A DNA stretch of 64,000 nt from Syntrophales bacterium (GTDB lineage Bacteria; Desulfobacterota; Syntrophia; Syntrophales; UBA2192). The position numbers and the translations under genes were made by a program. The stretch covers positions 19,717 to 83,716 of the forward strand of contig DAIMEJ010000005.1 of NCBI GenBank assembly GCA_036725345.1, read 5' to 3'. How positions within the stretch are numbered: the stretch's first letter is position 1; the number at the start of each line of letters is the position of its first letter. The notes below the pieces were generated by a model that searched no databases, was not told the DNA's origin, and was given only the letters and a program-made list of their open reading frames with translations. Below, piece after piece: positions 1-64,000 of the stretch.

Positions 1-275
1 TGTACAAATGCAAGAAAAAAATTATTTTCATAACGGATCCGTGTGCCGACACGACCTGTGAGTGGTGGCTTAAAAACGAGATGTTCTGCAATTGCACCTG
101 GGTGGCGTGCAATTACGGTCCCTTCACACTTGAAGAGGTCGGTGAGATGATGGGTGTAACCCGCGAAAGAATCAGGCAGATTGAAGCGAAGGCATTGAGA
201 AAGCTGCAGCACAAAAAGAGACGTGATCAGCTGAAGGATTTTGCATCTCCGAATTACGAGAAGGAATTGCTTTGA
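1..275 (+). CDS. sigma-70 region 4-like HTH protein, C-terminal part (5' end outside window)
   Basis: Frame 3 is open from base 3. The C-terminus [27 protein letters not shown] matches the region 4.2 HTH signature of RpoD-type sigma factors. The residues before it ([23 protein letters not shown]) are Cys-rich and unlike region 4.1. Confidence 0.5.
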
Positions 276-310
276 GATTCCGGGGGCGCGCCGGCTGTCG
301 ATGAACGGAA

Positions 311-356
311 AGCTTCCTCTGCTGCGGCAGGGGAGGCTTATTTTTTCTTTTTCTTC
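311..356 (+). terminator. hairpin plus T-run after the sigma-like ORF; overlaps the 3' end of the convergent crotonase gene
   Basis: AGCTTCCTCTGC-tgcg-GCAGGGGAGGCT stem (with G-U pairs) at 311-338, followed by TTATTTTTTCTTTTTC. Confidence 0.5.
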
Positions 357-1105
357 TTCATTTCTTCCAGCACTTTGTTCATGTTGTCCCTGCTCTCCGA
401 CCGGGAGAAAAGAAGTGCTGAAATCTCGAATTCATGTTCCAGGGCGGATTTCCTGTCCAGCCTGGGCACCACGTCCGAAACCTTTTTCACCGCTTCGATG
501 GCCTTCGGCAGTCTCTTGGCCAGTTCCCTTGCGATGGTCTTCGCCTCCTCCATAAAAGTATCGGGGGAAGCCACCTTGTTGACCAAGCCGATCCTCAGGG
601 CCTCTTTCGCCCCGATTGGCTCCCCGAGCATCGTAATCTCCTTCGCCTTGGCCATGCCGACGATGCGGCTGAGAGGGCCGAAGAGGGGGTTGAGCCCGAA
701 CTTGAGTTCCGGGTGACCGAAGATGGCACTTTCCGAGGCGACGATCATGTCGCAGACGCTCGCGAGGTTGAACCCGCCACCCAGGGCGATACCCCCCACC
801 GCGGCAATGACAGGCTTCGGAAATGCATATATTTTTTGAAGGTACCGGCTGACGGCTTTGAAATAATCGTCGACTTGATCCTTCGTGAGGGCCGCCATCT
901 CGTTCAAGTCCATGCCTGCCGAGAAGACGTACTCCCCCCCCGTCAACACCACCGCACGGACGGATTCGTCCCTCTCGAGTTCGATAAAGCAGGCCTCGAG
1001 CTCCTTTTTCATTTCCCTCGTCAGGGCGTTCATCTCTTTCGCGCGGTTGAGGGTCACAACGGCATAACCCTCCTGCCTGGACACAAGGACCGTCCTGTAG
1101 TTCAT
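338..1105 (-). CDS. enoyl-CoA hydratase/isomerase (crotonase family)
   Basis: 255 aa with crotonase motifs FSAGMDLNEM and GGIALGGGFNLASVCDMIVASESAIFGHPELKFGL. Confidence 0.9.
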   Translation of the reverse strand: MNYRTVLVSRQEGYAVVTLNRAKEMNALTREMKKELEACFIELERDESVRAVVLTGGEYVFSAGMDLNEMAALTKDQVDDYFKAVSRYLQKIYAFPKPVIAAVGGIALGGGFNLASVCDMIVASESAIFGHPELKFGLNPLFGPLSRIVGMAKAKEITMLGEPIGAKEALRIGLVNKVASPDTFMEEAKTIARELAKRLPKAIEAVKKVSDVVPRLDRKSALEHEFEISALLFSRSESRDNMNKVLEEMKKKKKK

Positions 1106-1121
1106 AGATATTCCAAGCCCC

Positions 1122-1406
1122 TCATTTCGGGTAATCCACGGTTTTCTTGAGTTCCTTTCCCACCTTGAAGAAGGGGAATTTCTTCACCGGGACGTCCACG
1201 CCCGTACCCGTCTTGGGGTTTCTGCCCCTGCGCGGCCGTCTCGTCCTCACGGTGAAATTGCCGAAACCCCGGATCTCGATGCGCTCACCTCGTTTCATGG
1301 CATCCGTCATTGCGTTGAACATAATATCTACGGCATAAGCCAGATCCTTTTTGGAGTAATCCCGAAGCCTCTCGTAAAGTTTTTCCGCTAAATCTTTTTT
1401 CGTCAT
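1122..1406 (-). CDS. ihfB: integration host factor beta subunit / HU-family DNA-binding protein
   Basis: 94 aa with the HU/IHF signature IEIRGFGNFTVRTRRPRRGRNPKTG. It lies downstream of cmk-rpsA, as in the classic cmk-rpsA-ihfB arrangement. Confidence 0.8.
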   Translation of the reverse strand: MTKKDLAEKLYERLRDYSKKDLAYAVDIMFNAMTDAMKRGERIEIRGFGNFTVRTRRPRRGRNPKTGTGVDVPVKKFPFFKVGKELKKTVDYPK

Positions 1407-1412
1407 TTGGAA

Positions 1413-2303
1413 TCAGTCCCCTGTCGTTTGATATAGATAACTGAAGCCAACGCCTTCTTCCATCAGCTCCCTCTTCAGGACGGACACCATTTCCTCCAGC
1501 ATGTACCTCCAGACCGTGAAGCGCTCCTCCTTCGGATAGATGAGCTCGGGTTTTCCCTCGATGCCGGTGAGCTTGGCGGCCACGTCGGCCGCAAACTCAA
1601 TGTCACCGAGATAATCCACCAGGCCGAGCTGCAGCGCCTGGCGGCCCGTCATGATGCGGCCGTCCGCGATTTCCTTCAGCTTCTCCTTCGGCAAGCCACG
1701 GCTCGTCGATACCGTGTCCAGAAACTGGTCGTGGATGTCGTCGAGCACGCCCTGGAGCAGCGCCTTCTCCTCGGGAGACATATCCCGGAACGGGGAACCG
1801 GTATCCTTGTATCGTCCGCTCTTGATGACCGACGATTTGAGTCCGATCTTCTTGAAAAGATCCTGCACGTTCGTGAAATGCATGATCACGCCGATGCTCC
1901 CCGTGACCGTTCCGGGGTTGGCCACGATCTTGTCGGCGGCGCATGCGACGTAATAGCCGCCCGAGGCCGCCATGGAACCCATGGACACAACGACCTTTTT
2001 CTTTTGCTTCACCGACTGGACCTTTTCGTAGATCTCCTGTGCCGGCGTCACGCCGCCGCCCGGGGATTCTATTCGCAGCACAATGGCCTTGATGCCCTCG
2101 TCCCTGGCGTACTTCTCGAGCTGGTTGAGAACCGCCTTGGAATCCAGGATCATCCCCTTCAGAACGACAACGCCGACCTTGTCCCTCAGGGAAAAGGCCG
2201 GTTTCTCTCCCGTCAGCGAGGCCATGCCGTAGACGAACAGAAAAAACAGGACCCCGATCAGGCAAAGCAGGAGAATCCCGAGCAGAACTGGATGTTTTCT
2301 CAT
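1413..2303 (-). CDS. sppA: signal peptide peptidase SppA (36K type)
   Basis: N-terminal TM helix, then S49 peptidase motifs (SMGSMAASGGYYVACAADKIVANPGTVTGSIGV). Confidence 0.9.
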   Translation of the reverse strand: MRKHPVLLGILLLCLIGVLFFLFVYGMASLTGEKPAFSLRDKVGVVVLKGMILDSKAVLNQLEKYARDEGIKAIVLRIESPGGGVTPAQEIYEKVQSVKQKKKVVVSMGSMAASGGYYVACAADKIVANPGTVTGSIGVIMHFTNVQDLFKKIGLKSSVIKSGRYKDTGSPFRDMSPEEKALLQGVLDDIHDQFLDTVSTSRGLPKEKLKEIADGRIMTGRQALQLGLVDYLGDIEFAADVAAKLTGIEGKPELIYPKEERFTVWRYMLEEMVSVLKRELMEEGVGFSYLYQTTGD

Positions 2304-2333
2304 GTTTGAAACCCGAAAAGCTGCGGCAGGGGC

Positions 2334-4070
2334 TTACACGTCGGTGATTTTGACGTCCGCCAGGACCTTGCCCAGATTGGAAGTGACGCTCTCTTTGTTG
2401 TTGATATACACCTTGGTCGGTGAGGATTGGTCCGTGTTCGACTCGTAATCCCGGATGCTCAAGCGGATCTTCCTGGCCTTCGGATCGACATTCTTGACCA
2501 CGGCCGTGACCGTGTCGCCCACAGCAAAGAGTTCCGAGGCCGACTTGACCCTCCTCGTGCTCAGCTCCGAAATGTGAACCAGGCCTTCGATGCCGTCTTC
2601 GACTTCCACGAAGACACCGAAATCGGTGATGTTGGTCACCTTGCCGGTGACAACGGAACCGACACCGTGCCGGATGCCGAACTCTTCCCAGGGATTGGTT
2701 TCAAGCTGCTTGATACCGAGTGAAAACTTCTCGTTCTCGGCATCCACGTTGAGGACTACGGCCTCAACCTCCTGGCCTTTCCTGTATACTTCCGACGGAT
2801 GCTTGATCCGCTGTTTCCAGGATATGTCGGATACGTGAACCAGGCCGTCGATTCCCTCTTCCACCCCGATGAAGATGCCGAAGTCGGTGACGTTTCTGAC
2901 CTTTCCCTTGATGACCGTCCCGGCGGGATATTTCTGCTTCAGCGCAATCCAGGGGTTGGGCGTTGTCTGCTTCAGGCCGAGGGAGATGCGTTTGTTTTCG
3001 GGACTGACGTCCAGAACCATGACCGATACCTGGTCCCCGACGGAAAGGACCTTCGAGGGATGTTTGATTTCCCGGGTCCAGAACATCTCGGAGACATGAA
3101 CGAGCCCCTCGACGCCCGGCTCGAGTTCCACGAAGGCGCCGTAATCCACAATGCTCACCACTTTCCCCTCGATCATGGCCCCCACGGGATAACGTTCCCG
3201 AATCGTATCCCACGGATTTGCCGACAACTGTTTGAGTCCCAGCGACACCCGCTCCTTCTCCCGGTCGAACGAGAGCACCTTGACCCTGATCTTCTCCCCG
3301 CGGTTGAAGGCGTCCGACGGGCGGGTGACCTTGCCCCAGGATATGTCGGTGATGTGAAGAAGTCCGTCGATGCCGCCCAGATCGATGAATATACCGTAAT
3401 CGGTGATGTTCTTGATGACACCCTCCATCACCTTCCCTTCCTCGATGATTTCCAGAAGCTTCTTGCGCTCCTCACCCCGCTCCGCCTCCAGGATGGCTCT
3501 TCTGGAGAGAACGACATTGTTTCGTTCACGGTCGTATTTGATGATGTTGAACAGACAGGACTGACCGACAAAGCGGTCCAGATCCTTCACGGGACGAACA
3601 TCCACCTGGGAACCGGGAAGGAACGCAGGAATGCCGATGTCCACGGAAAGACCCCCCTTGACCCGCTCGACGATGGTGCCCTTGACGGGTATATTGCTCT
3701 GGTGGGCTTGGATGATCTTGTCCCAGACTTTTATGCGAGCCGCCTTGTTTCTTGAGAGAATGAGTTCCCCTTCTTCATTTCGCCGCTCAACGAGGACTTC
3801 TATTTCGTCCCCGACTTCGACGCCCACACCCCCCTGATCGTCTTTGAATTCCACGGCCGGGATCTGACCCTCCATCTTGGATCCCACATCCACCATGACG
3901 ACATCATTGTTGATCTGAACGACGCGGCCCCTGACAATTTCCCCCCTGCGTATATCCTGAAGGCTCTGCTCATAGAGCTCCTTAAATACCATTTCCTCTT
4001 CTTTGTCCGCCGGCTTCGGCTCCTTCCCTGACGATTCCGGATTGATTTTGTTGTTGACATCGTTGACCAT
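2334..4070 (-). CDS. rpsA: 30S ribosomal protein S1
   Basis: 578 aa made of repeated S1 RNA-binding domains (G.V..I..FG.FV.L..G..GL.H.SE pattern six times). AAGGGGG RBS upstream. Confidence 0.97.
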   Translation of the reverse strand: MVNDVNNKINPESSGKEPKPADKEEEMVFKELYEQSLQDIRRGEIVRGRVVQINNDVVMVDVGSKMEGQIPAVEFKDDQGGVGVEVGDEIEVLVERRNEEGELILSRNKAARIKVWDKIIQAHQSNIPVKGTIVERVKGGLSVDIGIPAFLPGSQVDVRPVKDLDRFVGQSCLFNIIKYDRERNNVVLSRRAILEAERGEERKKLLEIIEEGKVMEGVIKNITDYGIFIDLGGIDGLLHITDISWGKVTRPSDAFNRGEKIRVKVLSFDREKERVSLGLKQLSANPWDTIRERYPVGAMIEGKVVSIVDYGAFVELEPGVEGLVHVSEMFWTREIKHPSKVLSVGDQVSVMVLDVSPENKRISLGLKQTTPNPWIALKQKYPAGTVIKGKVRNVTDFGIFIGVEEGIDGLVHVSDISWKQRIKHPSEVYRKGQEVEAVVLNVDAENEKFSLGIKQLETNPWEEFGIRHGVGSVVTGKVTNITDFGVFVEVEDGIEGLVHISELSTRRVKSASELFAVGDTVTAVVKNVDPKARKIRLSIRDYESNTDQSSPTKVYINNKESVTSNLGKVLADVKITDV

Positions 4071-4192
4071 GAAACAATACCCCCTTATTTTGAACTCGCA
4101 TCAAACCTAGAGCACGTAACACACTGATGACAAAATATCAAGCGATTTAACCTAAAATGGAAAGCCGGAATTTCTTTGCAAATTCGAGTGGT

Positions 4193-4879
4193 TCATTTTT
4201 CCCGCTCGATGATTTTCAACATTCTTTCGATCACCTCGGACGGCGTCAGGTCCGACGAATCAATCAAAATCGACCCTTCGGCGGGCCGCAAGGGAGCCAC
4301 CTCCCGATCCGTGTCCTGACGGTCCCTCCGGATCACCTCCTCGCGGACGTCCTCGAGGGGCATGCCTTGACCCTTTGCGACCAATTCCAGATATCGCCGG
4401 TGGCTGCGTTCCTCCACGCCGGCCGTCAGAAAAAATTTGAAGTCCGCAGCGGGGAAAACCACGGTTCCCATGTCCCTTCCCTCCGCCACGACGGCGCCTT
4501 TCCCGCCGGCTTTTCGCTGCAGCAGAAGAAGGGCCTTCCGAACGGCCGGAAAAGCGGAGATTTTTGACGCCATCATGCTCATTTCCGGTGTGCGGATCCG
4601 GTCCGAGACATCTTCGCCGTCCACGCAGACTTTCATGACGCCATCCTGATTCCGCACATGGATGCGGATCCGGCCGCACAGGTTTTTCAACCCGTCACCG
4701 TCGTCAGGTCGAATTCCGTTCCTGGCAGCGCTGTAGGCCACGGCCCGGTAGAGAGCCCCCGTGTCCAGATAGGCGTAAGAGAGCCTCTCCGCCAGCATCC
4801 GGCTGACGGTACTCTTTCCCGAACCGGCGGGCCCGTCCACGGTGATCACGAAGCGTCGATTCAACTCTCCGCCTCCCAC
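4193..4879 (-). CDS. cmk: cytidylate kinase
   Basis: VITVDGPAGSGKSTVSRMLAERL P-loop and LDTGALYRA motif. Located upstream of rpsA. Confidence 0.95.
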   Translation of the reverse strand: MGGGELNRRFVITVDGPAGSGKSTVSRMLAERLSYAYLDTGALYRAVAYSAARNGIRPDDGDGLKNLCGRIRIHVRNQDGVMKVCVDGEDVSDRIRTPEMSMMASKISAFPAVRKALLLLQRKAGGKGAVVAEGRDMGTVVFPAADFKFFLTAGVEERSHRRYLELVAKGQGMPLEDVREEVIRRDRQDTDREVAPLRPAEGSILIDSSDLTPSEVIERMLKIIEREK

Positions 4880-5280
4880 TCCAAATGGTCCTCAAAAGCC
4901 TTCAGAAGACCGACACGGAATCTCATGGGGCGATACAGCGCGGCGGCCAGAAGGACCCCAAGGGTGTCAAAGAGGACGTCATAGAGACTCGCGGTTCTGC
5001 CCGGCACGAAAGACTGGTGAAATTCGTCGGATGCCGCGTAGGCTGTTCCGGCGACCAGCGCAAGAAGGACCGCCCAACGCCGGATGAACCGCCCTGGAGA
5101 TGTCGCAAAGACCCTCATGATCAGGTAGCCGAAGATGAAATACTCAAGCGCGTGCAGCAGCTTGTCGGCGCCGACGACCTCCGAGAGAATTTCGGGCGTC
5201 TTTGAAAGCGATGAAAGGGCGAAGATAAGCGTCGCAAACACCACGGCGGGCAGATGATAACGGACAAACCTCTTCTTCAT
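4861..5280 (-). CDS. VanZ-like membrane protein
   Basis: 139 aa with four hydrophobic segments and a DKLLHALEYFIFGYL / DEFHQSFVPGRTAS pattern typical of the VanZ family. Overlaps the cmk start by 19 nt. Confidence 0.7.
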   Translation of the reverse strand: MKKRFVRYHLPAVVFATLIFALSSLSKTPEILSEVVGADKLLHALEYFIFGYLIMRVFATSPGRFIRRWAVLLALVAGTAYAASDEFHQSFVPGRTASLYDVLFDTLGVLLAAALYRPMRFRVGLLKAFEDHLEWEAES

Positions 5281-5314
5281 GGGTGATGATGTCGGTACCT
5301 CCGATCCGTCTGAT

Positions 5315-5893
5315 TTAAAGCGGATCCTTGGCTTTTGCCGACTTCTTTTTCTCGTCCTGTAATTTCCGGAGCCGGGTAAAAAGAGGGCCTTCCTCCCTCC
5401 ACATCCAGCAACTGTCCTTCAGGAGACCCGGGTCGTATTCGGAGGCCCGTTCACCCGTTGCGCCCTCGCGCCTCCGGCTGTGATAAGCCCAGTAGCCCTG
5501 TAGGGCTGCCGATCCCATTGCCAAAATCAGGTTCGTCAGGTGAAGACACCCCTCGACGCCGCCCAGGAGGGCCCTCACCTTCCTGGTAAATCCCGGCTTA
5601 ATCTTGAGTCCCATCAGTTTCTTCACGAAGGTTTCGATCTCGCGGCAACCGTCAATCGGGACATCGTTCATGACCGCCGTGGCCTCCTTGACCTCAAGAT
5701 CCGGCAGGGCAAGATCCAAGCGTACCGTCATCCGATGAACGATCCCCGGATCGAGATGCTGATCGCGCGAATAATAGTAAAAAGGGAAAAAACGCTCGTC
5801 GGTGAGTATACCCTCGATCTGGATCATTCCGTCATCCATTTCATAGGAATTCACGGTGATCACACGCGTGTGAATCTTTTCCTTCTTCCCCAA
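5315..5893 (-). CDS. DUF2889-like protein
   Basis: 192 aa. The motif LGGVEGCLHLTNLI and overall length resemble DUF2889, recalled from memory and not searched. Confidence 0.5.
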   Translation of the reverse strand: MGKKEKIHTRVITVNSYEMDDGMIQIEGILTDERFFPFYYYSRDQHLDPGIVHRMTVRLDLALPDLEVKEATAVMNDVPIDGCREIETFVKKLMGLKIKPGFTRKVRALLGGVEGCLHLTNLILAMGSAALQGYWAYHSRRREGATGERASEYDPGLLKDSCWMWREEGPLFTRLRKLQDEKKKSAKAKDPL

Positions 5894-6010
5894 ATCGATT
5901 CCCCTTTTCGATAAAGAAACTTGCTCTAATCATTCTGCCAATGCACCCCGCCTGCGCGGCAGCCGGGTGACCGTCCCTTTTGAACCGCCGTCCCTATAGC
6001 ACATTAATCG

Positions 6011-6038
6011 GCCCTCAACAAGAGAAAGAGGGCTTTTT
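6011..6038 (+). terminator. orphan terminator-like hairpin in a divergent intergenic region
   Basis: GCCCTC-aacaagagaaa-GAGGGC followed by TTTTT. There is no annotated plus-strand gene upstream. Confidence 0.35.
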
Positions 6039-6166
6039 GTAAACGCTCACCGGCGCAGAAATTCACGCGAATTCATATCGTTTCTCGAGGGTTACCTGTA
6101 GCACATGACCGTGACCTGTCCATGGCTGCTTGATTATAGATCAGAAATCATGGTAATAATGCCAAA

Positions 6167-7654
6167 ATGAAGTCCACCGGGAACGCCATGTGTTTCAAAA
6201 GTCGAATCACCAGATTTATTCTGGTCTTTCTTGCCTTTTGCAGTGCCGCTCTGTTTTTCCCGCTCGATGCGGGTGCGGAATTGACGCTGGAAGACGAGCG
6301 GAAACTCGGCAAGGAAATTTACGATAAGCTTGCCGGCCATGACCTTTTCCTGAAAAACCCCCGGGTGACCCGCTACGTCGAATCCGTCGGGTACCAAATC
6401 CTCGCCCAGAGCAAAAGGGTCCCCTTCGATTTTAAATTCTCCGTCATGAAGAGCAGCGCCATCAACGCCTTTGCCACCCCCGGGGGATACGTCTACGTCA
6501 ACACGGGGTTGATCCTCGTCGCGGAGAACGAGAGCGAATTCGCCAGCGTCATCGCCCATGAAATAGCCCATGCCAACGCGAGACATATCGCCGATATCAT
6601 CGAAAAATCCAAGAAGGTCAACGTTGCCACGCTGGCCGGGGTCCTCGCCGCGGCCGTCCTCGGGGGGGGAAGCCCGGAAGGCATGGCCGTCGCCACCTTC
6701 TCCCTGGCGGCGGGAACGAGCATGCAGCTCAAGTACACCCGTGACAACGAGGAAGAGGCGGACCGGTTCGGCATGGCCTACCTCACCGGCGCCGGATACG
6801 ACGCCCAGAGCATGCCGGACTTCCTGAAGGTCATGCGACGCAATGAGTTCTACTCCAATTCCATCCCTTCATACTTTCTCACCCACCCGGGGACCGACGA
6901 AAGAATCCGCTACCTGGACGGGCTGATTCAAACACGTTACAACCGGAGGGGCCACGAGGACATCATCGGGGGATTCCGTCGCATTCAGACGATCATTCGT
7001 CTTTCCGACAAAAATGAGCAATCCGCCCTGGCGTATTTCAAGAGCGAAGCGGAAAAGAACCCACGGGACGTGGATGCCCTCCTGGGTCTTGCCTCGACGC
7101 AGGCAAAACTCGGGCGGATGGATGAAGCCTTCACGAATTTCAACCGCGCCCTTCAGGTGTCGCCGAAGGATCCGGATGTGCTCCGGGGGCTCGGTAAAAG
7201 CCTCATCGATTCGGGAAGGGCCGCCGAGGCCGTGGGTGTCCTCGAGAAAGCTTACACCGTGGACGAGAATGATCTGGAAACCGCCATGGGTCTCGGACGG
7301 GCTTACGAGCAGACCGGAAACTACCAGGCGGCCCTTACCGTCTTTAAAAAAGCGGCAATAAAAAATCCCGACAATGAAAATATACCCTACCACCTTGCCA
7401 CCAATTACGGGCACCTCAATAACCCGGGAGAGTCGCACTATTTTTTCGGCATTCACTTCATGAAAAAGAAAAAAACAGACAGCGCCCTATTTCATTTCCG
7501 TGAGGCGCTCAAGTATGCTCCGCCCGGGAGCGCCAGGGCAGCGGACCTTCAGAAGTATATCGAGACGCTGAGCAAGAAAGAGCCCCCTAAGGCCGCCAAA
7601 CCGCAGGAGGGGCCTAGGAGACCGCGATTTATGTTTCCGCGCTCCACGAATTGA
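6167..7654 (+). CDS. M48-family Zn metalloprotease with C-terminal TPR repeats (BepA/YfgC-like)
   Basis: Signal peptide, HEIAHANARH (HExxH) motif and EEEADRFG, followed by TPR-like helical repeats. Confidence 0.85.
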   Translation: MKSTGNAMCFKSRITRFILVFLAFCSAALFFPLDAGAELTLEDERKLGKEIYDKLAGHDLFLKNPRVTRYVESVGYQILAQSKRVPFDFKFSVMKSSAINAFATPGGYVYVNTGLILVAENESEFASVIAHEIAHANARHIADIIEKSKKVNVATLAGVLAAAVLGGGSPEGMAVATFSLAAGTSMQLKYTRDNEEEADRFGMAYLTGAGYDAQSMPDFLKVMRRNEFYSNSIPSYFLTHPGTDERIRYLDGLIQTRYNRRGHEDIIGGFRRIQTIIRLSDKNEQSALAYFKSEAEKNPRDVDALLGLASTQAKLGRMDEAFTNFNRALQVSPKDPDVLRGLGKSLIDSGRAAEAVGVLEKAYTVDENDLETAMGLGRAYEQTGNYQAALTVFKKAAIKNPDNENIPYHLATNYGHLNNPGESHYFFGIHFMKKKKTDSALFHFREALKYAPPGSARAADLQKYIETLSKKEPPKAAKPQEGPRRPRFMFPRSTN

Positions 7655-7815
7655 AATGACCGCCTGAGAAAGATAGATTGAGTCGCTGTCTTCGAACCAC
7701 CGGCATCCGGCCGATCGGAGACAAAAAATCTTCAGGCCGGGTCAACTTTGTTGGACTTATCCGGACATTCATTGTCTGGGTACCCGGCCGGGATGATGCC
7801 ATGGGAGGTGCCAGC

Positions 7816-8277
7816 ATGAGAAATACACTGACTGTGATTCTGACCCTTTTTCTCTCGACGGGCGTCGTTTACGCGGCCGCCGGAGACATCGGTTCAGCAA
7901 AGGAAGCCAAGGCCATGGTGCAAAAGGCCGTTGCCTACCTGAAAACGAACGGTCCCGAAGCCGCCTTCCCGGCTTTCAGCGATCCGAAGGGTGAATTCTT
8001 GGACAGGGACCTCTACATCTGGGTTGCCGACGCGAATGCCGATATGACGTGCGTCGCGCACGGCGCCAGCGCTCAGCTCGTCGGGAGAACACTGCTGGAT
8101 TTCAAGGACAGCGACGGGAAGCCCTTCATGAGAGAAATCCGCGAACTCGCCAGAACAAGTGAGAGCGGTTCGGTCGATTACAAGTGGTTCCGCCCCGGGA
8201 CCGGGAAGATCGAACAGAAATCGGTCTACTTCGAAACGGTCGGCCATTACATTGTCGCCTGCGGTTACTACAAGTGA
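7816..8277 (+). CDS. periplasmic single Cache-domain protein
   Basis: Start trimmed to the ATG at 7816, which follows GGAGG. Signal peptide present, and motifs FSDPKGEF..DLYIWV....CVAHGAS..LVG and DYKW...GYYK are shared with the downstream paralog. Confidence 0.7.
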   Translation: MRNTLTVILTLFLSTGVVYAAAGDIGSAKEAKAMVQKAVAYLKTNGPEAAFPAFSDPKGEFLDRDLYIWVADANADMTCVAHGASAQLVGRTLLDFKDSDGKPFMREIRELARTSESGSVDYKWFRPGTGKIEQKSVYFETVGHYIVACGYYK

Positions 8278-8476
8278 AACTCGACCTCCAAATGGGGGAC
8301 AGGCAAAAAACAATTGACCGCCGGCGGGGACTTCATCTATAGTCGTTCCCGGGCTTGAAAAAGTCCTTGTCACCTTGAATCAAGAAGAAAGGGGGGATGG
8401 AGGCACCCGCGGGAATAACTGGGTAAAAAAATAGAAAAAACACTGCTTTTAAAAAATTTAAAATGGAGGGAGTCTG

Positions 8477-8932
8477 ATGAAGAAAGTATTTGCAGCGTTG
8501 CTGATCGTCGCACTGGTTGCCGGCTTTGCCTACGCCCAGGCCGCTAAAGGCACGGCGGCCGAGGCCAAGGCACTCCTGGACAAGGCCGTTTCATACTACA
8601 AGGCCAATGGCGAGGCGAAGGCTTTCGCCGCATTCAATGACCCCAAGGGGCAGTTTGTCAACAAGGACCTCTACATATTTGCCCTCGACATGTCCGGAAA
8701 GATCCTCGCGCACGGGGCCAGTGCAGCACTGATCGGCAAAGACATGAGCAAGACACCTGATGCCGACGGCAAGCTTTTCATGAACGAAATGGTCAACGTC
8801 GCCAAGACGAAGGGCAAGGGAACCGTCGATTACAAGTGGGAAAACAAGGTCACCAAAAAAGTGGAACCCAAATCATCCTACGTCGAGAAAGTCGCTGCCA
8901 ACGTGGTCCTCGGCTGCGGATACTACAAATAA
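8477..8932 (+). CDS. periplasmic single Cache-domain protein (paralog of 7816-8277)
   Basis: 151 aa with a signal peptide and the sCache_2-like pattern FNDPKGQFVNKDLYIFALDMSGKILAHGASAALIGKD ... DYKW ... GYYK. Confidence 0.75.
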   Translation: MKKVFAALLIVALVAGFAYAQAAKGTAAEAKALLDKAVSYYKANGEAKAFAAFNDPKGQFVNKDLYIFALDMSGKILAHGASAALIGKDMSKTPDADGKLFMNEMVNVAKTKGKGTVDYKWENKVTKKVEPKSSYVEKVAANVVLGCGYYK

Positions 8933-8959
8933 CACCCTGAGAAGCGCCTGAAACCAAAA

Positions 8960-8995
8960 GGGCCGCTCCCCGGATCGGGGGTGCGGCCCTTTTTT
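8960..8995 (+). terminator. Rho-independent terminator
   Basis: GGGCCGCtCCCCGgatCGGGGgtGCGGCCC followed by TTTTTT. Confidence 0.8.
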
Positions 8996-9042
8996 ATCCG
9001 CAAGCCCTCATCACAACGACGGGCTCCTCGGGGTGAGGGGCG

Positions 9043-9579
9043 CTACAGGTCTCCCGCCCCCTTCGTGATTTTTCTTCCCGTTTCCTTGTTCATTTTTTCC
9101 GTGATGGGTTTATAGGCGTAGAGGGCTTCCCCTTCGTTCAGCATGGTCTTGAATTCGATGGTGACCAGGACCTGCTTGCCCGACCACGCGTAAAAATCCT
9201 TACCGAAAACATTCTCGCCGTCTCCATAAACCTCGACAAATGTTTGCTTCAGGTCGAGATAATTCATCAGCCCCTTCACACGGATCGTCACCTTGAAAAA
9301 ATCATCCCGGTAAAAGCCATAGGTAATGCTTTCGATGACGGCTTTCCCGATCTTCAGCTTGTCTTCGGGCCTGACATAATACTTCTCATCTCCTTCAACC
9401 CGGACAAGTTCCATCCCCGGCAACCGGGTGATTTTTGTTCCCCACCTGATTCCCCGGAAGCCTTCCGGTTCATTCTGGAAGCTCGGCACTGGGGGAGCCT
9501 TTTGAGAACACCCGAAAACAGTCATCACCAGGAGCACCGCGATGGCGACCGCCCCTATCCTGTCTTTCACCACTGACAT
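9043..9579 (-). CDS. lipoprotein, unknown function
   Basis: Start trimmed to the ATG at 9579, preceded by GGGAGGG. Lipobox VFGC present. The longer ORF in the track runs into the tRNA-derived repeat. Confidence 0.7.
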   Translation of the reverse strand: MSVVKDRIGAVAIAVLLVMTVFGCSQKAPPVPSFQNEPEGFRGIRWGTKITRLPGMELVRVEGDEKYYVRPEDKLKIGKAVIESITYGFYRDDFFKVTIRVKGLMNYLDLKQTFVEVYGDGENVFGKDFYAWSGKQVLVTIEFKTMLNEGEALYAYKPITEKMNKETGRKITKGAGDL

Positions 9580-9673
9580 TTTTCCCTCCCGGATTTTCAA
9601 TCTTCCGACCGACAGCGGTTTCACGAATGAGACTATACACCATTGCCTTTGCAATTTCGATTCCAATAAAGAC

Positions 9674-9708
9674 AAAAAAAGGGCCGCAAGCCAATAAACC
9701 CGCAGCCC
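9674..9708 (-). terminator. displaced chromosomal tRNA-Cys terminator
   Basis: On the minus strand, GGGCTGCG-loop-TGCGGCCC followed by TTTTTTT, lying just 3' of the partial tRNA-Cys copy. Confidence 0.55.
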
Positions 9709-9721
9709 TTTTACTTTATTA

Positions 9722-9769
9722 TGGAGGCGGCAACCGGATTCGAACCGGTGAATAACGGTTTTGCAGACC
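9722..9769. repeat. att direct repeat (partial 3' copy of tRNA-Cys)
   Basis: 48 nt identical base for base to 20300-20347 (tRNA-Cys CCA end through the anticodon loop). The sequences diverge at 9770 / 20348. Confidence 0.9.
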
Positions 9770-9878
9770 AATCTTTAGTGTTTAAACCTACCTGATTTCA
9801 ATAACCTTTCCACCCTGCCCTTTTTCCCGTGTTGTGAAAATTGATGGGACTTAATTTTTCGAATGATTAATCTAGATG

Positions 9879-10157
9879 CTATTGCTTTAATTCTTTATTT
9901 TGGATTAAATACCATGACTCATTGGTTAACCAACCCCAATAATTATATCCAATTTCTGATATTATGAATCGATCATTCGGTAATTTTTCATGCAATTTTT
10001 CAGCAATTGTTTTTGCATCGTATTCCGACAACAAATAAAAACAACTTCTCATGTCATATCGCCATGTGATGATTTCTTTTATTGAGTTGATAATATTCAC
10101 CAACTCATCTCGTTTTTCTATTGATCTATTGTGAACTAATAAATAGACCTTTCTCAT
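9879..10157 (-). CDS. hypothetical small soluble protein (cargo cassette gene 2)
   Basis: 92-aa ORF in a strongly AT-rich block. Its start overlaps the upstream gene stop (ATGA, 10154-10157). No family recognised. Confidence 0.6.
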   Translation of the reverse strand: MRKVYLLVHNRSIEKRDELVNIINSIKEIITWRYDMRSCFYLLSEYDAKTIAEKLHEKLPNDRFIISEIGYNYWGWLTNESWYLIQNKELKQ

Positions 10158-10525
10158 TGTCCCCTATACTCAATCGTTGGCGTTTGTGGTGTCTCAATGA
10201 CTTTAGATAAATCAATAGCAGATGGAGATGGTTCACCCTTTTGTTGCATCAATTCTAACGATATTTTCTTTAATTGATATTCTTCTGATTGCAATTTGTC
10301 TCTGTCAAAAATCAATAAAAATAGAAAGCCGAAAACCGCAGTGGCAGCTGGTAAACTCATCAAAATTATAAGCCATGTCGGAGTAGGTGCTGCTAACCAA
10401 CAGCTCAAGAAAATAGCCAGCGGTGTAATTATAGCGCATAGCCATAAGATAGGGTTTAAGGCGCTTCGGACGGTAAGTTTTCCGCCTGCGTCTATTACCC
10501 TCGTTAAGATCTGCCCTCTATCCAT
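10154..10525 (-). CDS. hypothetical two-TM membrane protein (cargo cassette gene 1)
   Basis: 123 aa with two hydrophobic helices (ILWLCAIITPLAIFLSCWLAA, WLIILMSLPAATAVFGFLFLLIF) and a charged C-terminal tail. AT-rich promoter-like region upstream. Confidence 0.6.
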   Translation of the reverse strand: MDRGQILTRVIDAGGKLTVRSALNPILWLCAIITPLAIFLSCWLAAPTPTWLIILMSLPAATAVFGFLFLLIFDRDKLQSEEYQLKKISLELMQQKGEPSPSAIDLSKVIETPQTPTIEYRGQ

Positions 10526-10706
10526 ATATCCTTTAAAATTAAAAAAATAATACTTAGCTTTATTAAGAAGAGTGTTTTATATAACAAAAACTTTGAAATA
10601 ATTCATGTTAATTTTATTATGATTTTATGAAGAGGGCATTATCTTTTTAATCCCCTTTTGAATTTAAATCCCCCCCTAAAAGTACATTAACCGCCGAAGT
10701 GCTTCC

Positions 10707-11804
10707 TCAAGAAGAAAAACTTTCTTTGACACTCTCCATCACGATAAGTTTAGTTTTGGAAATGTTATCTAACAATTTCACCGCATTTAGTTTATGGCCC
10801 GGAAGCGGATGCTGATACCTCAATGCCATCTTAATCGTCTTGTGTCCCATGATTTCCATGATCGTTTTCACATCAACCCCCGCCATGCCGAGCCGTGATC
10901 CGAAAGTGTGACGAAGGTCATGGAACCTGAACCGAACCTCTTTCAGTTCACCACGGACATTTTCGAAACGCTTTAACCCCGCCTTGTCTATTGCCGTCCA
11001 GAAGGCGTTAGTGAGGACGGTCAGCCTTTCCCCCTTTTCGTTGCAGAAAACATATTCGGATTTCTCGTCTTCGATGCGTTTTCTCAGGATAGCGATCGCC
11101 GTTGCGTTGATCGGCACATTGCGGCCCTCTGTGTTCTTGGTCACGGTGACGCTGACATAACGATCCTTCAGGCGCACATCCTGTACCCGCAGGTTCATGA
11201 TCTCCCCGAGCCTCATCCCCGTATTGAGGGCGAATGTGACCATGCCCGGAAGGTACTTCTCCCGTTGTGGTCGATCCTCGCAAGCCTGAATGAGCCTCTT
11301 TTCCTCTTCCGGGGTCAGTACCCACATCTTCTCGTTATCCTCTTTGAGCATCTTCACCCTGACAAGGGGATTGTGATTAAGCAGTTTCCACTCGACGGCC
11401 TTGTTGAGCATGTTCCGAAGCGTGGCGATGTCCCTGTTCACCGTCGCGGGGGCCTTCTTCCCTTCCCTTCTCGCCTTCCTGAATTGCTCCACGGAAAAGG
11501 GGGTGATGTCGCCGAGCATCTTCCCGTCGAAGTGCTTTTTCAGGGTGTCGATCGAAACCCCGTTGCGCTTCGCCGACCCCGGCTTCTTGTTTGCCCCGGC
11601 GTACTTCATGTACCGCTTCGCGAAATCATCAAAGAGGATTTTCTTGATCTTCGGCTTCCACTCCCCCTGAATGACCTCTTGCCTGCGTATGACGAGCTTC
11701 TCCTTCGCCACGGTCCTGCTCACCGGGCCGACACACTCGCTGTACCGCCTGCCGTCATAAACGAAATCTATGTAGTGACTTTTGCCTCTTTTATAGACGC
11801 CCAT
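10707..11804 (-). CDS. int: tyrosine-type site-specific integrase
   Basis: 365 aa with the C-terminal catalytic signature HDLRHTFGSRLGMAGVDVKTIMEIMGHKTIKMALRYQH and an upstream NTGMRLGEI Arg box. Confidence 0.95.
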   Translation of the reverse strand: MGVYKRGKSHYIDFVYDGRRYSECVGPVSRTVAKEKLVIRRQEVIQGEWKPKIKKILFDDFAKRYMKYAGANKKPGSAKRNGVSIDTLKKHFDGKMLGDITPFSVEQFRKARREGKKAPATVNRDIATLRNMLNKAVEWKLLNHNPLVRVKMLKEDNEKMWVLTPEEEKRLIQACEDRPQREKYLPGMVTFALNTGMRLGEIMNLRVQDVRLKDRYVSVTVTKNTEGRNVPINATAIAILRKRIEDEKSEYVFCNEKGERLTVLTNAFWTAIDKAGLKRFENVRGELKEVRFRFHDLRHTFGSRLGMAGVDVKTIMEIMGHKTIKMALRYQHPLPGHKLNAVKLLDNISKTKLIVMESVKESFSS

Positions 11805-11835
11805 ATAATCACCTTCCTTCTTTTTCGTAACTTCA

Positions 11836-12132
11836 TCATATCTTGTTGTTTTTTTCAGCTTTGTCCAATCTGTCTAATTCCTTTTCTAATTCATCCAGTA
11901 CTCCATCTAAATCACTTTTATTCATGCGTGCTTGCTTGAGTGCCTCCCTATGCGATTTTCCTTCTCTATAAATGTAGAACAGAATCAACGGCCAGAAAAT
12001 GATACCCAACAAAACAAAATGTAAGTTCCTTAAATCAATCTTTCTGTCAAAACCATGAGCTTGCGATTGTCGAATCTTATAATAAACAACTAATACCCCT
12101 ACGATTAACCATCCCAAGACAACCTTTGTCAT
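11836..12132 (-). CDS. hypothetical two-TM membrane protein with coiled-coil tail
   Basis: 98 aa with helices VVLGWLIVGVLVVYY and FVLLGIIFWPLILFYIY, then LDGVLDELEKELDRLDKAEK. AT-rich DNA. Confidence 0.55.
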   Translation of the reverse strand: MTKVVLGWLIVGVLVVYYKIRQSQAHGFDRKIDLRNLHFVLLGIIFWPLILFYIYREGKSHREALKQARMNKSDLDGVLDELEKELDRLDKAEKNNKI

Positions 12133-12319
12133 GGCACTGTCCCCCTAAATGCTTTGATTTCAAAATTTATCTTCTTTCTGTGAAACCCCTACCTATACAA
12201 AAAAGCCTGAGACCTTCCCCGGAGCATAAGCATCCGCCCAAGCGTCGCCGCCGTGGGGATCTCAGGCTTTCTAATCTTGTCCTGTTTCATTGCTTATGCC
12301 TCGGGAATTTAGTTTTATA

Positions 12320-12331
12320 AGTTATATAACT
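12320..12331. promoter_or_regulatory. perfect 12-bp palindrome, candidate operator
   Basis: AGTTATATAACT lies in the divergent intergenic region, 66 nt upstream of the RHH gene start. Confidence 0.3.
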
Positions 12332-12396
12332 ATATGCACCTATTAAATCAAGAAAAATTACGTTGCGGATAATACCGCGTTTCGGTATAAAAGGCC

Positions 12397-12567
12397 ATGT
12401 CAACCGAGTTGCCAAAAATCATTTTTCACCTTGATGAATCGTTACTGAAGCGCCTTGATGATTTCCGTTTCAAGCATCGCATCAATTTCAGGTCCGCCGC
12501 CATCCGACGCCTTCTCGAAGAAGCCTTGAAGAAATACGAGAAACGCTCGATGAAGAAAGGGGGATGA
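12397..12567 (+). CDS. ribbon-helix-helix (CopG/Arc/MetJ-like) DNA-binding protein
   Basis: 56-aa ORF below the track cutoff, translated by hand: MSTELPKIIFHLDESLLKRLDDFRFKHRINFRSAAIRRLLEEALKKYEKRSMKKGG. It shows a beta-strand-helix-helix pattern. Its stop is 4 nt before the next gene. Confidence 0.65.
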   Translation: MSTELPKIIFHLDESLLKRLDDFRFKHRINFRSAAIRRLLEEALKKYEKRSMKKGG

Positions 12568-12571
12568 TATA

Positions 12572-13048
12572 TTGAGGAAATATTTTACCCTTCTTTTCAT
12601 ATTTGCTGTCTTGACACCCACTAATCTTTTTGCGGCTGATTTCTATCTATATCTGGATAACTGCAAAGCCACCGTGGGATACCTCGTCGAATCCAAAGAA
12701 AATATCAAAACAGTTGATTTTGATGAAATGATCATTTCGTGTAGTAGAGTATCCCAGACAATTAAATGCGAAACGGTTTTTTTTGAAGGACAAAAAGCCA
12801 TTCAAGAGAAAAAGTTTGAATACTTCGTTGAGTTAGATTCTCCGCCGATTCTCATTTTCACCGACACAATACGGAGCGACTATTTCGTGGTAGATCTTAA
12901 TCAACACGCCGTGACAATGGTTTCACGAGTTTTGGGTGAAAAATTTGCAGGATCTAAAATTTGCACGGGCCTATATTTTACTGAGAGTGAAAGAAAATTG
13001 TTAGAAGAGAAGAAGCCCCGCACTCCTACCCCTACCCGCAAAAAATAA
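12572..13048 (+). CDS. hypothetical secreted protein
   Basis: 158 aa with a TTG start and signal peptide MRKYFTLLFIFAVLTPTNLFA. It has four Cys and a basic Pro/Thr tail. No family recognised. Confidence 0.55.
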   Translation: MRKYFTLLFIFAVLTPTNLFAADFYLYLDNCKATVGYLVESKENIKTVDFDEMIISCSRVSQTIKCETVFFEGQKAIQEKKFEYFVELDSPPILIFTDTIRSDYFVVDLNQHAVTMVSRVLGEKFAGSKICTGLYFTESERKLLEEKKPRTPTPTRKK

Positions 13049-13121
13049 TCGCCCTGAATCAATCCTGCGAAGCCCTGAATAGGCATTGACGCCCTGTCCC
13101 CGGAGTGGTATCAAATTCGAC

Positions 13122-13424
13122 ATGGATATTTCAGACCGTGATGACAATATAATCACCCTGCTCGCCTATTATCTGCACCTTGATGCGCTTAAAAAAGAGG
13201 GCCTCCTTGACAATGAATTGTTAATTAAATTTTATGAAAATTTAACTGACGAACAAAAGATGCATCTTGTTTTCTTCCAATACAAACAAATATCACTTGC
13301 TAACGAATGGAAGAAATTTCTTGAGAACCCCGAACCTAATATCAGCCGTTCCGAAGCCGTCCGTCGCACCTTTGATGAAGCCATGAAGAAATTCGAAGAA
13401 CGGATAAAAAAAACGGAAAAGTGA
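13122..13424 (+). CDS. hypothetical helical protein
   Basis: ORF 13086-13424. The ATG at 13122 (MDISDRDD...) is the likelier start. AT-rich, and no family recognised. Confidence 0.5.
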   Translation: MDISDRDDNIITLLAYYLHLDALKKEGLLDNELLIKFYENLTDEQKMHLVFFQYKQISLANEWKKFLENPEPNISRSEAVRRTFDEAMKKFEERIKKTEK

Positions 13425-13439
13425 GCCTCCTTTCCGCCC

Positions 13440-13544
13440 TCACCGCACCATAAACGAAAGAATCCAAAAGATCACAGCCGCCGTCACTATAAAGCAATAG
13501 ACGATCCCCGGCGGGCTTTTGATTAAGTCTCTGAAAGTCTCCAT
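13440..13544 (-). CDS. possible 34-aa single-TM peptide
   Basis: Hand translation METFRDLIKSPPGIVYCFIVTAAVIFWILSFMVR. Its ATG is 2 nt after the stop of the upstream HTH gene. Support comes only from position and hydrophobicity. Confidence 0.25.
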   Translation of the reverse strand: METFRDLIKSPPGIVYCFIVTAAVIFWILSFMVR

Positions 13545-13545
13545 G

Positions 13546-13857
13546 TCATTTCTCCGTTGATCCGTTCTGAATGAGGGCGATCACGCTCGACCTGAAGATA
13601 CGGATCATCTTCCCCGTCGGATTGATGCCCCTGATGATGCCCTCGTCCTGCCATTCATAAATTTTCTTGATGGACACCCTGAAGAAAGCCGCAACCTCTT
13701 TCGGCTTCAGGAGATCACGATCGGGAAGCCCTTCGATGCTTTTCAAAGAGTGCGCCGCCTTCCCCTGCCAATCTTTTTTTAGGGACGGCCCGGAAGAAAG
13801 GGGAAAAAACCGGGCCATCCCCCGGAAAAGAGGTGACGGTATCGCCTGCGCTAACAA
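13546..13857 (-). CDS. excisionase-type (HTH_17/MerR-like) DNA-binding protein
   Basis: C-terminal LLKPKEVAAFFRVSIKKIYEWQDEGIIRGI helix-turn-helix. The start may be the internal Met at 13818. Confidence 0.7.
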   Translation of the reverse strand: MLAQAIPSPLFRGMARFFPLSSGPSLKKDWQGKAAHSLKSIEGLPDRDLLKPKEVAAFFRVSIKKIYEWQDEGIIRGINPTGKMIRIFRSSVIALIQNGSTEK

Positions 13858-13929
13858 AGGGATTTAACCCCGCGCGGCACACAGGCGATTTTCCGCGCCC
13901 GTCATCACGGTCAAGACGCCGCGCTTAAC

Positions 13930-15225
13930 TTATGTGAGGATCGCGGCCCACGAAAGCGAATCCGATCCGTTTGCGGGCGTGATCGCCGACTTCCAGATCG
14001 AAACGCCGTCCGCACGCAGGCAGGCCCGCCACGAAATCAAGTCCTCGGACCATCTCGCGCTGTTCGTGCTTTCAAGCGTCACTTCCTGCCTCATGGCGAG
14101 GATATACTGCGAGAGATCGGCGCAGACCAGATCGCCCTTTGTCCCGAGGGCCGAGAGCCGATCGGACACGATCAAAGGCCTGCCTAAAATGCTCATCGCA
14201 AAATCGCCCTGAATGTTCCCGCCCGAGATCGGCCAGATCAGGCCGTTCGCATCGTCCTTCAATCTCAAAATTTGCAGAAAAGCCCCCGGAGAGCATATCC
14301 AGACAACATTCGTGAGAAGCGGGGGCCAGATGCGCGAGAGCATCGCGGTGATGTCCGCATATCCGATCGCTCCCGCCGTCGCCCTCGCGATGCTGACCGC
14401 CGAGGGGGAGTCGATAACGCCCAACGGCTGACCGACGCCGCTCCCGACGAGGATCGCCTTGTCAAGACCCCCGGCGATCGCCTGCACAAGAGCGCCGCCT
14501 AACTGTGTCCCGAAGTCGATCCCGTCCTGCACAAGCTCCCTCGACGCCGAGGCATAAACGATCAGTTTTTTCGGAGTGAGAAGGACGCTCGTTAGTTCCG
14601 GGGACACTTCGGTTGATGCCGTGGCCTCGGCGGTCCATGTCGCTTCGATGTTCCCGACTTCTCCCGTGGTCCGGTCGAAAGAGTTCCACAGGGGGAAGTT
14701 CGTGTCGCCTGTCACCGGGACGGTTCGGACATACTTTGCCGTCACGCTTTGCGCCGCGATCAGGTTGACAAGGGCCGCGGACCAAAATTCTGGCACAAGA
14801 AAACCTCCCAGAACGCCCCCGCCTGCGATGTTCGTCCTTCTCTCGACGGTCCCGGTCGCCACGGCGTTGCAGAAGTCGCTGAAGCTGTCATACCCACCGC
14901 GATCCTCGGACGGCCCGAAAAGCCGCCGATAGTCAAGGCCGATCTGACCGAGCCGGGGGATCGGATCGAGCGATCGGGTTGTTTTGGGCTGATGAAGCCG
15001 TCTGATCGGCTCATTATCCCTGCGATCCAGTTCGGCGAAGATTTCCTTTTCCTGTTTTTCGAGATCGCGGTATTTCTGATCCTCGGCCTCCGACAGTTCC
15101 CCGGCCTTCTCGCTGTCCGTGAGAATACGGCTCATGCGATGCAGGATGTCCCCGCGATTCTCCCTCAATTCCGCGTCTGACATTTTCTTGAAATCTGGGT
15201 TCGTTGTTTCGGTGCGTGCTTTCAT
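13930..15225 (-). CDS. phage major capsid protein, HK97 family
   Basis: 431 aa. Charged coiled-coil N-terminal (delta-like) segment, then GGFLVPEFW, SRELVQDGIDF, GSGVGQPLGV and ILGRPLIVSD blocks typical of the Phage_capsid/HK97 family. GGAGG RBS. Confidence 0.9.
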   Translation of the reverse strand: MKARTETTNPDFKKMSDAELRENRGDILHRMSRILTDSEKAGELSEAEDQKYRDLEKQEKEIFAELDRRDNEPIRRLHQPKTTRSLDPIPRLGQIGLDYRRLFGPSEDRGGYDSFSDFCNAVATGTVERRTNIAGGGVLGGFLVPEFWSAALVNLIAAQSVTAKYVRTVPVTGDTNFPLWNSFDRTTGEVGNIEATWTAEATASTEVSPELTSVLLTPKKLIVYASASRELVQDGIDFGTQLGGALVQAIAGGLDKAILVGSGVGQPLGVIDSPSAVSIARATAGAIGYADITAMLSRIWPPLLTNVVWICSPGAFLQILRLKDDANGLIWPISGGNIQGDFAMSILGRPLIVSDRLSALGTKGDLVCADLSQYILAMRQEVTLESTNSARWSEDLISWRACLRADGVSIWKSAITPANGSDSLSWAAILT

Positions 15226-15261
15226 TTATCCTCCATTGAAGGTTGAATTTGCCTTCCACAC

Positions 15262-15329
15262 CGACCACAAAATAAAAAACGGGCGTTGCCTTCCTTATCC
15301 CTCCTCAGAGGGGGAAAGCACGCCCGTTT
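15262..15329 (-). terminator. strong intrinsic terminator immediately upstream of the capsid gene
   Basis: On the minus strand, AAACGGGCGT...(inner CCCCCTCtgagGAGGG)...ACGCCCGTTT followed by TTTATTTT. It lies between the 95-aa ORF stop (15387) and the MCP start (15225). Confidence 0.7.
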
Positions 15330-15386
15330 CAATTTCATGGCGGCTTCTATGTTCTTTTTTATTCATATCACATCCTGACCTGATAT

Positions 15387-15674
15387 TCAATCGGAATCAT
15401 CATGACGCCGCTTTTTCGGCATCTCATAATCATAATAGGCGCGGGGCTTCTCGTCGGCCTTCAGGGTCACGAACACGCCGGGGAGCCGGGGCTTCCCCGC
15501 AAGGCCCATGAGATAGGCGCGGTTCGCAAACCATCTTTCCCTGCGCTCGGAATCGTCGCGGAAGGGATAGCCACCGCCCAAGTGCCAGCCAGCCAATAAA
15601 TGCGCCGTCTGAAACGGGGTCAGACCGGAATCATTCAGGCGTTCGATTTTTTTCTTGACGGGCTTCCTCGGCAT
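15387..15674 (-). CDS. hypothetical protein (95 aa)
   Basis: Trimmed from ORF 15387-15845 to the ATG at 15674, which follows GAGGAT and lies 10 nt after the terS stop. No family recognised. Confidence 0.5.
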   Translation of the reverse strand: MPRKPVKKKIERLNDSGLTPFQTAHLLAGWHLGGGYPFRDDSERRERWFANRAYLMGLAGKPRLPGVFVTLKADEKPRAYYDYEMPKKRRHDDSD

Positions 15675-15684
15675 ATTCTGATCC

Positions 15685-16014
15685 TCACTTATAAAGTCCC
15701 GGCGGGCGGCTCTCGGGGATGCTCCCGAGATCGATCGCGATCTCGCGGACGGCCCGCAGGAATCCGATCCGCGATTGCTGAATGATCTTCGTCCCGGGAT
15801 GCTCCACAAGCCCGCCGTATCGGTTCCTGATGAACATCCCGTCACTTTCGATCGCCTTCATCGCCTGATCCTCATCGTCGAGAAAAAGGCACGCCCGCTC
15901 AAGACGGGCGAGATCGTGAGCGTCCCTGATCTCAAATTCTTTAAGAACGGCTATCCAGAATTTTCGGCCCGCTTCCTTCAGGGTCGAAGGCGGCTCCGGT
16001 TTGTCAATCGTCAT
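15685..16014 (-). CDS. phage terminase small subunit, P27 family
   Basis: 109 aa. The pattern GRKFWIAVLKEFEIRDAHDLARLERACLFLDDEDQAMKAI...GGLVEHPG resembles Terminase_4 (P27) small subunits. Confidence 0.8.
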   Translation of the reverse strand: MTIDKPEPPSTLKEAGRKFWIAVLKEFEIRDAHDLARLERACLFLDDEDQAMKAIESDGMFIRNRYGGLVEHPGTKIIQQSRIGFLRAVREIAIDLGSIPESRPPGLYK

Positions 16015-16117
16015 ACATACTCCCTCAATCGCTTTGAACAGGGTGAAAACGCACTAAGCGGACAGACCGGGAGCGTTATACGACGGAAAGTTTTTCGAAA
16101 GTCGATGCCCCCCGGCG

Positions 16118-16339
16118 TCATTGAATAAGCCTCGGTTTCCCGTCAATGCCCTGTTCCTCAAGTTCCTGTGCGGCTCTGTCCACAAGATATTGCCCGATGA
16201 TGCCGACGATCCCCTGAAGCGTTATCGCCGCGTTTTGCAGGCCTTCGAGATCGCCCTTTGCCATGAAGCCGTTCACCCACGCCGCGATCCGCTCGACCTC
16301 TTTTCGGTTCTCACGCATGAATTTGTCTGGTTTGTCCAT
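16118..16339 (-). CDS. hypothetical protein (73 aa)
   Basis: ORF sits in operon position between the primase and terS. No family recognised. Confidence 0.5.
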   Translation of the reverse strand: MDKPDKFMRENRKEVERIAAWVNGFMAKGDLEGLQNAAITLQGIVGIIGQYLVDRAAQELEEQGIDGKPRLIQ

Positions 16340-16412
16340 GTTCGTTCCTCTCTGTTTTTTTTAGATTCGCCCCGGCCCGATTCCGTGCGCTCAGACAAGA
16401 TTTCCCTTGTGG

Positions 16413-18428
16413 TTATCCTTCCCGGCTCGGGAAAGGGACACTCGTTGAACATCTGCGCCCCTGTGCGATAATAGGACGCAACGGCTCAAATTGAAGTTTT
16501 GCCCCCCGTGGATTCCGAAACCGGATATGCTGACCCTCGGGCAACCGGATGTCATCAACGATATACCGGACCTTCTTCAGAATGACATAGCCGTCGATGC
16601 CGCCCTGCTCTTTCCACATCGTCATGTGAATTGTCGCCGCATACTCGCTCTGTTGTTTTCCCTTTGCGGTATTCACGCCCTCGTCCTTCTGGATGGCGAC
16701 CAATACCACGCCGCTTCCGACCCTGCTTTTCATCCGTCTTAGATAGGTGTCCAGATTCGGATAATCGTCCGGGCTGAATTGAAACCAATCCAGAATGTTT
16801 ATGGCGTCGGGGACGATCAGGTCGGGATAATCGGCGGCAGGACGGGCGACTTCTTCACGGAAGTGGAAACGCCAATCATTCATCAGGCGGTGAAACCGTG
16901 GATCGGCTTCCTGTTCGAAACGGCGCAGATAGATGTTCACCTCATGCCGATTCAGTTCGGTCGATGTATAGACAATCCGGTGATCGTGGTCGTTCAATCG
17001 GATGAAGTTAAAGAAATAGGTTGATTTCCCTGACCCCGGCTCACCCGCAAGGACGATGAGCGAACCGGGATGGATGTCGGCATATTCGTGAAACCCGCCG
17101 GGAAGGGCGAGGCTGATAGGCTCTACCTGCTCTACATTCCGATAATCCACGAAACCGATGTGCGACAAAACCCGCCGATAAGCCCCGGCCCTCTGCGGAT
17201 GCCGTTCCGCATCGCCCCTCTGCACGGCACGGTGCAGATATGTTTTCGTCCTCACCGTCTTAATTCCCGTCCACCGGGAAACCTCGTCAATGGTCGTCCA
17301 CTTCCCTTCGTTTGCGAGGCAATCCAGAATCTTCCCATAATCAGAAGGCTGTGACCTGAATTGTGACTTCGAGTGACCGTCACAGGGTTGCTGTGACCTG
17401 TTTTCGTCGGCAGTTTCGTTCAAGTCCCCGAAATCATTAGAGGCGGCATTTTTTTCGGGCGTTTCGTCAGCCTGTGACCTGCGTGCGTGCGTATTAAAAG
17501 ATATATTTATATATTCCACATGTGGTGACTGATCCTCTGCGGTATCATCGCCGGGAGCTTGTGACACATTTTGTGACAGGTAACGCCTTGCCCTCTTGAT
17601 CTCATCGGCAAGCCAACGGTGACGGCCCCCGCCCTTCCCCCGGTACTTCAGGCCGCAGGGATAATTCTCGAAGATGTGATAGACGGCCCCCGGCTCTGCG
17701 CCCTGTGACAGCATGGAGCATATCAGGGCGAACCCCGCTTCGGATCGCGAGGGGTACTTCCCGATCGCCCCTTCCGTGACGAAAGCCCGAAGGTCATCCG
17801 AAAAAGTGAAGTCCTCGGGATCGACCTCGACGGGGTTGCCCAGTTCCATGTCGTTGTCGCCGTCGGCTTCCTCGTCTGCGGCAAGGCCCAGAAACCACTC
17901 GGGCGCCTCGGCGATCCGCACATCGAGCGATATTTCATACAGCTTCCCCGTGTCCGGGTGAACAGAGCCGGGAGCGACCACGCATCCCCCGTCGGCCCTG
18001 ATGTCGAAGCCGTGTTCCTTGAACGTCCGGTTGCGGTATCGCGTGCCGTTCTTCGGGTAGCGGAAGTAGTAGTGAAACTTTCCCGATCCTGTCATGACCT
18101 CAAGCGTGGTCGGGAGTCTCCACTTCTGACCCTCGGCGTACTTCCGAAACCGATCAAGATCGTCAATATCGAGAACGATCAGGCCCGATGCGGGACCGCA
18201 GGCGATCCCGGCGTTCTTGCCGATGTACTCACAGCCGTGAAACGGCCTTTGCTCCCTGCACCACTTCTGCCAATCGCTTTCGAAGGGAGCCTTGCCGATG
18301 AGCGGTATTAGGGAAAGGTCTCTCTCGTCGTGTAGCTCCCGCCACAGCAAGGGCGATTTATTTTCTGCGAGTGTTCCGACCTGCTCGGGCGTCAAGTCTT
18401 TCCACTTCCTTTCCGGTTGTTCGTTCAT
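16413..18428 (-). CDS. bifunctional PrimPol-type primase / P-loop replicative helicase
   Basis: Start trimmed to the ATG at 18428, preceded by GGAGGTGG. The N-terminal Prim-Pol pattern is GKAPFESDWQKW...GIACGPASGLIVLDIDD. A low-complexity linker and a wHTH-like segment follow, then Walker A LAGEPGSGKST and a RecA/DnaB-like C-terminal domain. Confidence 0.85.
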   Translation of the reverse strand: MNEQPERKWKDLTPEQVGTLAENKSPLLWRELHDERDLSLIPLIGKAPFESDWQKWCREQRPFHGCEYIGKNAGIACGPASGLIVLDIDDLDRFRKYAEGQKWRLPTTLEVMTGSGKFHYYFRYPKNGTRYRNRTFKEHGFDIRADGGCVVAPGSVHPDTGKLYEISLDVRIAEAPEWFLGLAADEEADGDNDMELGNPVEVDPEDFTFSDDLRAFVTEGAIGKYPSRSEAGFALICSMLSQGAEPGAVYHIFENYPCGLKYRGKGGGRHRWLADEIKRARRYLSQNVSQAPGDDTAEDQSPHVEYINISFNTHARRSQADETPEKNAASNDFGDLNETADENRSQQPCDGHSKSQFRSQPSDYGKILDCLANEGKWTTIDEVSRWTGIKTVRTKTYLHRAVQRGDAERHPQRAGAYRRVLSHIGFVDYRNVEQVEPISLALPGGFHEYADIHPGSLIVLAGEPGSGKSTYFFNFIRLNDHDHRIVYTSTELNRHEVNIYLRRFEQEADPRFHRLMNDWRFHFREEVARPAADYPDLIVPDAINILDWFQFSPDDYPNLDTYLRRMKSRVGSGVVLVAIQKDEGVNTAKGKQQSEYAATIHMTMWKEQGGIDGYVILKKVRYIVDDIRLPEGQHIRFRNPRGAKLQFEPLRPIIAQGRRCSTSVPFPSREG
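17348..17580. other. origin-of-replication-like iteron cluster with AT-rich core, inside the primase coding sequence
   Basis: CTGTGACCTG occurs perfectly at 17348, 17390 and 17471. TGTGAC cores are at 17361, 17559 and 17571. GTGACCGTCAC palindrome at 17372-17382. A 24-nt almost pure A/T run spans 17491-17514. CCACATGTGG palindrome at 17515-17524. Confidence 0.5.
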
Positions 18429-18526
18429 ATCCACCTCCGAAATGGATGTCCGATAGTCAAGGCGCGGGGAGCGGGTCGGAGTTCCCGCCGTCAGCCGATC
18501 GAGCCTACCCCGCACCCATTTTGCCG

Positions 18527-19480
18527 TCACGATAGAAGCCGCTTTTTGTCTTGTTCGTTGTCTGATTCGTGGCGATTTCTATCTCCGTCCAGTTCTGCAA
18601 ATTGTCTCAGGAGCCGAGCCTTCCCTGCGTCAAAACTAAGCCTTGCCGATGTCCCTTCGTATATGTCCGAATTGAAAGTTTCCCTGCGAACAACCAAATG
18701 GTCTATCTGGTCACTCAAGCGCGGCATCATGTCGGCAACATACTGAATGAATGAACCGAACGGTTGTATTTGATAAAGCTTTCCGTCTTGCCCTGTGTCG
18801 GTTGTCTGTTCTGCTTTCTGTTCAACGAAAACATCCATCCGCCTGATTATAATTTGAGCTAACGTTCTTGCCCGTTCAAATGTAGCTTCCTTCCAATTCT
18901 TCGGCGGCTCTTTAGGAAGGATCAAAAGAACCCGTTCAAGCGTTTCAATATAAATCTGCGCTTCAAGGCTATCTTCTATCGAAGATGCTTTGCTTTTCGA
19001 TTGCTCTTTTCTCTGCTTTTCTTTCTCGTAATTTATGGCATTGATAACGGCGGTCTTTGTCGGGATGTCCTCGTTCTCCCTCGCCTGCGCTTTTATTTTC
19101 TCCACCACAGCCGGGTTCTCGGAAATGGCTCGGGCCTGATGCGCTCGCTTATGGTCTATGCCTTCGGGAAGCACTTTTGATGGTGTACCCTTCGGGACAC
19201 CTTTCCGTCCGGTCATCGCTTTATCCCTGCTCGGCAATAGCTCACCGATGCGGCCTTCAATATCGAGAAGAAGTTCCCCCGCATCCTGACCGTCTTTCAG
19301 CGTGGCCTTTCGCTGTTCTTCTGCCATACCTAACTTGTCCATCGCCTTGACCTTCGCCCGGTAATAACTGACAGCCGCTTGCCCAATGAATGACAACGGC
19401 ACAAGGTCATCCAGTTTTCCGGGCAGTAGCTTCTGCGCCTTCACCAGTTTGAAAATCTCTGTGGCTTCTTTTCCCTTCAT
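18527..19480 (-). CDS. hypothetical protein (317 aa)
   Basis: Start trimmed to the ATG at 19480, after AAGGGGG. Charged, helical, and no family recognised. Sits between the AlpA-like gene and the primase. Confidence 0.55.
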   Translation of the reverse strand: MKGKEATEIFKLVKAQKLLPGKLDDLVPLSFIGQAAVSYYRAKVKAMDKLGMAEEQRKATLKDGQDAGELLLDIEGRIGELLPSRDKAMTGRKGVPKGTPSKVLPEGIDHKRAHQARAISENPAVVEKIKAQARENEDIPTKTAVINAINYEKEKQRKEQSKSKASSIEDSLEAQIYIETLERVLLILPKEPPKNWKEATFERARTLAQIIIRRMDVFVEQKAEQTTDTGQDGKLYQIQPFGSFIQYVADMMPRLSDQIDHLVVRRETFNSDIYEGTSARLSFDAGKARLLRQFAELDGDRNRHESDNEQDKKRLLS

Positions 19481-19505
19481 GGTATGCCCCCTTCTTTTTC
19501 TTTTT

Positions 19506-19700
19506 TTATTCCTTGACAACCTCGTTGAGCTTCACACCCGGCGATGCATCGGCCCACGATTCGATTTCGTCACGGAAAAAAATTAACCGTCCACCCGCCT
19601 TCCTGAATGGGATCCGTCGGCGAAGCACAAGGTTCCTGACGGCTCCCGGTGTCCGGTGGAGATAATTGCTCACATGCTGTACCAACCAAATTTCACGCAT
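19506..19700 (-). CDS. AlpA/excisionase-type HTH regulator
   Basis: 64 aa. IWLVQHVSNYLHRTPGAVRNLVLRRRIPFRKAGGRLIFFRDEIESW fits the HTH_17 pattern. Confidence 0.7.
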   Translation of the reverse strand: MREIWLVQHVSNYLHRTPGAVRNLVLRRRIPFRKAGGRLIFFRDEIESWADASPGVKLNEVVKE

Positions 19701-19893
19701 CGGGAAAGATTTCCTTCTCGTCGCAGGTGAGAAGCTTCGCCCACTTCCTGCGTTGCTCTGCCGTCAGAACCTTCCGTCCCCGCAGGACGCGGGACACATC
19801 GGCTTCGTGGATTCCGACCTCGCGTGCAAACTCCCATTGTGACCCGTGGGTTTCGATGATCCGGGCCTTCAGCTTCCTGTTCACATCCTTCAT
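19693..19893 (-). CDS. Cro/XRE-like HTH regulator
   Basis: 66 aa. SQWEFAREVGIHEADVSRVLRGRK is a helix-turn-helix. AGGAG RBS. First gene of the minus-strand operon. Confidence 0.7.
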   Translation of the reverse strand: MKDVNRKLKARIIETHGSQWEFAREVGIHEADVSRVLRGRKVLTAEQRRKWAKLLTCDEKEIFPDA

Positions 19894-19910
19894 GGCTCGC
19901 TCCTATGCTG

Positions 19911-19950
19911 AAAATAAAAAAAGCCGCCCACGCCAAACGGCGTGAACGGC
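19911..19950 (-). terminator. intrinsic terminator just upstream of the Cro-like gene
   Basis: On the minus strand, GCCGttCACGCC-gttt-GGCGTGggCGGC followed by TTTTTTTATTTT. It ends 17 nt before the ATG at 19893. Confidence 0.6.
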
Positions 19951-20076
19951 CTTCCAATTGCGAATTGTGTTTTTTAAAGAGCCATCATTGCAAATGCCGC
20001 TTCACACGCATGGCGGTGTCAACTAACTGCGCTGGGACGAAAAGGGTAATCACATCTGCGATGATGTTCTGAATAA

Positions 20077-20104
20077 ATTTTACTGTGTTATTTCTGAACG
20101 TCAA
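20077..20104 (-). promoter_or_regulatory. candidate sigma-70 promoter reading toward the Cro-like operon
   Basis: On the minus strand, TTGACG (20104-20099), a 16-nt spacer, then TAAAAT (20082-20077). Confidence 0.35.
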
Positions 20105-20241
20105 CAAGAAAATTGCTTATGCCGAAAATACTGCCCTATCTGATGCATCTGATGCATGGAAAGGTGTTGTGAAAATTACTGTGACTCGGGAGGCGAAAAG
20201 CGGGTTTTTTGTGCTTTACCGTACTTTCTGTGATACTCATC

Positions 20242-20286
20242 GAGAAAAAGAAAAAGGGTCGCAAGTCATTGATATACCTGCAACCC
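20242..20286 (-). terminator. element-borne terminator now serving the tRNA-Gly/tRNA-Cys transcript
   Basis: On the minus strand, GGGTTGCA-15 nt loop-TGCGACCC followed by TTTTTCTTTTTC. Homologous with indels to 9674-9708. Confidence 0.55.
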
Positions 20287-20299
20287 TCTGACTTTATTT

Positions 20300-20347
20300 T
20301 GGAGGCGGCAACCGGATTCGAACCGGTGAATAACGGTTTTGCAGACC
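20300..20347. repeat. att direct repeat inside the intact tRNA-Cys
   Basis: Identical to 9722-9769. Confidence 0.9.
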
Positions 20348-20375
20348 GCTGCCTTAGCCACTTGGCTATGCCGCC
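20300..20375 (-). tRNA. tRNA-Cys (anticodon GCA)
   Basis: Reverse complement GGCGGCATAGCCAAGTGGCTAAGGCAGCGGTCTGCAAAACCGTTATTCACCGGTTCGAATCCGGTTGCCGCCTCCA folds as a cloverleaf. Anticodon loop CTGCAAA, discriminator U, encoded CCA. Confidence 0.95.
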
Positions 20376-20384
20376 GTAAATGTC

Positions 20385-20459
20385 TGGAGCGGGCGAACGG
20401 ATTTGAACCGTCGACGTCTACCTTGGCAAGGTAGCACTCTACCGCTGAGTTACGCCCGC
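20385..20459 (-). tRNA. tRNA-Gly (anticodon GCC)
   Basis: Reverse complement GCGGGCGTAACTCAGCGGTAGAGTGCTACCTTGCCAAGGTAGACGTCGACGGTTCAAATCCGTTCGCCCGCTCCA. Anticodon loop TTGCCAA. Confidence 0.95.
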
Positions 20460-20476
20460 TCGAATAGAGGGGATTA

Positions 20477-20504
20477 TTAATAGCAAATCGGCGCATCTTG
20501 TCAA
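20477..20504 (-). promoter_or_regulatory. sigma-70 promoter of the tRNA-Gly/tRNA-Cys operon
   Basis: On the minus strand, TTGACA (20504-20499), a 16-nt spacer, then TATTAA (20482-20477), about 17 nt before the tRNA-Gly 5' end. Confidence 0.5.
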
Positions 20505-20607
20505 TAAAAAATTCTCGAGGGTTCGACGGGCCTGAATGAATCGGGTTGCGCCTCTTTTCAGAGGCGCAACCCGTGCGACACACCGCCCATGACCGCGTTT
20601 TTTCCCC

Positions 20608-20636
20608 TTGAAAAATGCGGGCTTTTTGGTTATAGA
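20608..20636 (+). promoter_or_regulatory. sigma-70 promoter of tRNA-Val
   Basis: TTGAAA (20608-20613), a 17-nt spacer, then TATAGA (20631-20636), 12 nt before the tRNA-Val 5' end. Confidence 0.55.
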
Positions 20637-20648
20637 ATGCACTCATTC

Positions 20649-20723
20649 GGGCGGTTAACTCAGCGGGAGAGTGCTACCTTCACACGGTAGAAGTCACTGG
20701 TTCAAATCCAGTACCGCCTACCA
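20649..20723 (+). tRNA. tRNA-Val (anticodon CAC)
   Basis: GGGCGGTTAACTCAGCGGGAGAGTGCTACCTTCACACGGTAGAAGTCACTGGTTCAAATCCAGTACCGCCTACCA. Anticodon loop TTCACAC, encoded CCA. Confidence 0.95.
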
Positions 20724-20812
20724 TGAGACGGCCAAAGGGGCCGGTCCTCACGGACCGGCCCCTTGCATTTTCCGCCGTCACGATATATGGAACGGGCAGT
20801 CACGGGGCCTTT

Positions 20813-21490
20813 ATGAATCTCCGGAAGGAAATCAAATATTACCTCCTCAACAATTACCTGACGTCTCTCGCCTATCACGTCTGTAACCTTTACGTGCGAA
20901 CCAACCGTGTCACCATCGAAGGTGAAGAGGTCATCCGCGAACACTTCGAGAAGGGCGGAAGCGCGATCTTCGCTTCCTGGCATCAGCGTTTCTTCGGCGG
21001 CTTCTATGCCCCCTGGATTCTGAAGATGACCCCCTGCATCATGATCAGCGCAAGCCGCGACGGGGATTTTGTCTCGACCGTAGCGAGCCGGATCGGCTGG
21101 ATCCCCGTCCGCGGGTCCAGTTCCCGGCGCGGCAAGGAGGCCCTGAAGGAGATGATTGAAGGCGTTAAGACCCACCGCTTAGGCGGTCACATCGTCGACG
21201 GCCCTCAGGGACCGCCCCGCATCGTCAAAGCGGGTTTGATCACCCTGGCACAGCGGACCGGCGCCGCCATCTTCCCCATTTACATCACCTACGAAAACCC
21301 CCATGTCTTCGGCAGCTGGGATCGCTTCATGGTCCCGAAACCCTTCAGTCGCACCCTCGTGCGCGTGGGTTCCCCGTTGTACGTCCCGCGGGAAACACTG
21401 AGCAACGAGCAGTTCGAGAAGATCCGCCTGGACATCGAGCAACGGATGATTCAGGGTTATGCCGAAGCGGATTCCTACTGGAAGCAATAA
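20813..21490 (+). CDS. DUF374 / lysophospholipid acyltransferase-family protein
   Basis: Start trimmed to the ATG at 20813, because the longer ORF overlaps tRNA-Val. Motifs FASWHQRFF, SASRDGDF and RGSSSRRGKEAL are typical of DUF374. Confidence 0.75.
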   Translation: MNLRKEIKYYLLNNYLTSLAYHVCNLYVRTNRVTIEGEEVIREHFEKGGSAIFASWHQRFFGGFYAPWILKMTPCIMISASRDGDFVSTVASRIGWIPVRGSSSRRGKEALKEMIEGVKTHRLGGHIVDGPQGPPRIVKAGLITLAQRTGAAIFPIYITYENPHVFGSWDRFMVPKPFSRTLVRVGSPLYVPRETLSNEQFEKIRLDIEQRMIQGYAEADSYWKQ

Positions 21491-21529
21491 AAGACCGGGG
21501 CAATAGCAGGGCTGCACCTCCCGTGCAGC

Positions 21530-22129
21530 CTAAAGGAAGGTGTTTTTGTAGAATTTATGGAGGTAATCCGCGGCGGACACGATACTCAGGGCCAGGGCGA
21601 GGTAGAGAATGGCCATGCCCACCCCGTGGGCGTCGATCCCCAAGAAGGGGTAATGGATGATCAGGGCCGAGACGGCCACAATCTGACAGAGCGTCTTCTT
21701 TTTAGCGAGCGGGCTTGCCCCGATCACTTGCCCGCTCACCGAGGCAATGGACCGGATGCCGTCGACGACCAGATCCCGGATGACCATGACGGCCACGATC
21801 CATGCCGGTATCCGCCCGATGGGGATGAGGAGGATCATGGCCGCGCTTACGATAATCTTGTCCGCCATGGGGTCGAGGAGCTTCCCGATCTTGGTCGTGA
21901 TCCCGTAACGCCTTGCCACGTAACCGTCCAGAAGATCCGTCAGGGCCGCCAGAATAAACAAAACGGCGATAAAGAGGCTGAGCGTCGGGTCGGGGGAAAG
22001 CAGGAGAAGAAAAAGCACGGGGATGACGGTGACCCGGAGCAGGGTGATCGCGTTCGGGAGGTTGACGACCTTCCTGTGCTCCGTCTCAAGCGGAAGTCCG
22101 TCGAAAAATCTTTTCAGCGTGTCGAACAT
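21530..22129 (-). CDS. pgsA: CDP-diacylglycerol--glycerol-3-phosphate 3-phosphatidyltransferase
   Basis: CDP-alcohol phosphatidyltransferase motif DLLDGYVARRYGITTKIGKLLDPMADK, with multiple TM helices. Confidence 0.9.
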   Translation of the reverse strand: MFDTLKRFFDGLPLETEHRKVVNLPNAITLLRVTVIPVLFLLLLSPDPTLSLFIAVLFILAALTDLLDGYVARRYGITTKIGKLLDPMADKIIVSAAMILLIPIGRIPAWIVAVMVIRDLVVDGIRSIASVSGQVIGASPLAKKKTLCQIVAVSALIIHYPFLGIDAHGVGMAILYLALALSIVSAADYLHKFYKNTFL

Positions 22130-22157
22130 ATGAGTCTATGGCCCTCAGGGCCAGACA

Positions 22158-22255
22158 CAGGGTTCAGGGTTAAGGGTTCAGGGTCCAGAGTTGCAGTTGG
22201 ATGGTCATTGTTCATCTTCACAACTCAAAACTCAACCCTCAAAACTGATAACTGA
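22158..22255. repeat. tandem heptamer repeat element (G-quadruplex motif block plus A/C-rich block)
   Basis: 22158-22199 reads CAGGGTT CAGGGTT AAGGGTT CAGGGTC CAGAGTT GCAGTTG. 22221-22255 reads CAACTCA AAACTCA ACCCTCA AAACTGA TAACTGA. Confidence 0.8.
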
Positions 22256-22270
22256 AAATAACGCAGAGCG

Positions 22271-22918
22271 TTATTTTCTGGGTATTTTCTTCCAGTCCGA
22301 CAGGAACTTTGCAATCCCCGCGTCCGTGAGGGGGTGTCTCGCCAGCTGCGCGATCACGGCAAAAGGGATGGTGGCGATGTGGGCCCCCATCAGGGCGGCC
22401 TCCACGACGTGACGCGGGTGGCGGACGCTGGCCACGATGACCTCCGTCTCGAAGTCGTAATTTTCGTAAATCATCAGGATTTCCTCGACCAGCCCCATCC
22501 CGTCGTGGGCCACGTCGTCCAGCCTCCCCACGAAGGGACTGACAAACGCCGCGCCGGCCTTTGCCGCCATCAGGGCCTGAACGGGGGAGAAGACGAGGGT
22601 CTGGTTCACCCGGACGCCCATTTCGGAAAACATCCGGGTGGCTTTCAGGCCTTCCGTGGTCATGGGGACCTTGATCACGACCTGATCCCCCAGCCCGGCG
22701 AGTTTTTTCCCTTCATTGACCATGCCGGCGGCATCGAGGCTCACTACTTCGAGGCTCACGGGGCCCTTCACGACACCGAGGATGTCTCTCACCACGTCTT
22801 CAAATCTTCTTTTTTCCTTCGCGATCAGGCTCGGGTTGGTGGTCACGCCGTCCACCATCCCCAGGCTGATGCCCTCCCTGATCTCGTCGATGTTGGCCGT
22901 GTCGATAAAAAATTTCAT
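22271..22918 (-). CDS. tal: transaldolase (short type) / fructose-6-phosphate aldolase
   Basis: 215 aa. [16 protein letters not shown]...GVTTNPSL and a KVPMT motif. Confidence 0.9.
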
Positions 22919-22972
22919 TTTCCCCTCCGCTCGCGACTGGAGCTCCGCCCTCGCGAAAGCGCCGCCCCATCG

Positions 22973-23269
22973 CTATTTTTCGCCCGCCTTGTACTTCTCA
23001 AAACACCCCCGGCTGCAGAAGTAAAGCGTTTTGTTGTCGACGGAGGCTTTGAAGGCTTCGCTCTCCGGGATGTACCTGCGGCAGCACGGGTCCTGAACCA
23101 GATCCTCGCTCCTGACCGGTCCGGGCGGCCGGGCGAAACGGTCTTTCCTCCGGGCGACGGAGGCCGCGAAGTTCCTGACGAGAAGAAAAACCAGGAACAG
23201 CAAAATGGTCAAAAGGATAATTCGAAGCATGTTTTTCGCTGGCTCCTCGAGACGAAAGGTTTCCGGCAT
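22973..23269 (-). CDS. membrane-anchored YHS/TRASH-domain protein
   Basis: N-terminal TM helix, then DPCCRRYIPESEAFKASVDNKTLYFCSRGCFEKY (YHS-like Cys pattern). Confidence 0.65.
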   Translation of the reverse strand: MPETFRLEEPAKNMLRIILLTILLFLVFLLVRNFAASVARRKDRFARPPGPVRSEDLVQDPCCRRYIPESEAFKASVDNKTLYFCSRGCFEKYKAGEK

Positions 23270-23289
23270 TCAGCGGGGCGGGGTTTTTC

Positions 23290-23811
23290 CTATCGGCCTG
23301 TCGCGGCCGCACCCAGGGGAATCACGGTGCTTATATCGCTCAGCCTCTCGAGAAGACCCCGGATCGAAATACCGTAAACCGGATGAATTACGTAGGGTGC
23401 GATCTCCATGAGCGGTACGAGCACAAATCGCCTCCTGTGCATCTCGGGATGGGGTACGCAAAGCGTCTCGTCCCGAATGACCCTTTCCCCGTAGAGAAGG
23501 ATGTCCAGATCGATCACCCTGGGTCCCCCCTTGCCGGCCCTGACGCGCCCCATCCGCTCTTCGATGCCCTGCAGAACCCCGAGGAGGGCATGGGCTTCAA
23601 GCGTCGTCCTGACCTCGACCACGGCGTTGATGAACCAAGGCTGGTCTATGATGCCGACGGGCTCCGTCCGGTACAGAGAGGACCTTCTGAGGACTTCGGT
23701 CGTTTCACCCGCAGAGAGGCGGTCAAGGGCCTCCAGGCAGTTTTGAACAGGATCACCCGTATTGGAGCCGACCCCGATGAAGCATACAACCTTACGAGAA
23801 CTCACGTTCAA
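23290..23811 (-). CDS. folK: 2-amino-4-hydroxy-6-hydroxymethyldihydropteridine diphosphokinase
   Basis: VGSNTGDP, PRVIDLDILLYG and LCVPHPEMHRRRFVLVPL motifs of HPPK. Confidence 0.9.
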   Translation of the reverse strand: MNVSSRKVVCFIGVGSNTGDPVQNCLEALDRLSAGETTEVLRRSSLYRTEPVGIIDQPWFINAVVEVRTTLEAHALLGVLQGIEERMGRVRAGKGGPRVIDLDILLYGERVIRDETLCVPHPEMHRRRFVLVPLMEIAPYVIHPVYGISIRGLLERLSDISTVIPLGAAATGR

Positions 23812-24958
23812 TTCTATTCATGGCCTCTTTCAGTCTGTTGTCCGGCACGGTCAGGGATATCCTGACGTACCCTTCACCATAATTACCGTAGGCCGTCCCC
23901 GCCGCCACCACGACGTGCGTTTTTTCAAACAGCCGGTCGGTGAACTCCAGGGCGCTCATTCCTTTCGGCGTGGGAACCCAGAGGTAGAAGGTGCCCTTCG
24001 GCGGCTTGAACCGGATGCCGATCTTTCGCAGCGTGCCGACCACCAGTCTGCGTCGCCTCCTGTATACCCTGATCATCCTGTCGATGTTGGCATTTTCGGC
24101 TCTAAGGGCGTGGATGGCAGCATACTGGATGGCGTTGAACACTCCTGAGTCGGTGTTTTCCTTGACCTTGCTGATCGCCGCTATGAGATCCCTGTTGCCG
24201 AGGGCCATTCCGATTCTCCAGCCCGTCATGTTGTAGGGCTTCGAAAGGGAGTTGAGTTCGACCCCCACCTCTCTTGCCCCCTGCGCGGAGAGAAAGCTCA
24301 GCCGCTCCTGGCCGTCAAAAACCATCTCGCTGTATGGGTTGTCATAACAGACGGCGATGTCGAAGTGCCTGGCAAAGGCCACGACGTCGTCGAAAAATTT
24401 TCGTGTCGCGCAGGCCCCCGTCGGGTTGTTCGGGTAGTTGAGAAACAGGCCCTTCGCCCGCCGGGCGACATCGGAGGGAATATCCTCAAATTTCGGGAGG
24501 TAGTTGTTTTCGGCCAGGATGGGGACGGAACAGGGTTCCCCGCCCGCCATCAGGATGCTCGCCCGGTAGGCCGGGTACCCCGGATCCGTCATGAGAACCG
24601 TGTCGCCGGGATTGATCGTCGCCAGGACGAAGTGATGGACACCTTCCTTCGATCCGATCAGGCCCAGGATCTCTTCGGCGGGATTCAGTTCGACGCCGTA
24701 GCGTTCCCGATACCAGCGGGCGATTTCCTGCCTGAAGGTCAACATGCCCTTCTCCTCGTCCGTGGGGTAGCGGTGGTTTTCCGGGTCCCGGGCCCGCAGG
24801 CAGAGTTCTTTGATGACTCCCTTCGGGGTCGGCTCCACGGGGTCGCCGATGGCCAGAGAGATGACATCGACACCGTCGGCCCTGGCCTTCGCGATCTTCT
24901 TTCTCAGCTCCATGAAGAGATAGGGGGGGATTTTTGACAGCCTGTCTGCAATCTGCAA
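23792..24958 (-). CDS. dapL: LL-diaminopimelate aminotransferase (class I/II aminotransferase)
   Basis: 388-aa fold-type I aminotransferase (SLSKPYNMTGWRIG Lys motif) sitting directly after dapB-dapA-dapF-lysA. The specific DapL call rests on that context. Confidence 0.75.
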   Translation of the reverse strand: MQIADRLSKIPPYLFMELRKKIAKARADGVDVISLAIGDPVEPTPKGVIKELCLRARDPENHRYPTDEEKGMLTFRQEIARWYRERYGVELNPAEEILGLIGSKEGVHHFVLATINPGDTVLMTDPGYPAYRASILMAGGEPCSVPILAENNYLPKFEDIPSDVARRAKGLFLNYPNNPTGACATRKFFDDVVAFARHFDIAVCYDNPYSEMVFDGQERLSFLSAQGAREVGVELNSLSKPYNMTGWRIGMALGNRDLIAAISKVKENTDSGVFNAIQYAAIHALRAENANIDRMIRVYRRRRRLVVGTLRKIGIRFKPPKGTFYLWVPTPKGMSALEFTDRLFEKTHVVVAAGTAYGNYGEGYVRISLTVPDNRLKEAMNRIEREFS

Positions 24959-25017
24959 AGCTCTTCTCCTCCTGTCGGGACGTTCACAGATCCCCTCCGG
25001 GATCCCGTAACTTTCTC

Positions 25018-25063
25018 AACAACGACCGCGGCGCCCTGTCGCGCGGACGCCGCGGTCGTTGTT
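25018..25063. other. 16-bp perfect-stem intercistronic hairpin between dapB and dapL
   Basis: AACAACGACCGCGGCG (25018-25033), a 14-nt loop, then CGCCGCGGTCGTTGTT (25048-25063). Confidence 0.7.
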
Positions 25064-25089
25064 TTCCTGAAGAGGGCTTTCGGTACCCG

Positions 25090-25899
25090 CTATTTGCCGC
25101 GAAGGCCCAGGACGTCCTGCATATCATACAGGCCGTTCTTCTGGCTGATGACCCATTTGGCGGCACGGATGGAGCCTTTGGCGAAGTTGTCCCGGCTGTG
25201 TGCCCGGTGAATGAACTCGAGGCGCTCGCCGATCCCGCCGAAGATCACGCTGTGCTCCCCGACAATGTCCCCGGCTCGAATGGTCTGGATGCCGATCTCC
25301 TCCCGGGTCCTCGCCCCGATCATCCCTTTCCTTTCATAGACCGCCGTCTTGTCGAGGTTTCTCCCCAGCGCCTCGGCGATGATCTGGGCCATTCGCATGG
25401 CCGTGCCGCTGGGCGCGTCCTTCTTGAGGTTGTGATGGGCTTCCACGATCTCCACGTCAAACTCGTCCCCCAGGATGCCCGACACATACTCCAGGACCTT
25501 GAACATGACGTTGACGCCCACGCTCATGTTGGGTGCGAGCACGCAGCGGGTGCCGGGCGCCAGCTCCCGGATCTTTTTCATCTGGTCGGCCGTGAAGCCC
25601 GTCGTGCCGATGACAATGGGCGACTTGTGCTTGACCGCTACTTCAAGATGCCGCAGGGAAGATTCGTGATGGGTGAAGTCGATGACCACATCCCCGTCGC
25701 GGATGCACATCTCGAGATCGTCGGTGACGGCAAATCCCGTTTTTCCCAGGCCGAGGGCCTCCCCGAGATCACGGCCGATCAGGGGATGCCCCTGTTTCTC
25801 AACCCCGCCGGCCACCTGGATCCCCTCCGTCGTGGAGATGAGGCTGATGACCCTTCCTCCCATCTTTCCGCCGGCACCTGACACGATTGCCTTGACCAT
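25090..25899 (-). CDS. dapB: 4-hydroxy-tetrahydrodipicolinate reductase
   Basis: Start set at the ATG at 25899, after AAGGAG. MVKAIVSGAGGKMG NAD-binding N-terminus and an EAHHNLKKDAPSGTA motif. Confidence 0.93.
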   Translation of the reverse strand: MVKAIVSGAGGKMGGRVISLISTTEGIQVAGGVEKQGHPLIGRDLGEALGLGKTGFAVTDDLEMCIRDGDVVIDFTHHESSLRHLEVAVKHKSPIVIGTTGFTADQMKKIRELAPGTRCVLAPNMSVGVNVMFKVLEYVSGILGDEFDVEIVEAHHNLKKDAPSGTAMRMAQIIAEALGRNLDKTAVYERKGMIGARTREEIGIQTIRAGDIVGEHSVIFGGIGERLEFIHRAHSRDNFAKGSIRAAKWVISQKNGLYDMQDVLGLRGK

Positions 25900-25949
25900 A
25901 GAAACTCTCCTTTCCACATCCCGTTGTTCTGTCGGATGGAATCCCGGCC

Positions 25950-26825
25950 CTATTTAATGAGGCCGTAATTCTGCATGACTTTCTTCAGCTTATCCATATT
26001 GGCATCGGAAAGCTTCCAGAGCGGCTGCCGGACCTCGTACTGGATCTTGCCCATCAGCGAGAGCGCGGCCTTCACCGGGGTCGGGTTCGTCTCGATGAAA
26101 AGCGAGTCGATCAGGGGGGTCATCTTGTAGTGCAGCGCTTTGGCCTTTTTGAAATCTCCCGCAAAGAAGGCATCGACCATGGCCGCCATGTCCGCCGGCG
26201 CGATGTTCGAGATGACGGAGATGATCCCGTGGCCGCCGAGCTGCAGGAGGGGGTAGGTGAACCAGTCGTCACCGGAGAGCACGGCAAAATCGGGGCCGCA
26301 GAGTGTGATGACATCCTGCATCTGCCGAAGGGAGCCCGCCGCTTCCTTGGTGCCGACGATGTTCTTGATCTTCGAAAGCCTCGCCATGGTATCGGGCGTG
26401 ATATTGACGCCCGTCCTGCCGGGGATGTTGTAGACGATGATGGGGATCGGGACCTTCTCGGCGATGAGCTTGTAATGCTGGTAAAGGCCCTCCTGGGTCG
26501 GCCGGTTGTAATAAGGGGCGACCATGAGGACACCGTCGGCGCCTACTTCATGGGCATGCTTGGTCAGCCTGAGGGCTTCCGCCGTGCTGTTGGAACCGGT
26601 CCCCGCGATGACCGGGACTCTTTTCTTCGCAGCCTTCACGGTGATTTCGATCACCCGGTCGTGCTCCTCGTGGGATAAAACGGGCGACTCGCCGGTTGTG
26701 CCGCAGGGAACGATACCGTCGGTCCCGTTGGCAATCTGGAACTCGATGAGTTCCCTTAACGCTTTCTCGTCCACCTTCCCGTTTTTGAAAGGCGTCACAA
26801 TCGCTACGATGGCTCCCTTGAACAT
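25950..26825 (-). CDS. dapA: 4-hydroxy-tetrahydrodipicolinate synthase
   Basis: Start set at the ATG at 26825, after GGGAGGG. GAIVAIVTPF, GTTGESP and YNIPGRTG motifs. Confidence 0.95.
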   Translation of the reverse strand: MFKGAIVAIVTPFKNGKVDEKALRELIEFQIANGTDGIVPCGTTGESPVLSHEEHDRVIEITVKAAKKRVPVIAGTGSNSTAEALRLTKHAHEVGADGVLMVAPYYNRPTQEGLYQHYKLIAEKVPIPIIVYNIPGRTGVNITPDTMARLSKIKNIVGTKEAAGSLRQMQDVITLCGPDFAVLSGDDWFTYPLLQLGGHGIISVISNIAPADMAAMVDAFFAGDFKKAKALHYKMTPLIDSLFIETNPTPVKAALSLMGKIQYEVRQPLWKLSDANMDKLKKVMQNYGLIK

Positions 26826-26867
26826 AAGACCCTCCCTTTTCACGCTTTGCTTAGCCTGCTGTATTTA

Positions 26868-27689
26868 TTAATAATTATGGCCTTCATCCCAGAGGTTACC
26901 CTCGTAAACCACCCGGGCCCCGCCCTCCAGGTAAACATTTTTGAATCCCTCGTCCGTTTTCGAGAAATAAATCTTCAAGGTCTCGCCGCTTTTTACCAGA
27001 ACATCAACGGGTTCGTCAACCAGACCTTTCCATGCGGAAATGAGGGCCGAAGCCACGGCGCCCGTTCCGCAGGCCAGCGTCTCATCCTCCACCCCCCTCT
27101 CGTAGGTTCTGACTCGAATCCGTTGGCGATTGAGGACCCGGACAAAGTTCGCATTCGTCCCCGCCGGCTGGTAGGCCTCGTTATACCGTATGAGCCTTCC
27201 GTCGGAAAAAACATCATGGCTTTCGAGGTCCCGGATGAAGGAAACAACGTGAGGCACGCCGGTATTGACGCTGCTGACGGGAAGGGTTCTCCCGTCCAGG
27301 CGGATGGTGTAATCCACCCTGAGTTCCTGCGGGTCCGTGAGCCGGAGTTTCACCTGGTCACCTTTCACTTCGGCATCGATGATGCCCGCGCCTGTGACGA
27401 AGGACATCTTCTGGCCGGCGATGCCCTTGATGAAAGCGAAACGCGCCGCGCAGCGCCCGCCGTTCCCGCACATGTCGACTTCGCTGCCGTCGGCGTTGAA
27501 GAAACGCCAGCTGAAATCGGCCCTGTCCGACTTCCGGATGACAATGAGGCCGTCGGCGCCGACGGACACCCGCCTTTCGCAGATCTTCCGCACGAAATCC
27601 TCGAGCTTGCCGACGGAGAGTTTCCCGTCCCGGTCGTCGATCAGGATGAAATCATTTCCGCTGCCGCTCATTTTGAAAAATTCAATCAT
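26868..27689 (-). CDS. dapF: diaminopimelate epimerase
   Basis: FFKMSGSGNDFILID, DMCGNGGRC and ETLACGTGA catalytic Cys motifs. Confidence 0.95.
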   Translation of the reverse strand: MIEFFKMSGSGNDFILIDDRDGKLSVGKLEDFVRKICERRVSVGADGLIVIRKSDRADFSWRFFNADGSEVDMCGNGGRCAARFAFIKGIAGQKMSFVTGAGIIDAEVKGDQVKLRLTDPQELRVDYTIRLDGRTLPVSSVNTGVPHVVSFIRDLESHDVFSDGRLIRYNEAYQPAGTNANFVRVLNRQRIRVRTYERGVEDETLACGTGAVASALISAWKGLVDEPVDVLVKSGETLKIYFSKTDEGFKNVYLEGGARVVYEGNLWDEGHNY

Positions 27690-27748
27690 GAAATACCTCT
27701 CGGCCCCGTGTATGGAGCTTCATGCGACGGGCTTTCTTTTAGGATTTG

Positions 27749-27783
27749 GCCTGATGCCCGATGCCCAGTGCCTGATGCCTATT
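27749..27783. repeat. tandem heptamer repeat
   Basis: GCCTGAT GCCCGAT GCCCAGT GCCTGAT GCCTATT between dapF and lysA. The last unit overlaps the lysA stop. Confidence 0.7.
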
Positions 27784-29035
27784 TGAGGAACTCCGGCACT
27801 GCCTCGCCCCGGACGAGGTCCCCGTAGTTCTCTCTCTGCCGGATCACGAAAAACTTGTCATCCTGCACGAGGACCTCCGCAATCCTGGGTCTCGAGTTGT
27901 AGTTCGAGGACATGGTGAAACCGTAGGCGCCGGCGCTCATCACGGCGAGAAGTTCCCCCCTGTCCACACGGGGGATCGACCTGCCTTTGGCCAGAAAATC
28001 ACCGGATTCGCAGATGGGTCCCACCACGTCGGCCACGATGGATTCCCGCCCTTTCATGACCACGGGCTGAATCAGGTGATAGGAGCTGTAGAGGCTCGGC
28101 CGGATGAGGTCGTTCATGCCCGCGTCGACGATGACAAAGTTCTTCTGACCGGTGCTCTTGTTATAGAGCACCCGGGTCACGAGAATACCCGCATTGCCGA
28201 CGATCACCCGCCCCGGCTCCAGGATAAAGGTGCATTCCAGATCCCCCGAGGCACCCATGATAGCTTTCGCGTATTGCTCCGGATGAGGCGGCAGTTCGTC
28301 GTTGTAAGTGATCCCGAGTCCCCCGCCGAGATCGAGATACTGCACCACGATGCCGTCTTTCCTCAGAAGGGTAATCAAGTTCTTCAGACGGTCCAGGGCG
28401 TCCACAAAGGGGGTAAGTTCCGTCACCTGGGAACCGATGTGGCAGTCCACGCCAATCACGTCGATGTTCGAAAGACCCTTGGCCCTCCGGTACTCCTCCC
28501 GGGACTTTTCGATGTCGATTCCGAACTTGTTCGATTTCAGGCCCGTCGAGATGTGCGGGTGGGTCCTGGGATCCACGTCCGGGTTGACCCGGAGCGCAAT
28601 CCTCGCCCTTGTCCCCAGCTCGCGGGCGCGCTCGTTGATGATGCCCAGTTCCTCCGACGACTCGACGTTGAACATCAGGATGCCGGTTTTCAGGGCATAG
28701 TCGATCTCCTCCAGCGTTTTCCCCACGCCGGAATAGACGATCTTCTTCGGATCCACGCCGACCTGGAGGGCGCGGTAAAGCTCCCCACCCGACACGATAT
28801 CCACCCCGCCCCTCAGCCGGGCGAAGATCCTCAGAATGGAGAGGTTGGAATTAGCCTTCACGGAGAAACAGATGATGTGCGGCACCTCCCCGAAGGCCTG
28901 ATCGAAGACGCGGAAATGGTGGGTCAGCGTCCTGTGGCTGTATAGATAAAAGGGCGTGCCGACCTCGGAGGCGATGGCCTCGACGGAAACGTCTTCGCAC
29001 CGGAGTGTCTGCTCCCTGTAATTGAAATAATCCAT
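27779..29035 (-). CDS. lysA: diaminopimelate decarboxylase
   Basis: 418 aa PLP-dependent (fold III) decarboxylase with FSVKAN, LDLGGGLG and CESGD motifs. Confidence 0.95.
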   Translation of the reverse strand: MDYFNYREQTLRCEDVSVEAIASEVGTPFYLYSHRTLTHHFRVFDQAFGEVPHIICFSVKANSNLSILRIFARLRGGVDIVSGGELYRALQVGVDPKKIVYSGVGKTLEEIDYALKTGILMFNVESSEELGIINERARELGTRARIALRVNPDVDPRTHPHISTGLKSNKFGIDIEKSREEYRRAKGLSNIDVIGVDCHIGSQVTELTPFVDALDRLKNLITLLRKDGIVVQYLDLGGGLGITYNDELPPHPEQYAKAIMGASGDLECTFILEPGRVIVGNAGILVTRVLYNKSTGQKNFVIVDAGMNDLIRPSLYSSYHLIQPVVMKGRESIVADVVGPICESGDFLAKGRSIPRVDRGELLAVMSAGAYGFTMSSNYNSRPRIAEVLVQDDKFFVIRQRENYGDLVRGEAVPEFLK

Positions 29036-29068
29036 CTTTCCTTCCCCGAATGAACGACCCCCAGACCG

Positions 29069-29272
29069 TCACAGGCCGGCGAGGGTCTGAACTTTGGTGA
29101 AACTCTGCGATGCCGGTTTATCCGGGGGAATGGGATCCCCCTTCTTGCCGCAACTCCAGCCCATGAGTAAGAGGGCACAGAGAACAACAAGCCACAGAAC
29201 GTTTTCCCTACTTTTTCTTCTCCGCTTCAATTTCCCTGATCCTTTTAACGACCTCTTTCTTCGACGTTCCAC
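29069..29272 (-). CDS. small lipoprotein, LptM/YifL-like
   Basis: Hydrophobic segment LWLVVLCALLLMGWSCGKKGDPIPP (lipobox then GKKG.P, as in YifL-type lipoproteins found next to dapF/lysA genes). The start is uncertain, and the ATG at 29272 overlaps the argH 3' end by 65 nt. Confidence 0.5.
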   Translation of the reverse strand: MERRRKRSLKGSGKLKRRRKSRENVLWLVVLCALLLMGWSCGKKGDPIPPDKPASQSFTKVQTLAGL

Positions 29273-30584
29273 CCGGGCCCTGCCGGGCGCTCACGGAGTT
29301 CTCCACGGTTATCGCCCGGAAGATATCCTTCCCGAAGCGGGGATGATATTTACTGAACTCCGCGAGGCTCAGGTCCGAAAAACGCCTGCCTTTCTTGAGG
29401 CAGTCCGCGACGATTTTCCCGGTCACGGCGTGCGCCCGTCGGAAGGGCACACCCTTTCGGACCAGGTAATCGGCGATGTCCGTCGCCGTGGAAAATCCAT
29501 CGGCAGCAGCCTCCTTCATCCTCGCCCGCCTGAAACTCAAATGCCCGATCATGGCCGTGAGAATCGACAGGGAGGCCTTGACGGTGTCCACCGTGTCGAA
29601 GAGGGGCTCCTTGTCCTCCTGGAGGTCCCGGTTGTAAGTCATGGGGAGCCCCTTGAGCACCGTGAGGAGGCTCACGAGGTTTCCGTAGACCCTGCCGGTC
29701 TTGCCCCGGATAAGTTCCGCCACGTCGGGGTTTTTCTTCTGGGGCATGATGCTGCTCCCCGTCGTGAAGGCATCCGATATCTCGACGAAACCGAACTCCC
29801 CGCTCGACCAGAGAACGAGATCCTCGCAGAGGCGGCTCGTGTGCATCATGACAAGCCCGGCGCCGAAAATGAACTCGGCGACGAAATCCCGGTCCGAGAC
29901 GGCATCCATGCTGTTTTCCGAGAGCCTCGGGAACCCGAGCAGCCTCGCGACGTAACGCCGGTCCAGCGGAAGGCCCGCGCCCGCCAGAGCGGCGGAACCC
30001 AGAGGCATAACGTTGATCCGCACGAGGCACTCTTTCAACCTCGCGGCGTCCCGGTCAAACATCTCCCGGTAGGCCAGGAGATAGTGCGACAAAAGCACCG
30101 GCTGGGCCCGCTGCAGGTGCGTGTAACCCGGCATGATCGTGTCGATCTCCGCCTTGGCCTTCCGGAGGATGGCCGACTGGAGTTTCCCGATGAGCCCGAG
30201 GACTTCCCCCGCCTCATCCCTCAGGTAAAGCCTCATGTCGAGGGCCACCTGGTCGTTGCGGCTCCGCCCCGTGTGGATCTTTTCGCCCGCGGGACCGGCC
30301 TTCCTGATGAGGGCCTTCTCCACGGCCATATGGATATCCTCGTCTTCAGGCCCAAAGGCGAATTTCCCCGATTCGATCCTCCGCCGGATACCCGCGAGGG
30401 CCGAGAGGATCCTTTTCTCTTCCCGGGTCGACAGGTAACCCTGTTTTCTCAGCATCCGGCAGTGCGCCATGCTCCCCTCGATGTCGTACCGGTAAAGCCG
30501 CCGGTCAAAGGGGAGCGAGGCGGTGAACTCCTCCACGAGCCTGTCCGTCTTCTCCCTGAACCTTCCACCCCAGAGTTTTTTCAT
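29208..30584 (-). CDS. argH: argininosuccinate lyase
   Basis: 458 aa with LWGGRF N-terminus, the GSSIMPQKKNPD signature and a TGRSRNDQV motif. Confidence 0.97.
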   Translation of the reverse strand: MKKLWGGRFREKTDRLVEEFTASLPFDRRLYRYDIEGSMAHCRMLRKQGYLSTREEKRILSALAGIRRRIESGKFAFGPEDEDIHMAVEKALIRKAGPAGEKIHTGRSRNDQVALDMRLYLRDEAGEVLGLIGKLQSAILRKAKAEIDTIMPGYTHLQRAQPVLLSHYLLAYREMFDRDAARLKECLVRINVMPLGSAALAGAGLPLDRRYVARLLGFPRLSENSMDAVSDRDFVAEFIFGAGLVMMHTSRLCEDLVLWSSGEFGFVEISDAFTTGSSIMPQKKNPDVAELIRGKTGRVYGNLVSLLTVLKGLPMTYNRDLQEDKEPLFDTVDTVKASLSILTAMIGHLSFRRARMKEAAADGFSTATDIADYLVRKGVPFRRAHAVTGKIVADCLKKGRRFSDLSLAEFSKYHPRFGKDIFRAITVENSVSARQGPGGTSKKEVVKRIREIEAEKKK

Positions 30585-30638
30585 TTTTTTCAGTCTCTCC
30601 GATCATGAAAAAAAAGGACCCGGCCTGCAGGGCATCCG

Positions 30639-31847
30639 CTATTTGTTCATAAGAGAGCGGATACGAAGCCGCAGGGCGTTCAGCCGGATGAACCCCGTGG
30701 CATCCATTTGATCGTAGACCTCGCTCTTTTCAAATGTGGCGAAATCCTCCCGGTAGAGGGAATAAGGGGACTTCCGCCCGACGACAATGACGTTTCCCTT
30801 GTAGAGTTTGAGCCGCGCGGCGCCCGTGACGTTTTCCTGCGTCTTGTCGATCATCGTCCGCAGGGCCTCCATCTCGGGCGAGTACCAGAAACCGTAGTAG
30901 ATGAGCTGCGCGAACTTGGGAATCAGGGAGTCCCTCAGCAGCATCACCTCCCGGTCCATGGTGATGGATTCCACGGCGCGGTGGGCCGCCCACAGAACCG
31001 TTCCCCCCGGCGTTTCGTAGACACCGCGTGACTTCATGCCCACGAAACGGTTCTCCACCATGTCCACGCGCCCGATACCGTTCGCACCGGCGACGCGGTT
31101 CAGGTGCTCGACGAGCCTCGCCGGGCTCATCTTCTTCCCGTCCACCGCCACGGGATTTCCCCTTTTGAAGTCAATCTCGATGTAGGTCGGTCTGTCGGGG
31201 GCCTTCTCCGGTGAGGCGGTCAGGACGAACATGTCCTCCGGCGGCTCCGACCAGGGGTCTTCCAGGATTCCGCCCTCGTGCGATATATGGAGAAGATTCC
31301 GGTCGCTGCTGTAAGGCTTTTCCTTCGACACCGGCAGGGGAATGCCGTGCTTGGCCGCGTAGTCGATCATCTGGTCCCTCGACTGGAAGGGCCACTTGCT
31401 GTCCCGCCAGGCGGCGATGATCCGGATGTCCGGTTTCAAGGCCATATACGTGAGTTCGAACCTCACCTGGTCGTTCCCCTTCCCCGTCGCGCCGTGACAG
31501 ACGGCGTCGGCTTTCTCCTTTTTAGCGACCTCGATCTGCCCCTTGGCGATGATCGGCCTTGCCAGGGAAGTCCCCATCAGGTACGTTCCCTCGTAAATGG
31601 CATTGGCCCTGAGCGCCGTGAACACGAAGTCCCGGGCGAATTCTTCCCTCAGGTCCTCGATGTAGACCTTGCTCGCACCCGTTTTCCGCGCTTTCGCCTC
31701 CAGCCCCTCGAGTTCCTCCTTCTGCCCCAGATCCGCACAGTAGGCGATGACCTCACAGCGGTAAGCCTCGATAAGCCAGCGGATGATCACGGACGTGTCC
31801 AGACCGCCGGAGTAGGCCACGACCACTTTTTTCACGTCACGTTTCAA
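30639..31847 (-). CDS. argG: argininosuccinate synthase
   Basis: [24 protein letters not shown]-like ([13 protein letters not shown]) and [12 protein letters not shown] motifs. Confidence 0.97.
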
Positions 31848-32770
31848 TGCTTCTTACCTCCTCCCATGAGAATTTCCATGATCGCCTTCTGGACATGAAG
31901 GCGGTTTTCCGCCTGATCGACGATCACGGACTGGGGGCCGTCCATGACCTCGGCGGTGATTTCCTCGCCCCGGTGAGCAGGCAGGCAGTGCATGACGATG
32001 GCGTCGGCCTTTGCGTGACCCATGAGGGCCCCGTTGACCTGGTAGGTCTTGAAGGCCTTCGCCCGGGCTTCCTTCTGGTCCTCCTGGCCCATGCTGGCCC
32101 ACACATCGGTGTAGACCACGTCGGCGCCGCTCACCGCCTCCCGCGGCTCCCTGAAAAGGTGGATCCGCCCGGGGGCTTCCCTCATTGCCCGGCCCAATAT
32201 CCCCGCGTCCGGATCATACCCGGCCGGACAGGCGAGAGAGAGAACGAACGGGAGCCTCGCGGCGGCCTCGACCCAGGTGTTGGCGATGTTGTTGCCGTCA
32301 CCCACGTAGGCGATACGGAGTCCCTCGAGGCGCCCTTTTTTTTCACAGATCGTGAAGAGATCCCCGAGTATCTGGCAGGGATGCAGGAGATCGGTAAGCC
32401 CGTTGATGATGGGGACCGTGGCGTACCGGGCAAAGGTCTCGACGACGGACTGGGCATAGGTCCGGATCATGAGGCCGTCGAGGTACCTCGAGATCACCCT
32501 GGCCGTGTCCTCGACGGATTCCCCCCGTGCCAGCTGGATGTCCCGGCTGTTCAGGAATACCGCTATGCCGCCGAGCTGGTAGATACCCACCTCGAAGGAA
32601 AGCCTCGTCCTCGTCGAGGACTTGTCGAAGATCATCCCGAGGGTCTTTCCCGCAAGGCGTGCGTGGGGAATCCCTTCCCGAAGCAGCTTCTTGAGCTCCG
32701 CCGCTTTTTTGAAGATCTCCTGAAAATCCGGGGGCTCCAGATCGTAGAGACTTAAGAAATCTTTCTTCAT
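31844..32770 (-). CDS. argF: ornithine carbamoyltransferase
   Basis: Start trimmed to the ATG at 32770 (ATGA overlap with the argD stop). [17 protein letters not shown] and HCLPA motifs. Confidence 0.95.
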
Positions 32771-33957
32771 CAGCCCTCCAATGCCTCGTCCAGGATGCTT
32801 ACGGCCCGGTCCACGTCGTCCTGTGATATCGTCAGGGGCGGGACGAACCGAAGAATGTGCTCCCCGGCGCAGTTGATCAAAAGGCCCTTCTCCAGGCACC
32901 TCTGGACGATCGACGCGCCGTCGATCGTGAGATCCATCCCCACCATGAGGCCCATGCCCCGGACTTCCTGGATCATGAAATGTTTCTTCTTGAGTTCCCC
33001 CAGCCGCTCCCGCAGGTAGGCGCCCACCTCCAGGCTGTTGTCCAGGATGCCGTCCTCCAGAAGCGCCCGCAGGACGGCGATGCCGGCGGCCATGCCCAGT
33101 GGATTCCCCCCGAAGGTCGAGGCGTGCGTCCCGGGTCCGAAGGCCGAAGCCACCCGATCCGTTGCCAGAAGCGCCCCGAGGGGGTAGCCGTTCCCCAAGG
33201 CCTTCGCAAGGGTCATGATGTCGGGTGTGATCCCGAAATGCTCGTGGGCAAAGAGCTTCCCCGTTCTCCCCATGCCCGTCTGGACCTCGTCGAGAATGAG
33301 CAGTATCCCTTGATCGTCGCAGACCCGCCTCACCCCCTCCAGGTAACCAGGTGACGGCATCTGGACGCCGCTCTCACCCTGGATGGGTTCCACCATGACC
33401 GCGCAGGTCCTCTTCCGAATCGCCTTCTCCAGGGCCTTCACGTCATTGAAGGGAACATACCGGAATCCTTCCGGCAGGGGGGCGAACCCCACATGGAATT
33501 TTTCCTGCGCCGTGGCCGTGATGGCGGCCAGCGTCCGGCCGTGAAAAGAGCCGCGCATGGTGATGATCTCGTACCGGTCTCCCTTCAGGTTGTCGTGGGC
33601 GTATTTCCGCGCAAGCTTGATGGCCGCCTCGTTGGCCTCCGCGCCGCTGTTGCAGAAAAAGACCTTGTCGGCAAAGGAGTTTTCCACGAGCATCCCCGCC
33701 AGGTGAATCTGCGGCACCGTGTAGTAGAGGTTTGAGACGTGCGTCAGGAGTTCCGCCTGCTGCCGAAGGGCAGCGACAACTTTCGGGTTCGAATGACCCA
33801 GGCTGCAGACGGCAATCCCGGCCACAAAGTCGAGATACTCTCTTCCGTCGCTGTCCCAGACCCGGGCACCGGAGCCCCTCACCAGGACGACGGGCTGCCG
33901 CCGGTAGGTGCCGATGATGACCTTATTGGCCTGATCCATGAATTCTTTTGTTTGCAC
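32770..33957 (-). CDS. argD: acetylornithine aminotransferase
   Basis: Class III aminotransferase with LILDEVQTGMGRTG and DIMTLAKALGNG (Lys) motifs. Lies in the arg cluster. Confidence 0.93.
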   Translation of the reverse strand: MQTKEFMDQANKVIIGTYRRQPVVLVRGSGARVWDSDGREYLDFVAGIAVCSLGHSNPKVVAALRQQAELLTHVSNLYYTVPQIHLAGMLVENSFADKVFFCNSGAEANEAAIKLARKYAHDNLKGDRYEIITMRGSFHGRTLAAITATAQEKFHVGFAPLPEGFRYVPFNDVKALEKAIRKRTCAVMVEPIQGESGVQMPSPGYLEGVRRVCDDQGILLILDEVQTGMGRTGKLFAHEHFGITPDIMTLAKALGNGYPLGALLATDRVASAFGPGTHASTFGGNPLGMAAGIAVLRALLEDGILDNSLEVGAYLRERLGELKKKHFMIQEVRGMGLMVGMDLTIDGASIVQRCLEKGLLINCAGEHILRFVPPLTISQDDVDRAVSILDEALEG

Positions 33958-33978
33958 TTCAACGACCCCTTGTGGTTC

Positions 33979-34872
33979 CTAAACCACGATCTCCGTACCG
34001 ATGCCCCTGTCAGTGAACATCTCCAGAAGGACGGCGTGTTTGAGCCGGCCGTCCACGATGTGTGCCTTCCGGACGCCGCCTTTCAGGGCCTTGAGACAGC
34101 ATTTCACCTTGGGATACATGCCGCCCGAGATGGTCCCGTCCTCGATGAAGCCCAGGGCGTCGTGGTCGGTCATGGTGTTGACCAGGGCACCTTTCTTATC
34201 CAGCACGCCCGGCACATCGGTGAGAAGAACCATCTTCTCAGCCTCCAGGGCCGCGGCGATTTCACCCGCGACGATGTCCGCGTTGATGTTGTAAGTCTCT
34301 CCCTTCTCACCGGCGCCCGTAGGCGCAATGACCGGGATGAAGCCTTCGGCGGTCAGGGAATTGATCAGCTTCGCGTTGATTTCCCGGACCCTTCCCACCA
34401 GGCCGATATCGATAATCTCCGGCGGTGTGTCTTTCGCCTTGTCCTCGCTCAGGTAGTATTTCTCCGCCCGGATGAGGTTCCCGTCCTTGCCGGAGAGCCC
34501 CACGGCCTTTCCGCCGTGATGATTGATGAGACCGACGATTTCCTTGTTGACTTGCCCGACGAGTACCATCTCGACGATGCTCATGGTTTCCTCGTCCGTG
34601 ACGCGCATCCCCTGAACGAACCGGGACTCCTTGCCGAACTTTTTCAGGGTGGTTCCGATCTGCGGCCCGCCGCCGTGGACGACCACGGGGTTGATGCCGA
34701 TGTATTTCATCATGACCACGTCCATGGCGAACATTTTCTTCAGTTCCTCGTCCACCATGGCATGGCCGCCGTACTTGATCACGACGGTTTTATTGTAGAA
34801 CCGCTGGATATAGGGCAAGGCCTCCAGCAGGATGTCCGCCCGCTCCACGGATTTCTGTATGCTGTCCACCAT
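33979..34872 (-). CDS. argB: acetylglutamate kinase
   Basis: [18 protein letters not shown] and [13 protein letters not shown] motifs. Confidence 0.95.
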
Positions 34873-34886
34873 GCTCTTTCCTCGCT

Positions 34887-34956
34887 CAGGGTCACGGGTT
34901 CCGGGTACCGGGTTCAGGGCCTTTTTGCGTCATTCTCACCACTCACCACTCACCAC
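34887..34956. repeat. tandem heptamer repeat element (G-quadruplex motif block plus TCACCAC x3)
   Basis: 34887-34921 reads CAGGGTC ACGGGTT CCGGGTA CCGGGTT CAGGGCC. 34936-34956 reads TCACCAC three times, perfect. Confidence 0.8.
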
Positions 34957-34958
34957 TG

Positions 34959-36338
34959 TTATAGGATGTACCGGCTCAGGTCCTCGTCTTCGATGATGTC
35001 CTGAAGTTTTTCCTTGACGTACTCGGCGTTGATCGTCACGTCCTTCTTTTTCATCTCCGAGGCGCCAAAAGAGATCTCGTCCAGAAGGGTTTCCATCACC
35101 GTGTAGAGTCTTCGGGCGCCGATGTTCTCCGTCCGTTCATTCACCAGGGAGGCCACCCCCGCGACCTCCGCGATCGCGTCTTCCGTAAAGGTGATATCGA
35201 TGCCTTCCGTTGCAAGCATTTCGATATACTGCTTCACCAGCGCGTTCGAGGGTTCCGTCAGAATCCGGACGAAGTCCTCCTTCGTGAGCGAATCCAGCTC
35301 CACGCGGATGGGAAAGCGGCCCTGCAGCTCCGGGATGAGGTCCGAGGGCTTGGAAGAACTGAAGGCCCCCGCCGCGATGAAGAGGACGTGATCCGTCCTC
35401 ACCATGCCGTATTTCGTGTTGACCGTGGATCCCTCCACGATGGGCAGGAGGTCCCTCTGGACACCCTCGCGGGACACATCGGGCCCATGGGCGCTGTTGC
35501 TCCCGACGATCTTGTCGATTTCGTCGAGAAAGATGATCCCCGACTGTTCCACGCGGGTGAGGGACGTCCGGACCACCTTGTCCATGTCGATGAGCCTCTG
35601 GACCTCTTCCTCGATGAGGATCTCCATCGCCTCCGGAACCTTGACCCTTCTTCGCTTCATTTTTTTCGGGAAGATGTTTCCGAACATCTCCTTGATGTTC
35701 AGGCCCAGATCCTCGACACCGGAAGCGGAGAACACCTCGACAAAGGGGCCCACCCGGGTGTCGGCCACATCCAGATCGACGAGCCGGTTGTCCAGTTCCC
35801 CCCGACGAAGGAGCTGCCTCAATTTCTCGCGGGTATCCTGTCTCGCGACAGCCCCATTCGAATCGGCCTGCTCACGCTCTTCCTCGGGGAGTTCCACCTT
35901 CCGCGTTTCCGTTTTCCGGTGCGGGAAGAGGATATCCAGGATCCGCTCCTCGGCCAGCTCTTCAGCCTTGAAACGGACCCTTTCCATTTCTTCCGACTTC
36001 ACCATGTTGACGGCGATCTCGACGAGATCCCTGATCATGGAATCGACGTCACGCCCCACATATCCCACCTCGGTGAACTTGGACGCCTCGATCTTGAGGA
36101 AGGGCGAATTGTCGAGCTTGGCCAGCCTGCGGGCGATCTCCGTCTTTCCCACGCCGGTGGGCCCGATCATGATGATATTCTTCGGCGCGATCTCGTCCCG
36201 GAGATCCTCGGAAACATTCTGGCGTCGCCAGCGGTTCCGGAGGGCTATCGCCACGGCACGCTTCGCGTTATTCTGACCGACAATATACCGGTCGAGTTCA
36301 GCTACGATTTTCTTGGGGGTCAGTTCTTCCGATGACAT
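34959..36338 (-). CDS. hslU: ATP-dependent protease ATPase subunit HslU
   Basis: Start set at the ATG at 36338 ([22 protein letters not shown]). [15 protein letters not shown] Walker A and [10 protein letters not shown] Walker B. Confidence 0.95.
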
Positions 36339-36425
36339 CCTGTTTCGTCCCGCAGGCTCCTCTGTTTCATGTGGCACGGGCCATGGGCCCGATCCGTTCA
36401 ACGCTTGTCACCCGGCGCGCATCCG

Positions 36426-37007
36426 TCAGGGTTTCTTCTTCGTCCTGTGAACCGGCGGCTCCGGCGGTTCCGCCGTGTCCAGCTCCTCGATGGTCACTCG
36501 GTCGTTGGTGAAGATGCACAGGTCGGCGGCGATTCGCATGGCCTCTTTCGCGATTCCCGTGGCATCGAGGTCCGAATGTTTGATGAGCGCTCTCGCCGCC
36601 GCGAGGGCGTAAGGACCGCCGGATCCGATGGCAGCCACGTTGTCGTCGGACTCGATGACGTCGCCGTTGCCCGAGATGATGAGAAAGTGCTCCTTGCTGA
36701 CGGCCACCATCAGGGCCTCCAGGTGCCTCAAAACCCTGTCCGTCCTCCAGTCCTTGGTCAGTTCCACGGCGGCTCGAAGCAGGTTGCCGTTGTATTGATC
36801 CAGCTTCTGGTCAAACCGGTCAAAAAGGGTAAAGGCATCGGCCGTCGCGCCGGCAAAGCCGACGATCACCTGGTTGTGATAAAGCCGCCGGACCTTCCTG
36901 GCACCGTGCTTGAGCACGGTGTTGTCCAGGGTGACCTGACCGTCACCGGCCACCGTGACCCTTCCCCTGTGCCGCACCGCAATAATCGTCGTGCCTTTCA
37001 TCATCAT
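36426..37007 (-). CDS. hslV: ATP-dependent protease subunit HslV
   Basis: [10 protein letters not shown]-terminal Thr nucleophile region and a [14 protein letters not shown] motif. Upstream of hslU. Confidence 0.93.
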
Positions 37008-37085
37008 TTTAGTCCGTCTCGTCTGTCTGGTCTATTTGGTTCTTTCGCACCACTTTGCATTTTTCACTCATTACTGTCTCTGCCG

Positions 37086-38015
37086 TCACTTCGCCCTCGG
37101 GTGCGACTTGTCGTACACCTCCATCAGGCGACTCACGCTCACCGCCGTGTATTTCTGCGTCGTCGACAGGCTTTCGTGACCGAGCAACTCCTGAATGACA
37201 CGGAGATCCGCACCGGCGTCGAGAAGGTGAGTCGCGAAAGAATGCCGCAGCGTGTGCGGCCCGACCCGTTTGTTCACCCCGCTCATGCGGATGTATTTCT
37301 CGACGATCCGGGCCACGCTTCTTTCCGTCAGCCTCGTGCCCAGCCGATTCACGAAAATCGGGGCCTCGAGGTAGTTCTCCGCCCTGGCCCGGACCAGCGC
37401 TTTCCGTTTCTGAAGGTACGCCGAAAGGGCCGAGATCGCCGGCTTCCCCACAGGAACGATCCTTTCTTTCCTGCCCTTTCCCTTGACCTTCATGACGCCC
37501 TGGCCAAGATCGACATCCCCGAGATTAAGACCCGTCAGTTCTCCAACCCGGACACCTGAAGAGTAGATGAGCTCCAGGATGGCCCTGTCCCGTCGTCCCG
37601 CCGGATCGTCCCCGAAGGCCACTTTCAAAAGCGAGAACACCTCGTCCACCGAGAGGCTGACCGGCAGGTACTTATCCCTTCGGGGCGACTGGACCATTTC
37701 GGCGGGGCTCTGCCTCACCCTTCCCCGCCGCACGAGGAAATTGAAAAAGGATCGAAGCGCCGCCACCTTCCGGGACACGGTGCTCCTTTTCGTCTTGTTC
37801 CGATAGAGGGAACTCAGAAAGGACCGGATGACCATGTGGTCGATCTGGTCCAGCCTCCCCCTCGGCAGCAGCTCCTGCCCCTCGAGAAATCCCCTGAACT
37901 GATTCAGGTCAATGAGGTAATTCCGCTTCGTGTGAGGGCTCAGGTTCCGCTCGCTTTCCAGGTGGACGCCGAACTCCCCGATGAGCTTCTCCAGTGTGGT
38001 GTCGCCTTTTGTCAT
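37086..38015 (-). CDS. xerC: tyrosine recombinase XerC/XerD family
   Basis: Start set at the ATG at 38015. GVRVGELTGL Arg box and C-terminal HTLRHSFATHLLDAGADLRVIQELLGHESLSTTQKY. The xerC-hslVU context supports XerC. Confidence 0.85.
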   Translation of the reverse strand: MTKGDTTLEKLIGEFGVHLESERNLSPHTKRNYLIDLNQFRGFLEGQELLPRGRLDQIDHMVIRSFLSSLYRNKTKRSTVSRKVAALRSFFNFLVRRGRVRQSPAEMVQSPRRDKYLPVSLSVDEVFSLLKVAFGDDPAGRRDRAILELIYSSGVRVGELTGLNLGDVDLGQGVMKVKGKGRKERIVPVGKPAISALSAYLQKRKALVRARAENYLEAPIFVNRLGTRLTERSVARIVEKYIRMSGVNKRVGPHTLRHSFATHLLDAGADLRVIQELLGHESLSTTQKYTAVSVSRLMEVYDKSHPRAK

Positions 38016-38108
38016 TTCACAAAAAGAAGTGCCACGAAAACACACAAGGGAGGACCTCACATCGGATTCAGGGCCGGTTGTTCGTCCGTGTGTTCTTGTG
38101 GCAGATAT

Positions 38109-38342
38109 TTATATCACGAGCCTGATCCCGGCGTAGTAACAGCAGCAGGCATTTGAAAAGTTATTGTCGAAAACCCTCGTCCGTCCGTCCCTGAAGGATA
38201 TCTTCACGTATGAGATGCCGCCGAGGACCATGGAATTCCACTCCTCGACAACGACGCCCATACCCCACTGGGGATAACGTTGATGGACGACCTTGTCGCC
38301 CATCTTCAGATAAATTTTCCGGATCTCTTCCATGACCGACAC
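38109..38342 (-). CDS. small conserved protein, DUF3553-like
   Basis: 77 aa. GDKVVHQRYPQWGMGVVVEE resembles DUF3553-type proteins, recalled from memory and not searched. Confidence 0.45.
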   Translation of the reverse strand: MSVMEEIRKIYLKMGDKVVHQRYPQWGMGVVVEEWNSMVLGGISYVKISFRDGRTRVFDNNFSNACCCYYAGIRLVI

Positions 38343-38390
38343 CCTGAGGGAAAGGAAACCTTCGGTCCGCCGGATACGGTCCCCGACAAA

Positions 38391-38891
38391 CTACATCTTG
38401 TACTTCCCGAAATCCTCGTCGGAAAGGTTTTCCAAAAAATCCTTCAATTCCTCCTTCTTGAGTTTGTCCAGTTCTTCCCCCTTCTTGACAAAATCGATGC
38501 TCCGCGACTTCTCGATGACCTGTTCGGCAATATAAATCGGGGCGTTGACCCTGAGCGCCAGCGCGATGGCATCACTCGGACGAGAGTCTATGGTCACGAC
38601 CTTGCCGTCCTTCATGAGGTGGATCAGGGCGAAGAAGGTGTTGTTTTTCAAATCGATGATTTCGATCTTGATGACCTTGCCATCCAGAATCTTCACCATC
38701 TCCCTTAGAAGGTCATGGGTCATCGGACGGGAGAAACTGATCTTCTCGAGCTCCGTCGCGATCGCGCTTGCCTCGAAAAGCCCGATCCAGATGGGGACCG
38801 CCCTTTTCCCGTCCAGGTCCTTCAGGATCACAATGGGTGTGTTCGTCAGGGGGTCTATCGTCAGACCCGAGACCTTCATTTCAACAAACAT
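38391..38891 (-). CDS. bifunctional nuclease (BFN/DUF151) family protein
   Basis: PIVILKDLDGKRAVPIWIGLFEASAI and RPMTHDLL motifs. Confidence 0.8.
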   Translation of the reverse strand: MFVEMKVSGLTIDPLTNTPIVILKDLDGKRAVPIWIGLFEASAIATELEKISFSRPMTHDLLREMVKILDGKVIKIEIIDLKNNTFFALIHLMKDGKVVTIDSRPSDAIALALRVNAPIYIAEQVIEKSRSIDFVKKGEELDKLKKEELKDFLENLSDEDFGKYKM

Positions 38892-38901
38892 TCACAACCT
38901 C

Positions 38902-40236
38902 CTAGACGCTTGATCCATCCGCCGGCTCGCCGCGAAGCGAATGCTGATAGGCCGCCGAAATACGAACGGAAACGGTCCGGCCCAGACAGTTTGACCGTGA
39001 GCCGAAGTTCACAATCCGGTTCGTCCGCGTCCGCCCCGTGAACTCCCGCCGGTTCTGCTTGCTGTATCCCTCGACGAGCACGGCCTCCGTCCGCCCGACA
39101 CAGGCCAGATTTTTCTGCAGCGTGTGCCTGTCCTGGAGGGCCTGAAGCTCCCGCAGCCTGAGACCTTTCTCCGCCTCGGGCACTTTCCCGTCCAGCTGCG
39201 ACGCCCCCGTTCCCGGCCGCGCCGAGTATTTGAAGGAAAAAAGACCGTCGAACCTGATGTTTTCCATCAGGTCCAGGGTGGCCCGGAAATCCTTCTCCGT
39301 CTCACCGGGGAAGCCGACAATCATGTCGGAGGTGATACTGATATCCGGACAGGCCTCCCGGAGCCTTTCCACCTTCGCGAGGTATTCCCCCATCGTGTAA
39401 CAACGGTTCATCCGCTCCAGGATCCGGTCCGACCCGGACTGCACCGGCAGATGGATGTGCTCGCAGACTGTCTCGACCTCCTTGAAACAGCGAATGATAT
39501 CCCCTGTGAGGTCCCGGGGATGAGAGGTCGTGAAACGGATTCTCTCGATACCGTCCACCTCGCCGACGGCTCTCAGAAGCGACGCGAAGTTGTGACCGTT
39601 CCCGAGGGTCTTGCCGTAGGAATTCACATTCTGACCGAGCAGGGTCACCTCTTTGACGCCGGAGGCGGCCAGGAGCCTTATCTCCGACACAATGTCCCCG
39701 AACTTTCGGCTCTCTTCCGCGCCCCTCAGATAAGGCACCACGCAAAAGGCGCAAAAATTGTTGCAGCCTTGCATGATGGTCACAAAGGCCGTGACGGTTC
39801 CCCTTTCGGGAATCGTGACGATGCCGGTGGAAGACACCGTCTCATGGAAAGCCGTCTCGACGACGGGTGACCCCGTCCGCTCAACGGACGCGATGACCGA
39901 CGGAAGTCTGTGAATATTATGGGTTCCCAGGACAAAGTCAAGGCCTGGAATTTTTTTAAAGAACTCACCGCCCAGCTGCTGGGCCAGGCAGCCGCTCACC
40001 CCCAGGATGAGCCCGGGCTTTCTTTCTTTCATCCCCCGGTACCGGCCCAGTTGACTGTAGGCCTTCTGGTCGGCTTTTTCCCTGATGCTGCACGTATTGA
40101 CGATGATGAGATCAGCCCGCTTCGGCTCTCGCGTCGGTTCATAACCGTGCCCCCTGAGCAGTTCTATCATCTGCTCGGAGTCATGGACGTTCATCTGGCA
40201 GCCGAAGGTCTGAACATAAATTTTCCTGGTGCTCAA
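38902..40236 (-). CDS. miaB: tRNA-2-methylthio-N6-dimethylallyladenosine synthase
   Basis: UPF0004 N-terminus (FGCQMNVHDSE), radical SAM CNNFCAFCVVP motif and a TRAM C-terminus. Confidence 0.93.
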   Translation of the reverse strand: MSTRKIYVQTFGCQMNVHDSEQMIELLRGHGYEPTREPKRADLIIVNTCSIREKADQKAYSQLGRYRGMKERKPGLILGVSGCLAQQLGGEFFKKIPGLDFVLGTHNIHRLPSVIASVERTGSPVVETAFHETVSSTGIVTIPERGTVTAFVTIMQGCNNFCAFCVVPYLRGAEESRKFGDIVSEIRLLAASGVKEVTLLGQNVNSYGKTLGNGHNFASLLRAVGEVDGIERIRFTTSHPRDLTGDIIRCFKEVETVCEHIHLPVQSGSDRILERMNRCYTMGEYLAKVERLREACPDISITSDMIVGFPGETEKDFRATLDLMENIRFDGLFSFKYSARPGTGASQLDGKVPEAEKGLRLRELQALQDRHTLQKNLACVGRTEAVLVEGYSKQNRREFTGRTRTNRIVNFGSRSNCLGRTVSVRISAAYQHSLRGEPADGSSV

Positions 40237-40383
40237 GATCTCAAAACATCCAAAAAATATGAATACTTCCCTGATGGAAACCTAATACATGGAAATGCCA
40301 TAGTCAACAGATATTTCTCACCCGCTCAGGCAGATGCCGATCCTGCCGATGTTCCCGGGCCGACGGGTGAAATTCCACGCCGA

Positions 40384-40417
40384 AAGAAAAAAGGGTTCCG
40401 CCGTTTCGGCGGAACCC
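40384..40417 (-). terminator. Rho-independent terminator after the protease gene
   Basis: GGGTTCCGCCG-aaa-CGGCGGAACCC on the minus strand, followed by TTTTTTCTT. Confidence 0.8.
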
Positions 40418-40444
40418 TCCCGATTGCTCAGGGTTCATAAGAAA

Positions 40445-41578
<1,134 letters not shown>

Positions 41579-41803
41579 CCTGTTACCTCCTCAGAGAAAA
41601 TCAAAAAGAGGCGGCATATATAGTCAAAGGTTCATCATTTATCAACAATATTGTTTCAGCGGGACGAAGCGGTATCAGGCGCTCATCCGCAGGGTCCTTC
41701 GATGGAAGCTCAACAGGACCCCGCATTTACTTCTTTTTCTTCCCCTGCTCCTCACCGCCGCGTACACCCTGTCAGGGTTGCCTCCCGCCTTGAACAGCAT
41801 TTA

Positions 41804-42517
41804 TCAAATGTTCTCCCTCCGGACGCCTGCGACATAGAGATGACAGATGCCGAACGTCAGCGGACGAACCTCCAGCACATCGAATCCCTGCTCCTCCACC
41901 CGCCGCACCACCTCCTTCGGCGCGGGGAAGGCCTTCACCGTATCACGCAGGTAGGCATAGGGCTCCCGGCTCCCCGATACCATTCCGCCGATGAAGGGCA
42001 GGAGCCGTTCGAGATAAAAGAGATAGGGACGTCGAAAAAGGGGCTGACCCGGGAGGGAGAATTCAAGGATCGCTATTTTCCCCCCCCTTTGCAGGAGTCT
42101 TCGGACCCCGCTGAAGAGCCTTTTCCAGTCCGCAATGTTTCGAATGCCGTATGAAACCATGGCGTGATCAAACACACCGTCCCTGAAGGGCATGGCGCAG
42201 GCGTCCGCCCGAACCGGGAAGTAACGGACCCCGCGGTGTTTTTTTTTGTTCTTTCGCGCGGCCACTGTAAGCATCAAGGGCGACAGATCGATCCCCACGA
42301 CGGAGCACTTTTCTCTTTTCATCGCCGCGAAAGCCAGGTCCCCCGTGCCCGTCGCGATATCGAGGACGAGGTCCCCATCCTTCATGCGGAGGGATTTGAC
42401 CGCCATCCTGCGCCACATGAAATCAATGCCGAGCGAGAGAAGATGATTCAGAAGGTCGTAGGACGGCGCAACCCTGTCAAACATACCCGCCATGGTCTTT
42501 GCGCCCCTGTTCTCCAT
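41804..42517 (-). CDS. ubiE: demethylmenaquinone / ubiquinone-menaquinone biosynthesis methyltransferase
   Basis: FDRVAPSYDLLNHLLSLGIDFMWRR and VLDIATGTGD SAM motif. Confidence 0.88.
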   Translation of the reverse strand: MENRGAKTMAGMFDRVAPSYDLLNHLLSLGIDFMWRRMAVKSLRMKDGDLVLDIATGTGDLAFAAMKREKCSVVGIDLSPLMLTVAARKNKKKHRGVRYFPVRADACAMPFRDGVFDHAMVSYGIRNIADWKRLFSGVRRLLQRGGKIAILEFSLPGQPLFRRPYLFYLERLLPFIGGMVSGSREPYAYLRDTVKAFPAPKEVVRRVEEQGFDVLEVRPLTFGICHLYVAGVRRENI

Positions 42518-42723
42518 CCTTTTTCCCCGCCTGAAAGAAATTCCCGTTAATGACCGATCAAAGTGACAAAAAATCAGAGTAATAGGCTAATATATAATAA
42601 TACCGAATGCTTAGAAAAAATAAAATGGGGCGTTGTCCCCGATTTCCTTCTGTGCTATTAGGACGCAACCTGAAGGACAAGCAAAAAAATTAGGATTTTT
42701 CTCGTAAAAATGAAAAATTTTCT

Positions 42724-42771
42724 TGCCTATATATTGTATTAAGGTTAAAATTCAACCACAACATATTGGGG
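42724..42771 (+). promoter_or_regulatory. tandem NrdR boxes upstream of nrdD
   Basis: TGCCTATATATTGTAT (42724-42739) and CCACAACATATTGGGG (42756-42771) both fit the 16-bp NrdR palindrome acaCwAtATaTwGtgt as recalled. Their starts are 32 bp apart (three helical turns), 44 nt before the nrdD ATG. Confidence 0.6.
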
Positions 42772-42814
42772 TAAAGCATTCTTATTTCTAAAATTCGAAA
42801 AAAAGGAGGGGTGA

Positions 42815-44896
42815 ATGCACATCGAAATACGCAAGCGTGACGGGCGTTTAGTCAAATTTGACGCCCAGAAAATCACGAATGCGATCGCCAAAGCCGGCGC
42901 CGCATCCGGCGAGTTCGACGAAGAAACCTCAAGAAAACTGACCATCAAGGTTCTGGCCTGCGCCGAAAGACTCTTCGAAACGGACATCCCGAGCGTTGAA
43001 GAAATCCAGGACATCGTGGAGGAAATCCTTCTGTCCTCGCCCTATCGCAGGACTGCCAAGGCTTATATCATATATCGTGAACAACATGCCAGGCTTCGAG
43101 ACATCACCAACAAGATGGAAGTGGACCTGGTGGATCAATACCTGAAGAAATCGGACTGGAAAATCAACGAGAACAGCAATATGGACTACTCCCTCCAGGG
43201 GCTCAACAACTACATCTCCTCGGAGGTGAGCAAGGTCTACTGGCTCAATGAAATCTACTCCCCCGAGATCCGGAGAGCCCACACAGATGGCGATTTCCAC
43301 ATCCATGATTTAAGCCTCCTTTCCGTCTACTGTGTGGGCTGGGATCTCTATGACCTCCTCAACGAGGGGTTCCGGGGCGTCTCCGGGAAGGTGGAAAGCC
43401 GTCCGGCCAAGCATCTGCGGAGCGCCCTCGGGCAGGTCATCAATTTCTTCTACACCCTGCAGGGCGAGGCGGCCGGGGCGCAGGCCTTTTCCAATTTCGA
43501 CACCCTCATGGCCCCCTTCATCCGCTACGACGGCCTCCAGTACCGGGAGATCAAGCAGGCCCTGCAGGAATTCATCTTCAACATCAACGTCCCCACGAGG
43601 GTCGGTTTCCAGACACCCTTCACGAACGTGACCCTGGACGTCATGGTGCCGAGTTTCTACCGGGACATGAACGTCATCATCGGCGGGGAGGCGCAGAAGG
43701 AAACGTACGGTGAATTTCAGCACGAGATGAACCTTTTCAACAAGGCGTTCTTAGAGGTGATGGCGGAGGGGGATGCGAAGGGAAGAGTCTTCACATTCCC
43801 CATCCCCACCTACAACATCACGAAGGATTTCGACTGGGACAACCCCGTCCTCAAGGGGTTGTGGGACATGAGCGCGAAATACGGCGTTCCCTACTTCTCG
43901 AACTTCGTCAATTCCGACATGAACCCCGAGGACGCCAGGAGCATGTGCTGCAGGCTCCGCATCGACAACCGGGAGCTGGAAACGAGGGGCGGGGGCCTCT
44001 TCGGGTCGAATCCGCTGACGGGTTCCATCGGGGTGGTCACCGTCAACATGCCGAGGATCGGCTACCTGAGCAAGACCGAAGAGGATTTCAAGAAGCGCCT
44101 CGAGCGTCTCATGGTCATGGCCAGGGAAAGCCTGGAGACGAAGCGCAAGGTCTTGGAGAAATTCACCGAGGGCAATCTCTACCCCTACACGAAATACTAC
44201 CTGCGCAACATCAAGACCAAGCTCGGCGCGTACTGGAAGAACCACTTCTCGACGATCGGGCTCGTGGGCATGAACGAGGCCTGCGTGAATTTCATGGGCA
44301 AGAACATCGGGTCGAAGGAGGGACAGGAATTCACGAAGCGCATCCTCGACTTCATGCGGGTGAAACTCAATGATTTCCAGCGGGAGACGGGCAACAACTA
44401 CAACCTCGAGGCGACACCCGCCGAGGGCACCTCCTTCCGGCTGGCCCAGATCGACGTGAAGAAGTACCCCGACATTTACACGGCCACCGGCCGCGCCAAC
44501 GGGAAGGCCGCCTTCTACACGAACTCGACACAGCTGCCCGTCAATTACACCGACGACGTCTTCGAGGCCCTGGACCTGCAGGACGACATCCAGAGGCGTT
44601 ACACGGGAGGCACCGTTTTCCACACCTTCATCGGCGAGCGGATCCAGGAGGCCCAGGCCGCAAAGGTTCTGGTGAAGAAGATCTGCGACAATTACCACCT
44701 GCCCTATTTCACTTTCTCGCCCACCTTCAGCGTCTGCCCGAACCACGGCTACCTGAAGGGTGAAATCGCCGCCTGCCCGCAGTGCGGCGATGAATGCGAG
44801 ATCTATTCCCGCATCGTCGGATACCTGCGTCCGACGAAGCAGTGGAACAAGGGCAAGCAGGAAGAGTTTATGATGAGAAAAGCCTTCAAGTTGTGA
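42815..44896 (+). CDS. nrdD: anaerobic ribonucleoside-triphosphate reductase (class III)
   Basis: 693 aa with an N-terminal ATP-cone, the C-terminal CPQCGDECEIYSRIVGYLRP Zn-ribbon and a glycyl-radical region. Confidence 0.95.
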   Translation: MHIEIRKRDGRLVKFDAQKITNAIAKAGAASGEFDEETSRKLTIKVLACAERLFETDIPSVEEIQDIVEEILLSSPYRRTAKAYIIYREQHARLRDITNKMEVDLVDQYLKKSDWKINENSNMDYSLQGLNNYISSEVSKVYWLNEIYSPEIRRAHTDGDFHIHDLSLLSVYCVGWDLYDLLNEGFRGVSGKVESRPAKHLRSALGQVINFFYTLQGEAAGAQAFSNFDTLMAPFIRYDGLQYREIKQALQEFIFNINVPTRVGFQTPFTNVTLDVMVPSFYRDMNVIIGGEAQKETYGEFQHEMNLFNKAFLEVMAEGDAKGRVFTFPIPTYNITKDFDWDNPVLKGLWDMSAKYGVPYFSNFVNSDMNPEDARSMCCRLRIDNRELETRGGGLFGSNPLTGSIGVVTVNMPRIGYLSKTEEDFKKRLERLMVMARESLETKRKVLEKFTEGNLYPYTKYYLRNIKTKLGAYWKNHFSTIGLVGMNEACVNFMGKNIGSKEGQEFTKRILDFMRVKLNDFQRETGNNYNLEATPAEGTSFRLAQIDVKKYPDIYTATGRANGKAAFYTNSTQLPVNYTDDVFEALDLQDDIQRRYTGGTVFHTFIGERIQEAQAAKVLVKKICDNYHLPYFTFSPTFSVCPNHGYLKGEIAACPQCGDECEIYSRIVGYLRPTKQWNKGKQEEFMMRKAFKL

Positions 44897-44956
44897 AGGC
44901 GCACGCGGCAGACCGTGGAAAGCGTTTCCAGGTTAACGACTCATTAACCCCTTGAG

Positions 44957-44990
44957 GACGCTGCGGCACCGGATCCAGGGCGCCGCAGCG
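44957..44990 (+). terminator. hairpin after nrdD (weak T tract)
   Basis: ACGCTGCGGC-14 nt-GCCGCAGCGT followed by TCGTCGTTTC. Confidence 0.45.
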
Positions 44991-45014
44991 TTCGTCGTTT
45001 CGCGGAAGACCTCT

Positions 45015-45854
45015 TTACCCGAAATACCTCGGCTGGATCGCATCCCGGAGCACTTCCCCGTCGAAGCCCGCGGGCGCCTCTCCGGAGCGGGCATAGTGGT
45101 AAAGCGCCGCCTGGAAGATGCCCTGGAGGGCCGACTGGAAGACAGAGAGGATGATCAGATAAAGGGCCGAAAGCACCATCAAGACTAGCGCCAGAGCCCC
45201 TTTCCCCGAAATAACACTGAAGACGTAAAATGCGGCGGCCGGCAGGCTCAGAACACCAAAGACCAGCCCGAAGCTGAACGTGCCGATCAGTTCCTCCCCC
45301 CAGGTCTTCTTCAGCAGATGGACCGACCGCTTGTAGGCTTCGACGGGCCCCTTCCCTTCATTGACCAGGACGGGGATGACGAGAAAGCTCGTGACGCTCC
45401 AGGCCATTCCCAGAAGGCCTGCGACGATCCTGCCGAGCAGCCTCGAGCGCTCCGCAATGGACCTCAGGATGAGGCCGACGGTTGCCGAAACCAGAGCCCA
45501 CCCGGCGATTTCGGAAATAAACGAAAACGCCGCACGCAGGCCATCCGATACGGTCGGGTCCCCGCCGTTCATCCGGAGGGTGGCGCAGACGATGATCGCG
45601 CAATTGAAAAAGATGATGACAAAGTAGCAGATGAAATAGAAGAGAAAGAGGATGACCGAGTTGACCGCAAGCGACCCTTCCGATAAAAGGCTTCGGCCCG
45701 AGATGCCCAGGGCTATAATCGGCGCGATAAAAGAAGCGACCACCAGGATCAATGCCACCCCGGAAATGACCGGGAAGAGGAGGATTTCCCTGTCCGCTTT
45801 CAGAATCGCCCAGGAAGCCTTCATAAGCTGCCACGAACTGGCGAGTTTTTCCAT
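45015..45854 (-). CDS. DUF6159-like polytopic membrane protein
   Basis: Start set at the ATG at 45854 (MEKLASSWQLMKASWAILKADREILLFPVISG), spaced correctly after AGGGAG. Six or more TM helices. Confidence 0.65.
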   Translation of the reverse strand: MEKLASSWQLMKASWAILKADREILLFPVISGVALILVVASFIAPIIALGISGRSLLSEGSLAVNSVILFLFYFICYFVIIFFNCAIIVCATLRMNGGDPTVSDGLRAAFSFISEIAGWALVSATVGLILRSIAERSRLLGRIVAGLLGMAWSVTSFLVIPVLVNEGKGPVEAYKRSVHLLKKTWGEELIGTFSFGLVFGVLSLPAAAFYVFSVISGKGALALVLMVLSALYLIILSVFQSALQGIFQAALYHYARSGEAPAGFDGEVLRDAIQPRYFG

Positions 45855-45972
45855 CGTCATGCTCCCTGTGGAATAAATTTTGTTTTGCTTCCGGGGGCCT
45901 TCTCTGGTACTCAGATAACGCGTTGCAAATATCAATCCATATCGTATTCAATCATCCCGCGGGAGTCGTTCG

Positions 45973-46491
45973 ATGAAAAGAATCCTCATGACCGTGACCC
46001 TGTCTCTGATCGTATTTTCCGGCAACGCTTTCGGACAGGCCGGCGCGCCGGCCAAGGTGATCCCCATCGAACGCCTGCAGACGGCGAAGCTGGCTTCGAC
46101 GGATTACCCCTCGAAAGCCGGGGCCGTGAGGTCCGTCATTCCCGGGCCTCTCACGGGGGACAGGACTTTCGACGCAAAAACGCAGAAGCTGGCCTCGAAT
46201 TACGAAAAGGAACTGGGCAGGCTTGACGCCGTCATGCAGGCAGTCTCCGTGGAACTTCGGAGAGACCAGGCCGATCGGAAGAAATTGAGCGGCCTTTCCA
46301 GGAAGGTCGAAGGCCACATGAAAGCGCTTAAAAAGAAGCATTCAGAACTGAAGACCCACCTGACCGGGGCCATCACCTCCGAGAAAAGCGGCCGCCCGGC
46401 CGTCACAGCGGCCTACGAAAGCTTCGACCGGAAAGCCGGCGAGTTGTACGGCATCATCTCAACGATCGGGAACAACATGAAGGGTCTGTAA
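45973..46491 (+). CDS. hypothetical secreted coiled-coil protein
   Basis: Signal peptide MKRILMTVTLSLIVFSGNAFG. No family recognised. Confidence 0.6.
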   Translation: MKRILMTVTLSLIVFSGNAFGQAGAPAKVIPIERLQTAKLASTDYPSKAGAVRSVIPGPLTGDRTFDAKTQKLASNYEKELGRLDAVMQAVSVELRRDQADRKKLSGLSRKVEGHMKALKKKHSELKTHLTGAITSEKSGRPAVTAAYESFDRKAGELYGIISTIGNNMKGL

Positions 46492-46609
46492 ACAGCGCAA
46501 AATCCTTTTCCCGCGGCCGAATCAGCTTCCCGATCCGGCAGGCGATTCGGCGCTCGAACCGTAAAGTTTCTTTTTTGAAAATCGCATTCAAAAAACAGGG
46601 AGAAGAAAA

Positions 46610-48547
46610 ATGAAACCGTTCAAACATCTTTTCACGCCGGCGAAAATCGGGCGTCTGGAACTCAAGAACAGGATCGTCATGCTCCCGTTGACGACCGGGT
46701 ACACCGAGGCGGATGAAACCGTCGGCAATCGATTCATAGACTTTTTCGAAGCGCGGGCGAAGGGCGGCGCAGCCCTGCTCATCGTCCCCTTCTCCCCGAT
46801 CCGCGCGGGCTCGCCTGTGGAGCCCGGGATGTACGACGACCGGTTCATCGCTTCCGCCAGGAAACTCACGGGTCGAATCCACGGCGGCGGTGCGAAGATC
46901 GGCGCACAGTTCATCATCTCATACCACGTCGTCTTCGGGAAAGGCGCCCCTGAGGTTGTCGGTCCGTCACCCGTGATGAACCAGATCATGCGCTGCATTC
47001 CGAGGGAACTGACGGTCGATGAAATCCGCTACATCACCGGCGAATACGGCCGGTCGGCCCGTCGGGCCCGCGAGGCCGGTTTTGACCTCGTGGAAGTCCT
47101 CGTCGGAGGCGGGTACCTCCTGAACCGCTTCCTCTCCCCCATCACCAACAAAAGAACCGATCTGTACGGCGGGATCCTTGAAAACCGGATCAGGGTTACG
47201 CTTGAAGCCATTGAAAGCATGCGGAAAGAAGTCGGGGCGGATTTCCCGATCGGCGTCCGCATCAATCTTGAAGAGCAGATGGAAGGCGGCCACACCATTG
47301 AGGACTCGAAGGAGGTCCTGAAAATTCTCGAAAAGGCGGGCGTCCAGGTCATCAACGCCTACACGGGCTGGCATGAATCACCCGTTCCCACCGTCCAGGG
47401 TTTTCTGCCCAAGGGAGCCTTCGCCCGGCTCGCCCAGAAAGCAAAAGGCTGGGTCCGGATACCTGTCATCGCCGCCAACCGCATCAGCGACCCCTTCGTG
47501 GCGGAACAGATCCTCGCCGACGGCATGGCCGACTTTGTCGGGATGGGCAGAGCCCTTCTCGCCGACCCGGAACTCCCCAACAAGACGCGGGAGGGAAGAA
47601 TCGACGAGATCATCCCCTGCATCGCCTGCTCCACCTGCCTGTCGGAAATCGTGACCACCTACCGGAAGTGGGGCCAGCCAACGGCGACCTATTGCACGGT
47701 CAACCCGGCGGCCGGAAGAGAGTCGGCCTGCAGGCTGGAGCCTGCCAGGACACCCAGGAAGGTCCTCGTCATTGGCGGCGGTCCCGCGGGGATGGAAGCG
47801 GCCAGGACAGCCGCGACAAGGGGCCACCGGGTCACCCTCTATGAAAAAGGCAAGGAGCCGGGCGGATGGCTGCTGGTCGGCTGCCTGCCGCCCCACAAGG
47901 GGGAAATCGGGAACCTGTCCAGGAGCCTCGCGGTAAGGGCCAGGAAGGCGGGTGTTGACATCCGGCTCAACCGAGAGGCCACCCCGGAAACCGTGGAGGA
48001 GGCAAAACCCGATGTGCTGATCCTGGCCCTGGGGGCCAACCCCCTGGTTCCGAATATCCCGGGCGTAACGGGCGCCAATGTCGTCCTGGCGGAAGACGTG
48101 CTGACCGGCCAAAGGACGGTGAATGGATCCGTCGTCATCATCGGGGGCGGCCTTGTGGGGTGCGAGACGGCCGCATTCCTTATCGAAAAGGGCCAGGGTA
48201 TCACGAGGGTCGCCGTCGTCGAAATGCTGGAGCGTATGGCGGAAGCCCTGTCGGCCGCAAACCGCCCCTTCTTCCTGGCCAGGCTGAAAAAACAAGGCGT
48301 CGACCTGAGGACCCGGACTACCGTGGAGGAGATAACGGGCAAGGGCGTCAAGGTGAGCCAGAATGGATCCTCCGGCTTTATCGAGGGAGACGCCGTGGTG
48401 CTGGCCGTAGGACTCAAGGCCGAGGCGAAGGCGATGGAACGTTTCACGGGGAAAGCGCCGGAAGTCTACTCCATCGGAGATTGCGTCAAACCCCGCATGA
48501 TCAAAGAAGCCATCGAAGAGGGGTTTCTGACGGGCAGGAAGATCTGA
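46610..48547 (+). CDS. NADH:flavin oxidoreductase / 2,4-dienoyl-CoA reductase-like (OYE domain plus FAD/NAD(P) domain)
   Basis: N-terminal OYE/TIM-barrel pattern (LKNRIVMLPLTTGY), a CIACSTC Fe-S motif and a VLVIGGGPAGMEAA Rossmann motif. Confidence 0.88.
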   Translation: MKPFKHLFTPAKIGRLELKNRIVMLPLTTGYTEADETVGNRFIDFFEARAKGGAALLIVPFSPIRAGSPVEPGMYDDRFIASARKLTGRIHGGGAKIGAQFIISYHVVFGKGAPEVVGPSPVMNQIMRCIPRELTVDEIRYITGEYGRSARRAREAGFDLVEVLVGGGYLLNRFLSPITNKRTDLYGGILENRIRVTLEAIESMRKEVGADFPIGVRINLEEQMEGGHTIEDSKEVLKILEKAGVQVINAYTGWHESPVPTVQGFLPKGAFARLAQKAKGWVRIPVIAANRISDPFVAEQILADGMADFVGMGRALLADPELPNKTREGRIDEIIPCIACSTCLSEIVTTYRKWGQPTATYCTVNPAAGRESACRLEPARTPRKVLVIGGGPAGMEAARTAATRGHRVTLYEKGKEPGGWLLVGCLPPHKGEIGNLSRSLAVRARKAGVDIRLNREATPETVEEAKPDVLILALGANPLVPNIPGVTGANVVLAEDVLTGQRTVNGSVVIIGGGLVGCETAAFLIEKGQGITRVAVVEMLERMAEALSAANRPFFLARLKKQGVDLRTRTTVEEITGKGVKVSQNGSSGFIEGDAVVLAVGLKAEAKAMERFTGKAPEVYSIGDCVKPRMIKEAIEEGFLTGRKI

Positions 48548-48777
48548 CGATTGACCGGCGGGTTCGGCGTCCCCGTGCAAGCCTTCATGGTGAAGATGCG
48601 CTCCCCGGACAGGGGAACGTGAAATTTCACACTGTCTTCGGGGGGATGTGATACCGAACATGGGCCCGAGGCCGTTGAAAGACCTTCAGTTTCGACTCTT
48701 CCTGCCGATAGGATTCCTGTGGTCATCCGGAAACGTGATGACGATAAGATCTCGTATTTTCGAGAGGAGGTGATTGG

Positions 48778-49257
48778 ATGAAAAACAATCCTGTGAAATA
48801 CATGATGTATCTATCGGCCTTTTTGTTCGCCATCCTGTCTTACCAGGCCATCGCTCATGCGACCCTCTACAAGTGGGTCGATGAAAAGGGCGTCCTCCAT
48901 ATGACCGATACGCCGCCCGACGCCGCGACAGCCCGTAAATACGTCGTCGAGAAGACGGGGGCCGATGAATCAGGCACAGCCCAGGCCGCCGAAAAGAAGG
49001 ACGTGAAACCCTCCCGGCACGAGGTCGTGATTTACACCACACCCACGTGCCCATACTGCAAATACGCGAAAGAGTTTCTTTCGCAAAAAGGCGTCTTTTA
49101 CACGGAGAAGGATGTGTCTGCTGACCCCGCGGCCAAAGACGAGATGATGGCCCTCACGGGCAAGGATGCCGTTCCCGTCATCGTCATCGACGGTGAGCCG
49201 ATCGTGGGGTTCAATGCACAGAAGATCGAGGAGAAACTCGGCCTCGTCAAAAAATGA
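48778..49257 (+). CDS. DUF4124-glutaredoxin fusion protein, exported or membrane-anchored
   Basis: N-terminal hydrophobic segment, LYKWVDEKGVLHMTDTPP (DUF4124-like), then VVIYTTPTCPYCKYAKEFL...VPVIVIDGEPIVGFN (CPYC glutaredoxin fold). Confidence 0.75.
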   Translation: MKNNPVKYMMYLSAFLFAILSYQAIAHATLYKWVDEKGVLHMTDTPPDAATARKYVVEKTGADESGTAQAAEKKDVKPSRHEVVIYTTPTCPYCKYAKEFLSQKGVFYTEKDVSADPAAKDEMMALTGKDAVPVIVIDGEPIVGFNAQKIEEKLGLVKK

Positions 49258-49284
49258 GTATGAAGGGCATCGGCACCGGATCAA

Positions 49285-49315
49285 GGACAGTCCCGGGCGG
49301 GTCTGTCCTTTTTTT
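49285..49315 (+). terminator. Rho-independent terminator
   Basis: GGACAGtCCC-gggc-GGGtCTGTCC followed by TTTTTTT. Confidence 0.75.
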
Positions 49316-49332
49316 ATCCGGCGCCCCTCCCG

Positions 49333-49722
49333 TCACGCCCCGCAGATCACGGAGATCTCTATAGAGGCATCCCTCGGGAGCCTGGCCACCTGCAAGGTTT
49401 CACGGGCAGGGAGAATGTCCGCAAAATAGCGATTGTAGACTTCGTTGAATTTTGCGAAATTGCCCATGTCGCTCAGGAACACCGAGGCTTTCAGAACGTT
49501 CCGCAGTGTCAGGCCGCCCGCCTCGACGACGGCCTTGATGTTCTCGAGAACCAGGGTGACCTGCTCTTCGAAGCTCCCCCGCGACATCTCGTTCGTTTTC
49601 GGGTCGATGGGGATCATCCCCGATACAAAGAGGAGATCGCCGAATTTGACGGCCTGCGCGTAAGGGCCGATGGCCTTCGGGGCCCCCGGTGTGCTGACAA
49701 TCCTTCTTTCTTTTGCAGACAT
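49333..49722 (-). CDS. ridA: RidA-family reactive intermediate deaminase
   Basis: Start trimmed to the ATG at 49722, after AAGGAG. APKAIGPYAQAV...LFVSGMIPIDP and ARETLQVARLPRDASIEI motifs. Confidence 0.9.
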   Translation of the reverse strand: MSAKERRIVSTPGAPKAIGPYAQAVKFGDLLFVSGMIPIDPKTNEMSRGSFEEQVTLVLENIKAVVEAGGLTLRNVLKASVFLSDMGNFAKFNEVYNRYFADILPARETLQVARLPRDASIEISVICGA

Positions 49723-49862
49723 GGCATTTTCTCCTTCTCGGTTCCGTCCATGAAAGTCGGAAACCGGGTTGCGACATAGAGACCCCCCCGGATCGACCCT
49801 CCCGGGGATCTCGACCACGAGACCTCCTTCTGCACCCGGGCCGAAAAACCCGGCGGGCGGGA

Positions 49863-50171
49863 TCATTTCATCAGCTTCTTCGACTGCCCGACGTACTCTT
49901 CCTCGGTAATCGTCCCGTCACCGTTGGCATCCCAGTACCTGCAATTCTTCTCTGCCGTCTTTTTGTCCTTCCAGACGGCGTAGCATTCCTGGGTGCTGAG
50001 TTTCCCGTCTTTGTTGGTGTCGGCGGAAGAAAGGATGGATTTGAAAGCTTCCTTTGTCAAGGCATCCGAGGGACCGGCACCCTGCTGTGCGGCCGTGATA
50101 CCGGCAGCCACACCGAAGATGAAAACCATTAAAAAGAAAAAAGCAGATGCAGTAAAAACGGACTTTTTCAT
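49863..50171 (-). CDS. secreted EF-hand calcium-binding protein
   Basis: Start at the ATG at 50171, after AAGGAGG. Signal peptide, and two EF-hand loops DTNKDGKLSTQE and DANGDGTITEEE. Confidence 0.75.
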   Translation of the reverse strand: MKKSVFTASAFFFLMVFIFGVAAGITAAQQGAGPSDALTKEAFKSILSSADTNKDGKLSTQECYAVWKDKKTAEKNCRYWDANGDGTITEEEYVGQSKKLMK

Positions 50172-50389
50172 ACGCGCCTCCTTTGCGAGCATTTCGGCGG
50201 TCCCACGATCCCCTTCCTTTCTAGCAGCCGCGGGCGGGATTTGTCAACGGGATTGCCGGAGGCGAATGCGGGTCTTCGACCCCTCAGCCGTCCGCACGAC
50301 GTTGACAGGAACGGCGGCGGTCTGCTACCCTGGCGGCGATAGAGGCAGGCCGTTTTCTCAAGCCCTGCCGCGCTTTTCACGAATCATCC

Positions 50390-51394
50390 ATGGCACGATG
50401 GGCCTTCGATAAAAACGTCTTCGCCTTCCGCGCACCGAAAAGCAGGGGAACCCGAGCGCTTTTTTGGGCAGGTTTGTCCGTAAGCCTCTTGATCTGGACG
50501 GCGGCCGTCCTCCTCCCGGCGGCATCCGCCGTCAGCCGGGGAGAGAACGCCGGCACGGACCGGCTGGGGGAAATGGTCCACGACGGCCGGAGCCGCTCCT
50601 ACCTCGTTCACCTCCCGAAGTCCTACAACGCGAAGAAAAAATACCCGCTGGTCCTCATCCTTCACGGAGGCGGCGGCAACGCCCGCCTCACGGCCCAAAT
50701 GACCGGTTTCAGCGCAACGGCCGACCGGGAAGGGTTCATCGCTGTCTATCCCGACGGCACAGGGCTGATAGAGGGTCTTTTCCTCACCTGGAACGCCGGC
50801 AACTGCTGCGGTTTTGCCCTCGACGAGGAGACGGACGACACCGGATTCCTCAGGGCCCTTCTCCAGAGGCTCAAGAAAGAACACGCCGTGGACCCGAACC
50901 GGGTTTTTGTCACGGGCTTCTCCAACGGCGGGATGATGAGCTACCGCCTCGCCTGTGAACTTTCCGGCGCGATCGCGGCCATCGCACCGGTCGCCGGCGC
51001 CATGAATGTGGAATGCAAACCGGAAAGACCCCTTTCCGTTGTCATTTTTCACGGCACGGAGGACGGCCATGTCCGCTATGACGGGGGGGAACCCCTGGCC
51101 CTGGCCGACTGGCATGACCGCACCGACCGGCCGGTAAAGGAAACGGTTGCCTTCTGGGTAAAGTTCAACGGATGCCGCCCACAGGCGCAGACGTCGGTGA
51201 AGGGCCATGTCCAAATGGAAAGATACAGCGGCTGCCGGGAAGGTACCGAGGTTGTCCTCTACACCATCAGGGGTGAAGGACACTCCTGGCCCGGCGGCAG
51301 GAGATGGGCTCCCTGGGCGGCCGTCCCGACCCGGGAAATATCGGCAACCGATCTCATCTGGGAATTTTTCACCGGTCACCCCAGAAAGGACTGA
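50390..51394 (+). CDS. PHB-depolymerase-family esterase (LpqC-like alpha/beta hydrolase)
   Basis: YPLVLILHGGGGN, VFVTGFSNGGMMSYRLA (GxSxG) and GEGHSWPG motifs, with a signal/TM segment. Confidence 0.8.
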   Translation: MARWAFDKNVFAFRAPKSRGTRALFWAGLSVSLLIWTAAVLLPAASAVSRGENAGTDRLGEMVHDGRSRSYLVHLPKSYNAKKKYPLVLILHGGGGNARLTAQMTGFSATADREGFIAVYPDGTGLIEGLFLTWNAGNCCGFALDEETDDTGFLRALLQRLKKEHAVDPNRVFVTGFSNGGMMSYRLACELSGAIAAIAPVAGAMNVECKPERPLSVVIFHGTEDGHVRYDGGEPLALADWHDRTDRPVKETVAFWVKFNGCRPQAQTSVKGHVQMERYSGCREGTEVVLYTIRGEGHSWPGGRRWAPWAAVPTREISATDLIWEFFTGHPRKD

Positions 51395-51535
51395 GCGGTC
51401 GCCGGAGGCCTTCCAGGCTTCGGCCCGTTGATGGGGGAAAACCCGACGGAAGGAGTTGACACGTCCCGGCCGTTTTCCTATACTGCCCGCAAATGAAACA
51501 ACAGGGGCTTCCGGACTTCTCGTGCCCCCCTCACC

Positions 51536-52225
51536 ATGAATATCGGCGGCTTGCACAAAGTTTCCCTCATCGATTACCCGGGCAAGATCTGCGCGGTCAT
51601 CTTCACGCAGGGGTGCAATTTCCGGTGCGCCTACTGCCACAACCCCGAGCTCGTGGACCCGAAATTGTTCGAGCCCCCGATGCCGCACGAGGAGATCTTC
51701 GGTTTTCTCGACAAGCGCCGCGGAAAGCTGGATGCCGTCGTCGTCACGGGCGGGGAACCCACGCTCCAGCCGAACCTGATCCCTTTTCTGAAGCGCGTGA
51801 AGGAGATGGGCTACCTCATCAAAATCGACACGAACGGCGCCCTGCCCGAGATCCTGGAGAATCTCATCGTCCACAGGCATGTGGACTATATCGCCATGGA
51901 CATCAAGGCCCCGCCGGAAAAATACTCCCGCGTGACCCGGGCGGAGGTCGATGTCGAACGGATCAGGCGAAGCATCGACCTCATCACGACCTCGGGCATT
52001 CCCTGCGAATTCCGGACCACGCTCGTCCAGTCGCTCCTCGACCAGGAGGACATTCGTAAAGTCGGCGACATGATTAAAGGCGCCAGGCGGTTCGTCCTCC
52101 AGAGGTTTGTCCCGTCGAAGACGCTCTCCTCGGATTTCCTTCAGGCGTCCACGTACGCAGACCGCGAACTGGAAGTCTTCAAGAAAGACCTTGAATCGCA
52201 TATCGAGGATGTCGTTATCCGGTAG
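51536..52225 (+). CDS. nrdG: anaerobic ribonucleoside-triphosphate reductase activating protein (radical SAM)
   Basis: SLIDYPGKICAVIFTQGCNFRCAYCHNPELV (CxxxCxxC) and a VVVTGGEPTLQP motif. Confidence 0.9.
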   Translation: MNIGGLHKVSLIDYPGKICAVIFTQGCNFRCAYCHNPELVDPKLFEPPMPHEEIFGFLDKRRGKLDAVVVTGGEPTLQPNLIPFLKRVKEMGYLIKIDTNGALPEILENLIVHRHVDYIAMDIKAPPEKYSRVTRAEVDVERIRRSIDLITTSGIPCEFRTTLVQSLLDQEDIRKVGDMIKGARRFVLQRFVPSKTLSSDFLQASTYADRELEVFKKDLESHIEDVVIR

Positions 52226-52254
52226 AATCTGCGACCGGTCAAATCGCAGGCATG

Positions 52255-52291
52255 AAAAAAGCGGCGCTGCTTTGACAGCGCCGCTTTTTTT
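52255..52291. terminator. bidirectional Rho-independent terminator
   Basis: AAAAAA-GCGGCGCTG-ctttga-CAGCGCCGC-TTTTTTT between the convergent nrdG and the fusion ATPase gene. Confidence 0.85.
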
Positions 52292-52349
52292 CACACCCGA
52301 AAACGTGCCGGGAGGTCTTCTGAATGCCCGGCCTTTCGGCCGCTTGCCT

Positions 52350-55223
52350 TTAAATCATGATCGCCGAGGTGGCCTCCTCCAGCGTCGTGATGCCGGTCTG
52401 CACCTTCTGGATGGCATCCTCTTTCAGGGTCTTGAGTTTTTCCGACTTGACGGCGGCCTGCAGGATTTCCTGCTCAGACCAGCCCTTGATGATCATTTCC
52501 CGGATCATCTCGTCGATGACCAGAACCTCGAAGATACCGATTCTCCCCTTGTACCCCGTGTGGTTGCAGGCCTCACAGCCCTTGCCGTAAGAGAACGTCA
52601 GGCCTTCCCTGTCCGTGAGACCCCAGAGATCCAGGACCTGCGCGGCCGGCCTGTATGACTCACGGCACTGAGGGCAGATCGTCCTGACCAGCCGCTGGGA
52701 CACGGAAGCGAGAAGAACAGAGGCGACCAGAAATCGCTCAACGCCGAGGTTCAGAAGGCGCGTGATGGCGCCCGCGGCGTTGTGATCCTGAAGGGCACTG
52801 AAAACGCGGCAACTGAGGGACGCCTGCATGGCCATGGCGGCTGTTTCGGCCTCCCGCAACTCGCCGACCATGATGACATCGGGCGCGTGTCGCATGACGG
52901 ATCTCATCCCGTCGGAGAAGCTCATGCCCGCCCGGCGGTTCAGCTGAATCTGCGAAATGCCCTCGAAATAATACTCCACGGGGTCTTCGACGGTCATGAT
53001 GTGGGTGTCGGGCCTTCGGATTTCCTTGAGCATGGCGTAGAGGGTCGTGGTCTTCCCGCTGACGGCCGGCCCGCAACAGAGGATCAACCCGTTCGGCCTG
53101 TGGAGGACCGACTCGAGCTTGTCCCGCTCGGCCCGTGACATCCCCAGGCGGGAAAGATCGTACATGTCATCGCTGACATCCTGGAGGTTCAGGATGATGT
53201 TTTCCCCGTGGACAGCCGGGATGGAGGAAACCCGGATGCCGTATTCACGATCCTCCATCTTCACCGTAAATCGGCCATCCTCGGCAACGTTCGCCGCAGC
53301 CATTTCCATCTCGGCAAGCTTCCTGATGCGGGAGACGATGGGCAGGAAAGTCGATTTGGGCAGGTCGGTGACCTCGCTCAATTTCCCGCCGATGCGGAGC
53401 CGCACCTGGAGGTTGCTGGCCTGCGGGTTGAAGAGGACCTCACTGGCCCCTTCCTGAATCGCGCGGGCGATGATGGAGCTCACCAGTCGGACCACCATCT
53501 TGTCTTCCGCCCATTCCTGACGCGCGGCTATTTTTCGATCCCCCCTCTCGGAAAGGGTGATCTCCTTCTCGGCGGCCCCTTCCGAAACATTCACGGCAGC
53601 AAAGGCCTGTCGGGTCTCGGGTGAAATAACGGGGGAGTTGTACAGGCTGTTGAGCAGCAGGTCCATTTCATTTTCCGTGCAGACGACCCACTGCGTCTCT
53701 CCCTCAATGGCCAGCTTCAGGGTCTCCAGGGCGGCCGTGTCCGTGGGATCCGTCACGGCAATTTTAAGGACCCTGCCCTCCATGCCCAGGGGGGCCGCCC
53801 TATACTTCCTGGCCATCTTCACGGGGACGAGGTGGGCAAAACCGATATCGAGCGGATGACGATCGGGCGAGTATTTGTCCAAGTTGAATTTCAAGCTGAA
53901 GAGGTCCACTATACCGTCCTCCGACACCCACCCTCTTTGAATCAGCATATCTTTCAGTTCCTGGCCGGTTTTCGACCGTTCCGCAAGGGCTGTCTGAAGC
54001 TGGGCCTCGTTGAGGAGATTCGCGGTGACCAGGAGGCGTCCGAGATCCATTTCAGCGGCAGGCACCCTCCCCTCCGCATCCGGCGTCTTATCGAGAACCG
54101 CCGGCTCCCCGATGGCCTTCACAAAGTGCGGGAAGTCTTCCAGCTGCAGCGTTTCTCCTTTCGCCACGGCTGCCGCCCTCGAGAGAAGGTTTTCCATCTC
54201 CGTGACATTGCCGGGCCATGCGTACTTGAGAAAAGCGTCCATGACGTCCGTGGAGACGGCGACGACATCTTTCTGGAGGTCGTGGGCTATCTTCTTGAGC
54301 AGGTAGTCCACCAGAAGAGGGATATCCTCTTTCCTCTCCCGGAGGGGCGGGATATCGATGCTCACGACGTTCAAGAAATAATAGAGATCATCCCGGAATT
54401 TCCCCTCCTTGACGAGGGCAGGGAGATTCCCGTTCGATGCGGCAATAACTCGCGGCCGCAGCTTGATTTTTTCCCTGCCCCCGGTCCGCTCGAATTCCCG
54501 CTCCTGCAGCACCCGCAGAAGCCTGGACTGCATGTTCAGGGATATCCCGCCGATGTCGTCCAGAAAGAGCGTTCCGTCATCGGCGGCCTCGAACTGACCG
54601 TATTTCCGGCTCTTCGCGCCGGTGAAGGTGCCTTTTTCGTAGCCGAAAAGATCCAGCTCAAGAGACATCTCCGATTGGGATGAGCAATTGATGGCAATGA
54701 AGGGCCGGTTTCCCGCCGTGCTCTTGTGGATCACGCGCGCAACCAGCTCTTTGCCCGTTCCCTCCTCGCCCTGGATTAACACAGCCGCGTCGGCGGGCCT
54801 GACCTTCGCGATTTGATCGCATATCAACCGCACGGCCTTGCTCTGACCGATGACGTCGGGATAGATTTCCCGCGGTTCCACCTTGCTCAGGAGGTCTGTG
54901 ACCTTTTCGAAGACCACTTTGTATTCCTTGATGTCGTCCCCCTGAGGGGTCAGGGTGTTTCTCGCCGGCGTCTTGGCGAAAACGGGCAATTCAATGACCC
55001 TTTTGATGAACCCCCGGATGGGCCTCATGACGAGCCAGGTGATGACGAGAGCGATGGCGAAAGCGAAAAGTGCGATGGCGATCCCCCACACTCTCACATA
55101 TTCATCGGGATTGGTGAGGAGTCGGAAGATCTGATAGGTCATGATGACCGCAATGAGCGAGATCCCGGTGAAGATGAGCGGGATGAGGACATAGAGGCTG
55201 ATTTTATACTTCGACTTTTTCAT
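52350..55223 (-). CDS. membrane-anchored fusion protein: sigma-54-activator AAA+ domain + T2SSE_N domain + GspE/PilB-type secretion ATPase
   Basis: One 957-aa ORF. Two N-terminal TM helices. Residues about 123-350 are an NtrC-type AAA+ module (GEEGTGKE, GTFTGA, LFLDDIG, RVIAASN, PPLRERKEDI). Residues about 391-520 are T2SSE_N-like. Residues about 575-957 are a GspE/PilB ATPase (GPAVSGKTTTLY, TVEDPVEY, VIMVGELREAETA, CPQC...CEAC). There is no C-terminal Fis-type HTH. Confidence 0.8.
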   Translation of the reverse strand: MKKSKYKISLYVLIPLIFTGISLIAVIMTYQIFRLLTNPDEYVRVWGIAIALFAFAIALVITWLVMRPIRGFIKRVIELPVFAKTPARNTLTPQGDDIKEYKVVFEKVTDLLSKVEPREIYPDVIGQSKAVRLICDQIAKVRPADAAVLIQGEEGTGKELVARVIHKSTAGNRPFIAINCSSQSEMSLELDLFGYEKGTFTGAKSRKYGQFEAADDGTLFLDDIGGISLNMQSRLLRVLQEREFERTGGREKIKLRPRVIAASNGNLPALVKEGKFRDDLYYFLNVVSIDIPPLRERKEDIPLLVDYLLKKIAHDLQKDVVAVSTDVMDAFLKYAWPGNVTEMENLLSRAAAVAKGETLQLEDFPHFVKAIGEPAVLDKTPDAEGRVPAAEMDLGRLLVTANLLNEAQLQTALAERSKTGQELKDMLIQRGWVSEDGIVDLFSLKFNLDKYSPDRHPLDIGFAHLVPVKMARKYRAAPLGMEGRVLKIAVTDPTDTAALETLKLAIEGETQWVVCTENEMDLLLNSLYNSPVISPETRQAFAAVNVSEGAAEKEITLSERGDRKIAARQEWAEDKMVVRLVSSIIARAIQEGASEVLFNPQASNLQVRLRIGGKLSEVTDLPKSTFLPIVSRIRKLAEMEMAAANVAEDGRFTVKMEDREYGIRVSSIPAVHGENIILNLQDVSDDMYDLSRLGMSRAERDKLESVLHRPNGLILCCGPAVSGKTTTLYAMLKEIRRPDTHIMTVEDPVEYYFEGISQIQLNRRAGMSFSDGMRSVMRHAPDVIMVGELREAETAAMAMQASLSCRVFSALQDHNAAGAITRLLNLGVERFLVASVLLASVSQRLVRTICPQCRESYRPAAQVLDLWGLTDREGLTFSYGKGCEACNHTGYKGRIGIFEVLVIDEMIREMIIKGWSEQEILQAAVKSEKLKTLKEDAIQKVQTGITTLEEATSAIMI

Positions 55224-55746
55224 AAGGCTGCCTTTGGACCTCCCGGAAAAATGCGGCGCGGGTCCGCCATGGACGGTACCGCCTGATTGGAGCAGGAAGA
55301 CGTCTCCACTATCCTCCGAGGATCAATCAGAGACGCTTCTCGTATCTTTCACCTGCATTTGAAACTTATTTAACAATTTCTGCAACAATTGCAATAGGTT
55401 GAAAGTATGAATTTTATTCGTATTTTAATGTAATCACATTTAATAATAAAGTGTGAACTTATACCACATTCATCCGCTCTGATCCAGCCTGTCGTGCTCG
55501 AGCGAAGACCCTTGTCAGAGGCCAATCTCCGCGCCTAACGGTCCGGTCAGGGCCACGGGCCGACCATCTACGAAAAAAGTATTACCCGATCGGCCGCCCC
55601 CGGCCCCTTTCCGCGCATCGCCCCGGATCAGGGGACGTAATGGGTTGACAATTCGACAGCGTTTTTCTACCCTGCCCAAGGATCCGGCCTGAAACGCCCG
55701 TGCCGGGTTACCCGCTCTTGTCGAGGAAAAAGGATCCTGCACGATC

Positions 55747-57051
55747 ATGACCGAACGAACCCAAAAAGCCGTTTTGGGCTGGGCCATGTACGACTGGGCC
55801 AATTCCGCTTTCGCCACCACCGTCATGGCCTCCTTCTTCCCCATCTTCTTCAAGCAGTACTGGAGCGCCGGCGCGGACCCCACTGTCAGCACGGCGAATC
55901 TGGGGCTCGCCAACTCCACAGCGAGCGCCTTCATCGCCGTCGCGGCGCCGGTGCTGGGCGCCATTGCCGACCGGGGGCAATCCAAGAAAAAGTTTCTTTT
56001 CTTTTTTGCCTGCATCGGAATCGTCATGACCTGCTGTTTCTACTTCATCCCGAGCGGACAATGGCAGGTCGCCGCCGTCGTTTATGTGCTCGCCATGATC
56101 GGCTACTCGGGGAGTTTCATTTTCTACGACGCCCTCCTCACCACCGTCGCGGCGGAGAAGGATACCGACTTCGTCTCTTCGCTGGGCTTTGCACTCGGGT
56201 ACCTGGGCGGGGGGATCCTTTTTGCGCTGAACGTCTGGATGACACTGAAGCCGGACACCTTCGGACTCCCCGACGCGGGAGAGGGCGTCAGAATCTCCTT
56301 TCTTACCGTGAGTGCCTGGTGGGCCCTTTTCTCCCTGCCCCTTTTCCTCTTCGTCAAAGAGACGGGCCGTCCGCAGGATCGGACGACGGCGCAGGTCATT
56401 GTCGAGGGTCTGCGCCAGCTGGAGAGCACCTTCCGCGAGATTCGCCACCTGAAGATCATCTTCATCTTTCTTGCCGCCTACTGGTTTTACATCGACGGGG
56501 TGAATACCGTCATCGTGATGGCCCTGGATTACGGATTGTCCATCGGGCTTCGGCCGGATGACCTGATCGTGGCGCTTCTCATGGTCCAGTTTATCGGCTT
56601 CCCCTCGGCCATCGCCTTCGGGAAAATCGGGGAAAAGATCGGGTCGAAGACGGCTATCCTGATCGGCATCGCCGTCTATCTCTTCATCACGGCCTACGGC
56701 GTTTCCATCGGCACCAAGGAAGAATTTTTCGTCATGGCCTGTATCATCGGCCTCGTCCAGGGCGGTGTCCAGGCCCTGAGCCGCGCTCTATTCGCCCGGA
56801 TCATCCCCGTCGACAAATCAGCCGAGTATTTCGGTTTCTACAACATGATGAGCCGGTTTGCCACCATCAAGGGACCGCTCCTCATCGCGGGGACCATCTA
56901 CCTGCTGAGGTCTATGGGCTATTCGGGTCTGCTGGTCTCCCGGATGAGCATCCTGTCCGTTGCCATCCTCTTTCTGATCGGGGGGGTTCTCATCTCCTTC
57001 GTCGATGAAAAGCGGGGAAAGGAAGAGTCAGCGTACCTGGCGCGAACATGA
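55747..57051 (+). CDS. MFS transporter, UMF1/Atg22-like family
   Basis: 434 aa with about 12 TM helices. N-terminal GWAMYDWANSAFATTVMASFFPIFF is typical of the UMF1 family. Confidence 0.8.
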   Translation: MTERTQKAVLGWAMYDWANSAFATTVMASFFPIFFKQYWSAGADPTVSTANLGLANSTASAFIAVAAPVLGAIADRGQSKKKFLFFFACIGIVMTCCFYFIPSGQWQVAAVVYVLAMIGYSGSFIFYDALLTTVAAEKDTDFVSSLGFALGYLGGGILFALNVWMTLKPDTFGLPDAGEGVRISFLTVSAWWALFSLPLFLFVKETGRPQDRTTAQVIVEGLRQLESTFREIRHLKIIFIFLAAYWFYIDGVNTVIVMALDYGLSIGLRPDDLIVALLMVQFIGFPSAIAFGKIGEKIGSKTAILIGIAVYLFITAYGVSIGTKEEFFVMACIIGLVQGGVQALSRALFARIIPVDKSAEYFGFYNMMSRFATIKGPLLIAGTIYLLRSMGYSGLLVSRMSILSVAILFLIGGVLISFVDEKRGKEESAYLART

Positions 57052-57124
57052 GAACGGCGTGCAGACCGAGGATGGCGTCGCGTATGAACTATGAACAAGG
57101 GGTGGTTTCTATTTTATCTCACAA

Positions 57125-57550
57125 CTATTTCCTGATTCCCGATACCTGCACCAGGACCTGACGTTTTCTCGGCCGGTTGTCGAAATCCAGGAGGATGATC
57201 TGCTGCCACGTGCCCAGCACCATGACGCCCCCGACAACGGGAATCGTGAGCGACGGCCCCAGGAGTGCCGCCCGTACGTGGGCGTATCCGTTCCCGTCTC
57301 CCCAGCGGGCATCATGACGATAGGACAGGCCCTCCGGGGCGACCCGGCTGACGGCCTCTTTCAGATCTTCGATGACCCCGCCTTCGTACTCGATGGTCGT
57401 CAGAGCCGCCGTGGACCCGGGCACAAAGACCAGGACCTGGCCCTCCGCGATACCGGACGTCTGCACCTTCTTCGACACGGGCTCCGTGATGTCGATCACA
57501 TCCGTCCGGCCGGTCGTCGAAAATGTAAGACGCGCGCTGTGGTATTCCAT
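57125..57550 (-). CDS. yjbQ: YjbQ/UPF0047 family (secondary thiamine-phosphate synthase) protein
   Basis: FVPGSTAALTTIEYE, GNGYAHVRAALLGPS and GTWQQIILLDFD motifs. Confidence 0.88.
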   Translation of the reverse strand: MEYHSARLTFSTTGRTDVIDITEPVSKKVQTSGIAEGQVLVFVPGSTAALTTIEYEGGVIEDLKEAVSRVAPEGLSYRHDARWGDGNGYAHVRAALLGPSLTIPVVGGVMVLGTWQQIILLDFDNRPRKRQVLVQVSGIRK

Positions 57551-57704
57551 GTCGACTTCACGCTCCTTGACGCAAGGGTTGAATATGACATATTAACCAC
57601 AGCGGATAGGGATGTGCAAGTTGGACTTGTTTTCAACCGGATTATTTGGTAGTCGAAAGAAAGCCCGCGGGACTCGAACACCGGCGGGGTGAAGGCATTC
57701 GCAG

Positions 57705-58703
57705 ATGAACAAGAAACAGGTGATGGAGCAGGCCAGGGAGGTTCTCAGGACGGAGGCCGAGAGCATCCTCAATCTCATCCCCGGCCTCAGTGATGACTTC
57801 GTCCGCGCCGTGGACAGGATCTTCAAGATCAAGGGACGCGTCATCGTCACGGGTATCGGGAAATCGGGGCTCATCGGAAAGAAGATCGTGGCGACCCTCA
57901 CCAGCACCGGCACTCCGGCCCTCTTCCTCCACCCTGTGGAGGGCCTTCACGGCGATCTCGGCATCGTCACGAGAGACGACGTCCTGCTCGCCATTTCCAA
58001 CAGCGGCGAAACGGGCGAGATCAATTCTCTCGTCTCCCGTACAAAGGAAATCGGCACACCGCTCATCGTATTTACGGGGAACCGCCATTCAACCCTCGCC
58101 CGCTGCGGGGATATCGTTATCGATGTCGGGGTCAAGAAAGAAGCATGCCCCTTTAACCTGACACCGACCTCCAGCACGACGGCGGCGCTCGCCATGGGGG
58201 ATGCCCTGGCTATCGCCCTGATCGGAAAACGAAAATTCCGGGAAGAGGACTTCTTCCGCTTCCACCCCGGCGGTACGCTGGGGCAGAGGCTGCAGGCACG
58301 CGTGAGGGACATCATGATCAGCGGGGACGGGATCCCGAAAGTCCTCACCGGAACGTCTGCCCTGGAGGCCGTGGAAGAGCTCGACCGCAAGAACGTCGGT
58401 TTCGTCATCGTCACGGACAGCAGCAACCGCCTGATGGGCATCCTCACGGACGGCGATATGCGCCGTTACGTGAAGCGGGGGGTCAACTTCAAGGAAAAGT
58501 TCGTCGATGATCTCATGACAAAGAAACCGAAGATCATCGGCGAGAACGAAACGCTCGCCCGGACGGTCGAACGCATGCAGAAGGACGAGATCACAGCACT
58601 CCTTGTGGTGGATGAAAATCGCGTCCTGAGAGGATATATCCACCTCCACGACATTCTCGGCAGAGGTGGCACGATACCGATCACAATTCCAAACTCCGCC
58701 TGA
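57705..58703 (+). CDS. kdsD: KpsF/GutQ-family arabinose-5-phosphate isomerase (SIS + 2 CBS)
   Basis: GRVIVTGIGKSGLIGKKIVATLTSTGTPALFLHP SIS motif and a tandem CBS C-terminus. Confidence 0.85.
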   Translation: MNKKQVMEQAREVLRTEAESILNLIPGLSDDFVRAVDRIFKIKGRVIVTGIGKSGLIGKKIVATLTSTGTPALFLHPVEGLHGDLGIVTRDDVLLAISNSGETGEINSLVSRTKEIGTPLIVFTGNRHSTLARCGDIVIDVGVKKEACPFNLTPTSSTTAALAMGDALAIALIGKRKFREEDFFRFHPGGTLGQRLQARVRDIMISGDGIPKVLTGTSALEAVEELDRKNVGFVIVTDSSNRLMGILTDGDMRRYVKRGVNFKEKFVDDLMTKKPKIIGENETLARTVERMQKDEITALLVVDENRVLRGYIHLHDILGRGGTIPITIPNSA

Positions 58704-58775
58704 GAACGACGCGGGCAACTTCCACAGATGCCATTCTGGGTCCTGCCCGGGGAAGTCAAATCGGACGGTTTCCGA

Positions 58776-59843
58776 TCAGATCCATTTTTTCTTTCTGAAG
58801 TAATAAATCATGATCGCCGCCACGGTGATCATGATCGCCCAGGCGAAGGCGTATCCGTAGCGCCACTTGACCTCCGGCAGGAACTCGAAATTCATCCCGT
58901 AGACACCGGCGATGAAGGTCAGCGGGATGAAGATTGTCGCAATGATGGTCAGGACCTTCATGACCTCGTTGAGCCGGTTGCTGATGCTCGACAAATAGAT
59001 ATCGAGCATCCCCGAAAGCATGTCCCGGTGGGTCTCGATGGTGTCCATCACCTGGATGGTGTGCTCGTAGACGTCGCGGAAGAAGATCTCCGTCGTCTTG
59101 TGAACCAGGGAGGACTCGGACCGCTCGAGGTGCAGAATGACCTCCCTCAGGGGCCAGACGGATTTTCGGAATATGAGCATTTTCTTCCGCAGCCTCTGGA
59201 TGCCTTTCAGCGTCTGGGGCCGCGGGTCCGCCACCAGCCTGTCTTCGAGCGTTTCAATCTCCTCCCCGAGCTCTTCCATGATGACGAAATAATGATCGAC
59301 AACGGCGTCGATCAGAGAGTAGGCCAGATAGTCCGTGTCGCTCCTGCGGTGACGCCCCTTCCCGGACCGGATCCTCTCGCGGACGGAGTCGAACACGGGG
59401 CTCTCCCGCTCCTGGAAGGAAATGACCACGTCCCGGTTTACGACGAGGCTGACCTGCTCCGCGCGGATTTCGCCGTTTTCCCCCTCGCTGCTCAGGGTCT
59501 TCAGGACGATGAAGAGGTAGTCGCCGAAATCCTCCAGCTTCGGTTGCTGGTCCGTGTTCATGATATCTTCGAGCAGAAGGGGGTGAATGTTGAAGTGGCA
59601 TCCGATCTTTTCGATCACGTCCTTGTCGTGAATGCCGTCGATGCTGATCCACGTGACGGTCGGTTTACCCTTGTAAGGAAAGGCCTCGTCAACGGACCGC
59701 AGTTCTTTTTCCTCCACGCGGCTTTCATCGTAGTCCATGACTCGAATCTTCGGTTTCTCGACCAGCCGCTCCCCGATGTGGACCAGTGTGCCCGGGGGCA
59801 GGCCGGCCATCCTGGATGTCCTTGCATCTTTTTTCTTCGGCAT
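58776..59843 (-). CDS. corA: magnesium/cobalt transporter CorA
   Basis: C-terminal two TM helices with the GVYGMNF signature. Confidence 0.93.
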   Translation of the reverse strand: MPKKKDARTSRMAGLPPGTLVHIGERLVEKPKIRVMDYDESRVEEKELRSVDEAFPYKGKPTVTWISIDGIHDKDVIEKIGCHFNIHPLLLEDIMNTDQQPKLEDFGDYLFIVLKTLSSEGENGEIRAEQVSLVVNRDVVISFQERESPVFDSVRERIRSGKGRHRRSDTDYLAYSLIDAVVDHYFVIMEELGEEIETLEDRLVADPRPQTLKGIQRLRKKMLIFRKSVWPLREVILHLERSESSLVHKTTEIFFRDVYEHTIQVMDTIETHRDMLSGMLDIYLSSISNRLNEVMKVLTIIATIFIPLTFIAGVYGMNFEFLPEVKWRYGYAFAWAIMITVAAIMIYYFRKKKWI

Positions 59844-60134
59844 CGGCCACCTCGTTCTCCGCTCCCCCGGGCGCAGGGCGCGCCGGGGTTGTCGGGGCTT
59901 CCATGATGTTGAATAGAGGCTCGTCCGTCAGTGTGTCAAGAAAAATTCCTGTCCCCGCATCCGCCCGGAGAGTAAAAAAACCCCTGTCAATCCGATAGTT
60001 ACTCAGTGTAAAAAATTTGTGGTATGAATTTTGCTCGTAATTCGTTCTTGAGGACCTGACCGCTCGACGGCAGGTACCTCTGAACATCTGATGGGAGACC
60101 TAAAATCCCCGAACCGCCCGAGTCACCGGCCGAT

Positions 60135-60992
60135 ATGGAAACCATCGCTCTTCAAAAATTCGGCGAATTCCAGGTCGAGACCCATGAAGACCTCGCCCGT
60201 CTGAGGGAGATCGAAACTCAGATTCTCGACAAGATGAACCTGGGTTTCTCCCCCGAAGTCATATCGATCCTCGACGATGAGGACGCCCGCCAGGAGGACA
60301 TCGAAAAGATCAAGCTGAAGCTCCGGCAGGATGTTCTCTCCCGTCTGATCGGCCGCGCGAATCTCGTCTCGCATTTCGGAAAAACAAAAACAGGGGAGTC
60401 CCAGCAGTTTCTGAACGTGGTGATGCGGCTGGGCATGAAACCGGCAAAAGTCTATATCCTGGCTTTTTCCCTCTATTTTTCAAGTCCGGAACTGGAGGAA
60501 CTGGCGGCCAGGAGTTTTTCCATGTCCATCATCGGCAGGATTCTCGCAAGACAGCTGGGTTTGAACGCGCTCGACCAGGACCGGGTGGAACTGGGCGCAC
60601 TGCTGCTCGAAATGGGCAGAATTCCGATCGTTCTGTACGAAAAGCAAAACCATCAGAAGCTGGGGGGTGATTTCACCACCAGATACCACACTTATTTCGG
60701 CGTCCGGATGGTGCAGAAGTATTCGCTCCCCGATTATCTCGCCGGCGTCATCCTCAACCGGTCCTTCGGCATCGACGGGAACGGTTTTTCGGCAACGGCC
60801 GTCGTCGATCTTGCCCACTGCGTCGTGGAACGAAGTTTCACGCGTTCGGGAAAATTTGTCGTCCAATCCCAGAGCCAGGTCGCCAGCCAGACCGACGAGA
60901 CCCTCCTGTCCACCATCAGCAACGCCTTCCAGACCATCGGATTGAGAAAATACCTGGAAATCAAAACGCCTTCCAGGCCCGCCGTCAGATAA
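60135..60992 (+). CDS. HDOD-like domain protein (degenerate)
   Basis: Helical protein. The LGALLLEMGRIPIVL segment aligns by eye with the HDOD GLLHDIGKL region but lacks the His-Asp pair. Weak call. Confidence 0.4.
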   Translation: METIALQKFGEFQVETHEDLARLREIETQILDKMNLGFSPEVISILDDEDARQEDIEKIKLKLRQDVLSRLIGRANLVSHFGKTKTGESQQFLNVVMRLGMKPAKVYILAFSLYFSSPELEELAARSFSMSIIGRILARQLGLNALDQDRVELGALLLEMGRIPIVLYEKQNHQKLGGDFTTRYHTYFGVRMVQKYSLPDYLAGVILNRSFGIDGNGFSATAVVDLAHCVVERSFTRSGKFVVQSQSQVASQTDETLLSTISNAFQTIGLRKYLEIKTPSRPAVR

Positions 60993-61010
60993 GGCGAAGG
61001 AAAAGGCCCC

Positions 61011-61823
61011 TTATCCTCCCCGTGGTTTCTGCACCAGGGCACCATAGAGCCGGGGCCGCCGGTCAGCGAAGAGGTTGTTGTGCTCGTTGAGCTGTTTATC
61101 CCGCGCGGCCGCTGCATCCACCTCCGCTACATGGACCTCGTCGGTCTCCCGTCCGGCCCGGTAAAGGACATTGCCCCGGGGATCAACGATTTGACTTCGG
61201 CCGGTGTACACGAGCCTCTTTCCTCCCCGCTCCTCAGACCCCGTCCGGTTGCAGGTCACGGCAAAGACCCGATTTTCGAGACACCGGGTGACCATCGCGT
61301 CCTGGCAGTAAGGCAGCACGAGATTGGCGCTGTGGCAGATGACATCGGCGCCCTTCAGAGCCAGGACCCTCGCCGTCTCCGGGAAGAACCAGTCGAAACA
61401 GACCATCACGCCCACACGGCAGGACCCGATCTCGAAGACTTCCGGTTCCTCTTCCCCGGGATGAAACCAGAGCTTCTCCTCGAAGAAGAGATGGATTTTC
61501 CGGTACGTGGCGACGTGGCCTCCGGGTGCGACCAGAACGGCGGCATTATAGATTCGGTCTCCGTCCCGCTCGGCAACCCCCGCCACGATGTGGACCCCGG
61601 TATTCTCGGCCAGCCGGGACAGGGCTTCCGTGGTCCGCCCGCCGGGGACCTCCTCGGCAAGGTCCTGCACCTCTTTCCGCGAGGTGAAGAGATAGCCCGT
61701 GTTGAAGAGTTCCGGAAGGACGAGCAGGTCGGCCTCGACGCTTCCGATGAGGGAGGCCACGCTGGACAGATTTTTATCCACCTCCCCGAAGGCGGGATTG
61801 AACTGGACAAACCCGATCTTCAT
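61011..61823 (-). CDS. carbon-nitrogen hydrolase (nitrilase superfamily) protein
   Basis: Start at the ATG at 61823, after GGGAGG. ADLLVLPELFNTGY (Glu), YRKIHLF (Lys) and VMVCFDWFFPE (Cys) catalytic triad motifs. Confidence 0.88.
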   Translation of the reverse strand: MKIGFVQFNPAFGEVDKNLSSVASLIGSVEADLLVLPELFNTGYLFTSRKEVQDLAEEVPGGRTTEALSRLAENTGVHIVAGVAERDGDRIYNAAVLVAPGGHVATYRKIHLFFEEKLWFHPGEEEPEVFEIGSCRVGVMVCFDWFFPETARVLALKGADVICHSANLVLPYCQDAMVTRCLENRVFAVTCNRTGSEERGGKRLVYTGRSQIVDPRGNVLYRAGRETDEVHVAEVDAAAARDKQLNEHNNLFADRRPRLYGALVQKPRGG

Positions 61824-62080
61824 CTGACACCTCCCTGGCATCTGGAATTTTCCGCTCACGTATATACCAGCATCGCCCGGGCCTGTCGACGGAATTCAAA
61901 AAAAATGCTCCCCCATCCGGCCCGTTGACGCTGATATTCGGGTATCAAAAAAAATCCCCCTCCATCCCGTTTCCGGAAAAGAGGGGGACAATTTCACCCA
62001 GGGGCGAGGTTCGAGAACCGAGGACCAGAAGTGGCTTTTCTTTTCCCTGGACCCGATACCCCATACCCGGGACCCTGTCT

Positions 62081-63268
62081 TTACACCATTTCGTAGATCC
62101 CCGCCGCACCCATGCCGCCGCCGATGCACATCGAAACGATGCAGCGCTTGGCGCCGCGTCTGCGGGCTTCGTGGATGATCTGCGCCGTGAGCTTCGCTCC
62201 CGTCGCTCCCAGCGGGTGGCCCAGCGCGATGGCGCCGCCGTTGGGGTTGATGTCCCCCTGGCGCCAGCGATCTTCTATCCCCAGCTGCCGAACGCTCGCG
62301 ATGGCCTGCGACGCGAAGGCCTCGTTGATCTCGAAGAGGTCGATGTCCGCGAGCGTCAGTCCCGCGAGCTTCAGGACCTTCGGGATTGCGACAGCGGGAC
62401 CGATCCCCATCTCCTCGGGGGCGCAGCCGGCCACGGCATAACAGATGAGCCTGGCCGCCGGTTTGACACCGATATCCTTCGCCTTCTCTGACGACATGAG
62501 CAGGGCAAAGGCGGCGCCGTCCGTCATCTGCGAGGAGTTGCCCGCCGTGACGGATCCGCCGTTTTTGAATGCCGGTCTCAGCTTGCCGAGATCGGCCGGC
62601 GACGTGGGCCAGCGAACACCGTCGTCCATGCCGAAGGTATAGGCCTCCCGGACCCGCTTGCCGGCCTCATCCTTTTTGTAACGGTAAGCCTGGATCGGGA
62701 TAATTTCCTCCTTGAACTTGCCGGACTGGATGGCCTCCGCGGCCCTGCGGTTGCTCTCAACGCCGAAGGCGTCCTGGTCTTCGCGGGAGACCTTGTAGTG
62801 GGTCGCCACGTTTTCCGCCGTGATGCCCATGGAAACATAGGTGTTCGGCCGGTCCCCCCAGTCGGGGTCGGGGCGGAAGACGCTCCCGCCCATGGGGATG
62901 TGGGACATGTTCTCCACGCCGCCCGCGATGATCACGTCGGACCACCCGGCTCTGATTTTCGCTGTCGCGTCCGCTATGGACTGAAGCCCCGAAGAGCAGA
63001 ACCGGTTGATCGTCATCCCCGAAGTGGTTATCGGAAGCCCGGCACCGAGGGTCAAGACCCTCCCCATGTTCATGCCCTGCTCCGCCTCCGGGAAGGCGCA
63101 CCCGACAATCAGATCGTCCACGTCTCCGGGCTTCAGCTGGGGCACCCTTGCCATGAGCCCTTTCAGGACCTGAATCCCCATCTCCTCCGCCCGGGTTCCG
63201 GCCAGCCCTCCCCTTCTGTATCGTCCGCCCGGACTTCTCACCGCATCGATAATAACGGCATCTTTCAT
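62081..63268 (-). CDS. acetyl-CoA C-acyltransferase (thiolase)
   Basis: NRFCSSGLQSI active-site Cys, NEAFASQ and CIGGGMGAAGIYE C-terminal motifs. Confidence 0.95.
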   Translation of the reverse strand: MKDAVIIDAVRSPGGRYRRGGLAGTRAEEMGIQVLKGLMARVPQLKPGDVDDLIVGCAFPEAEQGMNMGRVLTLGAGLPITTSGMTINRFCSSGLQSIADATAKIRAGWSDVIIAGGVENMSHIPMGGSVFRPDPDWGDRPNTYVSMGITAENVATHYKVSREDQDAFGVESNRRAAEAIQSGKFKEEIIPIQAYRYKKDEAGKRVREAYTFGMDDGVRWPTSPADLGKLRPAFKNGGSVTAGNSSQMTDGAAFALLMSSEKAKDIGVKPAARLICYAVAGCAPEEMGIGPAVAIPKVLKLAGLTLADIDLFEINEAFASQAIASVRQLGIEDRWRQGDINPNGGAIALGHPLGATGAKLTAQIIHEARRRGAKRCIVSMCIGGGMGAAGIYEMV

Positions 63269-63348
63269 GATTAACCTCCCTTGTTCCGTGAACCCCTCAA
63301 TGGATTGAGGCGTTTTCAGTCGTTCTATTTAACGGTCAAGAACCCTTT

Positions 63349-64000
63349 CTAGTTCCTCAGGGGCTTGCCGGTCTTCAGCATGCTCATGATCCGGTCCTGG
63401 GTCTTCCCTTCGCCGCAGAGGCTCAGGAAGGCTTCCCTTTCGAGATCCAGGATTTCCTGCTCGGACACGAACGTCCCTTCCGGGCAGTCGCCGCCCGATA
63501 TGATATGGGCGAGCTTCTTGGCAATAAAGACATCGTAGTCCGACACGTAATTGCCGTGCCTCATGTTGTAGAGGACACCATCGGCGATGCCGCGGAAATT
63601 CTCGCCCATGACGGGGATCAGGGCGGGCGAGGGTTTGCGATAGAACTTCGAGAGCCCCAGCACGACCTGCTTGGCATCGTAGATCTGCTGATCCCGGTTC
63701 AGCGATATGTTGTCGGACCTGCGGAAGTAGCCGAGTTCCATGGCCTCCATGGCGCTGGTCGCCACTTTCGCCGTACCGATGTTCTCAAAGACCTTCTGGT
63801 AATAGCCCTGGAGGTTGAGCCCCGTGGCAACGACGCCCTCCGGGATCCCCTCGGTGACGCGCACCATCAACTCCTTGGTGCCGCCTCCCGCCGGGATGAC
63901 CCCAACACCGACCTCCACGAGGCCGACATAGGTCTCTCCGCAGGGCTGGCAGCGGGCCGCGTGCATGGAAACCTCGCAGCCACCGCCTAGGGTCAGGCCT
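63349..64000 (-). CDS. 3-hydroxyacyl-CoA dehydrogenase / enoyl-CoA hydratase family protein, C-terminal part (5' end outside window)
   Basis: The frame stays open to base 64000. The hand-translated upstream residues GLTLGGGCEVSMH plus GLVEVGVGVIPAGGGTKE form a crotonase-fold motif. Adjacent to the thiolase. Confidence 0.8.
   Translation of the reverse strand, partial: GLTLGGGCEVSMHAARCQPCGETYVGLVEVGVGVIPAGGGTKELMVRVTEGIPEGVVATGLNLQGYYQKVFENIGTAKVATSAMEAMELGYFRRSDNISLNRDQQIYDAKQVVLGLSKFYRKPSPALIPVMGENFRGIADGVLYNMRHGNYVSDYDVFIAKKLAHIISGGDCPEGTFVSEQEILDLEREAFLSLCGEGKTQDRIMSMLKTGKPLRN

Follow-up and report, generated by a model that had tools for sequence, protein, structure and literature searches.

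Can a small integrated element that brings its own coat protein and small terminase, and no other virion gene, live as a phage satellite? This question is raised by a 10.58-kb island (~9770-20347) at the 3′ end of a tRNA-Cys gene in a Syntrophales bacterium, lying within the 64-kb stretch of DNA that we analyzed as a whole (the window). An earlier note on this DNA had proposed a minimal hijacking module of major capsid protein (MCP) and small terminase (TerS), with the capsid gene set behind a strong terminator. We consider it probable, with moderate confidence, that the island is an integrated phage satellite in which the terS-MCP cassette supplies the only virion genes. Features are listed in Table 1.

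Table 1. Features of the island and its borders, in window coordinates and ordered from the tRNA-Cys end.
Feature	Coordinates	Strand	Evidence or remark
tRNA-Cys, intact	20300-20375	-	ARAGORN; Rfam tRNA 68.5 bits
att direct repeat, left copy	20272-20347	-	76 nt, overlaps intact tRNA-Cys
Terminator-like hairpin, 17 pairs and T-run	19918-19955	-	Terminator scan; between tRNA-Cys and first island gene
Cro/CI-like HTH regulator, 66 aa	19693-19893	-	Pfam sub-threshold and PHROG repressor families
HTH_17 (AlpA/Xis-like) protein, 64 aa	19506-19700	-	PF12728 6.7e-7
All-alpha protein, 317-330 aa	18527-19519	-	No family match; AF2 all helices
PrimPol and P-loop helicase replicase	16413-18530	-	PF09250 3.6e-24; phrog_1156
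Conserved 73-aa ORF (orf73), head of packaging cassette	16118-16339	-	L001 homologue
Short-form P27-family TerS, 109 aa	15685-16014	-	PF05119, TIGR01558, phrog_83, relatives' alignment
ORF X, 95 aa, starts MPRKPVKK	15387-15674	-	Position after terS
Candidate sigma-70-type promoter, TTGAAT-17-TG-a-TATGAA	15362-15390	-	Read from sequence; inferred
Conserved non-coding block: leader, hairpin, T-run, downstream GGAAGGCAAA	15247-15372	-	L001 comparison
Intrinsic-terminator-like compound hairpin	15276-15330	-	Folding; T-run TTTTTTATTTT at 15270-15280
GGAGG RBS	15230-15234	-	4 nt ahead of MCP ATG at 15225
HK97-fold MCP, intact ORF, 431 aa	13930-15225	-	Pfam, TIGR01554, PHROG, AF2 and Foldseek
Weak hairpin, 5 pairs and T6	13800-13825	-	Terminator scan; ~105 nt past MCP stop
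Second HTH_17 (excisionase/AlpA-like) gene, downstream of MCP	13546-13857	-	PF12728 2.1e-8
Accessory region, low GC (38-51%)	11836-13424	.	Base composition
Small ORFs of low-GC region	11836-12132, 12572-13048, 13086-13424	-, +, +	
Tyrosine integrase	10707-11804	-	PF00589 2e-36; phrog_1 4.7e-73
Two small ORFs, 123 and 92 aa, integrase-attR interval	9879-10525	-	phrog_27377 7e-13, phrog_1090 2e-9
att direct repeat, right copy	9694-9769	-	Displaced tRNA-Cys 3′ part and terminator downstream

An island at the tRNA-Cys gene

The two att copies that bound the island are 92% identical over their 76 nt. The displaced tRNA part in the right copy is recognized by Rfam as a partial tRNA (23.5 bits), with a terminator hairpin called at 9677-9712 by the terminator scan, and the island is flanked by housekeeping genes. 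The hairpin between the intact tRNA-Cys and the first island gene would stop tRNA read-through into the island. Like phage satellites in general, the island is small and integrative and supplies its own functions for integration and replication. The integrase families matched are the generic PF00589 and phrog_1 only, and the matches of the replicase to GvpD_P-loop/DnaB_C are weak (residues 483-550, Pfam). For the 66-aa HTH regulator, the Pfam matches are weak and sub-threshold (DUF739 at 2.8e-5, YdaS_toxin, HTH_31, HTH_3), and the second HTH_17 gene has a 49% identical homologue in the same place in the related locus L001.

The remaining ORFs are less readily assigned. The two families matched by the small ORFs between integrase and attR, phrog_27377 and phrog_1090, are both without assigned function. 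None of the three ORFs of the low-GC region has a match in Pfam, NCBIfam, PADLOC or PHROGs, and the absence of PADLOC and Pfam matches rules against defense cargo there. The all-alpha ORF, modeled by AF2 at pLDDT 83.8, has 288 homologues of ~230 aa, all without a Pfam domain, one of which adjoins RecT in a phage-like early region. It has no family match in Pfam, PHROGs, NCBIfam or PADLOC and no fold match in the PDB (best E 0.26). This ORF was rejected as a hidden portal, scaffold or TerL, given its all-alpha structure, the missing fold match and the location of homologues in early regions; a scaffold role, though unlikely, is conceivable.

The capsid and packaging cassette

The sequence families, the AF2 model and Foldseek agree that the capsid gene encodes an HK97-type MCP, as the earlier note had held. 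The protein matches PF05065 (E 1.1e-33), phrog_10 (4e-44) and TIGR01554 ‘major_cap_HK97’ (2.7e-48 and 165 bits, cut-off 27.5, for residues 19-418), and its AF2 model (pLDDT 84.5) has top PDB matches that are all HK97-fold capsids: RcGTA (1.9e-16), T5, EcCI2 (9e-13), HK97 and SaPI1. Codons 1-88 (14962-15225) encode a delta/scaffold-like helical hairpin and codons 89-431 the N-arm and capsid body. In the AF2 model the two helices span residues 17-41 and 46-71 and the HK97 body residues ~135-431; the TIGR01554 model takes in the delta-like domain. The MCP body is 80% identical to that of L001 (72% at the nucleotide level), whereas residues 1-88 are dissimilar to L001 (z 0.8), and residues 1-74 share 53% identity with those of a further relative, L023. 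Between MCPs that are otherwise 80% identical, the N-terminal delta-like domain is swapped. A dN/dS of 0.19, obtained at saturated synonymous sites (dS 1.39), indicates that the MCP is under purifying selection, and an identical MCP turns up in 20 or more contigs, which come from many samples. A scan of GTDB representative genomes with the MCP protein found no relative. The gene does have its own GGAGG ribosome-binding site, as previously proposed. The weak hairpin past its stop codon, in a region that is statistically unremarkable (z -1.4), is a possible 3′ end of the MCP unit.

For TerS, the window protein itself scores under the thresholds of its families, at 21.9 bits for PF05119 (2.5e-4; gathering score 24.7 bits) and 25.6 bits for TIGR01558 (9.7e-6; cut-off 45.6), and it matches phrog_83 at 4e-8. 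Since 13 of the 15 aligned relatives match PF05119 (best 3.3e-31) and longer relatives lie directly upstream of TerL-portal-protease-MCP modules (L037, L087, L090), the assignment to the P27 family is sound. The proposed P27-type small terminase is thus upheld through its relatives, though as an atypical short form, lacking the basic stretch at the N-terminus and the acidic tail at the C-terminus that longer members of the family have. The missing C-terminal extension could be the contact to TerL. PDB sequence searches with TerS, as a single sequence and as a profile, returned nothing useful.

Two small ORFs accompany these genes. At the head of the cassette, orf73 is 48% identical to a 72-aa ORF at the same position in L001. 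After terS, an ORF starting MPRxP/Q(R/K) follows in L001, L023, L021 and L004 as it does in the window, with shared sequence limited to this N-terminal motif; ORF X of the island has no family match in Pfam, PHROGs, NCBIfam or PADLOC. One weak match (X196 of L004 to phrog_10517, E 0.001) raised the idea that X is an N-terminal remnant of TerL, which was dropped, as the TerL N-termini of related full modules look different. The dN/dS is 0.35 for TerS and 0.31 for orf73, and lies between 0.19 and 0.45 for all cassette genes, at saturated dS.

The claim that the element holds exactly two virion genes was borne out when every island ORF was compared with Pfam, PHROGs, NCBIfam and PADLOC, which recovered the MCP and TerS only and no portal, TerL, protease or tail gene. 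No island ORF matches a connector or HNH family either. For the rest of the window, custom HMMs, built on genes for portal, TerL, protease and TMP taken from related loci, together with the PHROG summary, gave no portal, TerL, protease or tail gene and no HNH. A PHROG match to ‘head maturation protease’ at 1413-2303 is the host SppA (Peptidase_S49) beside rpsA and is not phage-related. Because a complete virion module is absent, the island would depend on a helper. Among the related loci, TMP-like genes are present in L007, L018, L030, L066 and L092.

The terS-small ORF-MCP cassette is found again on five or more backbones with unrelated integrases and replicases. L001 has a Toprim/AAA_25 replicase on a 9.3-kb contig with a terminal overlap of 30 nt, L021 (9.3 kb) has D5_N and a primase, and L004 has a DnaB/AAA_25 replicase. 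L028, L029 and L031, all in IMG/VR, combine a serine recombinase with PrimPol in units of 7.6-8.0 kb that are in tandem at 97% identity or carry a 123-nt terminal repeat. Several relatives are circular or tandem contigs of 7.6-9.3 kb, as judged at the assembly level. Both families, TerS and MCP, are also represented in the complete TerS-TerL-portal-protease-MCP modules of L037, L087 and L090, and the cassette therefore resembles a head module from which three genes have been removed. A satellite is consistent with the intact att repeat at tRNA-Cys, the purifying selection on the MCP, the recurrence of the cassette and a window without portal or TerL.

A hairpin and a promoter-like element ahead of the MCP gene

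The strong terminator hairpin placed at 15277-15329 by the earlier note is present, with coordinates that were right within 1-3 nt. Hairpin and T-run (15270-15330) lie 45 nt upstream of the MCP start. The hairpin folds at -36.2 kcal/mol over 74 nt (z -5.8, with none of 200 shuffles as good) and at -51.7 kcal/mol with its flanks (z -7.8). A GC-rich stem is followed by U6-A-U4, the sequence pattern of an intrinsic terminator, and this layout is kept in L001 and L023; a simple terminator scan missed the hairpin because its loop is compound. The surrounding non-coding block is 89% identical to L001 over 127 nt, compared with 72% for the MCP body, and matches no Rfam family. In L023 the hairpin has the same length and position with another stem sequence (z -5.7), and the leader motif CATAGAAsCGyCA is kept despite the changed stem. 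Upstream, TGATATGA is invariant in the window, L001 and L023, and the promoter-like element of L023 reads TTGACA-17-TATGAG. The promoter tool gave no call, since the -10 hexamer is without the conserved final T.

The proposal that this terminator insulates the MCP gene from the terS operon stands in part: the hairpin is there, and it is not a simple end of the terS operon. As it belongs to a conserved unit with a promoter-like element ~35 nt upstream, it resembles instead a promoter-proximal terminator or a small-RNA gene. The earlier note asked whether homologues keep the order terS-ORF-terminator-MCP. The close relatives L001-L003 and L023 do; L021, where the gap between X and MCP is 22 nt, and L004, which has a different intergenic region, do not. 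Neither of these two has the terminator gate, which is therefore inessential to the cassette. Among distant relatives, L007, L092 and L030 have analogous hairpins 32-46 nt before the MCP, with near-consensus promoters upstream in L092 (TTGACA-17-TATATT, 11 of 12 matches) and L007 (TTGACA-16-TATTCT). The arrangement points to a coat gene gated by a terminator, a mode of regulation that we infer from this layout.

Other roles for the block are less convincing. A cos site was rejected as the main reading, as L023 retains the layout with a different stem sequence. The ATG in TGATATGA opens ORFs of 23 aa in the window, 39 aa in L001 and 38 aa in L023; a leader peptide is unlikely, given that these lengths differ, that the stop of the 23-aa ORF falls inside the hairpin loop in the window and that no RBS is conserved across the three. 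To look for a helper or a shared cis site, the hairpin core was scanned for exact matches, with none in viral_contigs and none in metagenome_contigs, the latter a weak negative, as the source sequence itself (in JGI metagenome 3300010355) was also missed.

Alternative readings and a place among known satellites

The conserved block could alternatively be an ~85-nt small-RNA gene (~15355-15272) whose product would be the RNA itself, regulating, for instance, transcripts of the satellite or the helper, in which case the MCP would be made from read-through or upstream transcription and the island would still be a satellite. A promoter-like element, a short leader, a strong terminator and a T-run form a typical sRNA-gene layout, the nucleotide conservation of the block far exceeds that of neighboring synonymous sites, and the leader motif is retained in L023 where the stem has changed. 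Set against this are the missing Rfam match, a sample of three sequence variants only, of which two are nearly identical, and the constant position of the block 45-59 nt before the MCP start. Moreover, L007 and L092 have, ahead of the MCP, unrelated sequences arranged in the same way, which favors cis control of the MCP over a trans-acting RNA, and we regard the small-RNA explanation as unlikely.

Terminator gating would also suit a toxic or costly product, and the MCP might then be mainly an interference weapon, a decoy coat that joins the helper coat in assembly or competes with it, poisons helper capsids and so protects the host population instead of forming a capsid for the satellite. Satellites commonly block helper assembly (SaPI, P4, PLE), and the N-terminal domain, which is expected to contact helper parts, is swapped between close relatives. 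Yet the elements, of 7.6-10.6 kb, always carry a TerS alongside the MCP, which fits the building and filling of small heads of their own. The HK97 fold of the MCP is full-length, delta-like domain included, and purifying selection acts on it. EPIP satellites that encode an MCP form small capsids from it (PMC12822802). A mainly decoy role is in our view improbable, although it and capsid building are not mutually exclusive. It is more improbable still that the island is an immobile remnant, left by a decaying prophage or capsid-forming PICI that has lost TerL, portal, protease and connectors. Such decay could be read from the occurrence of both families in complete head modules (L037, L087, L090), from a TerS shortened at both ends and from an island known from its genes alone, with no helper identified. 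However, att repeats and integrase alike are intact, all cassette genes show the low dN/dS given above, and the identical reduced cassette is seen with five or more backbones that are unrelated to one another. Circular or tandem assemblies were obtained for relatives, which are also represented in IMG/VR, and contigs repeatedly break at the island end, as a polymorphic insertion would give.

Under the preferred reading of the island as a satellite, infection by or induction of a helper tailed phage would set off its excision and replication. By analogy with SaPI TerS, the short TerS may redirect the helper large terminase onto satellite DNA. The MCP, with its own delta/scaffold-like domain, would build capsids on the helper portal, probably small ones sized for ~10 kb, which the helper protease would mature and helper tails would join; helper portal, protease and tails would be needed because the island is without these genes. 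Since a delta-domain MCP needs a matching protease and portal, we assume that the foreign coat and the helper portal are compatible. The MCP unit would run from the promoter-like element through the ~85-nt leader, the terminator and ~45 nt to the GGAGG RBS and the ORF, and with the terminator lying between promoter-like element and MCP, full coat expression would probably need read-through brought about by a helper or satellite factor. Only tentatively, as a rather doubtful extension, do we suggest a widespread class of minimal capsid-encoding satellites, marked by a portable terS-X-MCP cassette, that assemble their coat on a foreign portal, use the exchangeable delta-like domain as an adaptor to helper portal and protease, and keep coat synthesis locked by a promoter-proximal terminator, which would open only to an antitermination factor that the helper encodes or induces.

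Several known systems share parts of this design. SaPIs redirect packaging with a satellite TerS, and the action of P2 Ogr on P4 Psid is a helper-dependent activation of satellite late genes. SaPI-type PICIs and P4 have the same integrase-regulator-replicase layout as the island; they remodel the helper coat through scaffolds (CpmB, Sid) and encode no MCP, whereas the island has one. In lambdoid late control (PR′-qut-tR′ with the antiterminator Q), a promoter, a short leader and a terminator precede the structural genes. The likeness to the MCP unit is one of layout only, and no Q-like protein or qut element was identified in the island. Capsid-forming PICIs (cf-PICIs) were reportedly the subject of work by Alqurainy et al. 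in 2023. According to passages of PMC10690885, cf-PICIs encode MCP, protease, portal, connectors, TerS, TerL and HNH and steal only tails; measured by these passages, five of the seven functions are missing from the island. Shared with cf-PICIs are an HK97-fold MCP of its own, which matched the capsid of the cf-PICI EcCI2 (9gyi, E 9e-13), and a P27-type TerS.

Closer precedents exist. In passages of Hackl et al. (bioRxiv 10.1101/2020.12.28.424599; Cell 2023), PICI-like tycheposons of Prochlorococcus carry ‘either a terS or MCP’. As those passages describe them, tycheposons and the island are alike in being small and tRNA-integrated, in having a tyrosine recombinase together with a primase/helicase or PrimPol, and in a predicted hijack of particles. 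Tycheposons combine a tRNA and its partial far-end copy with a replication module and a packaging module of a single gene. The island has the tRNA-Cys, a partial copy and a replicase, and carries both MCP and TerS in a fixed terS-X-MCP cassette; no terminator gate is described in the same passages (bioRxiv 10.1101/2020.12.28.424599). The tycheposon host is a marine cyanobacterium, that of the island an anaerobic Syntrophales bacterium. EPIP satellites of Mycolicibacterium (for example Alyssa1, OR387110), isolated as particles, have TerS and MCP with no portal, TerL or protease, and show experimentally that such a gene set can yield small-capsid particles (PMC12822802). EPIP and island are alike in size (~11 kb) and in carrying TerS and MCP. 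Their TerS proteins are homologous and both of the short form, with 29% identity over 94 aa between the island TerS and the Alyssa1 terminase (E 1e-12 pairwise, 2e-5 against the phage database). EPIPs differ in having a serine integrase, a head-to-tail adaptor and stopper, a separate scaffold and a tape measure protein, all absent from the island, and the 274-aa EPIP MCP is without a delta domain and has marginal similarity to the island MCP (E 0.004). With tycheposons carrying MCP or TerS and EPIPs carrying both already described, the novelty is less than the earlier note implied, and the island is closest to PICI-like tycheposons, EPIPs and cf-PICIs.

Of the known satellites, P4, SaPI and PLE reshape the helper coat and cf-PICIs come with a complete head kit; the island, with only the coat and the subunit for packaging specificity, sits between the two. 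Its relatives, of 7.6-10.6 kb, use integrases and replicases of several types, and some of them already stand in IMG/VR as ‘viral genomes’. This suggests a design that is common among anaerobic and environmental bacteria and escapes the satellite finders now in use. The island raises the question of whether the portal and protease of one phage can nucleate and mature a capsid with a foreign coat, and, further, which part of the coat provides the fit to the helper portal and protease. Experiments on these questions have two handles, the N-terminal domain, which is swapped, and the terminator gate, which is conserved.

Borders and content of the tRNA-Cys element

The island occupies about 10.58 kb, as bounded by a direct repeat (92% identity over 76 nt) that includes the 3′ 48 nt of tRNA-Cys, and is flanked by housekeeping genes in a Syntrophales MAG. 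Its minus strand carries, in order, a cro-like HTH, an HTH_17, an all-alpha protein of 317-330 aa, PrimPol plus P-loop helicase, orf73, the small terminase (TerS), ORF X (95 aa), a hairpin block, the major capsid protein (MCP), a second HTH_17, a low-GC stretch with small ORFs, a tyrosine integrase and two further small ORFs. The earlier note had counted only MCP and TerS as virion or packaging proteins, and Pfam, PHROGs, NCBIfam and PADLOC add no others in the island. The note had also said that portal or TerL genes of the element lying elsewhere would point to a split prophage; HMMs from related loci and a PHROG summary of 44 ORFs found no portal, TerL or tape-measure gene in the rest of the window. 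One PHROG match to a ‘head maturation protease’ is host SppA (Peptidase_S49), and an XerC/D-type tyrosine recombinase lies beside a low-GC patch at 38-39 kb; both are unlinked to the island.

The all-alpha protein, all-helical in its model, resembles no fold in the PDB (best E 0.26). Its homologues are about 230 aa long, numerous and without annotation, one of them in a phage-like early region adjoining RecT. The integrase-proximal third has a GC content of 38-51% versus ~57% and encodes small membrane or secreted ORFs without family assignment; two ORFs at this end match PHROGs that have no assigned function. About 60-110 nt inside the island ends lie the copies of a 23-nt direct repeat (87% identical), which may provide recombinase or excisionase binding sites. 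One strong terminator-like hairpin separates tRNA-Cys from the first gene of the island; another follows the displaced tRNA-Cys fragment and is probably the original tRNA terminator. An identical MCP occurs on 20 contigs or more, drawn from many samples, and several of these contigs end within the island or at its edge, as polymorphic insertion would give. Compared with locus L010, L012 (assembly ERZ27257425) keeps the island (99.97% identical) and right flank, with different DNA on the left (spermine synthase, Memo/AMMECR1 and radical SAM genes) from a switch between tRNA-Val and tRNA-Gly; this junction may reflect either a rearrangement in one strain or chimeric assembly of the contig.

Coordinates of features in the window and in related loci (L numbers, loci with relatives of the island's MCP or TerS)
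Feature	Locus	Coordinates (strand)
76-nt direct repeat	window	9694-9769; 20272-20347
tRNA-Cys	window	20300-20375
23-nt direct repeat	window	9829-9851; 20164-20186
Terminator-like hairpin, tRNA fragment side	window	9677-9712 (-)
Terminator-like hairpin, first-gene side	window	19918-19955 (-)
Low-GC third	window	9800-13500
Two ORFs matching PHROGs	window	9879-10525
MCP	window	13930-15225 (-)
MCP codons 1-88	window	14962-15225
Weak hairpin and T6 after MCP stop	window	13800-13825
Conserved non-coding block	window	15247-15372
Hairpin pairing	window	15276-15330
T-run TTTTTTATTTT	window	15270-15280
TerS	window	15685-16014 (-)
SppA	window	1413-2303 (-)
XerC/D-type recombinase	window	37086-38060 (-)
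ORF X	window	15387-15674 (-)
ORF X	L001	6333-6572
ORF X	L021	6922-7167
ORF X	L004	9155-9745
ORF X	L023	3081-3299
ORF from ATG in TGATATGA	window	15300-15368
ORF from ATG in TGATATGA	L001	6628-6747
ORF from ATG in TGATATGA	L023	3359-3475
Motif pair upstream of MCP	L004	9830-9930
Tandem copies	L028	1977-7606; 9580-15222
Tape-measure-like gene	L007	11279-13225
Tape-measure-like gene	L018	9126-11126
Tape-measure-like gene	L030	3029-4591
Tape-measure-like gene	L066	2661-4409
Tape-measure-like gene	L092	2507-4420
Region compared with L010	L012	1-4763

The terS-X-MCP cassette and its relatives

The HK97-type assignment of the 431-aa MCP was borne out by Pfam Phage_capsid (E 1.1e-33), the NCBIfam equivalog TIGR01554 ‘major_cap_HK97’ (2.7e-48, residues 19-418) and PHROG 10 ‘major head protein’ (4e-44). 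The structure prediction that the note had proposed, an AlphaFold2 model drawing on 50 homologues (pLDDT 84.5), starts with a hairpin of two helices (17-41 and 46-71) at the N-terminus, followed by a disordered linker (75-90). The body comes next, and its top PDB matches are HK97-fold capsids throughout (RcGTA 6tb9, 1.9e-16; Mycofy1; T5; cf-PICI EcCI2 9gyi, 9e-13; HK97; SaPI1). Since the mature chains in these entries cover only residues ~135-431, the first ~90 residues are read as a delta/scaffolding domain, of the kind present in HK97 gp5 and T5 pb8 and removed by the prohead protease. Between the window and L001, residues 89-431 are 80% identical, whereas similarity over residues 1-88 is at the level of shuffled sequences (z 0.8); the N-terminus is instead 53% identical to that of L023. 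The MCP is thus a mosaic whose delta-like domain has been exchanged among close relatives, and we speculate that this domain is where the protease and portal of a helper would make contact.

TerS (109 aa) had been called P27-type, and its own matches are weak: PF05119 at 2.5e-4 and 21.9 bits, under the gathering score of 24.7 bits; TIGR01558 at 9.7e-6, under cut-off; and phrog_83 at 4e-8. The assignment is nevertheless sound, because 13 of 15 aligned relatives match PF05119 (best 3.3e-31) and longer relatives lie directly upstream of TerL-portal-protease-MCP modules (L037, L087, L090). In the alignment, the window, L001, L021, L023, L004 and the EPIP satellite Alyssa1 share a short form in which the basic stretch at the N-terminus (RGxKPKPT..GNPGKRP) and the acidic tail at the C-terminus are both missing; relatives adjoining a TerL have both parts. 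ORF X, after terS, always begins MPR-x-(P/Q)-(R/K), and the remainder of its 79-196 aa is unalignable across lineages. The cassette is under purifying selection, with dN/dS between window and L001 of 0.19 for MCP and 0.35 for TerS (0.31 for orf73) at a saturated dS of ~1.3-1.7.

All of the nearest MCPs that align over their full length are carried by small elements with an integrase: L001-L003 (MCP 72% identical; integrase, HTH_17, Toprim/AAA_25, orf72, TerS, X79, MCP, HTH_17), L023 (TerS 65% identical, then X and the MCP N-terminus), L021 (9.3 kb beside tRNA-Asn; integrase, D5_N helicase, primase, TerS, X81, MCP), L004 (integrase at tRNA-Lys; DnaB/AAA_25, TerS, X196, MCP) and the IMG/VR loci L028, L029 and L031 (units of 7.6-8.0 kb; TerS, X, MCP, serine recombinase, PrimPol). 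This recurrence makes terS-X-MCP a portable unit, which by its gene content looks like an HK97-type head module minus TerL, portal and protease. Matches to the MCP body only are in ordinary prophages with portal-protease-MCP (L019, L020). At the assembly level, exact terminal repeats (L031, 123 nt; L026, 99 nt; L001, 30 nt) and diverged tandem copies (L028, 97.3% identical; L027, 93%) suggest that these elements exist as circles or concatemers, or that related satellites integrate in tandem. Five remoter relatives, also small integrase elements, encode a tape-measure-like protein of ~520-666 aa, beside a ClpP protease in L007, and no portal or TerL; these resemble EPIP satellites.

Hairpin block upstream of the capsid gene

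The strong terminator-like hairpin and T-run that the earlier note placed before MCP were recovered, with a folding energy of -36.2 kcal/mol over 74 nt (z -5.8; none of 200 shuffles folds as well), or -51.7 kcal/mol including flanks (z -7.8), and the GGAGG ribosome-binding site lies 4 nt upstream of the ATG. The surrounding 127-nt block, 89% identical to L001, is the only strongly conserved DNA between the two (MCP body, 72% at the nucleotide level), and the three hairpin differences all fall in the internal loop. L023 has another stem in the same layout and stem length (47 nt; z -5.7), so structure and position are kept while stem sequence can change. This disfavours a sequence-specific site such as cos relative to a terminator-type structure.

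Conserved flanks in the window, L001 and L023 comprise TGATATGA ~35 nt upstream of the hairpin, the leader motif CATAGAAsCGyCA and, downstream, GGAxGGCAAA. One reading of TGATATGA is an extended -10 element (TG-n-TATGAA/G), preceded 17 nt upstream by a second hexamer (TTGAAT, TTGCAA and TTGACA, respectively); it is a candidate promoter only, because the final T usual in a -10 hexamer is missing and the scanning tool makes no call. Small ORFs starting within it (23, 39 and 38 aa) traverse the hairpin, differ in length, have no conserved RBS and are probably non-coding, a leader peptide being the less likely reading. Independent support for a promoter-hairpin-MCP design comes from the sequences of distant relatives: L092 (TTGACA-17-TATATT, 11/12 matches with TG, then a leader, a hairpin and a U6 tract whose end is 45 nt ahead of the MCP ORF start), L007 (TTGACA-16-TATTCT, a ~150-nt leader and a -40 kcal/mol hairpin with U6 ending 46 nt before MCP) and, in weaker form, L030. 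The terS-ORF-terminator-MCP order that the note wanted checked in homologues holds in L001-L003 and L023 but not in L021 or L004, which, like L017, L018 and phage-type loci, have no such element. Upstream of its MCP, L004 has two copies of a ~20-nt motif, (G)ATCCATAGAT(C/T)(A)CGCGGGCG, to which a regulator may bind.

Possible satellite mechanism and published counterparts

Sequence evidence establishes which genes the island carries, where its borders lie, that further head and packaging genes are missing, that cassette and hairpin are conserved and that selection constrains the genes; how the island works is inferred from this. We consider it probable that the island works as a satellite, excising and replicating upon helper activity. 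Its TerS would draw the helper's TerL onto satellite DNA; redirection of helper TerL by a satellite TerS is the SaPI principle. The MCP, with its own delta-like domain, would assemble capsids on the helper's portal, to be matured by the helper's protease and given helper tails. An MCP acting mainly as a decoy that poisons helper assembly seems quite improbable. A dead remnant is less credible still: att sites and integrase are intact, selection is purifying, the same reduced cassette recurs and relatives appear circular. On gene content and on the satellite nature of the island, the earlier note was largely right.

MCP expression would require read-through of the promoter-proximal terminator, for which lambdoid PR′-tR′ control and helper-activated P4 late promoters are analogues in layout. 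That the hairpin is a regulated antitermination point is a tentative proposal, to which we give somewhat less than even weight; that the block is instead an sRNA gene we regard as unlikely.

A complete head and terminase set characterizes cf-PICIs, so the island is not a member, and VEIMEs, unlike the island, encode no MCP. PICI-like tycheposons, which carry an MCP or a TerS, are the nearest published concept, and the novelty earlier ascribed to the idea was overstated, EPIP satellites with TerS and MCP having also been published. Our searches of open-access papers turned up neither an account of the terS-X-MCP cassette itself nor one of a satellite MCP preceded by a terminator gate. EPIP satellites, known from isolated particles and 11 kb in size, encode TerS, MCP, adaptor, stopper, TMP and a serine integrase, and lack portal, TerL and protease. 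They share homologous short-form TerS with the island, whereas their extra structural genes and integrase type are absent from it. EPIP satellites show that partial kits of this kind can work.

What the first reader, a model, noticed from the sequence alone, without database searches (positions are those of the whole stretch)
17348..17580. Origin-like iteron and AT-rich cluster embedded inside the primase-helicase coding sequence
Within about 230 bp encoding the low-complexity linker between the PrimPol and helicase domains there are several repeats. The 10-mer CTGTGACCTG occurs three times perfectly (17348, 17390, 17471). More TGTGAC cores lie at 17361, 17559 and 17571. The palindrome GTGACCGTCAC is at 17372-17382. 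A repeated TTTCGTC(G/A)GC motif abuts two of the iterons (17401, 17461). A 24-nt almost pure A/T run (17491-17514) sits in otherwise GC-rich DNA, followed directly by the perfect palindrome CCACATGTGG (17515-17524). Iterons flanking an AT-rich unwinding element are the standard architecture of replicon origins recognised by their cognate initiator. In SaPI-type islands, as I recall, the ori lies next to the pri/rep genes. Here it appears to be written into the initiator gene itself, and the repeated SQ dipeptides in the linker (RSQ, KSQ, VSQ) are simply the translation of the iteron.
Basis: partly seen in the sequence, partly recalled or inferred. Interest (0 to 1): 0.65.

Follow-up and report, generated by a model that had tools for sequence, protein, structure and literature searches.

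The report
Replication origin inside primase-helicase gene linker
A small phage-satellite-like island carries what is very probably its replication origin (short repeated binding sites around an easily melted A/T tract) inside the coding sequence of its own primase-helicase, in the disordered linker between two domains; relatives carry the same module either there or just after the gene.

Summary
CTGTGACCTG occurs exactly at 17349, 17391 and 17472. Seven of the window's 21 TGTGAC cores lie in 17350-17577. A tract with 23 of 24 A/T (17492-17515) abuts the palindrome CCACATGTGG (17516-17525).

The repeats exceed what the peptide requires (synonymous-codon resampling, p about 2e-4). They lie in a predicted disordered linker of a PrimPol / winged-helix / RecA-like ATPase protein. 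The gene sits in a 10.5-kb island integrated at tRNA-Cys, with integrase, HK97 capsid and TerS-like genes.

Comparison settles the interpretation. Among 14 distinct complete homologues:
- All 8 with a long linker have an iteron array in it, each with its own sequence. In five of them the 10-11 bp spacing puts copies in all three reading frames.
- All 6 without a linker have the array within 400 bp after the stop codon, which is the SaPI/PICI position.

The closest homologue (45% identity, no linker) has a collinear copy of the window's palindrome, A/T tract and iterons in non-coding DNA after its stop codon.

Binding and replication remain untested. This is a new variant of known kinds (PICI-type ori; the lambda ori inside gene O), not a new principle.

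The parts
16413..18428 (-). Primase-helicase (initiator) gene. 671 aa from ATG 18428; the open frame extends to GTG 18530 (705 aa).
   Evidence: ORF. The gene call of 671 aa equals P0001. PrimPol PF09250, E 3.6e-24.
17895..18323 (-). PrimPol (archaeo-eukaryotic primase-polymerase) domain, aa 70-212 of the 705-aa frame.
   Evidence: Pfam PF09250. PHROG DNA primase families. pLDDT above 90 in the model.
17358..17555 (-). Predicted disordered interdomain linker (aa 326-391 of the 705-aa frame), which is encoded by the origin module.
   Evidence: AlphaFold2 pLDDT below 50 for P0001 residues 292-357. The linker is hypervariable, 0 to about 158 aa, among homologues.
17349..17579 (.). Putative origin of replication: iterons on both sides of an A/T-rich unwinding tract.
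   Evidence: for the window. for homologues.
17472..17481 (-). Iteron 1, CAGGTCACAG (exact 10-mer), the first after the A/T tract.
17391..17400 (-). Iteron 2, CAGGTCACAG (exact). It forms a 7-bp inverted repeat with the inverted copy at 17379-17385.
17379..17384 (+). Inverted iteron core (GTCACA on the + strand, opposite in orientation to the other copies), followed by the partial copy GGTCAC (17373-17378, - strand).
17361..17367 (-). Iteron GTCACAA (read as K-S-Q).
17349..17358 (-). Iteron CAGGTCACAG (exact).
17559..17579 (-). Two degenerate iterons on the other side of the A/T tract: CTGTCACAA and GTGTCACAA, 12 bp apart.
17492..17515 (.). A/T-rich tract (23 of 24 A/T), the candidate DNA-unwinding element. 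Only the frame in use is free of stop codons.
   Evidence: Frames read directly from the sequence.
17516..17525 (.). Perfect palindrome CCACATGTGG abutting the A/T tract. It is conserved in the non-coding origin of L082.
17402..17471 (-). Spacer of about 70 bp carrying a second repeated motif, G(C/T)(C/T)GACGAAA(A)C, at 17402-17411 and 17462-17471. L082 has GGCCGAAAC at the matching place.
17172..17342 (-). Winged-helix domain (three helices and a beta wing) directly after the linker. Inferred to be the iteron reader.
   Evidence: Model secondary structure H363-374, H380-387, H391-403, E407-409, E416-419. Helix 3 co-varies with the iteron in L014/L107/L024.
16509..17102 (-). RecA-fold (RadA/KaiC/DnaB-like) P-loop ATPase, the presumed hexameric helicase motor.
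   Evidence: Weak Pfam DnaB_C, AAA_25 and KaiC hits. RadA by sequence. Foldseek hits to RadA, KaiC and DnaB at E about 2e-9.
9722..9769 (.). Island end: a 48-bp direct repeat of the 3' part of tRNA-Cys.
20300..20347 (.). Other island end, inside tRNA-Cys (20300-20375, - strand).

Best explanation
Positions 17349-17579 are most likely the vegetative replication origin of a 10.5-kb integrated phage-satellite-like island (9770-20299). The origin is written in frame into the disordered linker of the island's own initiator, a fusion of PrimPol, winged helix and RecA-like helicase.

Proposed mechanism (inferred, by analogy with the experimentally characterised SaPI/PICI Rep proteins):
1. The winged-helix domain, encoded directly 3' of the linker, binds the GGTCACA iterons. 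Two degenerate copies lie on one side of the 24-nt A/T tract and six on the other.
2. Oligomerisation on the iterons melts the A/T tract.
3. The RecA-like ATPase ring loads itself onto the opened DNA.
4. The fused PrimPol domain primes synthesis.

What is shown: the repeats are a DNA-level feature. The same kind of array accompanies every homologous gene. The same module is non-coding in the nearest relative. The linker is dispensable for the protein.

What is inferred: which domain binds the iterons, that melting occurs at the A/T tract, and that replication starts here.
For: (1) The repeats exceed peptide-level expectation, and they cluster.

(2) An unbiased 8-mer cluster scan was run on 14 distinct complete homologous genes, counting the window's own gene. 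Eight of 8 long-linker genes have the array in the linker. Six of 6 linkerless genes have it within 400 bp 3' of the stop codon.

(3) Iteron spacing is 9-12 bp in both coding and non-coding arrays. In five homologues the copies fall in all three reading frames.

(4) L082 is the closest homologue (44.6% identity) and the same kind of island (pri, terS-like, capsid, int). It has CCACATGTGG, an A/T tract, ACGCAGGTAACA, a spacer of about 78 bp and a cluster of 4 iterons in non-coding DNA after its stop codon. This is collinear with the window: 81-bp spacer; z = 5.8.

(5) The module coincides with the only long low-confidence segment of the structure model. It is immediately followed by a winged helix.

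(6) L014 and L107 share the iteron CGATACA and an identical helix 3, although they are only 69.5% identical overall. L024 is 86.4% identical to L014 but differs in both iteron and helix 3.

(7) Across 179 distinct PrimPol genes, strong repeat clusters are 12.5 times denser in the 400 bp 3' of the gene than elsewhere. That is the position of the experimentally proven PICI/SaPI origins, which are iterons flanking an A/T-rich region and are bound by the Rep winged helix (PMC9371898, PMC6092414).

(8) There is precedent for an origin in the middle of the initiator gene in which extra iterons add extra residues to the protein: lambda and Stx phage O (PMC7466680).
Against: - No experiment or coverage data are available. 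Binding, melting and initiation are all inferred.
- In the window itself all six direct copies are in one reading frame (spacings 12, 87, 81, 30, 12). The window alone therefore cannot exclude old in-frame duplications.
- The two flanks of the A/T tract have the same iteron orientation. SaPI origins are described as having opposed sets.
- Several homologues' linkers (L081, L085, L167) have iterons but no marked A/T tract.
- BLASTN does not rate the window-L082 DNA similarity as significant (E 0.85). Only the shuffle-calibrated local alignment does.
- The covariation between helix 3 and iteron rests on three sequences.
Confidence: 0.8

Rival explanations
1. The array is a packaging (pac) recognition site for the island's TerS-like protein, not an origin.
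For: The island encodes a P27-family small-terminase-like protein about 0.4 kb downstream of the primase gene. Some pac sites are built from short repeats (own knowledge: P1, SPP1).
Against: The array follows the primase gene, not terS. It lies in the linker or directly 3' of the gene in 14 of 14 family members. These include 60-76 kb phage contigs in which the terminase gene is about 7 kb away (L085; L104/L170). The 3' enrichment also holds across 179 PrimPol genes in varied contexts. The layout, iterons around an A/T tract, matches proven PICI origins (PMC6092414).
Confidence: 0.04
2. The repeats are non-functional by-products of slippage or duplication in a tolerant, disordered, low-complexity linker.
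For: The linker is hypervariable in length and dispensable. In the window all copies are in frame. L167 has a 9-bp tandem array (DTS x6) of the kind slippage produces. Close variants L087-L089 accumulate changes faster in the linker: 5 of 13 variable sites fall in 11% of the gene.
Against: The copies are dispersed, with unrelated spacers and one inverted copy. Periodicities of 10-11 bp that cut across reading frames in five homologues are not codon-level events. Linkerless homologues have equivalent arrays in non-coding DNA. The window module is collinear with the non-coding module of L082, including the palindrome and A/T tract. An A/T tract with a single open frame implies selection on two levels.
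Confidence: 0.07
3. The iterons are operator or copy-control sites only. The initiator or another island HTH protein binds them to block transcription of the gene or to handcuff copies, while initiation occurs elsewhere.
For: Iterons in plasmids commonly serve in both initiation and control (own knowledge). Bound protein inside a gene would impede its transcription. The island encodes two HTH_17 proteins of unknown target.
Against: No second iteron and A/T cluster exists in the island. Exact AGGTCACAG occurs nowhere else in 9700-20400, and the only multi-k-mer clusters in the island are this one and one at the att end. This role does not exclude an origin function; it would more likely be an added one.
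Confidence: 0.07

Closest known systems
SaPI / PICI replicon (pri, rep, ori; e.g. SaPI1 Rep1, SaPI5 PriRep5, EcCICFT073)
   Same: An integrated island of about 10 kb with integrase, an AlpA-like HTH and terS. The initiator is a self-loading helicase with a winged helix, sometimes fused to a primase. The origin consists of short iterons on both sides of an A/T-rich region, and each element has its own iteron sequence (PMC9371898, PMC6092414). The linkerless homologues L082, L004, L014, L017, L024 and L107 have the array exactly where PICIs have theirs, immediately 3' of the gene.
   Different: In the window the origin is inside the gene, in the interdomain linker. The winged helix precedes the ATPase, whereas in SaPI Reps it lies in the C-terminal domain. 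The motor is RecA/DnaB-like by fold, with no sequence similarity to SaPI Reps detected. The two flanking iteron sets have the same orientation. The hosts appear to be Desulfobacterota-like anaerobes.
Lambdoid phage ori inside gene O
   Same: The origin (iterons plus an A/T-rich region) lies in the middle of the initiator's own coding sequence. The number of iterons changes the length of the protein, and the encoded segment is not needed for DNA binding (PMC7466680).
   Different: O protein is a pure origin binder that recruits host DnaB through P. Here the initiator carries its own helicase and primase. Lambda iterons are about 19 bp rather than 7-10 bp. There is no homology between the proteins.
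N15 / PY54 RepA (primase-helicase of linear plasmid prophages)
   Same: From my own recall (Mardanov & Ravin 2006, listed as a reference in PMC3155836): a multidomain primase-helicase initiator whose origin lies inside repA and which acts in cis.
   Different: No similarity to N15-like phages was found for either half of the protein in GenBank phages. By recall, the N15 origin is in the 3' part of repA, not in an interdomain linker. I could not confirm this in the paper library.
pRN1 ORF904 (archaeal plasmid PrimPol-helicase)
   Same: A PrimPol fused to a helicase and a winged helix. The sequence essential for replication lies just downstream of the gene (PMC4234260), which matches the general 3' rule seen.
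   Different: It has a superfamily-3 helicase. The origin is 3' of the gene and is not an iteron array inside a linker. The host is archaeal.
repABC plasmid RepC / oriV
   Same: The origin lies within the initiator coding region, and an A/T-rich segment there is required. This was shown by silent mutations (PMC3155836).
   Different: No iterons were found in repC. The protein is unrelated.

Membership tests
PICI/SaPI-type replicon | Initiator combining a helicase with a winged-helix DNA-binding domain, optionally fused to a primase | tested here: met
   PrimPol PF09250. Winged-helix secondary structure and a RecA-like ATPase in the model. The ATPase class differs from the SaPI Reps.
PICI/SaPI-type replicon | Origin located immediately 3' of the initiator gene | tested here: not met
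   In the window the array lies 940-1170 bp upstream of the stop codon, inside the gene. The 73-bp 3' intergenic region (16340-16412) has no array. The feature is met in the six linkerless homologues.
PICI/SaPI-type replicon | Two sets of short iterons flanking an A/T-rich region | tested here: met
   Two copies at 17559-17579 and six at 17349-17481 flank the A/T tract 17492-17515.
PICI/SaPI-type replicon | At least two iterons on each side, pointing in opposite directions | tested here: not met
   Both flanks have the same orientation. Only one inverted copy exists (17379-17384), and it is on the same side as the main cluster. L104 does show two opposed arrays.
PICI/SaPI-type replicon | The pri-rep-ori segment drives autonomous replication; Rep binds its cognate iterons | not testable with these tools
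   Needs plasmid maintenance assays and EMSA.
PICI/SaPI-type replicon | Integrated island with its own integrase, att repeats, an AlpA/Xis-type regulator and phage-related packaging genes | tested here: met
   48-bp att repeat at tRNA-Cys. Integrase, two HTH_17 proteins, HK97 capsid and a TerS-like protein. Induction by a helper phage is not testable.
Lambda-type intragenic origin | Iterons and an A/T-rich region inside the initiator's own coding sequence, between functional domains | tested here: met
   The array coincides with the disordered segment between the PrimPol region and the winged helix.
Lambda-type intragenic origin | O-type initiator that recruits the host helicase through a P-type loader | tested here: not met
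   The initiator carries its own ATPase and primase. No O or P homologue is among the island proteins.
N15-type RepA | Sequence homology to RepA of N15, PY54 or phiKO2 | tested here: not met
   tblastn of both halves against 50,697 phage records returned no N15-like phage.

The most novel reading that the evidence does not exclude
The origin is a portable cassette of about 180 bp that has moved at least twice between the 3' flank of the initiator gene and its disordered linker. On this reading the intragenic position is adaptive, for three reasons. It places the iterons within about 100 bp of the winged-helix segment that reads them, so recombination at the PrimPol/helicase junction (a junction at which PrimPol domains have clearly been swapped onto other helicases) never separates a specificity pair. 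It makes the initiator act preferentially in cis, through coupled transcription and translation. And it lets bound initiator throttle its own transcription.
Probability: 0.3. Interest if true: 0.7.

Novelty: new variant of a known kind. Interest (0 to 1): 0.55.

Why it matters
It gives a clean natural example of dual coding. The same 180-230 bp serve as protein linker and as origin, and in sister elements the module is non-coding. This separates DNA-level from protein-level constraint without any experiment.

It supplies a ready-made experimental design: the linker is dispensable and the origin can be relocated.

It shows that the PICI rule 'ori lies 3' of rep' has a systematic exception in an uncharacterised family of PrimPol / winged-helix / RecA-like initiators. 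These come from satellites and phages of anaerobic Desulfobacterota-like hosts. Annotation pipelines that look for origins only in intergenic DNA would miss them.

The paired changes of iteron and recognition helix (L014, L107, L024) offer a handle on how initiator specificity switches.

Tried and rejected
- The single-protein scan of genome contigs found no relative. Alignment A1 was too diverse to seed a scan. The trimmed alignment A2 worked.
- BLASTN of the window linker against the homologue loci gave only E 0.85 for L082. I replaced it with a local alignment calibrated on dinucleotide shuffles.
- P0039 has no DNA on file.
- Substitution patterns among the near-identical L087, L088 and L089 were too sparse (13 sites). 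None of the five linker changes hits an iteron core, but the chance of that is about 0.2, so it is uninformative.
- Internal promoter or internal start that would express the helicase half separately: there is no sigma-70-like site on the coding strand in the linker. There is no Met or plausible start between the linker and about residue 566. Rejected.
- RNA element: no Rfam family other than the tRNAs in 9000-21000.
- Defence or accessory function of neighbouring ORFs: no PADLOC or Pfam hits.
- Protein-level meaning of the SQ dipeptides: rejected, because the codons are invariant (TCA CAG/CAA) and the homologues' repeats cross reading frames.
- GC-skew switch at the site: the 100-nt profile is too noisy for a 10-kb element.
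- I could not confirm in the paper library that the N15 origin lies inside repA. It is kept as recall only.
Full report
**1. The observation**

The region was read directly.
- CTGTGACCTG is exact at 17349, 17391 and 17472.
- TGTGAC cores lie at 17350, 17362, 17392, 17473, 17560 and 17572, with an inverted copy at 17379-17384.
- TTTCGTC(G/A)GC is at 17402 and 17462.
- An A/T tract (23 of 24 A/T) spans 17492-17515, followed by CCACATGTGG at 17516-17525.

The hexamer is not enriched in the window overall (21 found against 19 expected). However, a third of all copies lie in 230 bp. Exact AGGTCACAG occurs four times in 64 kb, three of them here. Only five places in the window reach 22 or more A/T in 24 nt, all of them within the island.

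**2. The gene**

The region lies in one open frame on the minus strand (16413-18530). The called gene is 671 aa from ATG 18428.
- Pfam finds PrimPol (PF09250, E 3.6e-24) at residues 70-212. It also finds weak P-loop, DnaB_C, AAA_25 and KaiC matches at 483-570.
- An AlphaFold2 model built on 82 homologues has mean pLDDT 83.9. Its only long low-confidence internal segment is residues 292-357 of the 671-aa protein, which corresponds to nt 17358-17555, the repeat region.
- That segment is followed at once by three helices and a two-strand wing, and then by an alpha/beta ATPase.
- Foldseek places the ATPase with RadA/Sms, KaiC, DnaB and RecA at E about 2e-9. Sequence searches agree weakly.

The protein is therefore PrimPol, helical region, disordered linker, winged helix and RecA-like motor.

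**3. DNA-level or protein-level repeats**

On the coding strand the three exact copies read AGG TCA CAG (RSQ). The others read AAG/CTG/GTG TCA CAA. TCA is about 7% of Ser codons in flanking host genes.

I kept the peptide fixed and resampled synonymous codons from the island's own usage. A 10-mer occurring three times arose in 0.015% of 20,000 trials, and a hexamer occurring seven times in 0.02%.

In the A/T tract only the frame in use is free of stop codons; this can be read from the sequence. The repeats therefore go beyond what the protein requires. In this window, though, all direct copies share one frame (spacings 12, 87, 81, 30, 12). The window alone is not decisive.

**4. Context**

A 48-bp direct repeat (9722-9769 and 20300-20347) is the 3' part of tRNA-Cys. 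It bounds a 10.5-kb island. The island encodes:
- a tyrosine integrase;
- two HTH_17 (AlpA/Xis-like) proteins;
- an HK97-type major capsid protein;
- a P27-family TerS-like protein;
- the primase-helicase;
- several ORFs with no family match.

The window is, or overlaps, a JGI metagenome contig. Two syntenic islands were found around homologous primases: L082 and L084.

**5. Homologues**

Word-based search found almost nothing beyond the PrimPol domain. The exhaustive HMMER search found about 20 proteins with the full architecture. Their alignment shows a linker of 0 to about 100 aa (up to 158 aa in the ORF survey). Long linkers contain short peptide repeats that differ from protein to protein. 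DNA was obtained for 14 distinct complete genes, counting the window's own.

**6. The comparative test**

I scanned each locus without prior assumptions for 8-mers present at least three times within 300 bp, on either strand.
- All 8 long-linker genes have a multi-k-mer array in the linker: the window, L002, L081, L083/84, L085/86, L087-89, L104 and L167.
- All 6 complete linkerless genes have it within 400 bp after the stop codon, in most cases starting within about 60 bp of it: L004, L014, L017, L024, L082 and L107.
- Each element has its own iteron: GGTCACA, GGTAACA, CTCACA, CCTCAAC, GTAAGG, CGATACA, CGCTACA, GCCGTCAA, GACGAC, CTCAGCA, GATACAAAC, GATACCTC.
- Spacing is 9-12 bp in coding and non-coding arrays alike. 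In L002, L081, L083, L087 and L104 the copies fall in all three reading frames. A protein-level explanation cannot account for that.
- L104 has two opposed arrays around a spacer of about 110 bp.
- The non-coding arrays of L014, L017, L024 and L107 are followed by an A/T-rich stretch and inverted copies.

**7. The nearest relative**

L082 encodes the closest homologue (44.6% identity over the two domains) and has no linker. Six bases after its stop codon comes this sequence: CCACATGTGG, an A/T tract, ACGCAGGTAACA, GGCCGAAAC, a gap of 78 bp, an inverted copy, and four iterons 9-12 bp apart.

The window's coding strand has CCACATGTGG, an A/T tract, ACGCAGGTCACA, GCTGACGAAAC, a gap of 81 bp, and a cluster that includes an inverted copy.

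The best local alignment of the window core against the whole L082 locus, both strands, is exactly this site. Its score is 51, against 32.3 +/- 3.2 for shuffles, and 0 of 300 shuffles reach it. BLASTN alone rates the similarity as not significant. In the window's frame the L082 copy runs into a stop codon, and no gene is called there.

L084 and L087 belong to the same clade and carry the module in the linker. They share the layout of a TGTG(A/G) motif, an A/T tract, TTATA(C/T)(G/A)C and a first iteron.

**8. Distribution**

A neighbour-joining tree of the two conserved domains has no support values, so it is indicative only. It puts the linkerless genes in one clade, with L082 separately as the window's sister. 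This implies at least two changes of position.

I also surveyed 179 distinct PrimPol genes with any C-terminal domain. Strong repeat clusters occur at 0.87 per kb in the 400 bp 3' of the gene, against 0.07 per kb elsewhere. The 3' position is therefore the general rule, and the linker position is a speciality of this family.

**9. Who reads the iterons**

This step is inferred. The winged helix is encoded right after the linker. L014 and L107 are 69.5% identical overall, yet they share iteron CGATACA and an identical helix 3 (YTVARNCIRRMV). L024 is 86.4% identical to L014, but it has iteron CGCTACA/CACTACA and four changes in that helix. This is suggestive, but it rests on three sequences.

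**10. What is known**

- SaPI and PICI origins lie immediately 3' of rep. They consist of 6-12 iterons of 5-6 nt on both sides of an A/T-rich region, are bound by the winged helix of the self-loading Rep helicase, and support autonomous replication (PMC9371898, PMC6092414).
- The lambdoid origin lies in the middle of gene O, and extra iterons add residues to O (PMC7466680).
- The RepC oriV lies in the repC coding region (PMC3155836).
- The pRN1 replicon needs sequence downstream of its PrimPol-helicase gene (PMC4234260).
- By my own recall, the N15 origin lies inside repA. I could not confirm this in the library.
- No characterised phage in GenBank is close to either half of this protein.

**11. 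Verdict**

The best explanation is a PICI-like iteron/A-T origin relocated into the disordered linker of its own PrimPol / winged-helix / RecA-like initiator (confidence about 0.8).

The rivals each retain a few per cent: a pac site, functionless slippage, and operator-only sites. The main argument against all three is that the array tracks the primase gene in every context and is non-coding in sister elements.

Intragenic origins and PICI-type origins are both established. This is therefore a new variant of a known kind in an uncharacterised family, of moderate interest, and it offers an unusually clean set of natural controls for experiment.

Noticed in passing
window 9770-20299: The whole island looks like a small phage satellite. 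It has 48-bp att repeats at tRNA-Cys, an integrase, two HTH_17 proteins, an HK97 major capsid protein (no portal or protease seen), a P27-type TerS-like protein and the primase-helicase. Syntenic islands occur in L082 (Logan SRR27710296) and L084 (an ENA anaerobic-digester metagenome). It may be an undescribed family of capsid-encoding satellites in Desulfobacterota-like hosts.
   Followed up: partly
window 11836-13424: An A/T-rich (about 44% GC) accessory segment with four small ORFs, partly on the opposite strand. None has a Pfam or PADLOC match.
   Followed up: partly
179 PrimPol loci (L002-L246): Strong 8-mer repeat clusters are 12.5 times denser in the 400 bp 3' of PrimPol-helicase genes than elsewhere (0.87 against 0.07 per kb). 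This is a simple predictor of origins for this large, mostly unannotated gene class.
   Followed up: partly
L014 3724-3908, L107 1846-2053, L024 8751-8973: An apparent specificity switch. L014 and L107 share iteron CGATACA and an identical winged-helix helix 3. L024 is 86% identical to L014 but has iteron CGCTACA/CACTACA and four substitutions in that helix.
   Followed up: partly
window 17482-17492: A short (GCGT)n / (ACGC)n microrepeat sits between the A/T tract and the first iteron. L082 has only one ACGC unit at the matching place.
   Followed up: no
L085 9862-11016 and L086 6678-7832: An IS605 OrfB/TnpB (Cas12f-like) gene sits directly 3' of the primase-helicase gene in a phage contig of about 60 kb.
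   Followed up: no
L087 4757-5239 (also L088, L089): A second repeat cluster lies about 1.1 kb 3' of the primase gene (GAGGTGAGCAATGCCGAGAAA repeated). Its role is unknown.
   Followed up: no
window 17172-17342 (protein residues 399-450): A weak, sub-threshold NCBIfam match of the winged-helix region to the ORF80 family of pRN-plasmid DNA-binding proteins (E 0.005).
   Followed up: no
window 47800-48197: A cluster of CCTGGCCC / GGCCAGGA 8-mers inside ORF 46610-48547, outside the island. Not examined.
   Followed up: no
window 20077-20104 (- strand): The best sigma-70-like match in the region (TTGACG, 16 nt, TAAAAT) lies upstream of the AlpA-like gene. It is a plausible promoter for the operon that contains the primase gene.
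   Followed up: no

Follow-up and report, generated by a model that had tools for sequence, protein, structure and literature searches.

The question raised by this locus is how a single polypeptide comes to join a sigma-54 enhancer-binding protein (EBP) to an MshE/PilB-type ATPase, and what such a protein could do. In the window, that is the whole 64,000-nucleotide stretch of DNA analysed, the continuous 957-aa frame claimed in the earlier sequence-only reading was confirmed, together with its two neighbours, a convergent nrdG and a divergent MFS gene:

52350..55223 (-): fusion ORF, 957 aa, ATG start, uninterrupted; membrane-anchored EBP and MshE/PilB-type ATPase
51536-52225 (+): NrdG2 gene, convergent, downstream of the fusion (209.9 bits, passing the cut-off of 131)
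55747-57051 (+): MFS/ATG22-type transporter gene, divergent, upstream of the fusion

Pfam and hydropathy bore out the proposed layout of two TM helices, an AAA+ domain, an MshEN-like domain and a secretion ATPase, the Pfam order after the TM helices being Sigma54_activat, AAA_lid_14, MshEN and T2SSE. Both ATPase modules were recovered by profile search (Sigma54_activat E 7e-58; T2SSE E 4e-99), all motifs reported for the two halves were found in their places, and Pfam gave no HTH_8 match within the 957 residues, in agreement with the claimed lack of a Fis-type domain. Also as claimed, no pilus or secretion genes, nor other EBP genes, occur near the fusion by precomputed Pfam labels over almost the whole window, and none of its adjacent genes there is a platform, pilin or secretin gene.

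The fusion gene is genuine and conserved, and its occurrence is limited to Syntrophales. At least 20 contigs, drawn from different samples, encode an identical 957-aa product, and relatives are present in 18 GTDB species genomes, all Syntrophales/Syntrophaceae MAGs. At 19 further loci (other species or metagenomes) an intact fusion of 940-972 aa shares 45-88% identity, the same junction and a conserved length, and every fusion locus with sufficient DNA carries an intact ORF in this size range. A database search for the same architecture, proposed earlier as a check, was run with phmmer exhaustively over 1.84e9 protein representatives: only P0006 and P0121 matched over their full length, the architecture being restricted to two 50%-identity clusters among the 1.84 billion representatives and confined to Syntrophales, and the next long two-stretch matches, among those scanned with Pfam, were tandem T2SSE or tandem EBP proteins. 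The dN/dS ratios are 0.06-0.34 over all modules (EBP half 0.06-0.20; N2D and CTD 0.06-0.22) and 0.09-0.24 for the whole gene. For residue comparisons, 20 full-length fusions were tabulated, five of clade A, to which the window protein belongs, and 15 of clade B.

According to the sequence-only reading, the processes served by the two halves are normally unrelated; this is wrong in this lineage, where both are paralogues of products encoded by a single type IV pilus-like operon. The type IV pilus-like (MSHA-like) clusters of Syntrophales and related Desulfobacterota have the gene order secretin, ExeA/MshM-like ATPase, MshE-type ATPase, T2SSF platform and membrane-anchored sigma-54 activator, with the order MshE-like ATPase, T2SSF, TM-EBP in 4/4 loci (L028, L030, L031 and L032) and a pilin gene after the activator in two of the four. 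The activator has a pair of TM helices and a juxtamembrane helix-loop-helix in addition to its AAA+ domain and HTH_8, as in locus L028:

L028 12134-13459: pilus-cluster EBP, membrane-anchored, with HTH_8 (others are P0383-P0502)

By BLASTP, this 441-aa EBP, with canonical motifs and HTH_8 at 390-430, is 49% identical to the fusion over residues 1-365, a match spanning both TM helices and the GDD...LSKVE segment; judged from this homology, the N-terminal TM hairpin is inherited from the pilus-operon EBP. The C-terminal half is closest to the stand-alone P0270 (48% identity), the MshE-type ATPase of the same L028. The MAG GCA_900174595.1, which carries L028 with P0270, also encodes the fusion member P0005, so that fusion and canonical pilus operon in the same genome were verified in one genome. 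It is thus well supported that the fusion is an activator paralogue whose HTH_8 was replaced by a full-length MshE-type ATPase paralogue, and that the gene encodes a lineage-specific "Rosetta-stone" protein. In a neighbour-joining tree built from the PilB halves, the fusions do not form a single clade; the case for a single fusion event therefore rests on the EBP half and the shared junction. The order of the parental genes is the reverse of that in the fusion, with the T2SSF gene between them, and this, with the absence of separate EBP and ATPase genes in the fusion's arrangement at any locus, leaves a negligible chance that a missed stop or frameshift joined two adjacent ordinary genes. A split does occur at locus L021, where the gene is duplicated in tandem at 99% identity: one copy is intact, and the second, beside it, is broken into ORFs of 611 and 407 aa. 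The artefact is ruled out not by reads but by recurrence, since the continuous ORF stands on the at least 20 contigs from independent samples, has relatives in the 18 species genomes, and the 19 further loci share its length and junction.

The N-terminal segments preceding the AAA+ domain were delimited as follows:

55116..55196 (-): TM helix 1, residues ~10-36 (hydropathy and AF2 helix)
55023..55100 (-): TM helix 2, residues ~42-67 (hydropathy, AF2 and homology to the pilus-operon EBP)
54864..55022 (-): juxtamembrane helix-loop-helix, residues 68-120, RPIRGFIK ... GDDIKEYKVVFEKVTDLLSKVE (AF2 and conservation)

Hydropathy placed the hydrophobic segments at residues ~8-30 and ~43-67, and AF2 predicted helices at 10-36 and 42-78. 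TM helix 1, homologous to TM1 of the pilus-operon EBP, has many family-invariant residues. Because the loop between the helices is only ~5-10 residues long, the pair would rather be a hairpin anchor or an intramembrane contact surface than a periplasmic sensor domain. In the AF2 model the juxtamembrane helix extends to ~78 and is followed by a low-confidence loop (84-96) and a helix (97-114); GDD, VF and DLLSKVE of this segment are family-invariant and also present in the stand-alone EBP, and neither HAMP nor any other Pfam domain matched it at E<=10.

The EBP-derived half of the window protein comprises:

54357..54854 (-): bEBP AAA+ domain (Sigma54_activat), residues 124-289, Pfam E 7e-58
54114..54341 (-): AAA+ lid (AAA_lid_14), residues 295-370, Pfam E 4.5e-22
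54615-54632 (-): L1 loop GTFTGA, residues 198-203
54555-54560 (-): Walker B DD (in LFLDDIG)
54375-54377 (-): RxDxxxF, Phe where PspF has R168 (loss of the second Arg in the bEBP RxDxxxR motif)
54048..54113 (-): junction linker, residues 371-392, replacing the lid-to-HTH_8 linker of the parental EBP

This half, ~50-55% identical to ZraR and NtrC1 as estimated by eye, has Walker A GEEGTGKE at residues 152-159 and the motifs RVIAASN and PPLRERKEDI, the sensor II Arg (PPLRER) being retained by all 20 full-length fusions. The junction linker (pLDDT <50 at 371-382) is similar in length in both clades and unconserved in sequence. In the residue table, D107, E108, R162 and R168 are retained in 118/118 stand-alone EBPs. 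Clade A keeps Walker A, the Walker B Asp, R162 and D164, has Leu or Phe for R168 and, in 2/5 members, Asp for E108; in clade B, D107 is His or Asn and E108 is Gln (Walker B HQ/NQ). The G, T, G and A of the L1 loop are retained in 20/20 fusions, in the form GTFTGA or GS[FYH]TGA, and the L1 Phe drifts in clade B (Tyr in 5/15 and His in 1/15 full-length members). In PspF, R168 variants have a kcat of ~0.1-0.4 and a Km >3 mM, any replacement of R168 but Lys gives no stable sigma-54 complex, and substitutions of R162, D164 or R168 yield constitutive hexamers (PMC3419264). PspF E108Q is hydrolysis-defective and constitutively hexameric, and engages and remodels RNAP-sigma54 in an ATP-dependent manner (PMC4132715). 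Alternating defective subunits are tolerated in the PspF ring (PMC4132715), and the ATPase defects of cis-defective (Walker B) and trans-defective (R162/R168) variants are mutually complemented in mixed rings (PMC3419264).

The MshE/PilB-derived half follows the junction linker:

53886..54047 (-): MshEN N-subdomain, residues 393-446, two degenerate 24-residue c-di-GMP half-motifs
53634..53873 (-): MshEN/T2SSE_N C-subdomain, residues 451-530 (PF05157, E 4e-13)
53505..53633 (-): flexible linker from MshEN to the ATPase core, residues 531-573 (pLDDT <50 at 530-573)
52371..53510 (-): PilB/GspE/MshE-type ATPase core (N2D + CTD), residues 572-951, Pfam T2SSE E 4e-99
53187-53189 (-): arginine finger R286 replaced by Asn
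52788-52790 (-): Gln at the His-box H420 position; H413 deleted or replaced, both His-box histidines lost

The NCBIfam PilB model aligns residues 394-953 to its positions 2-560 of 564 and GspE aligns residues 465-953, both with scores under their equivalog cut-offs, and Geobacter PilB and Thermus PilF can be aligned with this half from end to end. The linker to the core differs between the clades in length and sequence. In the window protein Walker A GPAVSGKTTTLY (residues 718-729), VEDPVEY, VIMVGELRE, SALQDHN and the tetracysteine (CPQC 850-853, CEAC 883-886) are present, the core retaining Walker A, both Asp-box Glu residues, the catalytic Glu and the tetracysteine. R271, R286, K331, E357, E395, H413 and H420 are retained in 113/113 stand-alone ATPases. 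Clade A lost R286, H413 and H420 and kept E357 in 5/5 members and the Walker A Lys and catalytic Glu (E395) in 4/5; in clade B, R271, R286, E357 and the Walker-B Gly are gone, as is H420 for the most part. Across the fusion family, two lineages have Arg for the Walker A Lys and the changes E->D at the catalytic position and E357->K/R occur elsewhere, and 88 of 219 near-invariant MshE columns are altered in at least one fusion clade. In PilB, E357 coordinates Mg, and H420 and R286 contact the gamma-phosphate (PMC5424180).

With the c-di-GMP motif as defined in PMC5013675, the window motifs read DLGRLLVTANLL...LAER and ELKDML...SLKF, with the replacements R9->D, G18->N, Q32->R, R38->E, G40->K and Q61->K. 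The earlier claim of motif loss was thus right as to the residues replaced; the domain nevertheless still passes NF053729, the MshE-type c-di-GMP-motif model (50.7 bits against a 38-bit cut-off). On that model clade A scores 38-51 bits, clade B, which retains canonical motifs, 59-60, and the stand-alone P0270 60.6; MshEN dN/dS is 0.21-0.34 in clade A and 0.07-0.12 in clade B. From these replacements, c-di-GMP binding is likely lost in the window protein.

The upstream regions of the two clades differ as well. In the window a candidate was noted:

55367..55394 (-): sigma-70-like promoter candidate, -35 TTGCAA, -10 TAAATA, ~145 nt upstream of the ATG, consensus match only

This block is conserved in 5/6 aligned clade-A upstream regions, its clade-B equivalent being TTGCAA-N16/17-TAnnGT. 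No sigma-54-type promoter was found upstream of the window fusion, and no conserved partner gene flanks the clade-A fusions. A GG-N10-GC element lies on the gene strand upstream of the fusion in 17/17 clade-B loci (TGGTAC-N5-NTGCA; TGGTAT in L022), 308-381 nt 5' of the ATG (95 nt in L019), and TGGTACGGATATTGCT or a close variant lies upstream of a convergent CheY-like gene in 15 of them. Over 699 kb, 40 sigma-54-type matches were counted against ~5 expected from base frequencies, ~7 of them outside the fusion and CheY-like sites. Pilus locus L028 has exactly two such sites, ~320 nt before the first pilus gene and ~320 nt before the pilin gene. With its degenerate c-di-GMP motifs and no sigma-54 promoter, clade A therefore looks like a less signal-connected version.

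Taken together, the residue comparisons support well that, once fused, the two nucleotide sites retained their P-loops while catalytic or trans-acting residues were lost from both, in a clade-specific manner. The earlier suggestion of a degenerate regulatory pseudo-ATPase is accordingly well supported, and strengthened by further losses (the second Arg of RxDxxxR, R286 and both His-box histidines, each invariant in the 118 or 113 relatives), while a motor coupled to sigma-54 is not supported. Because of the losses in both ATPase sites, the protein is most likely a regulator rather than a motor. By analogy with mutagenesis of the distant homologues PspF and Geobacter PilB, ATPase hydrolysis is inferred to be impaired; slow turnover is possible in clade A, because Walker A, the Walker B Asp, R162 and D164 of the EBP half and E357 of the PilB half are kept, with the PilB Walker A Lys and catalytic Glu in 4/5.

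The reading that we favour, at slightly better than even chances and with its mechanism inferred, is a double pseudo-ATPase with a regulatory role in the pilus/sigma-54 circuit. The protein would be a membrane-tethered, nucleotide-binding, hydrolysis-impaired regulatory scaffold and would not serve as a pilus motor or as a classical enhancer-dependent activator. Its EBP-derived ring would be a constitutive low-turnover hexamer, by analogy with the equivalent PspF mutants, and could engage sigma-54 through the near-consensus L1 loop and/or co-assemble with the catalytically competent EBP paralogue of the pilus operon. The MshE-derived ring would give hexameric scaffolding, with c-di-GMP input in clade B, and could also touch the pilus platform or active MshE, the net outcome being a tuning of sigma-54-dependent pilus gene expression and/or pilus assembly. 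The AF2 model (whole-protein pTM 0.37) does not inform the stacking of the rings.

It is unlikely that the protein is instead a membrane-tethered sigma-54 trap (anti-sigma-54), whose hydrolysis-dead, ATP-binding EBP ring would hold sigma-54 region I or the holoenzyme at the membrane, the amount held being set by the PilB-derived ring and c-di-GMP and the own promoter of clade B giving negative feedback, which is typical for anti-sigma factors. We know of no natural anti-sigma-54 factor, and the prior is low. A membrane anchor without a DNA-binding domain, the L1 residues intact in 20/20 fusions and the promoter in 17/17 clade-B loci would suit a trap, as would a Walker B HQ/NQ that is the natural equivalent of PspF E108Q with its ATP-dependent RNAP-sigma54 engagement (PMC4132715). 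That variant, however, remodels the holoenzyme and does not merely sequester it (PMC4132715), and the Leu or Phe at R168 would make clade A, including the window protein, a poor trap, as PspF non-Lys R168 variants form no stable complex (PMC3419264). The Tyr or His at the L1 Phe in 6/15 full-length clade-B members also counts against a trap, and it weakens any model needing productive sigma-54 contact there, which bears on the favoured reading as well.

We give an equally low probability to a brake or placeholder of the pilus machine, in which the MshE-derived half would dock on the T2SSF platform or a PilM-like protein instead of active MshE and block or gate extension, the EBP-derived half being a membrane-anchored oligomerisation module only, with sigma-54 uninvolved. 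The completeness of the MshE/PilB half, the purifying selection on its N2D and CTD, the P-loop and tetracysteine kept beside missing catalytic residues and, in clade B, the c-di-GMP receptor motif that regulates MshE-type ATPases (PMC5013675) are consistent with it. But the EBP half is constrained as much or more and keeps a near-consensus sigma-54 loop, which is odd for a mere anchor, the 88 changed MshE columns may include machine-docking surfaces, and the fusion gene never lay within a pilus cluster among the loci examined. More improbable still is a catalytically active bifunctional protein, a DBD-less activator (like FlgR, CtcC and FleT) acting at the membrane or in solution and fused to a working assembly ATPase. 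Both Walker A motifs are intact, clade A retains the Walker B Asp, R162, D164, E357 and E395 (4/5), all modules are under strong purifying selection and bEBPs without D domains are known (PMC7175178). Against this, the window protein lost R286, H413 and H420 in its PilB half and R168 in its EBP half, positions invariant in the 113 and 118 relatives respectively and important in PilB and PspF; the Walker A K->R, catalytic E->D, E357->K/R and Walker B HQ of other members argue that hydrolysis is not under selection; and no platform, pilin or secretin genes are nearby.

Among known systems, the regulatory double pseudo-ATPase preferred here shares with NtrC1/ZraR/PspF-type bEBPs the AAA+ domain and lid, Walker A, a GAFTGA-type L1 loop, R162, D164 and sensor II, and departs from them in Walker B DD (HQ/NQ in clade B), RxDxxxF/L (clade A) and L1 GTFTGA or GS[FYH]TGA. 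Where the pilus-cluster EBP has HTH_8, the fusion has a whole MshE-type ATPase and its gene lies outside the pilus cluster. With MshE/PilB/GspE ATPases (V. cholerae MshE, G. metallireducens PilB 5TSG, T. thermophilus PilF 6F8L) the match is collinear and full-length, MshEN, N2D and CTD with tetracysteine, at E 1e-96 to 1e-105 against PDB chains, and a large stand-alone ATPase family of the host's order is 47-50% identical to the C-terminal half. Unlike these, the window fusion has Asn for R286, lacks H413 and H420, has the polar and Gly contacts of MshEN replaced, and carries an N-terminal membrane-anchored EBP with no adjacent platform, pilin or secretin genes. FleT with FleQ (Cereibacter/Rhodobacter sphaeroides), HrpR/HrpS and VnfA are bEBP paralogues acting in mixed rings; to our knowledge they are soluble proteins that retain their catalytic motifs and have no second ATPase fused to them. 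Like FleT-like bEBPs, the fusion has no DBD and a catalytically competent paralogue in the same genome (GCA_900174595.1). FleT lacks both R and D domains (PMC7175178), and hetero-hexamers are described for HrpR/HrpS, FleQ/FleT and the VnfA paralogues (PMC9542535), by analogy with which the fusion may hetero-oligomerise with a partner EBP. Finally, the engineered PspF variants E108Q and R168A/K/E/H have natural counterparts in the Gln at E108 of clade B and the Leu/Phe at R168 of clade A, with D107->H/N in addition in clade B and all within a 957-aa membrane protein.

The 957-aa protein encoded at window 52350-55223 (-) was recovered as one unbroken ORF, and Pfam placed both ATPase modules in the order proposed by the sequence-only reading, namely two TM helices, an enhancer-binding-protein (EBP) AAA+ module and a MshE/PilB-type secretion ATPase. 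The motifs quoted in that reading were all found where it had placed them. The protein belongs to clade A, one of the two groups (A and B) of the fusion family, and has the following domains:

Residues 124-289, Sigma54_activat (Pfam E 7e-58)
Residues 295-370, AAA_lid_14 (Pfam E 4.5e-22)
Residues 451-530, MshEN (Pfam E 4e-13)
Residues 572-951, T2SSE (Pfam E 4e-99)

PF00158 gave 195.4 bits against a cut-off of 20.2 (residues 124-289), AAA_lid_14 78.1 bits against 27 and PF00437 332 bits against 24.9. The equivalog scores lay below their cut-offs, with 434.9 bits for PilB (TIGR02538, cut-off 675.65) and 443.9 bits for GspE (TIGR02533, cut-off 630.25). Positions 2-560 of the 564 in the NCBIfam PilB model aligned with residues 394-953; the model being spanned almost whole, the C-terminal module is therefore an entire PilB/MshE-type protein and not the ATPase core alone. 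The C-terminal Fis-type HTH, which is usual but not obligatory in bEBPs, is missing as had been claimed, with no HTH_8 match in the window protein (Pfam, E<=0.1).

Two N-terminal TM helices (~10-36 and 42-67), connected by a loop of just 5-10 residues, were delineated by hydropathy and AF2. A HAMP identity of the juxtamembrane segment was rejected, as Pfam gave no HAMP match at E<=10 for the window protein, one clade-B member and a stand-alone EBP, and AF2 shows helix-loop-helix topology only. The AF2 run, made on a composite alignment of 115 sequences, returned confident domains (pLDDT mostly 70-90) with an overall pTM of 0.37 and low-confidence linkers at residues 84-96, 371-382 and 530-573, and the predicted model fits beads on a string. 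With this pTM and these linkers, the monomer was uninformative on the orientation of the two ATPase modules or on ring stacking.

The convergent gene downstream of the fusion scores above the NrdG2 cut-off and the divergent gene upstream encodes an MFS/ATG22-type transporter, in agreement with the neighbourhood described earlier (convergent nrdG, divergent MFS gene, no pilus or secretion genes nearby). Pfam labels covering nearly the whole window comprise housekeeping genes and one small mobile-element-like island, and no pilus, secretion or EBP genes are among them. T2SSF, pilin and secretin genes were also absent within +/-10 kb at the five fusion loci for which gene calls and Pfam labels exist. 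The island (window 10707-20720) lies beside three tRNA genes, which are the only known RNAs found in the window by Rfam at the gathering threshold. It also has several small ORFs without any family and may represent a phage satellite or what remains of a cryptic prophage. Its features and the adjoining tRNA genes are:

10707-11804 (-), tyrosine integrase
Within the island, HTH_17 Xis/AlpA-like ORF
13930-15225 (-), Phage_capsid protein
16413-18530 (-), Prim-Pol protein
20303-20375 (-), tRNA gene
20388-20459 (-), tRNA gene
20649-20720 (+), tRNA gene

The concern that a frameshift might have masked a boundary between two ordinary genes was settled by recurrence, which shows the fusion to be real: contigs of independent samples, at least 20 in number, encode the identical protein, and an intact ORF of 940-972 aa was found at every locus with enough DNA. 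A word-indexed search yielded about 16 full-length clusters sharing the fusion architecture, with identities to the window protein of 63-88% in clade A and about 45% in clade B. The taxonomic spread was determined with a family-specific N-terminal profile over one genome per GTDB species; only 18 of 185,579 species were positive, all of them Syntrophales/Syntrophaceae MAGs (3 of clade A and 15 of clade B). When 1.84 billion representatives at 50% identity were searched exhaustively with phmmer, P0006 and P0121 were the only full-length matches, and Pfam showed the next-best long proteins that were scanned to be tandem T2SSE or tandem EBP proteins. Pairwise dN/dS (NG86) was 0.06-0.34 across all modules, and purifying selection therefore maintains both halves. 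The fusion is thus rare, clean, evolutionarily informative and confined to uncultured Syntrophales, and the overall observation of the sequence-only reading is confirmed as to ORF, domains, motifs and recurrence.

The sole split fusion lies in L021, where a 6.6-kb tandem direct repeat of 99% identity (5500-16897) contains an S1-domain gene, a 140-aa gene, the fusion gene and a receiver gene. In the second copy a frameshift divides the fusion into ORFs of 611 and 407 aa, while the intact copy adjoins; the duplicate stems either from misassembly or from a very recent duplication followed by decay. Reverse-order EBP-PilB fusions were sought among matches of about 1000 aa with two matching stretches and were rejected, since the nine scanned with Pfam have other architectures (tandem T2SSE-T2SSE, T2SSF-T2SSE, multi-MshEN PilF-like or triple-EBP). 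Among these long proteins, P0122, P0124, P0126 and P0130 (~1000 aa) are tandem T2SSE-T2SSE, P0127 is a T2SSF-T2SSE fusion, and P0140 and P0142 have three Sigma54_activat domains, to which P0140 adds FHA. P0134 is a MshE-type ATPase with an apparent C-terminal receiver domain, judged from the sequence and not profiled.

Searches with the C-terminal half retrieved a large family of stand-alone ATPases of about 568 aa (MshEN + T2SSE, 47-50% identity) from Syntrophales and other Desulfobacterota. The best match, P0270, comes from MAG GCA_900174595.1, which also carries the fusion member P0005. P0270 is encoded at locus L028, a type IV pilus-like cluster whose genes are arranged as follows:

1, PilM-like protein and two small proteins
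2, secretin, passing the PilQ model
3, ExeA/MshM-like AAA_22 ATPase
4, P0270, the MshE-type ATPase
5, T2SSF platform protein
6, 441-aa EBP with Sigma54_activat, lid and HTH_8 (390-430)
7, prepilin

The fusion and the L028 EBP are 49% identical over residues 1-365 of both (BLASTP), an alignment that takes in both TM helices and the juxtamembrane GDD...VFEQVT..LSKVE. Judging from these alignments, the fusion is a paralogue of the membrane EBP of a pilus operon in which HTH_8 was swapped for a paralogue of the assembly ATPase of that operon, because both halves match the L028-type EBP and MshE-type ATPase. The earlier view that the two halves belong to unrelated processes was consequently not borne out, both tracing to one pilus operon. 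Exactly two matches to the sigma-54 -24/-12 pattern were present in L028, both on the operon strand; one precedes the first pilus gene and the other the pilin gene, each by about 320 nt.

Such stand-alone membrane-anchored activators with HTH_8 (TM-EBPs) form a large, apparently uncharacterised family of at least 120 clusters with at least 58% identity over their full length. At all four loci examined, which are from Syntrophales and Desulfobacteraceae, the TM-EBP gene directly follows the MshE-like ATPase and T2SSF genes:

L028, 12134-13459
L030, 9001-10341
L031, 9001-10380
L032, 9001-10338

The proteins (P0383-P0502, ~441-446 aa) consist of two TM helices, a helix-loop-helix, AAA+ and HTH_8, and carry no REC, GAF or PAS input domain. 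It may be speculated that the conserved hairpin senses something in the membrane, such as the pilin pool.

In an NJ tree the EBP halves of all fusions were monophyletic, with 51% identity between fusions vs 41-42% to stand-alone EBPs. The PilB halves did not form one clade, being 41% identical mutually and 47-48% identical to the stand-alone ATPases, which are 70% identical among themselves; this was attributed to probable acceleration on both branches. A single fusion event is suggested because the junction position is common to the fusions. The NJ tree of the PilB half was set aside as proof of such an event, being ambiguous, with long branches within a very conserved family.

In order to compare catalytic residues, 20 full-length fusions were aligned with 118 stand-alone TM-EBPs and 113 stand-alone MshE-type ATPases.

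Residues of the EBP half (PspF numbering) in stand-alone TM-EBPs (n=118), clade A (n=5) and clade B (n=15)
K42 (Walker A): stand-alone K 118; clade A K5; clade B K15
N64 (Glu switch): stand-alone N113, S5; clade A N2, S2, D1; clade B N15
F85 (L1 loop): stand-alone F 118; clade A F5; clade B F9, Y5, H1
T86 (L1 loop): stand-alone T 118; clade A T5; clade B T15
D107 (Walker B): stand-alone D 118; clade A D5; clade B H13, N2
E108 (Walker B): stand-alone E 118; clade A E3, D2; clade B Q15
Sensor I Asn: stand-alone N 118; clade A N4, R1; clade B D15
R162 (R-finger): stand-alone R 118; clade A R5; clade B R15
D164: stand-alone D 118; clade A D5; clade B D15
R168: stand-alone R 118; clade A L4, F1; clade B R15

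The two unusual motifs reported for this half, Walker B LFLDDIG and L1 loop GTFTGA, were both verified. The window Walker B, LFLDD, departs from hhhhDE at the catalytic Glu (E->D), and clade B has HQ or NQ, whereas DE is found in 118/118 stand-alone proteins. The L1 loop keeps the F and T of GAFTGA; its position 2 is tolerant in this lineage, since HTH_8-bearing stand-alone relatives have GAFTGA (83) or GSFTGA (35), and Thr occurs there in fusions only. The RxDxxxR motif of the window protein reads R277-x-D279-xxx-F283 and has thus lost its last Arg. In PspF, R162 is the genuine R-finger inside this motif, and substitutions of R162, D164 and R168 lead to constitutive hexamers, R168 variants having a kcat of ~0.1-0.4 with a Km >3 mM (PMC3419264).

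For the ATPase half, G. metallireducens PilB numbering was used (5TSG chain numbers minus a 20-residue offset), which reproduced T327, E357, T411, H413 and H420 of PMC5424180.

Residues of the MshE/PilB half (PilB numbering) in stand-alone ATPases (n=113), clade A (n=5) and clade B (n=15)
R271 (Arg finger): stand-alone R 113; clade A R4, K1; clade B L9, V4, Q2
R286 (Arg finger): stand-alone R 113; clade A N4, R1; clade B H12, N3
K331 (Walker A): stand-alone K 113; clade A K4, R1; clade B K14, R1
E357 (Mg, Asp box): stand-alone E 113; clade A E5; clade B K11, R4
Walker B Gly: stand-alone G 113; clade A G5; clade B K9, E6
E395 (catalytic): stand-alone E 113; clade A E4, D1; clade B E15
H413 (His box): stand-alone H 113; clade A absent; clade B H11, R4
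H420 (His box): stand-alone H 113; clade A Q4, T1; clade B Q7, P6, T1, H1

The altered His box noted earlier (SALQDHN) was present: the window reads SLSC-RVFSALQDHN against ALTGHRVLSTxHTND in relatives, with H413 missing and H420 replaced by Gln, while 113/113 relatives have His at both positions. Of the arginine fingers, R664 is kept and the R286 position is N679 in the window protein, and clade B is without both conserved Arg. The tetracysteine (CPQC 850-853 and CEAC 883-886) is present in the window protein and conserved in the family. Altogether, the stand-alone ATPases have 219 columns with conservation of 95% or more, of which 88 are altered in at least one fusion clade. In PilB, Mg is coordinated by E357 and the gamma-phosphate is contacted by R286 and H420, and throughout the superfamily the arginine fingers, the catalytic Glu and the Asp-box Glu are all fully conserved (PMC5424180). 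The residues lost in the fusion thus do not vary among relatives and matter for catalysis in model proteins. The losses in both ATPase sites favour the degenerate regulatory pseudo-ATPase that had been offered as an alternative. Both modules would bind nucleotide and hydrolyse it poorly or not at all, and we infer that, once the fusion had formed, hydrolysis was no longer selected, with constraint persisting on the folds and many surfaces.

The c-di-GMP motif of the MshEN domain is clade-specific. Clade A, window protein included, has R9, G18, Q32, R38, G40 and Q61 replaced, and the loss of Arg, Gly and Gln claimed earlier therefore stood; the NF053729 model of the MshE-type motif was nevertheless passed, with 50.7 bits against a cut-off of 38 (positions 2-50 of 53). 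Clade A scored 38-51 bits, clade B 59-60 and stand-alone P0270 60.6. In the window protein, motif 1 (DLG...N...R) and motif 2 (ELK...G...K) do not conform, and even the relaxed form [RKPN]hG...[GAS]...[QNKRYWST] fails at positions 1 and 10 of motif 1 and positions 1 and 3 of motif 2. Clade B has a strict motif 2, and a motif 1 intact save for the turn Gly, a position where about half of the stand-alone relatives likewise have another residue. The dN/dS of the MshEN region was 0.21-0.34 in clade A and 0.07-0.12 in clade B. The binding of c-di-GMP by the window protein is probably weakened, or uncertain, and is graded no lower because MshEN binding is mainly hydrophobic and single polar-residue changes shift affinity at most five-fold (PMC5013675).

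The sigma-54-type promoters are clade-specific as well. A sigma-70-like block, TTGCAA-N16/17-TAnnnT, is common to both clades (window 55367-55394 (-)). In clade B, all 17 loci carry TGGTAC-N5-NTGCA on the gene strand, beginning with TGGTAT in L022. Its GG-N10-GC spacing is that of sigma-54 promoters, and it precedes the fusion ATG by 308-381 nt (95 nt in L019); no such element was found upstream of the fusion in clade A. At 15 clade-B loci, near-consensus TGGTACGGATATTGCT or a close variant precedes a convergent CheY-like gene. The pattern matched 40 times in 699 kb vs about 5 expected by our base-frequency estimate, about 7 of the matches being outside the described sites. A sigma-54 promoter for the window fusion was rejected, as TGGCAC-N5-TTGCW with at most 2 mismatches gave 14 matches vs ~21 expected in the window; the one upstream match, at 55690-55705, has no GC at -12, and its sequence is not conserved across clade A. 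Elsewhere in the window, a sigma-54-type element, TGGTATGAATTTTGCT, lies at 60020-60035 (+), about 115 nt upstream of a 285-aa gene (ORF ~60135-60992 (+), no Pfam family), and a similar element occurs in the related locus L012 at 3808 (-).

The CheY-like gene encodes a single-domain receiver of 127 aa, at 12947-13330 (-) in L004 and in the same arrangement at 14 other clade-B loci; in L004 the -24/-12 element stands at 13549 (-), about 220 nt upstream. The receiver may be a functional partner of the clade-B fusion, because their pairing is conserved through clade B; it is absent in clade A. By eye, blocks CCATCCTT and GAAAAC were seen upstream of both clade-B sigma-54-type promoters, next to each other in the fusion promoter and separated by ~50-60 nt in that of the receiver (for example L004 ~9650-9690 and ~13560-13700), and may be a candidate site for a shared regulator. 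As a shared upstream activator site they were not retained, being only short by-eye blocks that the pilin promoter of L028 does not have. At L009 1259, L014 2620, L016 6029, L024 3079 and L025 6128 (all (+)), a third conserved element of sigma-54-like type, TGGCACGnnnnGTGCA, precedes the clade-B fusion gene by 3.7-4.0 kb, and the RtcB/archease genes near it are on the opposite strand. That the long AT-rich leader holds a riboswitch or another known RNA was rejected, the E-value search of the clade-B leader giving chance-level matches only. No conserved operon partner of the fusion is common to both clades. A DUF4124-glutaredoxin gene lies ~2-4 kb from the fusion in both (window 49333-49866 / 48778-49257; L004 7300-7773), which is probably residual synteny, the neighbourhoods otherwise differing.

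Regarding mechanism, the fusion would assemble into hexamers tethered to the membrane, would bind ATP while turning it over inefficiently, and would act by protein-protein interaction in the pilus/sigma-54 circuit. In the favoured version it would modulate through competent paralogues, in mixed rings with the TM-EBP, because the lesions are cis-type in one clade and trans-type in the other, because bEBP hetero-hexamers have precedents (PMC9542535) and because a highly conserved TM hairpin is common to fusion and TM-EBP. Such lesions are crippling in a homo-hexamer and half-crippling in a mixed ring: PspF Walker-B (cis) and R162/R168 (trans) mutants are inactive constitutive hexamers singly and complement each other's ATPase when mixed (PMC3419264), and DNA remodelling by PspF tolerates alternating defective subunits (PMC4132715). 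MshE or the platform, and sigma-54 directly, are further possible contacts.

A pure sigma-54 trap is an alternative to mixed rings, and may be set beside PspF E108Q, a hydrolysis-defective constitutive hexamer that engages and remodels RNAP-sigma54 with ATP (PMC4132715); this Gln is found throughout clade B. The fusion could also be a brake on the pilus machine, the PilB/MshE-type protein being entire. Residual catalytic activity is a further alternative: the window protein keeps the Walker A Lys (K724), Asp-box Glu (E750) and catalytic Glu (E788) of its ATPase half. Beyond the favoured mixed rings, we consider it rather unlikely that the fusion physically couples the state of the type IV pilus machine to sigma-54 transcription via dead MshE-like and dead EBP rings. 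The former would then dock on idle pilus platforms or sense c-di-GMP, and the latter, constitutively hexameric, would work at the membrane, either capturing sigma-54 or poisoning the pilus-specific activator there. If true, this would be a checkpoint of anti-sigma-54 or anti-activator type, the first from nature and comparable to flagellar FlgM/sigma-28 coupling. It would also be a natural case of AAA+ subunits that complement each other, cis-dead in clade B and trans-dead in clade A, hitherto laboratory-made only.

What is new in the fusion is its architecture and pseudo-enzyme state, the domains being already known. Fusion of two same-operon genes is classic evidence that their products work together; since genes of one operon were fused here, a direct functional link between the type IV filament assembly ATPase and the same-operon sigma-54 activator is implied. 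We know of no described link of this kind, and a full-text literature search turned up no paper describing either an EBP-PilB fusion or membrane-anchored EBPs of pilus operons. The fusion may make a link of pilus assembly with sigma-54 control testable. It also draws attention to membrane-anchored bEBPs, in which two TM helices replace the usual REC, GAF or PAS input and which, at the four loci examined, lie in pilus clusters of syntrophic Desulfobacterota, organisms whose pili are linked to interspecies electron transfer. The two clades may serve as natural experiments in AAA+ mechanism, with a Walker-B E->Q-type lesion in B and an RxDxxxR lesion in A. To our knowledge, sigma-54 regulation is thought to run almost entirely through its activators, and a sigma-54 trap or activator poison would add an extra layer of control. 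Were the fusion a decaying paralogue with a minor role, it would still be a clean, well-documented case of double pseudo-enzyme evolution.

Public records label the fusion 'type IV pilus assembly protein PilB' or 'ATPase, T2SS/T4P/T4SS family'. Annotation as 'PilB' or 'sigma-54 activator' appears unsuitable and should not be applied, because the defining catalytic features of both families fail and the scores lie below the PilB/GspE equivalog cut-offs. Compared with the bEBP superfamily, the fusion belongs by profile but fails in the Walker B Glu and RxDxxxR; compared with the PilB/GspE/MshE superfamily, it likewise belongs by profile but fails in the arginine finger, the His box and the equivalog cut-offs.
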